Positions 1-42,635 of a DNA stretch of 42,635 bases are shown here, one piece after another (the stretch's first letter is position 1; each line of letters begins with the position of its first letter). Origin of the DNA: an uncultured Bacilli bacterium. GTDB lineage: Bacteria; Bacillota_I; Bacilli_A; RF39; UBA660. Position numbers and translations under genes: made by a program. Where the stretch lies: contig CANRLI010000003.1 in the NCBI GenBank assembly GCA_947631475.1, positions 1 through 42,635 of the forward strand, in the 5' to 3' direction. Under the pieces are notes generated by a model. The model did not search any database and had not been told where the DNA came from. It saw nothing but the letters and a program-made list of their open reading frames with translations.

Positions 1-53
1 TTATTTATTTTTTTTATGTGTCGTTAGTATTTATGGTATACTTTTTATAGTGG

Positions 54-680
54 GTGTTGTTTATGTATTGTGTTCATTGTGGAAATAATTTAAAAGATAA
101 CGATAAATATTGTGGGAAATGTGGTAAGGCGGTATTAAATAATAGTTCTTTAACAAATAATGTTCAATCCCAACAAAACATTAAAGATATGAAACCTAAA
201 AAGAATATAGGGGCTATTATTATAGCTTTAATATTTCCTATTTTAATAATTATTTTTTTAGTTATTTTTCTTATTAGTATTTTCTTTGTTAATGAAAATT
301 TTAATGATGATTTAGGCAAATATGATGGCTATTATGTGTATTTAGAATCGGATATGATTCCGACAGTAAAGAAGGTTTTGGGAGCTAGAGATGTTTGTTA
401 TTATAATGATGAGTTATCTGATGATCCTGATACAACAATTGTTTTTTATGGCTATTGTATGGGTGAGTTAACTGAGAGCGATTATGATTCGTATATAACT
501 TATTTAATAGATAATGAAAATTTTGTTGTATTGGATGAAAATGATGAGATTATTTTGGGGAAGAAATCAAATATAAATAATATGATGCTATTAGTTGAAA
601 TTGATGAATTTTCTGATCAAATATTTTATTTAAGAAAAATAGGTAATATTGATGATTATTTTTCTGATTTTGCACTGTAA
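54..680 (+). CDS. Zinc-ribbon domain single-pass membrane protein
   Basis: N-terminal CxxC-x10-CxxC (CVHC...CGKC), one long hydrophobic segment, acidic C-terminal domain; true start may be ATG at 63. Confidence 0.75.
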   Translation: MLFMYCVHCGNNLKDNDKYCGKCGKAVLNNSSLTNNVQSQQNIKDMKPKKNIGAIIIALIFPILIIIFLVIFLISIFFVNENFNDDLGKYDGYYVYLESDMIPTVKKVLGARDVCYYNDELSDDPDTTIVFYGYCMGELTESDYDSYITYLIDNENFVVLDENDEIILGKKSNINNMMLLVEIDEFSDQIFYLRKIGNIDDYFSDFAL

Positions 681-767
681 TTTTCTTTTTTTTAAAATAT
701 CTTAGTTGTTTTTCGCAATAAAATTTAATATAATAGTTTTAGAAATAAAGAAAGGAAGTTAAGAAGT

Positions 768-1334
768 ATGACTGAAGAAGCTTTAGAATCAATATTAGCC
801 GCTGGTATTGCCGTTATTCTTATAGTTTTGTTAATTGCTATTGCATATTTGGTATTCTATTTTATTGGTGTTGCAAAATTATATAAAAAAGCTGGAAAAC
901 CAGGATGGGCAGTTATTGTACCATTTTATAATACATATGTCTTAGTTGAAATGGTTGGTTTAAAATGGTACTGGTTTTTATTATCATGTGCTTCACTAAT
1001 TGTAGGTATATTTGTTGATAGTGGAATATTACTTACTGTAGCTAATATTGTATCTTTGGTAGGTAATATTAATATTTATTATAACCTTACTAAGAAAATG
1101 GGCAAAGAACCAGTATGGACTGTTTTATTAGTTCTATTTAGTGGTATTTTATTACCTATTTTAGGTTATGGTAAAGATGAGTGGCATGCTGATGCTCTTG
1201 TTACTGAAAATGGTCTAGTTGATAATATTATGGCTAAAAGTAATGGTGGTCAAACTGCTAGTGCTCCTCAACAAGAACCAAGCAATTCATCAAATCCAAC
1301 TGATGAAAATAATAATACTAATAATAACGTTTAG
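768..1334 (+). CDS. DUF5684-like multi-pass membrane protein
   Basis: KLYKKAGKPGWAVIVPFYN motif, ~4 TM segments, Asn/Ser-rich tail, SD AAAGGAAG. Confidence 0.7.
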   Translation: MTEEALESILAAGIAVILIVLLIAIAYLVFYFIGVAKLYKKAGKPGWAVIVPFYNTYVLVEMVGLKWYWFLLSCASLIVGIFVDSGILLTVANIVSLVGNINIYYNLTKKMGKEPVWTVLLVLFSGILLPILGYGKDEWHADALVTENGLVDNIMAKSNGGQTASAPQQEPSNSSNPTDENNNTNNNV

Positions 1335-1344
1335 TATTATTTAG

Positions 1345-1374
1345 AAAAGGAATAATTTAATTATTCTTTTTTTT
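1345..1374 (+). terminator. Intrinsic terminator
   Basis: AAAAGGAATAAT-tta-ATTATTCTTTTT stem running into a T tract. Confidence 0.65.
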
Positions 1375-1398
1375 ATGGTATTATTTTATTGGGTGATT

Positions 1399-1665
1399 AT
1401 GATGAAATACGAATATCAGACAAAAGGTACTTGCTCGATGCTAATAAAATTTGACATAAATGGTAATGTTATAACAAATATTGAATTTGTGGGAGGATGT
1501 CCTGGTAATTTAAAAGCTATTGCTAAATTACTTGATGGTCAAACAGTGGAATATATTAACGAAAAGTTACGTGGTAATTTATGTGGTAATAAAGCTACTT
1601 CTTGTGCTGATCAATTAGCAATAGCTGTAACAAAGGCATTTGAGGAGATAAATAATAATGGCTAA
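1399..1665 (+). CDS. TIGR03905-family small TSCPD-domain protein
   Basis: Motifs KGTCS, FVGGCPGNL, CGNKATSCADQL; SD GGGTGA before ATG 1399/1402. Confidence 0.85.
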   Translation: MMKYEYQTKGTCSMLIKFDINGNVITNIEFVGGCPGNLKAIAKLLDGQTVEYINEKLRGNLCGNKATSCADQLAIAVTKAFEEINNNG

Positions 1666-1990
1666 AAAGGAAAAGGATAAAACTAGGAATGATTATATAA
1701 AACAGTATAAAAATGAAATACCTGACGATATACGTATTTTATTTGGTAAGTTTTATGTTTTTTCATTTATTTATTTAATCTTTTTTTTAATTATTTATCC
1801 TTTTATTTTAATTAAAAGTTTTAGTTTGATAAACTTAGTGCTTATTATTAGTTTCTTAACTATATTTTATCTTTTTATTGTTATTGATGTAATAAAAAAG
1901 AAAAAACAATTTAGATCTAATTTATTTATTTTGTTAATAATATTAGTTTTTATTGCTATATCTTTTTCGATTGTTAAATTTTGGTTTTAA
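1658..1990 (+). CDS. Small 3-TM membrane protein, unknown function
   Basis: SD GAGGAG, overlaps upstream stop, three hydrophobic segments with basic loops. Confidence 0.7.
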   Translation: MAKKEKDKTRNDYIKQYKNEIPDDIRILFGKFYVFSFIYLIFFLIIYPFILIKSFSLINLVLIISFLTIFYLFIVIDVIKKKKQFRSNLFILLIILVFIAISFSIVKFWF

Positions 1991-2059
1991 CTTGAATTTT
2001 AGTATATTTTTTGTATAATACATGTTATAATTGTTTAGTTATTAATGAGGAGGTGCGTT

Positions 2060-2197
2060 ATGAGAACTTATAAAGCAAATTTACCTGAAGGTGTTAAAAA
2101 AACATTTGGTGCAGTCAGAGGAGTAAAAGTTAAATTAGTAGCGAAAAACTCTAATAAAAATAAAAAGAATAAAAAGAATAAAAAAGAGAGTAAGTAG
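2060..2197 (+). CDS. Unannotated 45-aa Lys-rich microprotein (MRTYKANLPEGVKKTFGAVRGVKVKLVAKNSNKNKKNKKNKKESK)
   Basis: SD GAGGAGGTG at 2047-2055, TGnTATAAT at 2023-2031, terminator directly after stop; below the ORF track size cut-off. Confidence 0.8.
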   Translation: MRTYKANLPEGVKKTFGAVRGVKVKLVAKNSNKNKKNKKNKKESK

Positions 2198-2200
2198 TAT

Positions 2201-2222
2201 AACAGATGAAAGTCTGTTTTTT
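2201..2222 (+). terminator. Intrinsic terminator of microprotein gene
   Basis: AACAGAT-gaaa-GTCTGTT hairpin plus T tract. Confidence 0.75.
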
Positions 2223-2260
2223 ATTTTGTCAATAGATGTTATAATAGAGTTGGTGGTTTT

Positions 2261-2932
2261 ATGAGAAAAGCAATAGTTTTAATTATGTGCTTTTTATGCT
2301 TAACTGGGTGTAGTAAAAAAGATAATAATGTTGAAAATAATTTAGATTCTCATTCTCAAGATACTGAATTTAAATTAAAAAAAATTGATGAAGAAAAAGA
2401 TTTTGTAGTAGTAAATGAAAATCAAAGAATATTAGTAAATAATGAAGAATATGTTCTTAATACTTTGCAAATTAATTTAAATAGTGAAGAAGTAGCAAAT
2501 GTTAATTTGGAAATAAAGACTTTTGTTAATAATAGCATAAAGAAATTTGTTTTAAATGGTAATGAACTACAACAAGGAAATATTATTAATTATGATTATT
2601 ATGTTAGTCAGGATTATATATCTATTATTCAAAGATATCATTTGTATTACGATGGTTTGATTGGTGAAGAGAAGGATAATGTTTATGTTGTTTCTCTACA
2701 TACAGGTAAAGTAGTTAATTCTTTGGAATTACTTAGTAATTATAATCTAGATGAAGATGCTTTTTATAAGTTATTGGAAGAAAAGATTGATAGTGAAGAT
2801 AAATTATTTACTTTGTTAAATATTAAAAATCATGGTTATAGTTTATATGTTAATAATGAAAATAAATTATGTGTTATTTACCGTGAAATTACTGATGATA
2901 GTAACATAAAAAAAGAACTCAGTTTGACATAA
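2261..2932 (+). CDS. Lipoprotein, possibly RsiV/PdaC (DUF4163/DUF3298)-like fold
   Basis: Lipobox LTGC (Cys17); motifs QINLNSEEVANVN, DYISII, YVVSLHTGKVV resemble that family. Confidence 0.6.
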   Translation: MRKAIVLIMCFLCLTGCSKKDNNVENNLDSHSQDTEFKLKKIDEEKDFVVVNENQRILVNNEEYVLNTLQINLNSEEVANVNLEIKTFVNNSIKKFVLNGNELQQGNIINYDYYVSQDYISIIQRYHLYYDGLIGEEKDNVYVVSLHTGKVVNSLELLSNYNLDEDAFYKLLEEKIDSEDKLFTLLNIKNHGYSLYVNNENKLCVIYREITDDSNIKKELSLT

Positions 2933-2943
2933 ACTGAGTTTTT
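2916..2943. terminator. Bidirectional terminator between convergent genes
   Basis: Perfect 10-bp stem AACTCAGTTT-gacat-AAACTGAGTT flanked by A and T tracts. Confidence 0.75.
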
Positions 2944-3490
2944 AAATGAAGCTACTTAAGCCACTCATACATATTTTATTAATAAAAATGGCTACATTCT
3001 GAGGATCATCTTGGCATTCTTCCTTAATCCATTTTTTTATTATGCCAATAGAACCATCAACTATAAAACTATAAATTTTTTCTAAGTCGTTAGCAGAAGC
3101 TTTTCTTAATAATTTTTTCCATTCCTCAATACTTTCATCATATACTAAACGTAATATTCTTCTTAAAAAAGTATGATCGCCATTTTCACTTAGTAATCTG
3201 GTATATATTTCTTTTTTTGATGCAAATGTTTCGATGATTTTACTGGTAAAAGAAATTAAGTAGTTTCTTTTAATTTCTGGAATTATTTGGGCTAAATCAG
3301 AGATTAAAGAATTTTCTATTTTAAGAACTAAATCTTCAATGTCTTTGTAATATTTATAAAAGGTCGTTCGATTTATATTAGCTTTGTGACATAATTCTAA
3401 GACAGTGATATCTTCTAATCGCTTATTTTTTAGAAGTTCTAATAAAGTATTTGTTAATTTCTTTTTACTTTTTAAAATTCTTTTGTCCAT
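2942..3490 (-). CDS. TetR/AcrR-family transcriptional regulator
   Basis: MDKRILKSKK start with SD AAGGTGA; HTH ITVLELCHKANINRTTFYKYYKD. Confidence 0.9.
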   Translation of the reverse strand: MDKRILKSKKKLTNTLLELLKNKRLEDITVLELCHKANINRTTFYKYYKDIEDLVLKIENSLISDLAQIIPEIKRNYLISFTSKIIETFASKKEIYTRLLSENGDHTFLRRILRLVYDESIEEWKKLLRKASANDLEKIYSFIVDGSIGIIKKWIKEECQDDPQNVAIFINKICMSGLSSFI

Positions 3491-3571
3491 ATTATCACCT
3501 TTATTCATTTTCATTATAATATACTTTAAATGATAAATCAACACTATGTTTATTATACAAGAATTTATTAA

Positions 3572-3598
3572 TTAGCACTTGAGTATTGACAGTGCTAA
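3572..3598 (+). promoter_or_regulatory. CIRCE operator (HrcA site)
   Basis: TTAGCACTT-N9-CAGTGCTAA versus consensus TTAGCACTC-N9-GAGTGCTAA; upstream of a chaperone gene. Confidence 0.9.
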
Positions 3599-3614
3599 TT
3601 AATAGTGGTATTAT
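3586..3614 (+). promoter_or_regulatory. Sigma-A promoter of htpG
   Basis: TTGACA (3586-3591), 17-nt spacer, TGn-TATTAT (3609-3614). Confidence 0.8.
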
Positions 3615-3646
3615 TCAATTGATTGAAAGAAAAAGGAAGATGAATA

Positions 3647-5515
3647 ATGAAGAAAAAACAGTTTAAAACAGAATCAAAAAAAATATTGGATTTAATGATT
3701 AACTCTGTATATTCAAATAAGGATATATTTTTAAGAGAGTTGATATCAAACGCTAGTGATGCGATTGATAAATTATATTATAAATCTTTAACTGATCGTA
3801 AAGTTAAACTAGATAAAGATGATTTTTGTATCAAAGTTAATATTGATAAAGAAGCTAGAACTATTTCTATTATTGATAACGGAATAGGAATGAGTGAACA
3901 AGAATTAGACGAAAATTTAGGTACCATAGCCAAAAGTGGGTCTTCTTTATTTAAAGAAATGAATGAGAAGAATAAAGATATCAATATAATTGGCCAATTT
4001 GGAGTTGGATTTTATTCAGCATTTATGGTTGCGAAAGAGATTAGGGTTTTAAGTAAAGCCTATGGCAGTAATGATGCTTATGAATGGATTAGTGATGGAG
4101 CTTTAGGATACGAAGTAAATAAAGCTTCTAAAAAGGATGTTGGTACTGAAATTACGTTACTTTTAAAAGATAATAATGAAAATGATAATTATGATGAATT
4201 CTTAGAACAACGTAGAATTGAGGGGATTATTAAAAAGTATTCTGATTATGTAAAATATCCGATTATTATGCAAAAAGAAGTAAGTAGCGATGATAAGAAG
4301 AAAAAACCGCAAGTAAAAGATGAAACTATTAATAGTATGATTCCTATATGGAAAAGAAATGAAAGTGAAGTAACTAAAGAAGAGTATAATTCATTTTACT
4401 CTGATAAGTTTTATGATTTTGAAGAACCAGCTAAGGTAATTCATAGTAGTGTTGAAGGTCAAATAGCTTATAATTCCTTACTATTTATCCCATCTCATGC
4501 TCCTTATGATTATTATACGAAAGAATATGAAAAAGGCTTACAGTTATATTCTAATGGTGTATTAATTATGGATAAATGTGCTGATTTGTTACCTGATTAT
4601 TTTAGCTTTGTTAAAGGCTTGGTCGATAGTGAAGATATTTCATTGAATATCTCTAGAGAAATGCTTCAGCAAGATAGACAATTAAAATTAATTGCCAAGA
4701 GTATTGAAAAGAAAATTAAAATAACTTTAGAAGATATTCTTAAAGATGATAGAAGCACCTATGAAAAGATTTTTGATGCCTTTGGAATGCAACTAAAATA
4801 TGGTATTTATAGTAGTTATGGAATGAATAATGAGACATTAAAAGATTTGTTATTGTTTTATAGTTCTAAAGAGAAAAAGCGTATTACTTTGAAAGAATAT
4901 ATTAGTAATATGAAAGAGGGTCAGGAAAAAATATATTATGCTAGTGGCGATAGTATAGATAAAATAGACTTACTTCCTAATGTTGAAAGATTTAAAGATA
5001 AGGACTACGAAGTTTTATATTTATGTGATTATGTAGATGAGTTTACTATTCAAGCTTTAATGGAATATGAAGGTAAAAAATTTGCCAATGTAGCTTCAGA
5101 AAGTACAGATATAGATGATCCAAAAGAAAAAGAAGAATTAGAAAAACGTAATAAGGAATTTGAAGATATGTTTAAGGTTATGAAAGAGGCCTTACCTGAA
5201 GTTAAAAATATTAAATTTACTAATAAACTTAAGAATCATCCAGTATGTTTAAGTACGGAAGGAAATATTTCTTTGGAAATGGAAAAGATTATGAATACGA
5301 TGCCTACGGGTGAAAATGTTAAAGCTGATGTGGTTTTAGAAATAAATGGTAGTCATCCAATAGCTGAAAAATTAGAAAAGCTATATAAAAATGATAAAGA
5401 ACAATTAGCTATTTATACCAAGATTTTGTATAATCAAGCTCGCTTAATTGAGGGAATGACTATTGAAAATCCAACTGAATTAACCAATGCTATATGTGAT
5501 TTACTAAGTAAATAA
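3647..5515 (+). CDS. htpG: Molecular chaperone HtpG (Hsp90)
   Basis: YSNKDIFLRELISNASDA, DNGIGM, LGTIAKSG, IIGQFGVGFYSAF, LNISREMLQ. Confidence 0.98.
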   Translation: MKKKQFKTESKKILDLMINSVYSNKDIFLRELISNASDAIDKLYYKSLTDRKVKLDKDDFCIKVNIDKEARTISIIDNGIGMSEQELDENLGTIAKSGSSLFKEMNEKNKDINIIGQFGVGFYSAFMVAKEIRVLSKAYGSNDAYEWISDGALGYEVNKASKKDVGTEITLLLKDNNENDNYDEFLEQRRIEGIIKKYSDYVKYPIIMQKEVSSDDKKKKPQVKDETINSMIPIWKRNESEVTKEEYNSFYSDKFYDFEEPAKVIHSSVEGQIAYNSLLFIPSHAPYDYYTKEYEKGLQLYSNGVLIMDKCADLLPDYFSFVKGLVDSEDISLNISREMLQQDRQLKLIAKSIEKKIKITLEDILKDDRSTYEKIFDAFGMQLKYGIYSSYGMNNETLKDLLLFYSSKEKKRITLKEYISNMKEGQEKIYYASGDSIDKIDLLPNVERFKDKDYEVLYLCDYVDEFTIQALMEYEGKKFANVASESTDIDDPKEKEELEKRNKEFEDMFKVMKEALPEVKNIKFTNKLKNHPVCLSTEGNISLEMEKIMNTMPTGENVKADVVLEINGSHPIAEKLEKLYKNDKEQLAIYTKILYNQARLIEGMTIENPTELTNAICDLLSK

Positions 5516-5627
5516 AATAGATAGAATAAATGTAACTGTCAATAAATAATAAATTATAAACAGATATTTATTCTTCTTTTTTTGGCTTTATGTTATTATA
5601 TACTTAGAATAATAAGGAGAAGGCAGA

Positions 5628-6218
5628 ATGAAAGATAAAAATTCTGGTAAATTATATGGTAGAGCCCGTCGTATTGAATTTGGTAAAAAAATTCTTTATG
5701 CAGTTATTGCAATAGTAGCTATTGCGATAACAATTAACTTTGTGGTTAATTATAAGGGCTTTGTAGATAATAATGTAAATTTCGCGTATTTAAAGCAATA
5801 TATGGAAGCTAAAGGATATTATTGTAATCAATTGCAAAATTCTGGAGGACAATGTATTTTACATGGAGAAATAAGTACATCAACTTTCACAAGATACGAA
5901 GATGGCTTTGATTTTACTGTTAAATCAAATGCTTATAATTTAAATATTAAGCATATTTCTACGAAGGAAGATTATATTACTTTTAAAACAAATGTTAATG
6001 CCTTAACAGGTTATAAAAGTAAAAATTATACATGCAATGTTAAAAATAATATTATTGGCGAATTAGAAGAGTGTATAGATGAAAATCAGGAGACTCTGGA
6101 TTCAGATACTTATTTAAGTATTATAAAATTAGCCATTCAAGATCTTAATAATTTTATAGATAGCTCAGGATATGATAAAAAGAGCTTAATGAATGATTAT
6201 AAGTGGATAAAAAAATAA
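5628..6218 (+). CDS. Single-pass membrane-anchored protein, unknown function
   Basis: Basic N-terminus, one TM, external domain with 4 Cys; SD AAGGAG. Confidence 0.7.
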   Translation: MKDKNSGKLYGRARRIEFGKKILYAVIAIVAIAITINFVVNYKGFVDNNVNFAYLKQYMEAKGYYCNQLQNSGGQCILHGEISTSTFTRYEDGFDFTVKSNAYNLNIKHISTKEDYITFKTNVNALTGYKSKNYTCNVKNNIIGELEECIDENQETLDSDTYLSIIKLAIQDLNNFIDSSGYDKKSLMNDYKWIKK

Positions 6219-6240
6219 TCCAAATTGAACTTTGAATAGT

Positions 6241-6912
6241 TTAATTCAGATTATTTTTTTTGTGCTTTTTTTTCTTTTCCTTAGAAGGATTAACATCTTT
6301 TATGTTATTATTTTTTTCTTTGATGTCTTCATCATTAGTGTCATTAACAATTAATGTTGTAGTGCCAGGATCAATTGGTTCAGTAGTTCCTTTAGTATAA
6401 AAAATGTAACCTACAATTTCTAAACCAGCATATATCATCATGATAATACCAATTGTAGCTGGAATAACATCACCATATATAATAGTGTAAATTCCAACCG
6501 CAATAAGCAATATAGCGACTGCTAAAAGAGGAATAAATTTTTGATTCTTAGTATTTAAAGATAAAACATTTATCAATCTTATAATACCACTAAATAATAT
6601 CCAAGCCCCAATAATAAATCTTATAAATTGTTCTACAATATTGGAAAAGAAGATAAAAATTATTGCAAATACTAAAGACACAATCCCAATAATTAAATTA
6701 CTTTTTTTGGCCGTGTTTTCAGTATCTTTACTATTTAAATAAAAAATAACTAAATTAATGATTGAACTAACAGCTAAAACAATTCCTATAATGACAGATA
6801 AAAATGATATTACAGTATCAGCATTAGTAAAAAGGATTGCGCCAATTATAAAGTATATTATGGAACTTATCAAAGATGATTGTGATGAATAAGACTTAAC
6901 ATTTATTTTCAT
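6241..6912 (-). CDS. HdeD/DUF308-like membrane protein
   Basis: Six TM segments in repeating hairpins (IIGAWILFSGIIRL), charged C-tail, SD GAGG. Confidence 0.75.
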   Translation of the reverse strand: MKINVKSYSSQSSLISSIIYFIIGAILFTNADTVISFLSVIIGIVLAVSSIINLVIFYLNSKDTENTAKKSNLIIGIVSLVFAIIFIFFSNIVEQFIRFIIGAWILFSGIIRLINVLSLNTKNQKFIPLLAVAILLIAVGIYTIIYGDVIPATIGIIMMIYAGLEIVGYIFYTKGTTEPIDPGTTTLIVNDTNDEDIKEKNNNIKDVNPSKEKKKKHKKNNLN

Positions 6913-7029
6913 TTAATAACCTCTTTTCGATATTTTTATTATACAACATTGTCAATGATTTTATCAATAAGTTATGTTTTTATGCTTTTATATGTGTTAT
7001 AATAAAGAAAATAATAGGGAGGGTGTTAT

Positions 7030-9990
7030 ATGCTAGATTTTGATACGACGTTAGAATTAATGAAAAAATATGGGTTTAGTTCAACTTCAGTACACCCTTA
7101 TATTTATCAAAATGGGGATTCAATAGGAATATGTTATTCTTATTTAGATGATAATTATGGTTCTTTAGAGAGAATTAAGATATTTGATACAAAGGAATCT
7201 TTGGAAGAATTTTTAATTCAATTAAATTGGTTAAAAATTAATGGTAAAACTTATCATGTACGAATGATTTTAGATAATTATGAATCTATGAATCCTAAAG
7301 TATTATTTTTACGTAATGAAAAAATCATGATGACAGGGGAAATGTTTGATATTGATACAGTTGATATGCGTGAGTCACAAAGAAAGCAGATGGACGAAGT
7401 ATCGCAAATCTTATATGAAGCGGGGGATTTGTTTTTAGTTTATGATGAAGTAAAAGAAAGACAACTGCAATATCTAAAAAAAATTGTGGAACTAAAAAAT
7501 ACTCTTCGTCAAAAATATTTTGATTTGCAAAAAGAAATTGATATTTATAATAAAGTTAAAGTGGAGAGAAATTTGACCCTTTTGCCGGAAGTTATTGATG
7601 TTGGTAATATTAATGAAGCAATGGAGATAACTTTGAAAGACCGATATAATATGTATATTGCCAATAGACCTGATTTGGCTGAGATTAAGGACTTTATAAA
7701 GGAAGTATGGGATTTAAATTTAAACTTAGAACTTAATGTTAAGTATTATGAGGCTCAAAAAGAAGAAAATGATTTACGTAATGAATTAAAAACGGTTGAA
7801 CAAAAATTAGCTTTGATGAAAAATTTAAACGATGATTATAAGCCATTATTTGGGATAGATTTAGTTAGTCGTTTTAGAAAAATAAATACGGATTGTAAAA
7901 ATGAAAGTAATTATATTTCTGAGAATTATGTAGCTGAAAAATTAGATAGTATGAATAGAAAATATGCTGTTTATGATAGATTGGATTTACTTTATACGTC
8001 TGATTATTTAAGAGAAGCGATTCAAAATACTAATTATGCAGATTTAGCTATTAAATATGCTAAAGGTGCTAAAGACGAGTCTATTAATAGAACGAAGTTG
8101 CCTTTAAATGAAGTAGCTATGAATTTATCTTTAAAATATCGTGATAGCTTATTACCTGATGAACAAGCTATATTAGTTTTATATAATAATCATAAATATA
8201 GAAGACTTTGTAATGAGATTTTAGAATTAGATAATTTTGACCAAATGCCGATAAATGATGTAATTAAAAAGATTAGTTATATTAAAGGTTTTTCGAAACT
8301 TAAAACAGAATGTTATGATAGTGTGAAAAAAAGGATAGATGATCCAGTTAATCAATCAATTAAAAACTCTTTATTTAATAGCTTTGATTTTACTAGTTTT
8401 GAAACGTTTTTAAGTTCATTAATTAAACAATTAGTTAAGTTACGCAATTTAAGAAAAATGAATCTTAATAGTGATATTAATATGTATTCTATGATAAAAG
8501 ATACCAATGAAATAAATGGTAAAAAGTTTATCGTAGTTACTAATGATTTAAATTCTTTATTAGCTGAAGCTAAAGAAAATCATTCAACGATTGGAATAGC
8601 GTTATTAAAAGAAGGTTTGCCAGTTATGTATTCTCCATATTATTTTGATTTAGGTGATATATATAGTAAAGGGGCATCTTTACAAATGGCTATTAAAGAA
8701 ATGGTAAATTTTGAATTGCTAATAGAAATGACAGGTAATTTAATTAATATTGATAATAGTAAGATTGATGTAGCAAGATATTATACTGTTCCAAAGATTA
8801 CAGAAAATATTTCTTATGTAGATGATATAAAGTTAGGATATAAAACAACTTTTTGTAAATATGCTATTATGAATAATAGTTTAAATTCATTACAAAATAC
8901 GGTAGTTAAACCAGTGACAAATGATACAACTCCTACAGTTGGTTTAAATAATACAATTCCTAATCCTAATCCTGTAGCCGTTGCAAATAAACCGTCTATA
9001 CCAGTACAAGTTAATCAAGTAAAGCCTGAAGTAAAAAATATTTCTAGTCCTGCAACTGCAACAAATAATGTAGTTAAGAATGCTGTAGCTAGTGGCGTTA
9101 GTAAAAATGTGCAGCCTCAAGCAAAGGTAAATAATGAACCTAAAGTAGCTGTGGCATCATCAGCTTTACCACCTAAATCTGTTTCATCTTCAGTAAAACC
9201 TGCAATATCTGATGGATCAAAAGCATCTTTGCCAACTAATAAAACATCGGTATCTACTATGCAACCAAAAGTGATAAAAAAAGATAATGTTCCATCTGCA
9301 GTGGTTAGTAATTTGAATAGTCCACAGGATAGTAAGACTAATGTAAAAGTGAATACTCCTCAATCAACTGTGACCAAAAGTAGTGTTCAACCTGTTAAAA
9401 CACCAGTAGTAGCAAAACCACAAAATACTGTAATAAAAGGTAACAGTGAAGTTTCGGCAAATACTAAGCCTACTACTAATGTAGACAAAGATAAAAAGGT
9501 AGAAACTAAAGTACCAAATGTTTTACCAAGTAAAGAAAATGTCGTAACGACTAAACCTGTTGAACCAGGTATTGCTCAAAAACCAGCTGCTTTAAAAAGT
9601 ACTGTAGTAGTTAGTAAAAATGCTGATTTAAAACCACCATTAAAAACAGCACCTACGATAGTAAAGGTGCCTACGATTAAAAAGCCAGTATCTAACCAAG
9701 TTAATCCAAGTAATAATACTTCATCGACTAATCAGGTGCCATCAGCAAAGATATCTACTAGTGAGCCAATAAAAGGTAAAAGTCCAGTTACGGTTACACC
9801 TAGTAATCCAACTGTTAATAAAATAACGCCACCAGCTAGTGAACAAAAGGTTATAAAAGTATCTTCAGTTAAACAGCCTGTTAAAACAGCTATAAATCAA
9901 GCAAAGGTAATAAGTAAAGAAAATAGTCCTAAAAATAATGATATAAATTCACAGAAACAATTATCTAGTGTAGTTAATAAGAAAGAGTGA
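7030..9990 (+). CDS. Large hypothetical protein: ~620-aa helical region plus ~365-aa P/S/T/V/K/N-rich low-complexity tail
   Basis: 986-codon ORF, SD GGGAGG, extended -10 upstream; no signal peptide or TM visible. Confidence 0.8.
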   Translation: MLDFDTTLELMKKYGFSSTSVHPYIYQNGDSIGICYSYLDDNYGSLERIKIFDTKESLEEFLIQLNWLKINGKTYHVRMILDNYESMNPKVLFLRNEKIMMTGEMFDIDTVDMRESQRKQMDEVSQILYEAGDLFLVYDEVKERQLQYLKKIVELKNTLRQKYFDLQKEIDIYNKVKVERNLTLLPEVIDVGNINEAMEITLKDRYNMYIANRPDLAEIKDFIKEVWDLNLNLELNVKYYEAQKEENDLRNELKTVEQKLALMKNLNDDYKPLFGIDLVSRFRKINTDCKNESNYISENYVAEKLDSMNRKYAVYDRLDLLYTSDYLREAIQNTNYADLAIKYAKGAKDESINRTKLPLNEVAMNLSLKYRDSLLPDEQAILVLYNNHKYRRLCNEILELDNFDQMPINDVIKKISYIKGFSKLKTECYDSVKKRIDDPVNQSIKNSLFNSFDFTSFETFLSSLIKQLVKLRNLRKMNLNSDINMYSMIKDTNEINGKKFIVVTNDLNSLLAEAKENHSTIGIALLKEGLPVMYSPYYFDLGDIYSKGASLQMAIKEMVNFELLIEMTGNLINIDNSKIDVARYYTVPKITENISYVDDIKLGYKTTFCKYAIMNNSLNSLQNTVVKPVTNDTTPTVGLNNTIPNPNPVAVANKPSIPVQVNQVKPEVKNISSPATATNNVVKNAVASGVSKNVQPQAKVNNEPKVAVASSALPPKSVSSSVKPAISDGSKASLPTNKTSVSTMQPKVIKKDNVPSAVVSNLNSPQDSKTNVKVNTPQSTVTKSSVQPVKTPVVAKPQNTVIKGNSEVSANTKPTTNVDKDKKVETKVPNVLPSKENVVTTKPVEPGIAQKPAALKSTVVVSKNADLKPPLKTAPTIVKVPTIKKPVSNQVNPSNNTSSTNQVPSAKISTSEPIKGKSPVTVTPSNPTVNKITPPASEQKVIKVSSVKQPVKTAINQAKVISKENSPKNNDINSQKQLSSVVNKKE

Positions 9991-9995
9991 TAAGA

Positions 9996-10397
9996 ATGAA
10001 AATATTAGATTTATTAAAAGAATTTGTGCCGACTTTAAAAAAGTATGTTAATTATTTGATGAAAGTAGATTTCAAAGGTTTATTTATTAATACAATTATT
10101 ATTCTATGTTTAATTTTGTTAGCAGCTTTTGTTTATGTTCCTCTTGGAATAGTTCAAGATGTTTTAAATAGTCTATTACAACTATTTATTCCGTTAACAG
10201 GAACATTTGGTTTAATTTATTCTTTATTATTTAAAATAATAGGAGCTCTACTTGCAATCATAGTTTTTATCTACTTGTTTAATAAAAGATTTGAAGATAT
10301 TGAAAATAAAGAAAAAGAAGAAAAAAGAGAAGTAAATAATAAAAAAGTTGGAGAAACTGAAAAAGATAATTTAGATTTACCAAAAGAAAAGGAATAA
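9996..10397 (+). CDS. Small 2-TM membrane protein with charged tail
   Basis: Two hydrophobic segments; starts 5 nt after upstream stop (or overlapping GTG at 9987). Confidence 0.75.
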   Translation: MKILDLLKEFVPTLKKYVNYLMKVDFKGLFINTIIILCLILLAAFVYVPLGIVQDVLNSLLQLFIPLTGTFGLIYSLLFKIIGALLAIIVFIYLFNKRFEDIENKEKEEKREVNNKKVGETEKDNLDLPKEKE

Positions 10398-10544
10398 GAT
10401 TGTAATACTGAATATTAGGATTTTAATCCTTTTTTTATTTTATTTATGTAAAGGTTGCTTTTTAATTGCTTTAAAACTTGTCAATTATTTTAAAATGTGG
10501 TATTGTGTTCCTTGGGTTTTAAAAACAAGAAGTGGGGAAGTTAT

Positions 10545-12356
10545 ATGGATAAAATAATAAATATAGCTGTAGTAGCGCATGTTGATGCTGGTAAAAGTAC
10601 ATTAGTTGATGCTCTTCTTAATCAAAATGGCGTTTTTCGTGAAAATGAAGAAGTAGTTGACTGTGTAATGGATAGTAATGACATAGAAAGAGAAAGAGGA
10701 ATTACTATTTATTCCAAAAATTGTGCTATTAGGTATAAAGATTATAAAATTAATATTGTGGATACGCCTGGTCATGCCGATTTTTCTTCAGAAGTAGAAC
10801 GAATTATGAAAACTGTTGATACAGTAATATTACTTGTAGATGCTGCTGAAGGACCTATGCCTCAAACAAGATTTGTTTTAAATAAGGCGTTAGAACAAAA
10901 TTTGAAACCAATTTTATTTATAAATAAAATAGACAAAAAGGATGCTCGTCCTCAAGAAGTTGTGGATATGACTTTTGATTTATTTATGGAATTAAATGCG
11001 ACTGATGAGCAATTAGATTTTCCAATTGTTTATGGAATTGCTAGAGAGGGAATTGCTCAACTTTCTTTAGATGAACCAGGTAAAGATATATCACCATTAC
11101 TTGATATAGTCTTAAAACAATGTAAACCTTATGAAGGTAATGAAAATGACCCATTACAAATGCAGGTTAGTTCTTTAGATTATGATTCATTTATTGGTAG
11201 ATTAGGAATTGGTCGTGTTACAAAAGGAAAAATAAAAAATGGACAGACTGTTGCTTTAGCTAAAAACGACGGAACTATTTCATCTTTTAGAATATCTAAA
11301 TTATTTGTTGAGGAAGGTATTAAAAGGGTTGAAAAAGACGTAGCTTATTATGGCGATATTGTTACTTTTGCTGGGTGTCCTGATATTTCAATTGGGGATA
11401 CGGTTTGTGATAAAGATAATATTAAGCCAATGGAACCTATTGTAATTGAAAGACCAACCTTAAGTATGGATTTTTTAGTCAATTCTAGTCCTTTTGCTGG
11501 TAAAGATAAGTTAAGTAAATTTATAACTAGTAGACATATTAAAGAACGATTAGAAAAAGAATTGGAGACAAATGTTGGTTTAGAAGTAGAGGAATTACCA
11601 GATTCTGATGGTTATAAAGTATCAGGACGTGGAGAATTGCATTTGTCAATTTTGTTGGAAAATATGCGTCGTGAAGGTTATGAACTAAGTGTGTCAAAAC
11701 CAGAAGTTTTATATAAAGAAGTTAATGGAGTAAAATGTGAACCATTTGAAAAGGTTATTGTTAATTGTCCTTCTGAGTATTCGGGTACTATTATTAATGA
11801 TTTACAAGAAAGAAAAGCTACCTTAGAGGTCGTTAATAATGATGAAAATAATTATGTTCATTTGGAATTTAGTGCTCCTACACGTGGTCTGATTGGCTAT
11901 CGAAGTGCATTTATAACTAATACTAAAGGTGAAGGAGTTATGGTTCGTAGTTTTGATGAATACAAACCTTGTGTTGGGGAAATTAGCGGACGTAAAAATG
12001 GTGTTTTAGTTTCAATGGAAAATGGTAAAACATTAGGATTCTCATTATTTAACTTACAGGATAGAGGAACTTTAATTGTTGGCCCAGCAGAAGAAGTATA
12101 TGTTGGTATGATTGTGGGAATTAACAATCGAGATAATGATTTGAATGTTAATCCATGTAAAAATAAACAACTTACTAATACACGTGCTTCGGGAAGTGAT
12201 GAGGCAATTGCTCTTATTAAACCTAAGACATTCTCTTTAGAGGAAGCATTAGAGTTTATTGAAGACGATGAATATGTGGAAGTTACACCAAGTGCTATTC
12301 GTTTAAGGAAAAAGATTCTTGATCCTAATGAAAGATTTAGATTAAACAGAAAATAA
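10545..12356 (+). CDS. typA: Translational GTPase TypA/BipA
   Basis: AHVDAGKS, ERERGITI, DTPGHADF, NKID, VSGRGELHL, PTRGLIG, KQLTNTRASGSD. Confidence 0.97.
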   Translation: MDKIINIAVVAHVDAGKSTLVDALLNQNGVFRENEEVVDCVMDSNDIERERGITIYSKNCAIRYKDYKINIVDTPGHADFSSEVERIMKTVDTVILLVDAAEGPMPQTRFVLNKALEQNLKPILFINKIDKKDARPQEVVDMTFDLFMELNATDEQLDFPIVYGIAREGIAQLSLDEPGKDISPLLDIVLKQCKPYEGNENDPLQMQVSSLDYDSFIGRLGIGRVTKGKIKNGQTVALAKNDGTISSFRISKLFVEEGIKRVEKDVAYYGDIVTFAGCPDISIGDTVCDKDNIKPMEPIVIERPTLSMDFLVNSSPFAGKDKLSKFITSRHIKERLEKELETNVGLEVEELPDSDGYKVSGRGELHLSILLENMRREGYELSVSKPEVLYKEVNGVKCEPFEKVIVNCPSEYSGTIINDLQERKATLEVVNNDENNYVHLEFSAPTRGLIGYRSAFITNTKGEGVMVRSFDEYKPCVGEISGRKNGVLVSMENGKTLGFSLFNLQDRGTLIVGPAEEVYVGMIVGINNRDNDLNVNPCKNKQLTNTRASGSDEAIALIKPKTFSLEEALEFIEDDEYVEVTPSAIRLRKKILDPNERFRLNRK

Positions 12357-12375
12357 GTAAATTTCTGTTTTTTTT
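12344..12375 (+). terminator. Intrinsic terminator of typA
   Basis: AAACAGAAA / TTTCTGTTT stem plus T tract. Confidence 0.65.
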
Positions 12376-12428
12376 ATTGTGTTATAAATAAAAAATGTTT
12401 ATAATAAAACGCAAAAGTTGGTGGGTTT

Positions 12429-13412
12429 ATGGTATCAGTATGTGAATTAAATGAAGAAGATATAGAAAAATATAAGCTTGTTTTTCAAGCTTGTTATGAC
12501 TTATTTAATGATGTGTCTGGTTTATATTACAAAATAAAAATAAATGGCAATGAAAGAATATTACATAGAACGGAAAATCTTTTTACTGTATTCGAATTAG
12601 AAAACGAAATTATTAACTATGAAATGTTTGCAGTGGATGAAGATTATAAAATAGTTGAAGTGGGTTTTGATGATTATGAAATGCATCGTCTTGGTGAGGA
12701 TAATGTTTTTCAAAGAAGAGATAATGGAGTTGCTGAAGTTATTAAACCGATTGTTAGAACTAATGGAGACGATTTTGAGGGATATAATGGTTTGATAATG
12801 TATACGCAATATAATAAAAATAATGATATGAGAGTGATAATTACTTATCAGCATAATTTTTATAATGGACAAGGAAAATTATTCCCTTTTCATGCAAAAG
12901 TACCTTTTCAAATAACCATACAAAAGCATGTTGCTTTAAAAGACAAAGGTCTTAAAATTCCTTTTTGTCAAGAGACATATATTAAAAGAACTTTTGATTA
13001 TAATGATGAGCCTAAGTATTATACTTGGGCAACGATGAAAGATTTTGGCGTTGTTGCTACTTTGGGCAAAGATGTTGTTAGTTTACAAGGAACAAGTGAT
13101 ATAACAAGATATTATAAAGAGTTGTTTGTGACAAAAGATTATCGAGCAGTTTCATTATTCCCATTCTGTTGTCAGTATAAGATAGATGATATTAATGACT
13201 ATCTAAAAAGTAAAGGGTTTAGTACTTCTATACCACAAATTTTAATTGATGATTATAATGATGATTTATATGAGCTTAATATTTATCAAGAATTAGCTGA
13301 TTATATAAAAGAGATAGAAGAAAATAAGGATTATTCAAATGCTAGTCCAGTGGTTTTAAAATTAACGGTAGATGAAGGTGGGGATAAAGTTGGCAAGAAT
13401 TATAAAATGTGA
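12429..13412 (+). CDS. Hypothetical cytoplasmic protein, paralog A
   Basis: 327-codon ORF; aligns by eye with the next ORF. Confidence 0.75.
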   Translation: MVSVCELNEEDIEKYKLVFQACYDLFNDVSGLYYKIKINGNERILHRTENLFTVFELENEIINYEMFAVDEDYKIVEVGFDDYEMHRLGEDNVFQRRDNGVAEVIKPIVRTNGDDFEGYNGLIMYTQYNKNNDMRVIITYQHNFYNGQGKLFPFHAKVPFQITIQKHVALKDKGLKIPFCQETYIKRTFDYNDEPKYYTWATMKDFGVVATLGKDVVSLQGTSDITRYYKELFVTKDYRAVSLFPFCCQYKIDDINDYLKSKGFSTSIPQILIDDYNDDLYELNIYQELADYIKEIEENKDYSNASPVVLKLTVDEGGDKVGKNYKM

Positions 13413-14394
13413 AGGTGAGGTACTAGAAAAGATACCTAATATAATGGGTCATATTTATGAATATTTTAAAGAAAAACCACTAGTCGTTTATGCTGTTATA
13501 GATGAAAATAAGCAAATAGGTTTTATTGCTAAGGATTTTGATAATGGTATTTATCTTAAAACAGCAAGTAGTGATTATGATATTATTCCTTTTCGTTTAA
13601 ATGAAGATGGGACATTGGGGGTATTTAAAATAGGTGATAATACTATTTTTAAAAATAATTTGGAAATTAAAAAAACTAAACTGATGGAGATAAAAGATAG
13701 TACAAATGATGTTTTTATGATAGATGGACAAGGAATACAGTATTGCCTTGGTATTAGAAAGTTAGATAATGAAGATGTAGACGGCTATAATGGAATGGTA
13801 TTTTTACTACAATATAATCCTCAAACTGATGTTTTATGTGATATTAAATATCAACAAATGTATTATGAAAATGGTGGTAAAAATTTAATATATGATTTTC
13901 ACACTAATATTATTGATGCTTTATCTATTGAGGAAAATTATTGTAAATGTCAAAAACGTCGTGGTTTTCTTGGACCTAATTTTAAGTATTATACAAAATA
14001 TGAATTTGGTACTGGTATGTTAGGATATGTGATATCAACAATTAAAGATTATGGTTTTGTGAAAACGATGCGTAATGGTTCTTATGACTTACAAAAAAGT
14101 GATAGAATCGTTCGTTATGTTAAAAGCGCTTATCTATGTAAAGATGGTAGTTATTGTGATTTATGGCCTTTTGCATTGCAAAAAACTACGGATGAGATAA
14201 ATAAGATAATTGAAGAGTATGGGTTTAAAAATCAAATACCAGATATTTTATTGGATGTTTATAATGATTACGATCAAGTTAGTTGTGAATTACATGGATT
14301 AATAGAACAGATAAAAAATATTGAATTAAAAGAGGATAATGAAATGAGTGTGCATCTACAATTGGTTATAGAAAGTATGACGGAAGATAATTGA
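13390..14394 (+). CDS. Hypothetical cytoplasmic protein, paralog B
   Basis: Probable TTG start at 13390 after AAGGTGGGG; shares GYNG..QYN, KD[FY]G, L[FW]PF, IP.IL.D.YND with paralog A. Confidence 0.75.
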   Translation: MARIIKCEGEVLEKIPNIMGHIYEYFKEKPLVVYAVIDENKQIGFIAKDFDNGIYLKTASSDYDIIPFRLNEDGTLGVFKIGDNTIFKNNLEIKKTKLMEIKDSTNDVFMIDGQGIQYCLGIRKLDNEDVDGYNGMVFLLQYNPQTDVLCDIKYQQMYYENGGKNLIYDFHTNIIDALSIEENYCKCQKRRGFLGPNFKYYTKYEFGTGMLGYVISTIKDYGFVKTMRNGSYDLQKSDRIVRYVKSAYLCKDGSYCDLWPFALQKTTDEINKIIEEYGFKNQIPDILLDVYNDYDQVSCELHGLIEQIKNIELKEDNEMSVHLQLVIESMTEDN

Positions 14395-14443
14395 TTTTTA
14401 GACAATTAATGATATACTTAATTAAGAAAAAAGGAGTGAAACT

Positions 14444-15937
14444 ATGCGTGAATTTACAGAACAGGAATTGGTAAGAAGAGAAAAGGCAGATAAAATAAGA
14501 GAATTAGGTCTTGATCCTTTTGGTCATAAATTTGAACGAACAGGTTATGCCGCGGCGATAAAAGAAAAGTATGCAAATGTAGAACATGATGCTTTTGAAA
14601 ATATGAATGATACTGTCACAGTGGCCGGTAGAATTATGTTTATTAGAAAAATGGGTAAGGCATCTTTCTTTTCAATTAAAGATAAAACGGGTTCTATTCA
14701 AATTTATATTTCTATAAATGATATAGGAGAAGATGCTTATACTTTATTTAAAAGTGCTGATATAGGTGATATTGTTGGCGTATATGGTAAAGTAATGAAA
14801 ACTCAAACAGGTGAGGTAACTATTAAGTGTTTAGAGTATACTCATTTAGTTAAAGCATTGAAACCATTACCTGAAAAGTTTCATGGACTTACGGATATTG
14901 AAGAAAGATATAGAAGACGTTATGTTGATTTAATTGTTAATGATGAATCTAAACGTGTGGCTTTTTTAAGACCAAAGATTATTAGATGTATCCAAAATTT
15001 TATGGATAATCAGGGTTTTACAGAAGTTGAAACTCCTATTTTGTCTACTTTGCTTACTGGAGCTAGTGCTCGTCCATTTGTAACCCATCATAATACACAG
15101 GATTTGGATATGTATCTTCGTATTGCTTTAGAGTTGCCACTTAAAAGATTATTAGTTGGTGGTATGGAAGCTGTTTACGAAATTGGTCGTGTCTTTAGAA
15201 ATGAAGGAATGGATCCTAAACATAATCCTGAGTTTACTTTAATGGAAGCTTATTTAGCATATAGTGATTTAGAAGGAATGATGGATTTAACTGAAAAAAT
15301 GTATCAGACAATCGCTACAGATGTTATTGGTAAAATGGAATATAATTTTGGGGGATATGAGATAAATTTAGAGGGTCCTTGGAAGAGAATAAGTATGGTT
15401 GATGCAATAAAAGAACAAACGGGCCTTGACTTTAAAAAAGAGATGAGTCTTGATGAGGCTTTAAAACTGGCTTCAGAGCACCATATTGAAGTTCAAGAAC
15501 ATGAAAAGACCGTGGGTCATATTATTAATTTATTTTTTGAAAAATATGTTGAAGAAACTTTAATTCAACCAACCTTTTTATATGGACATCCTGTGGAAAT
15601 ATCACCACTTACAAAGAAAAATCCCGATGATCCAAGGTTTGTCGATAGATTTGAATTGTTTATAGCTGGTAAAGAATTTGCTAATGCTTATACAGAATTA
15701 AATGATCCTATTGATCAGTTGGAAAGATTTGAAGAACAATTAAAAGAAAAAGACTTAGGTAATGAAGAAGCAAATGATATAGATATGGATTTTATAGAAG
15801 CTTTGGAATATGGAATGCCACCTGCTGGCGGAATAGGATATGGAATTGATAGATTATGTATGCTATTTCTAGAGCAAGAGTCAATTCGTGACGTTTTATT
15901 ATTTCCAACAATGAAAGAACGAGGAGGTAAAGAGTAA
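14444..15937 (+). CDS. lysS: Lysine--tRNA ligase (class II)
   Basis: RKMGKASF, RYRRRYVDL, EVETP, FRNEG...HNPEFT, YGMPPAGGIGYGIDRL. Confidence 0.98.
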   Translation: MREFTEQELVRREKADKIRELGLDPFGHKFERTGYAAAIKEKYANVEHDAFENMNDTVTVAGRIMFIRKMGKASFFSIKDKTGSIQIYISINDIGEDAYTLFKSADIGDIVGVYGKVMKTQTGEVTIKCLEYTHLVKALKPLPEKFHGLTDIEERYRRRYVDLIVNDESKRVAFLRPKIIRCIQNFMDNQGFTEVETPILSTLLTGASARPFVTHHNTQDLDMYLRIALELPLKRLLVGGMEAVYEIGRVFRNEGMDPKHNPEFTLMEAYLAYSDLEGMMDLTEKMYQTIATDVIGKMEYNFGGYEINLEGPWKRISMVDAIKEQTGLDFKKEMSLDEALKLASEHHIEVQEHEKTVGHIINLFFEKYVEETLIQPTFLYGHPVEISPLTKKNPDDPRFVDRFELFIAGKEFANAYTELNDPIDQLERFEEQLKEKDLGNEEANDIDMDFIEALEYGMPPAGGIGYGIDRLCMLFLEQESIRDVLLFPTMKERGGKE

Positions 15938-15951
15938 TCTTTATCTTTTTT
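15925..15951 (+). terminator. Intrinsic terminator of lysS
   Basis: AGGTAAAGA-gtaa-TCTTTATCT plus T tract. Confidence 0.6.
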
Positions 15952-16001
15952 GTGTGTAAGGAGCTAATATGTGTTATAATTTGGCTATAGGAGGTTAAAT
16001 T

Positions 16002-17435
16002 ATGAAGAAAAAAAGTGATAAAATTATTTTATTATTGATTATGATTTTAGTATTTTCTGTCTTGTCTTGGGTTATTCCAGGAGGTAGTTTTGCGACGGGA
16101 GCTTTTGTTAAAAGTTCAATGGCAAGAGTTGGAATATACGAATTATTTGTAGCATTTTTTTATTCATTTAGTAGTAGAATAATTGATGTAACGTATATCT
16201 TATTAATTGGTGGTTGTTATGGTGTTTTGATTAATACAAAATCGTATCGTAAGTTAGTTGATAAGACGGCTAATTTGATTTTAAATAAAGAAGCTATTGC
16301 TATGCTTATTATAACTTTGGTAATGGGATTGTATGTATCAATATCAAATCAAATGCTTTTGTTATTTTGTTTAGTCCCTTTTATAGTATCTGTTTTTTTA
16401 AGAAATGGTTGTAAGAAATTGACAGCAATCAGTGCTGCTTTTGGTGGTATCTTTATAGGTTTGATTGGGCAAACTTTTGGAACTTATGGAATGGAAGCTA
16501 TTAATAGTTTGATTGCTACTTTACCTGACCCAGTAGATTCACTAATAGGGGTAAAGATTGTTATCTTTGTTGTTACTTATGCTTTATTTAATACATTTGC
16601 GATAATGTATTTAAATAAATATAAAAGATCGGCTGATGGAGGGCAATATGATTTGTTTTGTCCCGAAGTTTTAGATGAAAGCAAAGTTAAAAAGAGAAAT
16701 AAAACTAAAATATGGCCAACTATAGTAATGTTTTCTATCATGTTAATTGCAATAGGTTTAGGTTATATAAGTTGGAAAGATAGTTTTGGTATTAACTTTT
16801 TTTCAGAATTACATACTAATTTTGAAAATGCTTTAGTTATAGGTGATGATGTACCTTTATTGTCTTCTTTATTTGGTTCTTACCTAACTGGTTTTGGAGA
16901 ATATTCTGATTTGTTGTTTGCAGCATTTTCAGTATTTGTAACAACGATTATTATTGCTTTAATAAATAAAATTTCAATTAGTGATTTTATTAAATATTTT
17001 GGTTCTGGTGTTAAAAATATATCTAAGGTAGCATTTATTTATATTTTGGTATATTCATTAGTAGTATTATTAGCATTATTTCCTTGGCCATTAACTTTAA
17101 TTAATATGTTCTTTGGTAAGGGTAACTTTAATATATTTGCTTTGCCATTAATTGCAATAGTAGCTTATTTATTTGCTATAGACTTTCCTTCTTTTGGTCA
17201 AATGTTTGGGGCATATTTAATCGTAACTTATATGGAAGATATTGCTTCAGCAACATTAATTTGGCATTTAGGCGGAGCTATTGCAACGGTATTTGTTCCA
17301 ACGAGTGTTATCTTATTAATAGCTCTTACTTATGGCGATATTCCTTATATTAAGTGGTTAGGATATATTTGGAAGTTTGTTGTTTCATTACTTATCGCAG
17401 TATTTATTATATTGGGAGTAGCGATATTGATGTAA
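16002..17435 (+). CDS. YfcC/DcuC-like transporter (ion-transporter superfamily; substrate uncertain)
   Basis: About 12 TM; LSWVIPGG at N-terminus, PTS...IPYIKW at C-terminus. Confidence 0.75.
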   Translation: MKKKSDKIILLLIMILVFSVLSWVIPGGSFATGAFVKSSMARVGIYELFVAFFYSFSSRIIDVTYILLIGGCYGVLINTKSYRKLVDKTANLILNKEAIAMLIITLVMGLYVSISNQMLLLFCLVPFIVSVFLRNGCKKLTAISAAFGGIFIGLIGQTFGTYGMEAINSLIATLPDPVDSLIGVKIVIFVVTYALFNTFAIMYLNKYKRSADGGQYDLFCPEVLDESKVKKRNKTKIWPTIVMFSIMLIAIGLGYISWKDSFGINFFSELHTNFENALVIGDDVPLLSSLFGSYLTGFGEYSDLLFAAFSVFVTTIIIALINKISISDFIKYFGSGVKNISKVAFIYILVYSLVVLLALFPWPLTLINMFFGKGNFNIFALPLIAIVAYLFAIDFPSFGQMFGAYLIVTYMEDIASATLIWHLGGAIATVFVPTSVILLIALTYGDIPYIKWLGYIWKFVVSLLIAVFIILGVAILM

Positions 17436-17436
17436 T

Positions 17437-17460
17437 AAAGAAGTTTTTACTTCTTTTTTT
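17437..17460 (+). terminator. Intrinsic terminator
   Basis: AAAGAAGT-tttt-ACTTCTTT plus T tract. Confidence 0.7.
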
Positions 17461-17494
17461 CTTTGGGTAAGCATATGTTTTAATAGGTGAGCTT

Positions 17495-17842
17495 ATGGAA
17501 GAACTATTTATAATGGCTGAAGAAGAAATGAAGTTATTGAAGCAACCTTATGTGGGGACTGAACATTTTTTATTGGCATATTTAAAAAAGAATCCATCTA
17601 TTATGACAATTTCTTATAACACATTTAAAAATTATTTAATAGAAATTATTGGTAGTTCTTATAAAACAAGTGATTACATATTATATACGCCTATCTTAAG
17701 AAGTATTAGAACAAATAAGGATAATGCTAAGGAAGCGGTTTTAGAAATATTAAGTAATACTGATAGTATTGCTTATAATATTTTACTTAGTAAAGGGGTT
17801 AATATTGAAAAGTTATATAATGAAATAAATACTAATGGTTAG
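17495..17842 (+). CDS. Stand-alone Clp N-terminal (ClpC NTD-like) domain protein
   Basis: AEEE..L..PYVGTEHFLLA and DSIAYNILLSKGV motifs, no AAA+ module; SD AGGTGA, own terminator at 17827-17851. Confidence 0.8.
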   Translation: MEELFIMAEEEMKLLKQPYVGTEHFLLAYLKKNPSIMTISYNTFKNYLIEIIGSSYKTSDYILYTPILRSIRTNKDNAKEAVLEILSNTDSIAYNILLSKGVNIEKLYNEINTNG

Positions 17843-17907
17843 TATTTTTTTATTGAGTAAAATGTGTTAAAATAAAAGCACTTAGATTTATGAAAGGTGG
17901 GATAGTT

Positions 17908-19218
17908 ATGAGAATTTATAATTCTTTGACGGATAAGGTAGAAGAATTTGTACCTATTAATGAGGGTAAGGTATCAATGTATGTTTGTGGACCTACAGTA
18001 TACAATTATGTTCATATCGGCAATATGCGTCCAGTATTAACTTTTGACATGGTTTATAATTATTTAAAATACTTAGGTTATGATGTTACATATGCATCTA
18101 ATTTTACTGACGTTAATCCAAAAATTATTATGGCAGCTTCAGAATTAGGTATTACTGAAAGAGAAGTTGCTGATAGGTTTATTAAAGCTTATTTTGATGA
18201 TTTGGAGTCTTATAACTGTTCCCAAATTGATTATCGTCCTCGAGTAATTGAACATATGGACCATATATATGACTTTATTCAGAAGTTAATTGATAAAGAC
18301 ATGGCTTATGAAGTTGATGGTGATGTTTATTTTAGAGTTAATAAAATTAACGATTATGGGGTATTATCTAATCAAAATAGGGAAGAATTAATGAGTGGTG
18401 CTAGAGTTGAAGTTGATGAGAAAAAAGACAATCCTTTAGATTTTGCCCTATGGCGTAAAACAAGTGAAGGTGAACAGTTTGATTCTCCATGGGGTAAGGG
18501 TATTCCAGGATGGCATACAGAGTGTGTCGTAATGATTAATAGTCTTTTTGGGGAAAAAATAGATATTCATGGTGGAGGAGTAGATTTGAAGTTTCCCCAT
18601 CATGAAAATGAAATTGCTCAGAGTATGGCTCTAAATAGTACCCATTTGGCTAATTACTGGATGCACAATGGCCATATTAATGTTAATGGTGAAAAGATGA
18701 GTAAGTCTTTAGGAAACTTTGTTTTAGCAAAAGACTTAATTAAATTACATAGCCCTAATGTTATTAAATTAGCTTTATTTAAAACTCATTATCGTTTACC
18801 TCTTAATTTAACTGATGATTTATTTAATGAAGCAACTATAATAGATAAAAAAATATATGATGCTTTAAAGCAGGCAAATTTAAAAATTCAAATAGAAAAT
18901 TTGCAAGTAGGTAAAACTACACAAGATGAAAATATTAATAAGATAATGGATGAAGATTTTAATACTCCTAATTTAGTTACTTATTTAACTGATTTGGTTA
19001 AAGAATTAAATAGTGCGTTAAGAGGTAATGGCAATATTGAAGAATCATACGATAAAATATTTTTAATTAATAATATATTGGGTTTAAAATATGAGTTGCC
19101 AGTTATGAGTGAAGATGATAAAGAAATTTATAATAAATGGCTTAGTTGTCGAGAAAATAAAGATTTTGAACAAGCTGATCGCTTAAGAGTTGTATTAGCC
19201 GAAAAAAATATAATTTAG
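17908..19218 (+). CDS. cysS: Cysteine--tRNA ligase
   Basis: YVCGPTVY, HIGN, PGWHTEC, DIHGGGVDLKFPHHENE, KMSKS. Confidence 0.98.
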   Translation: MRIYNSLTDKVEEFVPINEGKVSMYVCGPTVYNYVHIGNMRPVLTFDMVYNYLKYLGYDVTYASNFTDVNPKIIMAASELGITEREVADRFIKAYFDDLESYNCSQIDYRPRVIEHMDHIYDFIQKLIDKDMAYEVDGDVYFRVNKINDYGVLSNQNREELMSGARVEVDEKKDNPLDFALWRKTSEGEQFDSPWGKGIPGWHTECVVMINSLFGEKIDIHGGGVDLKFPHHENEIAQSMALNSTHLANYWMHNGHINVNGEKMSKSLGNFVLAKDLIKLHSPNVIKLALFKTHYRLPLNLTDDLFNEATIIDKKIYDALKQANLKIQIENLQVGKTTQDENINKIMDEDFNTPNLVTYLTDLVKELNSALRGNGNIEESYDKIFLINNILGLKYELPVMSEDDKEIYNKWLSCRENKDFEQADRLRVVLAEKNII

Positions 19219-19230
19219 AGGTGAAATTAT

Positions 19231-19899
19231 TTGGAAAATATAGTTTTATACTTATTAGCTTTAGTAATACCAACAATCGCAAGCATTAATATTAATACTT
19301 GTTATGCCAAATATAAAAGTATAAGTAATAAGAAAAAATTAAGTGGATTTGAAGCGGCTAGAAAAATTTTAGATGAAAATGGTTTAAAAGATATGTATGT
19401 TGTTGAAGTTAAAGGTAATTTAACGGATCATTATGATCCAACTCAAAAAGTTGTTAGACTATCATCCGATGTTTTTCATGGCGAAACCATCGCCGCCGTT
19501 GCTGTCGCAGCTCATGAGTGTGGTCATGCTATTCAAGATAAAGAAAATTATGCTTGGATGAAATTTAGGTCAACGATTTATCCAATAATTAATTTTGGCA
19601 CAAATATGGCTTATATTTTATTAATTGTGAGTTTGTTATTACAAATTGTTGATTTCTTAATGATTGCAGTAGTAATGATCTTCTTAAGTTTAATTTTTCA
19701 ACTTGTTACATTACCTGTTGAATTTGACGCTAGTAAAAGAGCTTTAAAGTGCTTGAAAACTTACGACTTAGTTAGTGAAGATGAACACGAAGGTAGTGAA
19801 AAAGTTTTAAAAGCAGCAGCTTTAACATATGTAGCTGCGGTCTTATCTTCAATTCTTAACTTGATTAGATTACTTAGTATTTCTTCAAGAGATAACTAA
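19231..19899 (+). CDS. YugP-like membrane zinc metallopeptidase
   Basis: LTDHYDP, AAHECGHAIQ (HExxH), VTLPVEFDAS, AAALTYVAA; TTG start with SD GAGGTGA. Confidence 0.9.
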   Translation: MENIVLYLLALVIPTIASININTCYAKYKSISNKKKLSGFEAARKILDENGLKDMYVVEVKGNLTDHYDPTQKVVRLSSDVFHGETIAAVAVAAHECGHAIQDKENYAWMKFRSTIYPIINFGTNMAYILLIVSLLLQIVDFLMIAVVMIFLSLIFQLVTLPVEFDASKRALKCLKTYDLVSEDEHEGSEKVLKAAALTYVAAVLSSILNLIRLLSISSRDN

Positions 19900-19907
19900 T
19901 AATGATT

Positions 19908-19968
19908 AAAAAGATGATTAAATAAAAATGATGTGTAAATAATTTTTAAATTTAATCATCTTTTTTTT
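19908..19968 (+). terminator. Long-stem terminator of the cysS-yugP unit
   Basis: 16-bp inverted repeat AAAAAGATGATTAAAT / ATTTAATCATCTTTTT plus T tract. Confidence 0.7.
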
Positions 19969-20009
19969 AGGAAATGGTATAATAAAAATGTATAGTAGAG
20001 GTGGCAATA

Positions 20010-20972
20010 ATGAATATAATTGGAAGAAAGTCTAAAGATACATCTGCTAATTATTTTTATGGCGTAAATGTTAATGATCAGGAAGCGGTTAGACAAGAAT
20101 ATAATCGTTTACGAAAAAAGCATAGAAATATAACGATTTTAGTTATTATTGTATTAATCTTATTGAGTTTAATAATTGTCGATTTTTACCGTGTTAATTA
20201 TTATCAGGCTAAACCTCTTTTTGCAATTCAAAAGAAAGTGGAAAAAGGAACTTTATTTAATGGTATAGGGTATAAAGTTTTGTATTGTCAAAGTGGTGAA
20301 CGATATATTGGATCAGTTTTATATAAAAGTTGTGATGAATTTGATGAAAGAACATTTGCTAATATTGTTTATGAAAAAGTAATTGATTATTCTGTTAAGA
20401 ATAAAACTTTAAACAGAGAAGAAGTAGATCAATTTTTGATTAATAATGTTATTTTTGATGAAGAAAATGATGAAGGTGGTGCTGATTATCTAGCTGATAT
20501 ATCATTTACTTGTAAGGATGGTAGTGATAAATGTTTTAAAACAGCTAAAGAATATTATGATCCACTAAATATAAAAATATATATTAGATTAAATAAATAT
20601 AATGAAGTTTATGCTATGATTCCGTTTAAAACGAGTGGGGTTTATTATGATTCTTTAAAGGAAAAGTATTCTGAAAAAATCAAAGAATATTTAAAAGCTA
20701 ATAATTTACTTGTTGAAGATAATTTAAGATATACTAATATTAATATTATGGAAAATCATGGTAAGTATAAATTTAGAAATAATTCTTACGCTGATTCTTA
20801 TTTGGTGGAAATTAATTATATGTGTGTTGATAATTCTAATACTTGTATTACGGCAGTTGGGGATACAGATTTAGTAGGAGATTATGCAAACTTATCATTT
20901 TATATGTCAATGTTTTTAGATGAAAATGATAATATAGTATTAATGGGACCTAAAGAATATTTTGAAATTTAG
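20010..20972 (+). CDS. Single-pass membrane protein with duplicated CxDxSxxC domain
   Basis: One TM after basic patch; two ~104-aa internal repeats; SD GAGGTGG. Confidence 0.75.
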   Translation: MNIIGRKSKDTSANYFYGVNVNDQEAVRQEYNRLRKKHRNITILVIIVLILLSLIIVDFYRVNYYQAKPLFAIQKKVEKGTLFNGIGYKVLYCQSGERYIGSVLYKSCDEFDERTFANIVYEKVIDYSVKNKTLNREEVDQFLINNVIFDEENDEGGADYLADISFTCKDGSDKCFKTAKEYYDPLNIKIYIRLNKYNEVYAMIPFKTSGVYYDSLKEKYSEKIKEYLKANNLLVEDNLRYTNINIMENHGKYKFRNNSYADSYLVEINYMCVDNSNTCITAVGDTDLVGDYANLSFYMSMFLDENDNIVLMGPKEYFEI

Positions 20973-20995
20973 TTTAGATAGAAAGAGCTGATATT

Positions 20996-22237
20996 ATGGT
21001 TTTTGTAGATAATTTATCAAAAGATGAATACATAGATTTTTTTAATAGATTTCCATATAGCCATTTTTTGCAGTCTTATGCCTGGGGAGAAGCTATAAAA
21101 GAAACAAGAGGTAAAATACCTTGTTATGTGGGCCTTAAAAATGATAAAGGTGATATTGTAGCGGCGGCATTACTTTTGAAAAAAACAATGCCTTTTGGGC
21201 TATGTTACTATTATTGCTCAAGGGGTTACTTAATTGATTTTAAAGATAAAGAATTGGTTAAAATTTTTACTGAGGAAATGAAAAAATATTTAAAAAGAAC
21301 TAATGGTATTTATGTAAAAATCAATCCCGAAATTATGTATCAAGAAATAGATAAAGATGGCAACAGGATAGAAAAGGGCAAAAATAATATTGATATTTAT
21401 AACAATTTATTAAGTTTAGGATATAAACATAAAGGTTTTGTTAAACTATATGAAAATAATGAACCTCGATATACCTTTAGAAGATATTTTGAACAATATC
21501 ATAATATGGATGAAATAAAAGAAAGTATCTTTAAAACTTTTATGCAAACAGTACATCGAAGTTATTCTTATAATTTAAGGATTAACTTTGATAGTGATGT
21601 TGAACATTTTTTTGAATTAAATAAGGCCAATGCTGCTAAAGATGGATTTATACAATATTCTGATGATTTCTATAAAGCTTTATATAAGTATGGTAAAAAA
21701 TATGGAAATGTTTTAGTTTTTGATGTTTCTGTTAATGGTCAAAGGTTATATAAAGATACTAAAGATGCTTTGGATAAAATAAATGATGATTTTCAAAAAG
21801 GATTAATAACTAAGAAACAAAAACCAGATGCTTTAGATAAGGTTAAACGATTAGAAAAAGAATTAGAAATGTTTGAACCTTATAAAAATGAGGGGGATAT
21901 GGTTATATGTTCTTTGATTAATGGTATTGCCAATGATATGATGTGGACAATGTATATAGGCAATAATAAATTGGGAGAAGATTTATTTGCTGTTAATAGA
22001 ATTTATTATGAAACAATTCAATATTGTTTTGAACATCATTATCGTTTTTTAGATTTATATGGAACGGTAGGAGATCCTAATACCACATTTAAAAATTTAG
22101 GTGGCTTACATGCTTATAAGAAAAAATATGGTGATACTTATATAGAATTCATAGGAGAATTTGATTTAGTAAATAAGCCAATATGGTATGCTATTTTACC
22201 GGGATTATTAAAAATTTATCGATCATTAAAAAAATAG
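20996..22237 (+). CDS. FemAB/MurM-family peptidoglycan branch aminoacyltransferase
   Basis: HFLQSYAWG, RGYLIDF, YVKINP, EPRY, coiled-coil insert, DLYG, IEFIGEFDL. Confidence 0.9.
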   Translation: MVFVDNLSKDEYIDFFNRFPYSHFLQSYAWGEAIKETRGKIPCYVGLKNDKGDIVAAALLLKKTMPFGLCYYYCSRGYLIDFKDKELVKIFTEEMKKYLKRTNGIYVKINPEIMYQEIDKDGNRIEKGKNNIDIYNNLLSLGYKHKGFVKLYENNEPRYTFRRYFEQYHNMDEIKESIFKTFMQTVHRSYSYNLRINFDSDVEHFFELNKANAAKDGFIQYSDDFYKALYKYGKKYGNVLVFDVSVNGQRLYKDTKDALDKINDDFQKGLITKKQKPDALDKVKRLEKELEMFEPYKNEGDMVICSLINGIANDMMWTMYIGNNKLGEDLFAVNRIYYETIQYCFEHHYRFLDLYGTVGDPNTTFKNLGGLHAYKKKYGDTYIEFIGEFDLVNKPIWYAILPGLLKIYRSLKK

Positions 22238-22258
22238 AGTTAATCATGTATTTTGGGT

Positions 22259-22295
22259 AAAAAATTTGGGTTTATCAATGCCCAAATTTTTTTTT
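22259..22295 (+). terminator. Intrinsic terminator
   Basis: AAAAAATTTGGGT / GCCCAAATTTTTT stem plus T tract. Confidence 0.75.
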
Positions 22296-22326
22296 GATTT
22301 TTTTAGGAAAGATAACGCAAAATTTG

Positions 22327-22355
22327 TTGAATTTATGCATATGATTTATTATAAT
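22327..22355 (+). promoter_or_regulatory. Sigma-A promoter of giant protease gene
   Basis: TTGAAT-N17-TATAAT, about 30 nt upstream of ATG 22387. Confidence 0.65.
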
Positions 22356-22386
22356 ATCTATGTGTTATGAAGTGTGGGAGGTTTTT

Positions 22387-25300
22387 ATGAAAAGCAGTAA
22401 AATAATTCTAAACTTTATTGTTATTTTGCTATCTTTTTGGATGGTAAATGTTAATGCAGAAAGTTTAGTAAATAAGAGTAGTTATAGTGTGAAGAAAGGA
22501 GAAGAAATAACAGTTTTTGTTGATTTGGATCCAAACAATAATAATAAATATAACTATTCAGCTTTATTAAGTTACGATAATAATGTTTTAGAGATACTTA
22601 ATGAAGATAGTTTTATAAATGATAACGGAGGAGCTAATAGTCTTAGTGAAGTTAGTTATGAAAAGGATAGTCATAAATATGTTTTAGTAACAACGGAAGA
22701 TAGTTTAACAAAAGACGTTATTGAAATTAAATTTAAGGCTAAGGACGATATAAAAATTGATAAGACAGAGATTAGCTTTACTAATATTATTTCTAAGGCC
22801 AATGATCAAGAAAAGAAATTAGAAGATATCAAATTTGATGTGATGATTACGGACGCTTCTAAAGGCAATATGACATTAGTAATAGTTGTAGGAGTTTTAG
22901 CTTTATTATCTTGTTTAGCTTTAGTAGTATATAATATTAAATGTGCACATTCTAAGAAAGTAGTTACTAATAGAAAAAAAGTAAATACTATTTTAGGGGT
23001 TTTATTAGTAGTATTTGTTTTAGGCGATGTAATTACTTTAATTATTAAAAATAATTATAAAGAAGAAATCGTCAATTATGATTTAGATATTATAAATGGG
23101 GTTTCTAAAGATGATGTTCAAAATGACGATAATTCAGATGATAAAACAAGCAATGATAGTAATGTCGACAAAAATAAGCCTGAAACTAATGAAGATATTA
23201 CAACAGGTGGAAATGTAAATGAGGAAGTAGTTGATCCACAATTACCTAGTAATAAACTAACAGCTAAAATTGTTAGTGTTTTAGCAAGTACTTACTATCC
23301 TCATAAAGGCGAAACGATAGAGTTATTAATTGATGTGGCTGACGTGAGTGAATTAGTTCAGTCAGTAATTATTAATGGTAAAGAATACCTTGTCGCCCAA
23401 CACGATGATGGGAAATATGCAATTCAATATCAGGTAAAAGATAGCAGTGGCATAGAAAAACTTACTATTTCTGAATTATGTTTGGCAAATAGCAAGGCTA
23501 AAATATTTTATGAAACAAGCTTAGATGTTTTAAAAGAAAAACCAGTAATTAATGATTTTAAATATAGTGATAGTGAATTAATACCTTTTTTAAGTTTTAA
23601 TGTTGTGGGTAATGATTCTTTTGTTAAAGGAAACTTAATCCTTACTGATCAAGAAGGTAAAACAGTTTTAACAAAAGATGTATCTCTTGGCGATAATAAA
23701 ATTGAATTTGCTGAGTTAAAAAATGGTAATTATAATGTTCAAATTGACGTAACTTATGATCTTGATTCTGATGAATTAAATTATTTTACAGATGAACAAA
23801 ACGAAGGTAAAGACGTTTTAATTGATGAAAAATTAGATATTATTGTTGACTATGATTTAGTATTTAAAGATGCTAAATTAGTTATTGTTGATTCTGATGG
23901 TAAAAATGTTACTCTTGAATTTGTAAGCACTAATGTATCAAAATATAATGTTTCTAAGGTAATAATTAATGATGTTGTATATCCTGTTATTCAAGATAAT
24001 GATAAATTTACGGTAGTAGTTCCATTAGATGGAACTGATAAAAAGAATCTTCATATGAGTGGAGTTGTTCTTGAAAATAATAAAACTATTACCGATGGTG
24101 TTGATGCAACATTTGTTATTTTTAAAGAAAAGCCATCTGTTAAAGATGTAAATATTCAGGTTAATGAAGAAGACGGTAAAGTAAATGTTACTTATGATAT
24201 TGTTGATAATGATAAAGTAACTAGTAAACAGTATGCTATTTTAAAAGACCAAAATGGTAATATTTTAGATCGTCAAGAATTATCAGCTCTTGCCACTGAA
24301 GTTACATTTAATAATGTTAATAAAGCTGGTAAATACAATGTTGAAATAATGGCTGATTATGATGCTGTTGATGGTCAAACTCATAGTAATGAATTAATTG
24401 GTAGTAAAGAATTTGAAATTGCTTTAAAACTAGAAGTACTTGGTGTTGAAGTTGAACCTTATCCTTTAAAAAAGACAGACATTGTAGTTAAATATATTGT
24501 TCAAACAAATGCTCAAGAAGCTATTACAAGTTTCACAGTTAATGGTCAAGAATATGCATCTTCATTACCAGAAGGTAATAAGTATATGATTACGATACCT
24601 GGATATGATGAAGCTGGTCTTAAAGATATCAATTTAACTAGTGTTAAAGTTGGAACGACAAGTGTTGAAACAGCTGTAAGTGTTCAAGTTGATGTATTAA
24701 AAGATGTTCCAACTATAGATTCACCAATATTTGATGATGAAAAAGAAGTACCAACTTTGTCATTTAACTTAAATGATGCTGATGAGGCATTTGTAAGTGG
24801 TAAAATTACTATTACTAATAGTTTGGGAGTAGAAGTAAATACTATTACCATTAATAAGAATAGTAGTATTTATGAGATACCAAATTTGAAAGAAAATGAA
24901 ATTTATAATTATGTAATTCAAGTAACTTATGATTTAGATACTGATAAATTAAGTGTAACTGATGATCAAAACGAGTATACAAATAACTTAATTAATGGCA
25001 TTATTGAAGTTGTTCATGATTATAACTTTGAATTTGATGATTTACATATTGTTAATGTTAATAAAAATGAACAAAAGGTGACTCTTCAGTTTACAAGTAC
25101 AAATGGAACAGTCTTTGGAATAGATAGGGTTACTATTAATGGAACTGATTATCCAGTAGTTAAAGATGGTAATATTTATACTGTTGAAGTGACACTAGAT
25201 AATACAGATGAAACAACTTTAAATTTATCTAATGTTGTCTTAAAAAATGGTCATTCTTTTGAAATAACTGAAAATAATACAGTGACTGTATTTAAAAAAG

Positions 25301-28300
25301 CGCCAACGGTAAGTGATTTGATTATTAATAATGATCAAGCTAATTCATTGGCAGCAACATTTAAATTATTTGATGAGTCTAAAACAGTTACTAAACTAGT
25401 TGTGCAATTAAGAGATAGTTTAGGTAATGTTATTGAAACTAAAGAGCTTGACTTAAGTGCTCGTGACGTTTTATTTACTGATTTAGAAGTAGGAGAATAT
25501 CAAATAGTTATCATTGCTGATTATGATTTAGTAGATGGTAATGTTTATACTGCCCAAGTTTTAGCTAATGATAAATTACATGTCAAAATTATATTAGATA
25601 CTTTAAGTTCTAACATAAATAATAAATATAATAATCATCGAAATGCTTTAAATAGTAATAAGGATGAAGCTAAAAAAGCAATTTTAACTTATGTTATTAA
25701 AGCTAATACTAAAGAAGATGTTAAAGCCTTAGTTATTAATGGCCAAGAATATAATGTTGTAAAATTAGAAGATAATAAGTATCAAGTAACATATATTGTT
25801 CAAGAAAATGCTGGTAAAGAAACAATTAAGGTTGAAAAAATTATTTACGAGAGCGAAGAATATACGATTAATCAAACTAGTGATAATATTAAGCCAACCG
25901 TTGAAGTTGAAGTCTTAAAAAGAAGACCATATACGTCTAATTATATGTCAATCTCTAATTTTAAAGAGCATACTATGACCTTTAAATTTGATTTAAATGA
26001 TCCAGATGGAGCATTAGTTAAAGATGAGAATGGAAACTTAATTAATGCTTATGCTACATTTGCCGGCTTTAAAGATAAAGATGGTAAGAATCCTGAAATT
26101 AAGCTTGGGGCTAATGAAGTAACATTTGTAAATGTAGCTGAATATACAGCTAGAAGATTCCAACCAACGGCAACATTTGATTTAGATACTATAGTTGGTG
26201 AAGATAATTACTATGAACATGAAAATATAACTAGTATTATTGCAATGTTAATTCCTGCAACACAGATAAATGTTCATGATATTAAAACATATAATGATAA
26301 TCAAGAAACTAAGTATTTTAGTAAAGGTGAAGAAGTTAAAGTAACTTTTGAAGCTAGTTCTATTTTCGAAGATGACAATGGAACTAAGTCATACTATTAT
26401 CCTAGTAAAGTAGTAGTTAATGGTAATGAGTATGAAGTTACTAAAAATGGTAATTTTTATACCTTTGTCTTACCTGGGTATACTGAAGCTGGTCAACAAG
26501 AAATAGTTATTAATGATGTTATTCTAAATAATAGTGAAGAAGTAGTTTTAACCGAAAATAATAATGTAACCATTAGTATTTTAAAAGATGAAGTTTCTAT
26601 TACAGATTTCGTTTATAGAGAAGATGATGATGATGCAGAATCGACAGATGTTACAGTTAGTTTTAACGTTAGTGATGTAGATGGAGCTTTAACAGATAGT
26701 AAAATTATTATTACAGATTTAAACGGAAATGAAATAACTCCAAGTACTACTACTATTAAAGATGGAGTAAACACGGTTATATTTAGAGGTGTTTCTAAAA
26801 ATACATATATATTTAAAATTATGGCTTCTTATAATCGTGGTTCTTTAGATGATAAGGAAAATGTAGTTACTGAGGCTGAATTATTAAAACAAGAAATTAA
26901 AGTTCTTAGAAAATCTGACTATAAGATAACTGTCAAAGACTTGTCTTTAATGGGCTTTGATAAGGAAAATAAATTGGCAACATTAAGATTTGTTTTAACT
27001 AATGAATCTGATTATATGTTAACTTCGGTTATGATTAATGGACAAAAATATAATGTTAGACCAGAACAAATTGATTTGGATAGCCAAAATAAAGAAGCTG
27101 CTTATTTAGTAGATATTGAAATATCTGATGATAGTAGATATGAAGTAGTTTTAGAGAAGGTAACTTTGGAAAATGCTAAAGACTTTACTGTTAATGAAAG
27201 TTTAGTATTATTTAAAAATAAACCAGTAATTGATAATTTAGTTTTAACTTATAATGAAGGTGGCCAACTAAAAGGGACATTCAATGTTATAGATGATGAT
27301 GAGACACTAAGTAGTTTATCTGCTGTTTTAAAAGAAACTTTAACTGGTAATGTATTAGAAAAGAAAAATTTGGCTATTACAGATAGAGAAGTGGCCTTTT
27401 CTGTTGCTAATGCTAAAGAATATACAATTGAAATTGTGGCTAGTTATGATTTATTAGATGGTGAAAGCCATCAAGATGAAGTTTTAGTATTTGATAGTTT
27501 AGTTGTTGAACCATCAGTTGAGATAACTTTGAATAATGTTTCTAAAAAGTATCCTAATAAAGGAGAAACAATTGATTTAACCTATAATATAAAATCAAAT
27601 ACTAATGAACAGGTTACAAGCGTGGTAATAGATAACATTGTTTATAATGTTGAATATGTTACGATGGGTGTTTATAAATTATCTTATACTGTACCTAATG
27701 AGGCTGGTATTGTTAGTTTAAATTTGACTAAAGTTAATTTTGTAAATGAAGTGGCAGATTTAGCAGACAAACCTTTTACTACGAAGGTCGATGTTCTAAA
27801 AACAATTCCATCTATTAATTCCTTTACTTCTTTAGATAGAATTGAATCTCAACAAGTACAATTTAGCTTCAATGTAAATGATCCTGATAATGCTTTAGTA
27901 TCTGGTAATATTTGTATAAATGATACATGTAATAATGTTGGACCTGGTAGAAATACACCAATATTTAATGTTCAACCAAATGTTTCTTTAATGGTTGTTA
28001 TAAATATTGATTATGATTTAGATACCGACTTATTAAATGAAGATGGAGAAGATGAAAATAATTCAACTGTATCATTCTCTCAAGAATATAAATTATTAGA
28101 GGATTACGAAGTAAATGTTCTTAATTTAACAACATTTAACAAAAATGCCCAAGCAACTAAATATTTTGCTAAAAATGAAGAGATACAATTAAGATTTAAT
28201 AGTACTAATGCGGCTGCTTTAAATATCAAAAGTGTGGTAATAGATGATCTTTTAGATGAAGCAGATGGCCAATTATATGATGTAGTAAGAGTTCTTAAAA

Positions 28301-31300
28301 AAGATGGAACTTTAGATTATTACTACGTAAATATTAATGGAATGAGCGAAGCGGGTCTTCAAAAACTTAGTATAACTTCAGTCACTTTAGAAAGTGGTAA
28401 AACTATTGGAAGTGATAAATTTAAAGGTGAAGTTGTTCCCGCAACAATAGATATTCTTAAAGAAATACCTATTTTTGAAACACCACAAGTATCTAATGAC
28501 GGTTATGATGTTACAATTAAATTTAATGTTACTGATGTTGATAATGCTTTGGTCGATAGTTATATCATCATAAATGATAAAGATAAAAAGGAAGTAATTA
28601 AACAAAAAGTTGTCGTAGGGACTAATATTGTAAATGTTACTTTGGATCCTGATAATAATTATCTATATTTAATAGAGAAAAATTATAATTTAGATAGTTT
28701 AGATAATGATAATGAAAATGAACAAGATACTTATTTCTTAAAAGATGAACCAATAAATGTCACTAAAAAAGAAGAGCCTAACTTTATAGCAAGACACTTG
28801 ACTGTTCCGAAAAGAGTTAAAGATGGTTCAAAAGTTTTACTGACTTTTGAAAATGAAGTATTATCTTATTATGATGTAGATACTATAAGAATAGATGGTA
28901 TTGATTATAAAGTAACTAAAAATGATAACATTTATTCTCTAGAATTAGAACATGGAGAAAAAGGCTATAACACTATACATGTTGAAAGTGTTACTATGGC
29001 TGGAAAAGTATTTAAAATAAATCGTAGTTTAACTTATATTTATGAAAATGTTGTGCCAACAGTGACATTTGCTAGTGATATTAATGAAGAATTAGAATAC
29101 AATATTGGAACTATTCAATATCAAATAGCTGATCCTGATAATGCCATAAGAAAATTGACTGCTTATATGAAAAATAGTGCGGGAGCAGTTGTTGCAACTC
29201 AAGATATTGAATTAAACGAGTCATCATTAAGCATGTTATTGTTAAGAATATTTAGATATTCAATCGAATTAAAAGCTGAATATGATATTGGTGATGGTAA
29301 AACATTAGAAACAACTTCTCTCTTTATAAAAGAAAAAGTTGCTGAACCAAGAGTAACTATTCTTGAAGAAAAAGTTGAAGAAGAATTATTAAATAAGGGA
29401 GATATTGCTACTTTAACTTATAAAATAAATACTAATATTGATTATGAATTAAAGAAAATTTTTATTGATGAAAATAGTTATAATGTTACAAAAGTAGACT
29501 CTGAAACTGATGACAATATTTATCAAATAAAAGTTCTTCTTGGGGATAAAGCTGGAGCTATTCCATATAAAGTTACTAAAATGCAATTTGGTAATGCTTA
29601 CTATGATGTAAATGATATTAATCCAGTAATAGTTCAAGTTAAAAAAGACGTACCTACATTAACTCATTTCATAATCGATGAAAAGGAAGGTACATTATCT
29701 TTCCAATTAAATGATCCAGATGGAGCTTTAGTTGGTAATTCGAAATTTACTATTTATCAAGAAGATAAGGCTTTAATTGCAAAAGAATTAACTAATGGTG
29801 GAGATACATATACTTATAAAATAAGTGATTTAAAATTAAAACTTAATACAAATTATAATATTAAGGTTGATGCTTCATATAATTTAGTTGATACGAAAGT
29901 AAGAAGCATTAGAACGATAGATTTAGTAGAATCAGTGCAAATTTTTGAAAGAGATTTTAAATTAACTGGACAAGTTGATTATGATTTCCAATATATTAAT
30001 AGAAACTCAGAGTGGGGTTTCTTGATGAGTATGAGTGAACCATTACCATTCGATTTCGAAAGTACTAATGCTTATGGATATAAAGTAGATAGAGTTATAG
30101 TTGATGGTGTTGAATATTCGGCTCATCCTGCTCCTACTCAAAATCATCCTAATAACTATGAAGTTTACTATCAACCTAAATCTTTAGCTAATGAAACAAT
30201 TACAGTTGAAAAAGTAATTTTAGAAAATGGGGCGGCTTTTGATGTTAATGATACATTCAAATTATTCATTGTCTTAAAACCAGCAACGTTTGAAATTACT
30301 GATTTTAGAGAAGATATTAATACACAAACATTAACATTCTTCTATAAATTAAATGATCCAGATAAAACATTAGCTTCTAATTTAAGATTTTACTTAAAAG
30401 ATTCTTCAAATAGATTAATCGAAATGAAAGAAGCTAAAGTTGATGAAGATAGAATAGAATTTAATATTCCAAATCCACCAACTTCTAAATATAATGTAGT
30501 TGTACGTGCTGATGTTTATTTGGCGCCAGGTATGATCTTATATGAAAAAGATGGACCAGCTTTATTAACTAATAGTTTTGATTCTGTTGTTAATACATCT
30601 ATTTTAAGTAGTAAATTATCGACTAGATATCCTAAACAAGGTGATTTAATAACAATTGATTATGATATCAGTAGTTCTAAAGTTGTATTAATAGATCCAG
30701 AAGACCATGAAAATCAAGAAAATGCGATTATTATTAGTTCAGTAATTATTAATGATCAATCATATGATGTAGAACGTTTGGATAATGGCCTATATCGAGT
30801 TTATTACACTGTACAAGACGAAGCAGGCTTAGAAAATATTAAAATAACTCAAATTAATTTCAGTAACAATACGGTTGAATACTTTACAAGAGAAGATACA
30901 GTTGATGTTTTAAAGAAAACACCAAGTGTGATTAATTTTAAATCAGAAAACCTAGTAGCTGCTAATAAAGTTAAATTTACATTTGAAGTATTAGATCCTG
31001 ATAATGTTATAGTTCCAAACTCATTATTTGCAGTAGTAAATGGTCAAAAGCAAACAATCGATATTGGTAAAAACGTTGTAGAATTTGAAGTTAATCCTAA
31101 TGAATTATTACAATTTAGTGTTGAAGCTAACTATGATTTGGATTCAAACGTCCTAAATAATGAAACAGGAGATCAAAACTTATATAGTAGTTATACTATT
31201 TATCAAAAACCATTTATATTATTAACGGATTATAATGTTTCATTTAATAATAAGCAAACATTTAATACTAATGGTGATAATACCAAGTATTTTGAGAAAA

Positions 31301-34300
31301 ATGAAGATATTAAACTATCTTTGGAAATTACAACGGGTGTAGATGCTTTATATCCTGAATATATTGTTATTGATAATAATGAGTATAAATTAGAGAAGGA
31401 TGTAAATACTGAAAACACTTATTATATAACTATAAAAGGATATAACAATGCTGGTATAAATAAGATAGTGATTAATAGTATTACATTAAATAGTGGTAAT
31501 GTTGTTAATTTAAGTAATGAAAGTATTTCAATTGAGGTTCTAAAAGACGTAGTTAAAGTTGAAAGCTTTACCCATAAAGTTGACGAAACCAATGCTGATA
31601 GAGTTGATTTAGATATTAATGTTAGTGATGAAGATGGTTCATTAGTTTCATTAGACTTAGTTGTTAAAGATGAATTTGGTGCTATTGTTAAAACAGATAA
31701 AACTAAATTAACAAATGGTAATAATAAAGTTTCATTTACGATGACTAATGCTGGTAAATATTTTGTAGCAATTAATGCTTCATATGATAGAGATAAAAAT
31801 CTAAATGATGAAGATAATCACTATAATGATCAAAGAATTCATTATGAAATCGTTACTATAACAAGTCGCTATATAGAAATGAAAGATGTTGTAGATGTTC
31901 AGTTATATAATTATGGTAGCGATGGTAGCGTTGAACGAGTTCATAGTTTAAGTGTTGATGATTTGGATGTTATTACTAATAGTTTAGTAAAAGTTACAAT
32001 GAAAGATTTACCTACTTTCTATAGTGAAATAGCAAGTTATCGTGTTCTTGATGGTAAGTTAGTATTAGTTTTAGCTTACGATGATGCGATGATTTACTCT
32101 GATGGCAAACTAATTCCATTAGAAGTAACTTTAGATATATTAAATGATACGGATTATGAATATAGTGGTTCATTTAAGTCATTGTTAGAAGATATGAAAA
32201 ATAATCCAACCAAGAAATTTACATTAACTAAAGATTATGATTTAGATGATTTTGTAACAGATACTGATACTATTGTTGATTTTGAATTTAAAGGTGAAAT
32301 AGATGGTAATGGTCATACTATTAGTAATTTACATAAACCATTATTTAAGACTTTAAGAGATGCAACAATTAAAAATCTAGTTATCAAAGGTGTAGAATTT
32401 AATGATGCCGAAGGTAAAGCAGCAGTTACAATAAATGCATATAATACAACTATTTCTAATATTCATATAGATAATATTACAATTAATGCACCTGGTAAGA
32501 GTCATAATGCTGCTATCGCAGTTAATATATATCAAAAATCAGTAATAGATGGATGTAGTGTTAAAAATTTTGTAATTAATACTACTTATCTAGGTCAACG
32601 TAATTCTAGTATTGTATCTAATATGAGTGATTCAAAAGTTACTAATTGTTATGCCGAAGGTAAAATTACTTCTGGATGGCATTATAATGGTGCGTTAGTA
32701 TCTTATTCAACTAACAATTCTGAAATATCAAATAACATTCTTAATGTTTCTTCTACACCATACTTTAGTGATTCTGAGCAAGGTGGAAATGGCGCATTAT
32801 TAGGACAAGGTCAAGCATTATTAAAAAATAACTTAAGTTTAATGAGTACAAATAATAATGTTTATGCAATTTATAATGCTAAGGGAGCTACTTTAGCAAA
32901 TGGTTCTATGAATAACTATCAATTAGAAGATACTAAGTCTAAGAAAAATAGTGGAGACGCCATAAAAGATATTAAGAAAGAGAACATTAATGAATCATTC
33001 TTTAAAGACTTAGGATTTGATACAAGTTTATGGAATTTAAGCAATGTTTCGTATAGTAACTTGCCGACATTAAAAGGTGCTACAGCATCATTTAGTGATG
33101 ATGGTTATAAACCAAATAATTCTAATGTATATATTCCTGACTTTAATAGATTATCGCATTTAGAAGCTTATAAAGCTGATAAAGAAATAACTTATCATAA
33201 TATGTATAAGTTAATGCCATTCTATGATGCTAAAGACTTAGTTACTGATGGTAATAAGATTAAAGCAGATAGTAACTTAAGTAAAAAGATTATTAAATAT
33301 GTTTTACCTTACGATAAGAATGAACAAATGATATCTGTATTAACAACTGATAATTATAAAGATATTTCTAAAATAAGTGTTGTTTATGAAGATGGCACTG
33401 AAGAAGAATATAATGTAGATTATGATGATTATTATGGAAATGTTGTTTCATATATCATTAGTGATTTAAATATTGGGTATAATTATAATAAATTTGTTAT
33501 AGATAAAAAAGCGAGTATCATTGAAAAATTAGTTGATGAGGCAGCTTCTTATGAATATACAGAAGACTTAGATCCAATAACTGGAGAAAAGGACAGTAGA
33601 TTATATAAAGAATACTTTGATAATGTTACTAAGAATAATATAAGAGACTTTATTGAAAAATCTATAGTAAATGCTGGATACATGCCAACATTTAATAGTG
33701 ATGTCTTAGACAATTTAATGATGCAAGAATTCTTAGATAATAATAAATTAAAACAAATGTTATATGCTTATAATTATTATAAATATTGGTATAGCTTAAA
33801 TATGGATGGTATTGATGTTGCCGATTCAATGATGTTCCATGGTGATGAAATGTTTAGTAGTCGTATGACAATGGCTAACTTGACTAATGAAGTTATTAAA
33901 GGCAATAATGCTGCTACTAATGCTACAGGAAGTTTCTTTAATGGTACGTTAACTAAGTATGTTGAAATGAAAGACTTAGGTGCCTTCTTAAATTACTATG
34001 CGGTTAATTTAACTGATTATCATGATGGTGAAGAGTGGTTTAAAGCTAACTGGAATGGTGGTTATTATACACATATTGAAGCTAGAGATAATGGTGAATT
34101 AATTTCATCTTATTGGGAACATTTACTAGCTAGTACGGCTGTACAAAATACTTTCTTAGCAACATTTACTGTTCCGGCTGATTCAATGTACATTATTGCA
34201 ATGCCTACACAAGTAATGTATGGTTCATTAAGGACATATGCTCAAAATCCTTCTGACAAAGAATCTGAAGGAATGAAGAACTTCTATAAAGGCGTAGAAG

Positions 34301-35991
34301 ATATGAGAAGACAAGCAGGTAATTTCTATACCTTTGCTTATCTATATGTTAAACCAGAAAATATGAATCCATATCATGATATTAACTATGATGTGAGATA
34401 TACTATTAATGATAAAGGGGTACAAGTTTTCAATAATCCATTAACAACTACAGATAATTATCACAAGTATTTTGCTGAAGCATTAAATAAATGGCCAGCA
34501 GCTAATGGTTCTGGAGCTTATGCAAATGGCTTTGAAACATACTGGGTAGTTATTAAACTAATTGGTTCATTTAATGTAGCAACACATGAAACATTACATA
34601 ATCAAGATAGTAAAGTCTTCTTAATGGGTTATGGACGTCGTGGTAATGGAGAAGATTATACAGCCGGTAACTTACAACAATACTTCAATGAAGGATGGAT
34701 AAGTCCTAATGTAATGGAAGACTTTGATAGTACTAAAGATATTACTCAAAACTTCAGTTATAAACGTATTGATACAGATGCTAAATTAAAAGATTATTAT
34801 CAGAAGATGTTTGAAGCTAATGACTTCCTTGATTATATTGAAGCAAAAGCATTTTTAAGACTAACTCCTGATCAACAAGCAGCAGTGGCTGTTCAAGCAT
34901 ATTATCCTAACTTAGAAGGAAAATCCAAAGAAGAGCAAGAAGCTGGTGATTCAGTAGTTGGTTATAGATTCTTAAGTGCTGAGCAAATTAAAAATATGCA
35001 TTTAACAAAGATTGATGATTTATATGATAATCATATTATGTTAAGACCTGGCTTAAGAGAACCAGCAGTGTATTCTCCAGGTGCTGCAACAGATTCATTA
35101 TATAATATTCATTGGTATCAACCACATGCTGATAATGATCGTCCTGACGGACCAAACTTTAAATGGTTGGCTTGGGAAATGGCTGGTATAGGCGGTTATT
35201 ATGATGGTTACATGGCATATTTTAGTCAATCTTATATAGGAGCCAAAACAAATAATCCAGGTTTAAAAACAACAGACTTAATCGCATTACGTTATATAAC
35301 TCAAAATAAGGATATGACATTCAGAAAATATAAACTTGGAAAATATGAAGAAATGGCTAAACATATTGATGATCCTTCTGATTATTTAGATGCCCAAGCT
35401 ATAGAAGAAGCTTATTATAATGCTTTAGTTAAAGATTCTAGTGATTCAAAGAGAAGTTTAGGTAATAGTAAAGCTGTTAAAAAACAATATTATATGAGTG
35501 TAAAAAGAGAAACAAATGACTTTAGAGAAAGTATTTTTTCCCAAAAAACAACAACGACAATAAATTCTGAAGAAATGATTATGTCGTTAGCTCAAGAGGA
35601 AATTAATTCTGAAGCAAAAAGCAACGATGGAGATAATTTTGTAGTATTAGAAAAGAAAACTCCTGATGTTTTAGAAGGTGATACGCCTCCTCATGATAAG
35701 AGTGAAATTAATGATAATATTATTGTTGATAAGCAGGAAGATAATAACAGCGAAGAAGTGAAGAAAGATTATACTTCTGTAAATAGTGATGATATTAAGA
35801 AAGATGATACGGTTTTAGAAGATAACCTAAATGAAGTATCAAAAAATGGAGAAGTAACTCAGGAAGAAAATGCTGATTCTGGAGTTAGTGATGAAGTTAC
35901 TTTAGAAGATTTGCCTAAATTAAAAGACGCAAGTAGCGATGAGGTAACTTCAGAAGATTTACCTAAACTAAAAGAACAATCAAAAAAATAA
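22387..35991 (+). CDS. Giant (~4,534 aa) surface ZmpA/B/C (IgA1 protease, M26)-family zinc metalloprotease
   Basis: Signal peptide, cohesin-like domain, 2 TM, 14 repeat units, then IEMKD..LY, SFKSLL.DM, KPLF, YHNMYKLMPFY, GAYANG, THETLH (34585-34599), GYGRR..GE; SD GGGAGG. Confidence 0.9.
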   Translation: MKSSKIILNFIVILLSFWMVNVNAESLVNKSSYSVKKGEEITVFVDLDPNNNNKYNYSALLSYDNNVLEILNEDSFINDNGGANSLSEVSYEKDSHKYVLVTTEDSLTKDVIEIKFKAKDDIKIDKTEISFTNIISKANDQEKKLEDIKFDVMITDASKGNMTLVIVVGVLALLSCLALVVYNIKCAHSKKVVTNRKKVNTILGVLLVVFVLGDVITLIIKNNYKEEIVNYDLDIINGVSKDDVQNDDNSDDKTSNDSNVDKNKPETNEDITTGGNVNEEVVDPQLPSNKLTAKIVSVLASTYYPHKGETIELLIDVADVSELVQSVIINGKEYLVAQHDDGKYAIQYQVKDSSGIEKLTISELCLANSKAKIFYETSLDVLKEKPVINDFKYSDSELIPFLSFNVVGNDSFVKGNLILTDQEGKTVLTKDVSLGDNKIEFAELKNGNYNVQIDVTYDLDSDELNYFTDEQNEGKDVLIDEKLDIIVDYDLVFKDAKLVIVDSDGKNVTLEFVSTNVSKYNVSKVIINDVVYPVIQDNDKFTVVVPLDGTDKKNLHMSGVVLENNKTITDGVDATFVIFKEKPSVKDVNIQVNEEDGKVNVTYDIVDNDKVTSKQYAILKDQNGNILDRQELSALATEVTFNNVNKAGKYNVEIMADYDAVDGQTHSNELIGSKEFEIALKLEVLGVEVEPYPLKKTDIVVKYIVQTNAQEAITSFTVNGQEYASSLPEGNKYMITIPGYDEAGLKDINLTSVKVGTTSVETAVSVQVDVLKDVPTIDSPIFDDEKEVPTLSFNLNDADEAFVSGKITITNSLGVEVNTITINKNSSIYEIPNLKENEIYNYVIQVTYDLDTDKLSVTDDQNEYTNNLINGIIEVVHDYNFEFDDLHIVNVNKNEQKVTLQFTSTNGTVFGIDRVTINGTDYPVVKDGNIYTVEVTLDNTDETTLNLSNVVLKNGHSFEITENNTVTVFKKAPTVSDLIINNDQANSLAATFKLFDESKTVTKLVVQLRDSLGNVIETKELDLSARDVLFTDLEVGEYQIVIIADYDLVDGNVYTAQVLANDKLHVKIILDTLSSNINNKYNNHRNALNSNKDEAKKAILTYVIKANTKEDVKALVINGQEYNVVKLEDNKYQVTYIVQENAGKETIKVEKIIYESEEYTINQTSDNIKPTVEVEVLKRRPYTSNYMSISNFKEHTMTFKFDLNDPDGALVKDENGNLINAYATFAGFKDKDGKNPEIKLGANEVTFVNVAEYTARRFQPTATFDLDTIVGEDNYYEHENITSIIAMLIPATQINVHDIKTYNDNQETKYFSKGEEVKVTFEASSIFEDDNGTKSYYYPSKVVVNGNEYEVTKNGNFYTFVLPGYTEAGQQEIVINDVILNNSEEVVLTENNNVTISILKDEVSITDFVYREDDDDAESTDVTVSFNVSDVDGALTDSKIIITDLNGNEITPSTTTIKDGVNTVIFRGVSKNTYIFKIMASYNRGSLDDKENVVTEAELLKQEIKVLRKSDYKITVKDLSLMGFDKENKLATLRFVLTNESDYMLTSVMINGQKYNVRPEQIDLDSQNKEAAYLVDIEISDDSRYEVVLEKVTLENAKDFTVNESLVLFKNKPVIDNLVLTYNEGGQLKGTFNVIDDDETLSSLSAVLKETLTGNVLEKKNLAITDREVAFSVANAKEYTIEIVASYDLLDGESHQDEVLVFDSLVVEPSVEITLNNVSKKYPNKGETIDLTYNIKSNTNEQVTSVVIDNIVYNVEYVTMGVYKLSYTVPNEAGIVSLNLTKVNFVNEVADLADKPFTTKVDVLKTIPSINSFTSLDRIESQQVQFSFNVNDPDNALVSGNICINDTCNNVGPGRNTPIFNVQPNVSLMVVINIDYDLDTDLLNEDGEDENNSTVSFSQEYKLLEDYEVNVLNLTTFNKNAQATKYFAKNEEIQLRFNSTNAAALNIKSVVIDDLLDEADGQLYDVVRVLKKDGTLDYYYVNINGMSEAGLQKLSITSVTLESGKTIGSDKFKGEVVPATIDILKEIPIFETPQVSNDGYDVTIKFNVTDVDNALVDSYIIINDKDKKEVIKQKVVVGTNIVNVTLDPDNNYLYLIEKNYNLDSLDNDNENEQDTYFLKDEPINVTKKEEPNFIARHLTVPKRVKDGSKVLLTFENEVLSYYDVDTIRIDGIDYKVTKNDNIYSLELEHGEKGYNTIHVESVTMAGKVFKINRSLTYIYENVVPTVTFASDINEELEYNIGTIQYQIADPDNAIRKLTAYMKNSAGAVVATQDIELNESSLSMLLLRIFRYSIELKAEYDIGDGKTLETTSLFIKEKVAEPRVTILEEKVEEELLNKGDIATLTYKINTNIDYELKKIFIDENSYNVTKVDSETDDNIYQIKVLLGDKAGAIPYKVTKMQFGNAYYDVNDINPVIVQVKKDVPTLTHFIIDEKEGTLSFQLNDPDGALVGNSKFTIYQEDKALIAKELTNGGDTYTYKISDLKLKLNTNYNIKVDASYNLVDTKVRSIRTIDLVESVQIFERDFKLTGQVDYDFQYINRNSEWGFLMSMSEPLPFDFESTNAYGYKVDRVIVDGVEYSAHPAPTQNHPNNYEVYYQPKSLANETITVEKVILENGAAFDVNDTFKLFIVLKPATFEITDFREDINTQTLTFFYKLNDPDKTLASNLRFYLKDSSNRLIEMKEAKVDEDRIEFNIPNPPTSKYNVVVRADVYLAPGMILYEKDGPALLTNSFDSVVNTSILSSKLSTRYPKQGDLITIDYDISSSKVVLIDPEDHENQENAIIISSVIINDQSYDVERLDNGLYRVYYTVQDEAGLENIKITQINFSNNTVEYFTREDTVDVLKKTPSVINFKSENLVAANKVKFTFEVLDPDNVIVPNSLFAVVNGQKQTIDIGKNVVEFEVNPNELLQFSVEANYDLDSNVLNNETGDQNLYSSYTIYQKPFILLTDYNVSFNNKQTFNTNGDNTKYFEKNEDIKLSLEITTGVDALYPEYIVIDNNEYKLEKDVNTENTYYITIKGYNNAGINKIVINSITLNSGNVVNLSNESISIEVLKDVVKVESFTHKVDETNADRVDLDINVSDEDGSLVSLDLVVKDEFGAIVKTDKTKLTNGNNKVSFTMTNAGKYFVAINASYDRDKNLNDEDNHYNDQRIHYEIVTITSRYIEMKDVVDVQLYNYGSDGSVERVHSLSVDDLDVITNSLVKVTMKDLPTFYSEIASYRVLDGKLVLVLAYDDAMIYSDGKLIPLEVTLDILNDTDYEYSGSFKSLLEDMKNNPTKKFTLTKDYDLDDFVTDTDTIVDFEFKGEIDGNGHTISNLHKPLFKTLRDATIKNLVIKGVEFNDAEGKAAVTINAYNTTISNIHIDNITINAPGKSHNAAIAVNIYQKSVIDGCSVKNFVINTTYLGQRNSSIVSNMSDSKVTNCYAEGKITSGWHYNGALVSYSTNNSEISNNILNVSSTPYFSDSEQGGNGALLGQGQALLKNNLSLMSTNNNVYAIYNAKGATLANGSMNNYQLEDTKSKKNSGDAIKDIKKENINESFFKDLGFDTSLWNLSNVSYSNLPTLKGATASFSDDGYKPNNSNVYIPDFNRLSHLEAYKADKEITYHNMYKLMPFYDAKDLVTDGNKIKADSNLSKKIIKYVLPYDKNEQMISVLTTDNYKDISKISVVYEDGTEEEYNVDYDDYYGNVVSYIISDLNIGYNYNKFVIDKKASIIEKLVDEAASYEYTEDLDPITGEKDSRLYKEYFDNVTKNNIRDFIEKSIVNAGYMPTFNSDVLDNLMMQEFLDNNKLKQMLYAYNYYKYWYSLNMDGIDVADSMMFHGDEMFSSRMTMANLTNEVIKGNNAATNATGSFFNGTLTKYVEMKDLGAFLNYYAVNLTDYHDGEEWFKANWNGGYYTHIEARDNGELISSYWEHLLASTAVQNTFLATFTVPADSMYIIAMPTQVMYGSLRTYAQNPSDKESEGMKNFYKGVEDMRRQAGNFYTFAYLYVKPENMNPYHDINYDVRYTINDKGVQVFNNPLTTTDNYHKYFAEALNKWPAANGSGAYANGFETYWVVIKLIGSFNVATHETLHNQDSKVFLMGYGRRGNGEDYTAGNLQQYFNEGWISPNVMEDFDSTKDITQNFSYKRIDTDAKLKDYYQKMFEANDFLDYIEAKAFLRLTPDQQAAVAVQAYYPNLEGKSKEEQEAGDSVVGYRFLSAEQIKNMHLTKIDDLYDNHIMLRPGLREPAVYSPGAATDSLYNIHWYQPHADNDRPDGPNFKWLAWEMAGIGGYYDGYMAYFSQSYIGAKTNNPGLKTTDLIALRYITQNKDMTFRKYKLGKYEEMAKHIDDPSDYLDAQAIEEAYYNALVKDSSDSKRSLGNSKAVKKQYYMSVKRETNDFRESIFSQKTTTTINSEEMIMSLAQEEINSEAKSNDGDNFVVLEKKTPDVLEGDTPPHDKSEINDNIIVDKQEDNNSEEVKKDYTSVNSDDIKKDDTVLEDNLNEVSKNGEVTQEENADSGVSDEVTLEDLPKLKDASSDEVTSEDLPKLKEQSKK
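23260..31870 (+). repeat. 14 degenerate ~205-aa two-domain beta-rich repeats
   Basis: Recurring INGxxY, xG..., [DE][VI]LKxxP, DPDxAL, GxNxVxF and YDLD motifs at regular spacing; boundaries approximate. Confidence 0.8.
35887..35982 (+). repeat. 48-nt tandem duplication encoding SDEVT[LS]EDLPKLK twice
   Basis: Direct reading of DNA and protein. Confidence 0.9.
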
Positions 35992-36013
35992 TACCTTGGG
36001 GTATTATTTTTTT
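35982..36013 (+). terminator. Intrinsic terminator of giant gene
   Basis: AAAAAAATAATACC-ttgg-GGTATTATTTTTTT. Confidence 0.8.
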
Positions 36014-36049
36014 GGTTAAAAGTGTATACTAAGAAAAGTGGTGATGATA

Positions 36050-36547
36050 ATGAAAGTTGTCCATACTTTAAAACCAATATATAATCACGAATCTAAAGTC
36101 TTAATATTAGGAACGATGCCTTCTGTTAAATCTAGAGAAGTAATGTTTTACTATGGACATCCTAAAAATAGATTTTGGGATGTTTTAAGTGCAGTTTATG
36201 AAGAAGAAAAACCATTAAGTAATGAGGATAAAACTAATTTTTTATTAAGACATAAAATTGCTTTATATGATGTTTTAAAAAGTTGTGATATAATTGCTTC
36301 TTATGATAGCTCAATTAAAAATCCTGTGCCTAATGATTTTACTAAAATATTAAAAGTTTCTAATATAAAAGTTATTTTTACTACTGGTCGTAAAGCTACT
36401 GAATTATATAAAAAATATTGTTATGCTCAAACCAAAATAGAAGCTATAATGTTACCGAGTACTTCTTCAGCTAATTGTAAGCTATCTATGAAGGATTTAT
36501 ATGATAATTATTATCAAATTAGAGATATTACAGATAATGAAAATTAA
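36050..36547 (+). CDS. DNA-deoxyinosine (hypoxanthine) glycosylase, UDG superfamily
   Basis: LILGTMPSVKS, FYYGHPKNRFW, LPSTSSAN. Confidence 0.88.
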   Translation: MKVVHTLKPIYNHESKVLILGTMPSVKSREVMFYYGHPKNRFWDVLSAVYEEEKPLSNEDKTNFLLRHKIALYDVLKSCDIIASYDSSIKNPVPNDFTKILKVSNIKVIFTTGRKATELYKKYCYAQTKIEAIMLPSTSSANCKLSMKDLYDNYYQIRDITDNEN

Positions 36548-36554
36548 TAGTTAG

Positions 36555-38510
36555 TTATTCGCTTTTTAATTCAAAAAGAATATCGCGTAGTTCCATAGCT
36601 CTTTCGAAATCTAAATTTTTAGCTGCTTCCTTCATTTCTTCTTCAATTTTAAATAATAATTTTTCTTTATCTTTTTTACTTATCTTAGTTGTCTCTTTAT
36701 TTTCTTTATTTTCAGGAATTATGTTACTTACTACTTCCCTTATTTCTTTAATTATAGTTTTTGGTTTTATACCATGTTCTTTATTATAATTATCTTGGAT
36801 TTGACGACGACGATTTGTTTCTGTAATTGCTAATTCCATTGCTTCACTTATAATGTCAGCGTACATAATTACATGACCATTTTCGTTACGAGCACAACGA
36901 CCAATGGTTTGTATTAAACTGCGGCTACTTCTTAGGAAGCCTTGTTTATCAGCATCCATAATACATATTAAGCTTACTTCAGGAATGTCTATGCCTTCTC
37001 TTAATAAATTAATACCAACAACAACGTCATATTTACCAATTCTTAGTTCTTGAATGATTTTTAAACGCTCTAAAGTTTTTATTTCATTATGTAAGTAAGC
37101 TACTTTAATTCCAACTTCTTTTAAATAATTTGTTAATTCCTCGGCCATACGAATTGTTAACGTAGTGATTAAAACTCGTTCATTTTTGGCTTTACGAATA
37201 TTTATTTGTTCAATAATATCATCGATTTGCCCATCTGTTTGTTTAACTTCGATTGTTGGATCTAGTAGTCCAGTTGGTCTAATAATTTGTTCAACATACT
37301 GTTGATTAGTTTTTTCTAATTCGTATTCGCCTGGAGTTGCTGATATATATATTGCTTGATTAATTTTGCTTTCAAATTCTTCAAATTTTAATGGTCGATT
37401 ATCTAAAGCACTAGGTAGTCTAAAGCCATAATCAACTAAAGTTTGTTTACGCATTCTATCACCATTATACATCCCTCTTACTTGTGGCAAGGTAACATGT
37501 GATTCATCAACAATTAACAAAAAATCTTTAGGAAAAAAATCAATTAAACATGATGGTGTTTCACCTTCGGCTCTTAAAGCTAAATGTCGTGAATAATTTT
37601 CAACACCACTACAAAAACCTGTTTCTTTAAGCATTTCTAAATCATAATTAGTTCTTTCTCGTAATCTTTGTTCTTCTATTAGTTTATTATTTTGATGTAA
37701 TACGTTTAATCTTTCATCTAATTCTACTTTTATGCGACGAATAGCTTCTTGTAATTTGTCTGGACCTGTAACGAAATGTGAGGCTGGGAAAATGCTAATA
37801 GTTTTTTTATTGGATATGAAAACGCCTGTTAGAGGGTCGAACGTAGTTATACGGTCAACTTCATCACCAAATAACTCTATTTTAATACCATAAGCTTTTT
37901 CATTTACTGGAATGATATCAATACTATCCCCACGTACACGGAATGTTCCACGATGAAAGTCTAGGTCGCTTCTTTCATATGTCATATCGATTAATTTGTT
38001 AATAATGTCATTTCTTTTTATAGTATCGCCAACATTTAGAGTAAGCATCATTTTTTCATATTCTTCTTTTTCACCTATACCATAAATACATGATACAGAT
38101 GCAACAACAATAACGTCACGATTATTAATCAAGGCACTAGTTGCACCATGACGTAATTCATCTATTTCATCATTAATTGACGCATCTTTTTCTATATAAG
38201 TATCACTTTGAGGTACATATGCCTCTGGTTGATAATAATCATAATAAGATACAAAGTACTCAACATGATTCTCAGGAAACAACTCTTTAAACTCTGCATA
38301 TAATTGTCCAGCTAAGGTCTTATTATGAGCCAAAACAAGCGTCGGTTTATTAACTTTTGCAATTACATTTGCAATCGTAAAAGTTTTACCAGTACCTGTT
38401 GCACCCAGTAAAACCTGCTCTTTCTTGCCTTCGTTGATACCTTTAACTAACTCATCAATCGCCTTAGGTTGATCACCACTAGGTTTATATTTTGATACTA
38501 ATTTAAACAT
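36555..38510 (-). CDS. uvrB: Excinuclease ABC subunit UvrB
   Basis: [39 protein letters not shown]-terminal UVR domain. Confidence 0.98.
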
Positions 38511-38620
38511 ATTATCTCTCCTTAAAAGTTATTTTTTAACTAAAAAGTTTAAAAGCCTGATAAGAAAACAATTGCGGCATCCATATTTATCAAATAACAC
38601 TATGTGTTAAACTAAAAGAT

Positions 38621-38649
38621 ATTCTAACACTGAATAACACACAAGACAA
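38621..38649 (-). promoter_or_regulatory. Probable sigma-A promoter of uvrB
   Basis: Minus strand TTGTCT-N17-TAGAAT with TGn extension. Confidence 0.55.
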
Positions 38650-38772
38650 TAATAAAAGGTATTACTATATTAGTCATATAAATATATAAGTTACTATTAC
38701 TATGAATGAAAAGTGCAAATTCTTTTAACATAAATACCAAACTTTTTTTAATACTAATAATAGGTGAAGTTT

Positions 38773-39576
38773 ATGAAAAAGTCGAAGAAATTATATAATT
38801 TATTTTTCTTTGGGTCAATCCTTTTATTTGCTATAAGTTTTTGGTATGTTTTTTCTTGGGGAAAAGATACGGCTAATATAATGAAACTTAGAAATGATAT
38901 TTGGAATGATACGGAGATAATTGAAAGGAACAGTAGTTATGACTTGGTTAATCCCCCATCAAATACAAATGATTTATCTTGGGCTTTTCAAGAGGCTTCC
39001 TTTTTAGAAGTGGACTTTACTGATTTGATTAAAAAGAATGATGAAACAGTAGCATATATAGAAGTTAATGGAACTAATATTTCGTATCCTGTAGTAAAAA
39101 CAATTGATAACGAGTTTTATTTAAACCATTCTTTTGATAAGAAGAAAAATAAAGCAGGTTGGATTTTTTTAGACTATCGTAACAATTTTGATGATTTAAG
39201 CAATAATACAATTATATATGGTCATAAAGTAAAAAATGAGACGATGTTTTCTGAATTAAATAATTTATTAAATGAAGAATGGTTTGATAATTTAGACAAT
39301 CATTTAATCAATATATCAACATTAAAAGAAAATACAATTTGGCAAATTTTTAGTGTTTATACTATTGATGAAGAAAGTTATTATTTAAAAACATTTTTTG
39401 AAAGTGATGAAGAATTTCAAACATACATAGATACAATTTTAGCGCGTAGTAATTTTAAATTTAATACAAATACTAATATTAATGATAAAATACTTACGTT
39501 ATCAACTTGTTATAATACAACTGGTAAAAGAATTGTTATTCATGCAAAATTAATTAAAAAAGGGCTACATTCTTAG
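38773..39576 (+). CDS. srtB: Class B sortase
   Basis: N-terminal TM, ISYPVV, DNEFYLNH, IFLDYRN, NTIIYGH, LTLSTC, KRIVIHAKL (His/Cys/Arg triad). Confidence 0.9.
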   Translation: MKKSKKLYNLFFFGSILLFAISFWYVFSWGKDTANIMKLRNDIWNDTEIIERNSSYDLVNPPSNTNDLSWAFQEASFLEVDFTDLIKKNDETVAYIEVNGTNISYPVVKTIDNEFYLNHSFDKKKNKAGWIFLDYRNNFDDLSNNTIIYGHKVKNETMFSELNNLLNEEWFDNLDNHLINISTLKENTIWQIFSVYTIDEESYYLKTFFESDEEFQTYIDTILARSNFKFNTNTNINDKILTLSTCYNTTGKRIVIHAKLIKKGLHS

Positions 39577-40310
39577 TAGTCCCTTTTGTATAATTTAAAT
39601 CCAAAAAAGCAAATACTTATAATACTTATTATTTCGATTGTTAAATAAATTGTTATTGTATCAGCTGTATATGGGTTATCTTCTTGGATACCGAAAAGTT
39701 CATTAATTTTAGCTAGTGAAAGTTCTTCTTTAGGCATTATATCTTTATCAACACCATTTATTTCTAAAACACCTTTAGTCGTATCTTCTGGAACCCATAA
39801 TGTTGGTTTATTTGTTGCTTCTGTTTTATTAACTATTTTAGCATCGTCTTTTAAACTTAATTTGGGAATTTCGGTAACATTACTTCCTTGACCTAATTCA
39901 ATGCCACCAAAACCATTTCCAGATACATCTATAATACCAAGAAAGGTTACTAAAGATCCGTTAATTAATAAACCTGCGTTACCACCTGTTAATTTAATAT
40001 CCTTAATAGTTGCTGTACTTTTGTAAATTTGGAGAACATATACTCCGTCCCAAATTGTGTTATCATTACTTCTATCACTGCCAAAAGTTCCAACATATTT
40101 CATAGTATGATTAGCACCATCTATATAAAGATCTCTTGTTATATTAATTTTTTGAGTTGTTTCAATATCATTTTTTAATACAATTGTATCAATGTCTTCG
40201 TCTTGAAGAGCTTCTAGAAATTCTTGTTGGTTACTAACAAAACTTGATTGAGCATTAACAAATACAGCTGGTAGTAAAAATATAGCTAACAAAAAAATTA
40301 ATTTTTTCAT
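39573..40310 (-). CDS. Small secreted beta-helix-like protein with C-terminal sorting signal (likely sortase substrate)
   Basis: Signal peptide (VNA/QS), IVLKNDI...IDGANHT, GGNAGLLING, SGNGFGGIE; NPYTA + hydrophobic stretch + KLYKR tail. Confidence 0.75.
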   Translation of the reverse strand: MKKLIFLLAIFLLPAVFVNAQSSFVSNQQEFLEALQDEDIDTIVLKNDIETTQKINITRDLYIDGANHTMKYVGTFGSDRSNDNTIWDGVYVLQIYKSTATIKDIKLTGGNAGLLINGSLVTFLGIIDVSGNGFGGIELGQGSNVTEIPKLSLKDDAKIVNKTEATNKPTLWVPEDTTKGVLEINGVDKDIMPKEELSLAKINELFGIQEDNPYTADTITIYLTIEIISIISICFFGFKLYKRDY

Positions 40311-40444
40311 TATTTTTATTCTCCTTTCTAATAATAGTTTTATAATTAAATAAAGAGTTATGCTTAAAAATGTTTAATTTTATTGGAAATATTTACTAAA
40401 TGTTAATTTAAATATTTAAAATAATATGATTATGAGGTGGAATA

Positions 40445-40795
40445 ATGACGATAAATAATAATTATTGGCAAGAAGAATTTAATAAGGCCTTAGAAGAAAA
40501 TATTAATGATGTTGAACTTTTAAATTTTCTTAATAATCCTGAACGAGTTAAAAGATATTCTATTGAGCAGTGGGGAGTATGGACTAAGTATGATGAAAAT
40601 GGTGTATTAGTTGATATTAGAATGCTTGTACCAGAAATTGTTGATGAACTAACATTAAGAATTAATTTACATAAATATAAACATGCCTATGAATATTATC
40701 AAAAAATAGGAACGCCTTATAAGGGTGATATCGAGAAAAGCTAAACGTAAGCAAAAGATGATGAAAGATGATATTTGTTAAAAAAGAAAAATTAA
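40445..40795 (+). pseudogene. Possible decayed zincin-like gene (open portion 40445-40744)
   Basis: INLHKYKHAY is one base from HExxH; frame continues S*T*AKDDER*YLLKKKN* through three in-frame stops. Confidence 0.4.
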
Positions 40796-40860
40796 TTTTT
40801 GTTGTTTAAAAAAGGTTTTTTCTTTGATATACTTAATAAGTAATAGGGTTAGGTGATATT

Positions 40861-42483
40861 ATGCAGACAGTATATATTTTTGGACATAAAATGCCTGATA
40901 CAGATACGGTTTGTGCTAGTATAAGTTTAGCTTATTTAAAAAATAAACAAGGTTGGAAAACGGAAGCTAAAGTTTTAGGAACTTTAAATAAGGAAACAAG
41001 CTTTGTATTAGATTATTTTAAAATAAAAGAACCAGAGTTTTTAAATGATGTAAAGGTTCAAATTAGGAATATGAACTATAACAAAGATGCGATGATAGAA
41101 GAGAATATATCAATATTTCAAACATATAAAGAAATGATAAAATATGGTGTTACAGGTTTTCCTTTGGTAAATAATCATAGAAAATTAACAGGTTATGTTA
41201 ATGTTAAAGAAATATCTAAATATTTAATTGAAGGTAATATTAATTATCTTAAGACTTCTTACGATAATATATTGGCAACATTAGAAGCAAAAGAAATATT
41301 GCGTTTTGATGATGAAATCGAAGGCAATGTTTTGGCGGCAGCTTATAAAAGTGAAACTTTTATAAGTCGTGTAAAACTTCAACCTAACAATATTTTATTA
41401 GTTGGAGATAGATATAAAATATTGGAGTATGCTGTTAATTCAGGAATTAAGTTATTGATTTGTGTTAATGGTGATATAGTACCTGATAATTTATTAGAAA
41501 TAGCTAAAAAGAATCGAGTTAATATTATCTGTACACAAATGGGAACATTTAAATGTGCAAACATGATAAAATTATGCAATTATGTTAATATTTTGAATAT
41601 TAATCCTCATCCTGTAACGTTTAGTCCAAGTGATTATCGCAATGATTTTGTAGAAATTAGTGGTAAATTAGGTCATACTAATTATCCAATTGTTAATAAA
41701 AAGGGTATTTGTCTAGGTATGATGCGCTTGATTGATATTAATAATTATGAAAGAAAACAGGTAATTTTAGTAGATCATAATCAACAATCTCAAAGTGTTG
41801 ATGGAATTGAAGAAGCCCAAATATTAGAAATTATTGATCATCATAATTTGGGAACTATCGGAACATCTAAACCTATTAATTTTCGTAGTATGCCAGTTGG
41901 TTGTACATGTACTATTATTTATCAATTGTATCAAGAAGCTAATGTGCCAATCCCACCGGATATTGCAGGAATTATGTTATCAGCAATTCTTTCTGATACC
42001 TTATTATTTAAATCTCCTACAACAACCAAGATGGATATTGAAGTTGGTAATAAGTTAGCAGAAATAGCTAATGTTGATGTTAATGAATATGGCATGATGA
42101 TGTTTAAGGCAGCTTCATCAGTTAGTGAATTAAGTGTTTCTGATATTATTCATAGTGATATGAAAACTTATAAATATGATGATTCTAATATAGCAATTAG
42201 TCAGATTATGACGTTAGATTTTGATGATATACATGAAAGAACTGAGGACGTTATAATGGAACTTAATAAAATGTGTGAATATGGTGGGCTTAAAATTGCT
42301 TTATTATTTGTTACAGATGTTATTAGAAATGGTTCTTACTTATTCTATAATGAAAAGTGTAAAGATATCATTGAGGAAGCATATGGAATAACTGAAATAT
42401 ATCAGGGTATTTATTTTGATGGCGTTGTATCACGTAAAAAACAAATGCTACCACCACTATTAGACTTAGAAGAAAGAAGATAA
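40861..42483 (+). CDS. ppaC: Mn-dependent family II inorganic pyrophosphatase with CBS-DRTGG insert
   Basis: FGHKMPDTD, LVGDR (DRTGG), ILVDHN, IIDHH, SAILSDTLLFKSPTTT, VVSRKKQ. Confidence 0.95.
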   Translation: MQTVYIFGHKMPDTDTVCASISLAYLKNKQGWKTEAKVLGTLNKETSFVLDYFKIKEPEFLNDVKVQIRNMNYNKDAMIEENISIFQTYKEMIKYGVTGFPLVNNHRKLTGYVNVKEISKYLIEGNINYLKTSYDNILATLEAKEILRFDDEIEGNVLAAAYKSETFISRVKLQPNNILLVGDRYKILEYAVNSGIKLLICVNGDIVPDNLLEIAKKNRVNIICTQMGTFKCANMIKLCNYVNILNINPHPVTFSPSDYRNDFVEISGKLGHTNYPIVNKKGICLGMMRLIDINNYERKQVILVDHNQQSQSVDGIEEAQILEIIDHHNLGTIGTSKPINFRSMPVGCTCTIIYQLYQEANVPIPPDIAGIMLSAILSDTLLFKSPTTTKMDIEVGNKLAEIANVDVNEYGMMMFKAASSVSELSVSDIIHSDMKTYKYDDSNIAISQIMTLDFDDIHERTEDVIMELNKMCEYGGLKIALLFVTDVIRNGSYLFYNEKCKDIIEEAYGITEIYQGIYFDGVVSRKKQMLPPLLDLEERR

Positions 42484-42497
42484 GGTCTTCTTTTTTT
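42473..42497 (+). terminator. Intrinsic terminator of ppaC
   Basis: AAAGAAGAT-aag-GTCTTCTTT plus T tract. Confidence 0.65.
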
Positions 42498-42635
42498 AAT
42501 TATAATAAAATAGTTAAGATTACTGTGGACAAAAAAGCAATTATCTACAATAATTGCGCAGACTGTTGACAAATAGGTAAAATAAATTACTTATTTGTCT
42601 TTTATTTTGAAAAATTTTAGATATTATTTAAAAAA

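Follow-up and report, generated by a model that had tools for sequence, protein, structure and literature searches.

A stalked giant of the M26 metalloprotease family encoded by an uncultured gut Bacillota

Introduction

To our knowledge, nearly all known M26 enzymes are virulence factors of about 2,000 aa from streptococci and Gemella, and the substrates of most are disputed. What, then, is a protein more than twice that long, ending in an apparent M26 module, doing in an uncultured bacterium of another lineage? The question is raised by one gene in the window analysed here, that is, the whole stretch of 42,635 nucleotides (contig CANRLI010000003.1), for which a preliminary description had proposed a giant protease on a very long stalk in a non-streptococcal host and the strongest candidate for a new system. 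The analysis below bears out most of that description and places the protein in a sizeable family, as an architectural variant of a known protease family and not a new system.

Results

The ORF at 22360..35991 on the + strand runs for 4543 aa without interruption. Within it, ATG 22387, the start taken in the preliminary description, was graded the likely initiation codon, with a Shine-Dalgarno sequence GGGAGG (22376..22381, +) 5 nt before it. ATG 22360 would lie at or before the expected transcript start because of a sigma-70-type promoter-like site, TTGAAT-17-TATAAT (22327..22355, +; 10/12 matches), itself weak evidence, such sites being no rarer here than in shuffled sequence. The gene (22387..35991, +, stop codon included) encodes a protein of 4,534 aa, identical in sequence to entry P0002 of the protein collection, and lies downstream of a FemAB gene with a terminator-like hairpin at its 3′ side (22259-22292); Rfam and tRNA scans of the window gave no matches. 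The source genome is a fragmented MAG (84 contigs, 87% complete) of a small-genome Bacillota, in agreement with the non-streptococcal host described, and the 13.6-kb frame takes up 1.2% of the 1.1-Mb assembly. The protease gene stands by itself and belongs to a known catalytic family. No conserved neighbour that might hint at a substrate was found across the window and six related loci (L008, L009, L011, L012, L013 and L015), and the neighbours vary between them, including Cas9, Sua5, GH18-SH3, LD-carboxypeptidase, LytR and GH5 genes.

Assignment to M26 depended on how the protein was scanned. Scanned whole, the protein had no M26 match in Pfam or NCBIfam, a miss that could be read as refuting the assignment and that is overruled by part-wise scans: with the C-terminal part scanned alone, the Pfam search proposed earlier placed both Peptidase_M26_N (PF05342) and Peptidase_M26_C (PF07580) above their curated cut-offs. 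The Peptidase_M26_N match, to the beta-helix/N-terminal part of the M26 region (31759..32469, +), scored 64.4 bits against a cut-off of 27.7 and spans profile positions 8-248 of 250; in the translation starting at 31870 it begins at residue 2, as expected from the complete module reported from about 31873. The Peptidase_M26_C match, to the catalytic domain (33439..35361, +), scored 67.5-71.5 bits against a cut-off of 22, with 71.5 bits for a 667-aa part and 67.5 bits in the genome search, and 65.5 bits when the C-terminal 1373 aa were scanned. In phmmer, the M26 region matched the pneumococcal IgA1 protease (7jgj/6xjb) with an E value of 4e-34 (query 3-1163 against chain 8-1203), a sequence alignment that covers the whole solved M26 region (a construct of 1285-1290 residues) with its NTD, beta-helix MD and CTD, and the Gemella enzyme 7uvk with an E value of 1e-32 (query 97-1127). 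Beyond the catalytic domain lies an acidic low-complexity C-terminal tail (35362..35988, +) with two DEVT(L/S)EDLPKLK copies, in which no sorting signal was found.

The zinc site is intact, as had been read from the translation. The HETLH zinc-binding/catalytic motif (H4067, E4068, H4071; 34585..34599, +), recognized by motif and in the alignment of relatives, is followed 18 residues past its second His by Glu E4089 (34651..34653, +) in a conserved Glu-Asp-Tyr context, and HExxHNQDSK..GYGRRG..EDY is common to relatives P0003-P0026. E4089 is likely the third zinc ligand; the HMMER pairwise alignment sets the pneumococcal zinc-ligand Glu against the Asp adjoining it. The His-Glu spacing is indeed about two residues shorter than in the pneumococcal enzyme (18 here vs 20), but the suggestion that this may alter specificity finds no support: across 42 relatives the length of the GRR...E loop ranges from 18 to about 30 residues, the Glu-Asp-Tyr context being retained. 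Profile and motif evidence together thus support membership of the IgA1-protease/Zmp family with an intact zinc site.

Between the N-terminal region and the M26 module, the roughly 2,870 aa of repeats noticed earlier resolve, at about aa 303-3170, into 14 X and 14 Y domains in strict alternation (23269..31869, +), X being BIg-extender-like and Y without family. The repeats share 25-40% identity with one another at the protein level. The longest direct DNA repeats in the gene are just 30-73 nt at 60-84% identity, which makes collapse of repeats during assembly unlikely. Against PDB, the X profile matched SiiE (2yn3; E 1.7e-6, over only ~40 residues) and region II of MpAFP (4p99; E 1.5e-4); the Y profile found nothing significant there (best E 0.016), X and Y compared with each other gave an hhalign probability of 5.7%, and none of 12 window stalk segments (alignment A1) reached the cut-off of any Pfam family. 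These weak matches hint at how X and Y fold and at an extended stalk. No G5 domain appeared in Pfam scans of the whole protein, the N-terminal 347 aa and the 12 stalk segments, the whole-protein scan being insensitive for this protein.

The N-terminal end supports the membrane anchoring envisaged for the protein, with a signal peptide and two hydrophobic helices. The signal peptide (MKSSKIILNFIVILLSFWMVNVNA; 22387..22458, +) is a hydrophobic segment whose cleavage site was placed by eye. It is followed by a cohesin-type domain (22486..22827, +), found with the Pfam Cohesin profile (PF00963; 30.3 bits vs a cut-off of 24.1, E 3.3e-7 in a profile search of the genome) and with a profile built from 10 homologues positive for cohesin (E 6.5e-23; probability of 99.5% in hhalign); hmmscan of the N-terminal stretch did not list Cohesin at E values up to 1 or up to 10. 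Hydrophobic helix 1 of the putative membrane hairpin (22873..22929, +; mean hydropathy 2.98) and helix 2 (22990..23046, +) are joined by a Lys/Arg-rich loop (KCAHSKKVVTNRKKVNT), and an acidic low-complexity linker (23047..23268, +) comes next, which aligns with the dockerin of relatives (alignment A2), its calcium loops missing and no D.N.DG loop present.

A signal peptide and two hydrophobic segments occur at the equivalent position in most of the 42 relatives, 33 of which have a helix after residue 60, and in 13 aligned N-termini of relatives Cohesin (10/13) and Dockerin_1 (8/13) frame the anchor. In four-unit relatives, the dockerin comes after helix 2 with an Ala-x-Ala-like site in between, and a sortase-like motif precedes helix 1 in 5 of 33 relatives by pattern. 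The window protein seems to keep the cohesin and both helices, with only a degenerate remnant at the dockerin position. No sortase-like motif was found before its helix 1, [LIVF]P.[TSA]G is absent throughout, a wider sortase pattern had no match across the 24-residue segment around the beginning of helix 1, and no Ala-x-Ala-like site follows helix 2; given these absences and the remnant dockerin, the protein is probably held directly by the membrane hairpin. Its own genome, at 87% completeness, has no Dockerin_1 match.

The 42 relatives range from 2,783 to 7,362 aa. An X-Y stalk (at least four X/Y matches) is present in 93 of 119 homologues of at least 2,000 aa, with 4 to 24 units and a correlation of r = 0.95 between protein length and X+Y count. 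In a tree of 83 catalytic modules, which contains no named streptococcal sequence, the window protein falls in a separate clade in which nearly all proteins have at least 3,800 aa. Within the genus, strong X-Y matches are confined to M26-positive genomes, where they share the M26 reading frame in four (G000, G005, G008 and G012) and are placed, in one (G015), on a contig other than that of the M26 match. Genus co-occurrence, the 93 of 119 homologues and the length correlation were all counted as suggesting that stalk and protease are selected as a unit. The only names carried by 20 homologue clusters were a Clostridium sardiniense Zmp-family-related protein and an Adlercreutzia InlB-repeat protein. 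Nine close loci were found in genome collections, all from MAGs. The idea of a new system gives way here to that of a lone gene from a known catalytic family, the same architecture being present in at least 93 database proteins. In the literature searched (supplements excluded), M26 combined with cohesin or dockerin was not found, nor was anything relevant on giant gut Ig-like metalloproteases; judged by titles and the beginnings of abstracts, papers on peptidase M26 concern streptococci or Gemella or mention it in passing. What emerges is a sizeable family of stalked M26 enzymes for which that literature yielded no description.

An orthologue in a sister species (G008; 4,528 aa) is collinear, with 73% identity and 48 gap columns. 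Compared with it, dN/dS was 0.13 for the M26 parts (0.125 for the catalytic domain), 0.28 for the stalk and 0.17 for the cohesin, so that conservation peaks in the catalytic domain; the C-terminal tail and the linker diverge fastest. The flanking genes are syntenic in the related genome comparison, and in two other close species the gene is missing from the equivalent site. Contigs from four runs of two further studies cover 29-30 of 30 gene bins with no indels listed. The runs containing the sequence come from four studies and are labelled rabbit gut metagenome, with no RNA runs among those listed. The collinear orthologue, the low dN/dS and the agreement of contigs from other studies indicate that the gene is real and functional, and a gene of this length under purifying selection from end to end is therefore a costly investment for the cell. 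As a crude test of horizontal transfer, UvrB and M26_C identities were compared, giving 92 vs 87% within the genus and 57-60 vs 58-59% for four MAGs labelled Clostridia or Lachnospiraceae, a signal that is suggestive only because UvrB identity saturates.

Discussion

We consider it fairly probable that the gene product is an active zinc metalloendopeptidase of family M26, displayed on the cell surface and held far from the cell. What is observed is the order of the domains, an intact motif, purifying selection and an architecture shared across the family; topology, stalk extension, catalytic activity and substrate we infer as follows. The N-terminus would be exported by the Sec signal peptide and the cohesin-type domain would remain outside the cell; the two hydrophobic helices would form a membrane hairpin with the Lys/Arg-rich loop inside, and the other ~4,300 residues would be threaded outward. 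The acidic linker and the 28 putative beta-sandwich domains (the 14 X-Y pairs) would make up a stalk, estimated to reach roughly 100 nm or more if extended, which would carry at its distal tip the complete M26 region, matching NTD, beta-helix MD and catalytic CTD. Extracellular proteins would be cleaved at the stalk tip, the most likely target, by analogy with all M26 enzymes characterised so far, being a host-protein segment that is rich in proline and O-glycosylated, of the antibody-hinge or mucin type.

Several other readings were weighed against this one. That the array was mis-assembled or the gene is a decaying pseudogene might be suspected from the fragmented state of the MAG and from two related loci (L010 and L011) in which the homologous gene is split over two adjacent frames; with an unbroken frame free of long DNA repeats, a collinear sister-species orthologue under purifying selection in syntenic flanks, and contigs of other studies tiling the gene without indels, this is effectively refuted and scarcely credible. 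It is unlikely, on a different footing, that the protein is mainly a fibrillar adhesin whose M26 region serves as a binding head for a glycoprotein of the host or a partner cell, proteolysis being secondary or lost. The X domains do resemble the extenders of two giant adhesins, SiiE and MpAFP, a survey of fibrillar adhesins found a beta-helix cluster resembling M26_N among its putative adhesive tips (10.1101/2021.12.07.471604), and catalytically dead M26 mutants are reported to bind IgA1 tightly (PMC9637739). However, HExxH and the downstream Glu are intact in the window protein and in every relative aligned, and the strongest conservation falls on the catalytic domain, as expected if catalysis matters.

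We also regard as quite unlikely a dietary target, in which the enzyme, belonging to a cellulosome-like toolkit on the cell surface, would attack hydroxyproline-rich O-glycoproteins of plant cell walls (extensins, arabinogalactan proteins) in the hindgut of a herbivore. Plant cell-wall glycoproteins are Pro/Hyp-rich and O-glycosylated, the anchor of relatives is framed by cohesin and dockerin, a GH5 cellulase lies near the M26 gene at one related locus, and the rabbit-gut label of the runs would fit. Host-glycan degraders use cohesin-dockerin pairs too, however, and the best PDB cohesin match of the N-terminal profile is to NagJ of Clostridium perfringens, at an E value of only 0.004; moreover, no plant-fibre genes are conserved beside the gene in the window and the six related loci, and the absence of a dockerin match from its own genome also speaks against such a toolkit.

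The family makes up a second M26 branch, larger and structurally distinct, in uncultured gut Firmicutes, with the M26 region mounted on a modular stalk and the anchor taking either a single-gene cohesin-dockerin layout or, in the window, a bare hairpin. Should host antibodies or mucins prove to be the targets, the proteins would be major commensal tools against mucosal immunity and a fresh source of hinge- or mucin-specific proteases. They also present an annotation pitfall, in that the protease domain of such giants is missed by whole-protein HMM scans. A bolder proposal, tentative and rather improbable, sees in the cohesin-hairpin-(X-Y)n-M26 proteins a radiating family of proteases with which gut commensals cut antibody hinges. 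Rabbit IgA is reported to comprise 14-15 subclasses differing mainly in hinge length and composition, a diversity attributed to bacterial protease pressure, an idea for which the reported tests have used proteases of human pathogens alone (PMC6082545; PMC10435986; PMC9247829). If the proposal were true, the microbial side so far missing from the rabbit IgA arms race would be these enzymes, and the 4 to 24 X-Y units would tune the distance at which secretory IgA is cut.

Among the closest known systems is the S. pneumoniae IgA1 protease (ZmpA; 6XJA/6XJB/7JGJ), which likewise has HExxH and a downstream Glu, YGRR after the motif, a C-terminal M26 region in a large surface protein and hydrophobic helices near the N-terminus. 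The two sequences are nevertheless far apart (HMMER accuracy over the match only 0.67), and the window protein differs in lacking an N-terminal LPXTG, in having no G5 domain found, in its cohesin-type domain before the hairpin and in the X-Y stalk that replaces the unstructured/G5 region. Of the mitis-group proteins ZmpB, ZmpC and ZmpD (NF046019, NF046021, NF046024), ZmpB is the best match (157 bits, E 3.7e-46, model positions 819-1892), ahead of ZmpA (124.9), ZmpC (103.4) and ZmpD (98 bits); with all cut-offs at 3000 bits, and LPXTG and G5 not found, identity with ZmpA, B, C or D was rejected. The NCBIfam Zmp models have 1812-2181 positions, so the size of the protein, put earlier at more than twice that of a streptococcal Zmp, is borne out. 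The Gemella haemolysans IgA1 protease (7UVK/7UVL) shares an M26 region outside Streptococcus, but also carries LPXTG, G5 and, in addition, a trypsin-like domain (PMC9637739), none of which was found in the window protein. Cohesin-dockerin pairing is known from Clostridium perfringens glycosidases (NagJ, 2JH2/2OZN), and relatives carry both modules; the window protein departs from their layout in having no sortase-like motif, Ala-x-Ala-like site or intact dockerin. Finally, SiiE (2YN3/2YN5) and region II of Marinomonas MpAFP/MpIBP (4P99, 5IRB), matched by the X profile at E 1.7e-6 to 1.7e-4, appear to follow the same logic as the window protein, in which a long row of beta-sandwich domains, putative in the window protein, determines how far out a functional head is carried. 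Those proteins are Gram-negative and type-1-secreted, with near-identical repeats and no protease, whereas the window protein alternates two unrelated domain types in old, diverged copies and bears an enzyme as its head.

Gene structure and neighbourhood

The giant gene occupies a single open frame at 22360..35991 (+; 4543 codons) in the window, whose GC content is about 27%. Translation likely starts at ATG 22387, as had been proposed in the preliminary description: a Shine-Dalgarno-type GGGAGG on the same strand lies 5 nt before this codon, and the choice agrees with the position of a promoter-like TTGAAT-17-TATAAT (+) ending at 22355 and with a terminator-like hairpin at 22259-22292 that closes the upstream FemAB gene. 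Because the promoter-like site ends at 22355, transcription would be expected to begin no earlier than the alternative ATG at 22360, or only after it. The corresponding entry in the protein collection (P0002, 4,534 aa) has the identical start. Upstream neighbours encode LysRS, CysRS, a zinc peptidase and FemAB, and downstream neighbours a UDG-family protein, UvrB and a sortase; since these are housekeeping genes, the giant gene looks monocistronic.

G010 and G012, two close species of the same genus, also have the small UDG-family gene (36038-36547, +) that separates the giant gene from uvrB in the window; it gave no tblastn match in the locus of a third, G008, where about 240 bp lie between the giant gene and uvrB. 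The sortase gene (38764-39576, +) is tail to tail with a secreted-protein gene (39573-40310, −) whose product has a Pectate_lyase_5 adhesive domain and a C-terminal end made of NPYTAD, a hydrophobic stretch and KRDY; the secreted protein may be a substrate of this sortase, recognised by a signal other than LPXTG. Further upstream, a 986-aa ORF (7030-9990, +) with a low-complexity tract rich in Pro/Val/Lys/Ser/Thr over its C-terminal ~400 residues matched no Pfam family.

M26 module and zinc site

In scans of the whole protein, Pfam returned no M26 family, with only three marginal Ig-like matches, and NCBIfam returned nothing. When the C-terminal part was scanned alone, both Pfam profiles exceeded their cut-offs, with 64.4 bits for Peptidase_M26_N (cut-off 27.7) and 71.5 bits for Peptidase_M26_C (cut-off 22); a profile search of the genome gave 67.5 bits for M26_C, the sole copy in the assembly. 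The whole-protein miss is therefore a sensitivity problem of a very long repetitive protein and no refutation. The same was seen with hmmscan of the translated 4,543-aa ORF (P0001), which misses M26_N, M26_C and the ZmpA-D models while the parts alone score 58.7-157 bits; for giant repetitive proteins, whole-sequence hmmscan is an annotation pitfall. In a phmmer search against the PDB, the C-terminal 1373 aa matched over their residues 3-1163 the construct of pneumococcal IgA1 protease (residues 8-1203; 7jgj, 6xjb, 6xja; E 4e-34 to 2e-33), and the Gemella enzyme (7uvk, 7uvl) also aligned (E 1e-32). As described in excerpts of PMC9637739, the aligned span is the entire solved M26 region, divided by its authors into NTD1/NTD2, MD and CTD.

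HETLH is encoded at nt 34585-34599 (+), with a Glu (nt 34651, +) 18 residues past the second His. Together with the part-wise Pfam and PDB searches, these positions confirm the complete M26 module with an intact motif reported from the first reading. In the motif alignment, pneumococcal HEMTHDSDQDIYLGGYGRRnGLGPEF stands opposite HETLHNQDSKVFLMGYGRR.GNGEDY of the window's protein, and the printed alignment bears out a His-Glu spacing shorter by 2 (18 vs 20 residues). In the HMMER pairwise alignment the pneumococcal Glu falls opposite the Asp adjoining the Glu at 34651, so that either residue may be the zinc ligand. The segment from GRR to Glu is variable among 42 large relatives, reading GNG, G.A or GKDGNS in close ones and being much longer in others, while Glu-Asp-Tyr is kept among close relatives. 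Because this loop varies, no inference on specificity was drawn from the spacing, to which an altered specificity had been provisionally attached.

The X-Y stalk

Self-comparison of the stalk revealed divergent repeats (25-40% identical), which iterated profiles resolved into 14 X and 14 Y domains, strictly alternating over ORF residues 312-3162 at about 200 aa per pair. No relatedness between X and Y was detectable (hhalign probability 5.7%). Among 77 double units scanned against Pfam no family reached its cut-off, the weak matches being scattered over FlgD_ig (5/77), fn3 (3/77), Filamin (3/77) and GBD_IRG7_N (3/77). The X-only profile matched BIg extender domains of the giant adhesin SiiE (2yn3, E 1.7e-6) and the MpAFP/RTX adhesin (4p99, 5irb; E ~1.6e-4), and the best match of the Y profile had an E value of 0.016. 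The stalk is probably built of alternating beta-sandwich domains, and 28 such extended domains would presumably span roughly 100 nm or more.

The N-terminus and membrane anchor

The signal peptide is followed by a ~135-aa domain, two strongly hydrophobic 19-residue segments separated by a Lys/Arg-rich loop, and an acidic linker. In the profile search of the genome, Pfam Cohesin scored 30.3 bits (cut-off 24.1) at nt 22486-22827, yet it was not listed by hmmscan of the same stretch; a profile of ten Cohesin-positive relatives matched the domain with an E value of 6.5e-23 (hhalign 99.5%). In an alignment of 13 N-termini (the window's and those of 12 relatives), Cohesin was present in 10 and Dockerin_1 in 8, the dockerin directly after the second helix. 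By pattern, a sortase-like motif occurred in 5/33 N-termini; it was seen in three larger relatives as IPVAG, VPVVG and LPVIG. In four-unit relatives (P0029, P0034, P0035, P0038, P0040-P0043) the order is signal peptide, cohesin, a sortase-like motif (IPKTG, LPAAG, xPTGD) immediately ahead of helix 1, that helix itself, a basic loop, helix 2 ending in an Ala-x-Ala-like site, and dockerin; socket and plug thus seem to be encoded together in a single gene.

The window's protein retains the cohesin-type domain (dN/dS 0.17 against the G008 orthologue) and both helices. It has neither a sortase-like motif nor an Ala-x-Ala site, its dockerin is a degenerate remnant, and Dockerin_1 gave no match in its own genome (87% complete); from these features we conclude that the hairpin itself would be the anchor.

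Orthologue, selection and occurrence

The orthologue in G008 (4,528 aa) is collinear, is likewise flanked by FemAB and UvrB, and also has 14 pairs; overall identity is 73%, and the alignment contains just 48 gap columns. Between the two genes, dN/dS by a Nei-Gojobori-type count was 0.13 in both M26 parts, 0.28 in the stalk (0.44-0.56 in the two membrane-proximal pairs, 0.15-0.21 in pairs 10-14), ~0.65 in hairpin plus linker and 0.36 in the tail. The stretch was present in 11 runs from 4 studies, 7 of them labelled rabbit gut metagenome and the others bearing coded organism labels; the best-matching run may derive from the source sample itself. Of 30 bins along the giant gene, 29-30 were covered by contigs from four runs of two further studies; identity was mostly ≥95%, and no indels were listed.

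Distribution and phylogeny

PF07580 was found in 4/24 other genomes of the genus, in 0/16 genomes representing other families of this class in the same sample, and in 11/400 genomes evenly sampled across the class (9 over cut-off; 9/219 genera). In G010 and G012 (UvrB 92-93% identical) FemAB, a FemAB-like fragment, UDG and UvrB stand in a row without the giant gene, so that a single site is polymorphic for its presence or absence; the remaining 13 stretches compared lacked synteny and were uninformative. Strong X-Y matches within the genus were confined to M26-positive genomes, in the same reading frame as M26 in G000, G005 (two genes), G008 and G012 and on a separate contig in G015, with one weak match in G003; in the window's own genome they fell in the giant gene only. 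In G015, stalk units and M26 lie on contigs C73 (2,545-aa open frame) and C18 (1,063-aa), neither frame full-length; the assembly has probably broken up a further giant gene here.

When 1.84 billion representatives were searched exhaustively with HMMER, 456 clusters matched at E≤1e-3, 320 at 1e-10 and 175 at 1e-30, and a word-based search limited to 2,498-7,951 aa gave 42 proteins of 2,783-7,362 aa among 1,409 candidates scored. At least four X/Y matches were present in 93 of the 119 collected homologues of ≥2,000 aa, whose length followed the X+Y count (r = 0.95): ~4 pairs correspond to 2,400-3,500 aa, 12-16 to 4,000-5,000 aa and 22-24 to 6,000-7,362 aa. In a FastTree phylogeny of 83 catalytic modules, which left out rows with <80% query coverage or a >1,500-aa span (including P0016, P0019, P0023 and P0027-P0032) and the redundant P0184-P0195, the window's module fell in a fully supported 23-row clade, 20 rows of which are ≥3,800 aa; the genus's ~2,460-aa genes belong to the sister clade.

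Genome collections yielded nine close loci (58-87% identity), all in MAGs with the label Bacilli, Clostridia or Lachnospiraceae; one of the nine may duplicate the G008 orthologue. In the Clostridia- and Lachnospiraceae-labelled MAGs the catalytic-domain identity (58-59%) equals that of UvrB (57-60%), and among members of the genus the divergence of the protease outpaces that of UvrB (87 vs 92% identity); the sequences give hints of horizontal spread of the protease gene. In the Lachnospiraceae-labelled locus L008 the next genes downstream of the giant M26 gene form a type II-A CRISPR-Cas set (Cas9, Cas1, Csn2; 12566-18549), and GC content is 38%, vs 26-28% in other related loci. In L010 (1-12436) and L011 (1-10609) the homologous gene is split in two adjacent frames (1,349 + 2,812 aa and 1,526 + 2,026 aa), either by frameshift or by assembly error. 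Two ~0.8-Mb genomes of the class (G088:C3:158426-160747, G126:C1:477386-479710) gave 272-276 bits for Peptidase_M26_C with 7-8 in-frame TGA, which suggests M26 genes in lineages reading TGA as Trp.

Proposed function and rival readings

Sec would export the window's protein, the cohesin remaining outside and the hairpin in the membrane; the stalk would project the M26 head well past wall and capsule, where a zinc site, gated as in the IgA1 proteases, may cut extracellular protein. Our best guess is that the substrate would be of host hinge- or mucin-type. To our knowledge, every characterised M26 enzyme acts on host proteins. Dietary plant glycoproteins are an unlikely rival target. The gene neighbourhoods of the window and of six related loci offered no substrate clue. 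Another, likewise unlikely reading makes the M26 module an adhesin head; the stalk does recall giant adhesins, and the zinc motif is intact with low dN/dS across the module. As for an artefact, DNA-level repeat copies have only 30-73-nt stretches in common at 60-84% identity; the array is old, and a stalk created by assembly is very unlikely. The boldest reading links a giant stalked M26 family to the rabbit's 14-15 IgA subclasses; excerpts of PMC6082545 and PMC10435986 ascribe the diversity of their hinges to proteases of bacteria. We consider this link improbable.

Comparison with known M26 enzymes

The catalytic family M26 is already known, and M26 genes outside Streptococcus are already in databases. 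One relative bears the NCBI name 'ZmpA/ZmpB/ZmpC family metallo-endopeptidase-related protein', and ten NCBI-sourced relatives checked (3,072-7,362 aa) were unnamed. Judged by titles and abstract openings, the papers listed with a Peptidase_M26 or PF07580 term (16 of 17) appear to deal with streptococci or Gemella or to use the term in passing. No paper found combined M26 with cohesin or dockerin, and we found no earlier description of an architecture that runs from cohesin through hairpin, optional dockerin and (X-Y)n stalk to M26, although supplements could list such proteins. A named streptococcal enzyme was ruled out by NCBIfam scores of the M26 region (ZmpB 157, ZmpA 125, ZmpC 103 and ZmpD 98 bits) far under the cut-offs of 3000. 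According to excerpts of PMC12402451 and PMC9637739, M26 IgA1 proteases cut IgA1 at a Pro-Thr bond of the hinge, and the host targets proposed for ZmpC and ZmpB are partly disputed. No LPXTG-like motif occurs anywhere in the 4,534-aa protein, and G5 gave no match in any Pfam scan (whole protein, N-terminal part, stalk segments). Metallo-IgA1 proteases share LPXTG, G5 and the M26 region, as outlined in excerpts of Redzic et al. (PMC9637739), whereas the window's protein has in common with them the M26 region alone.
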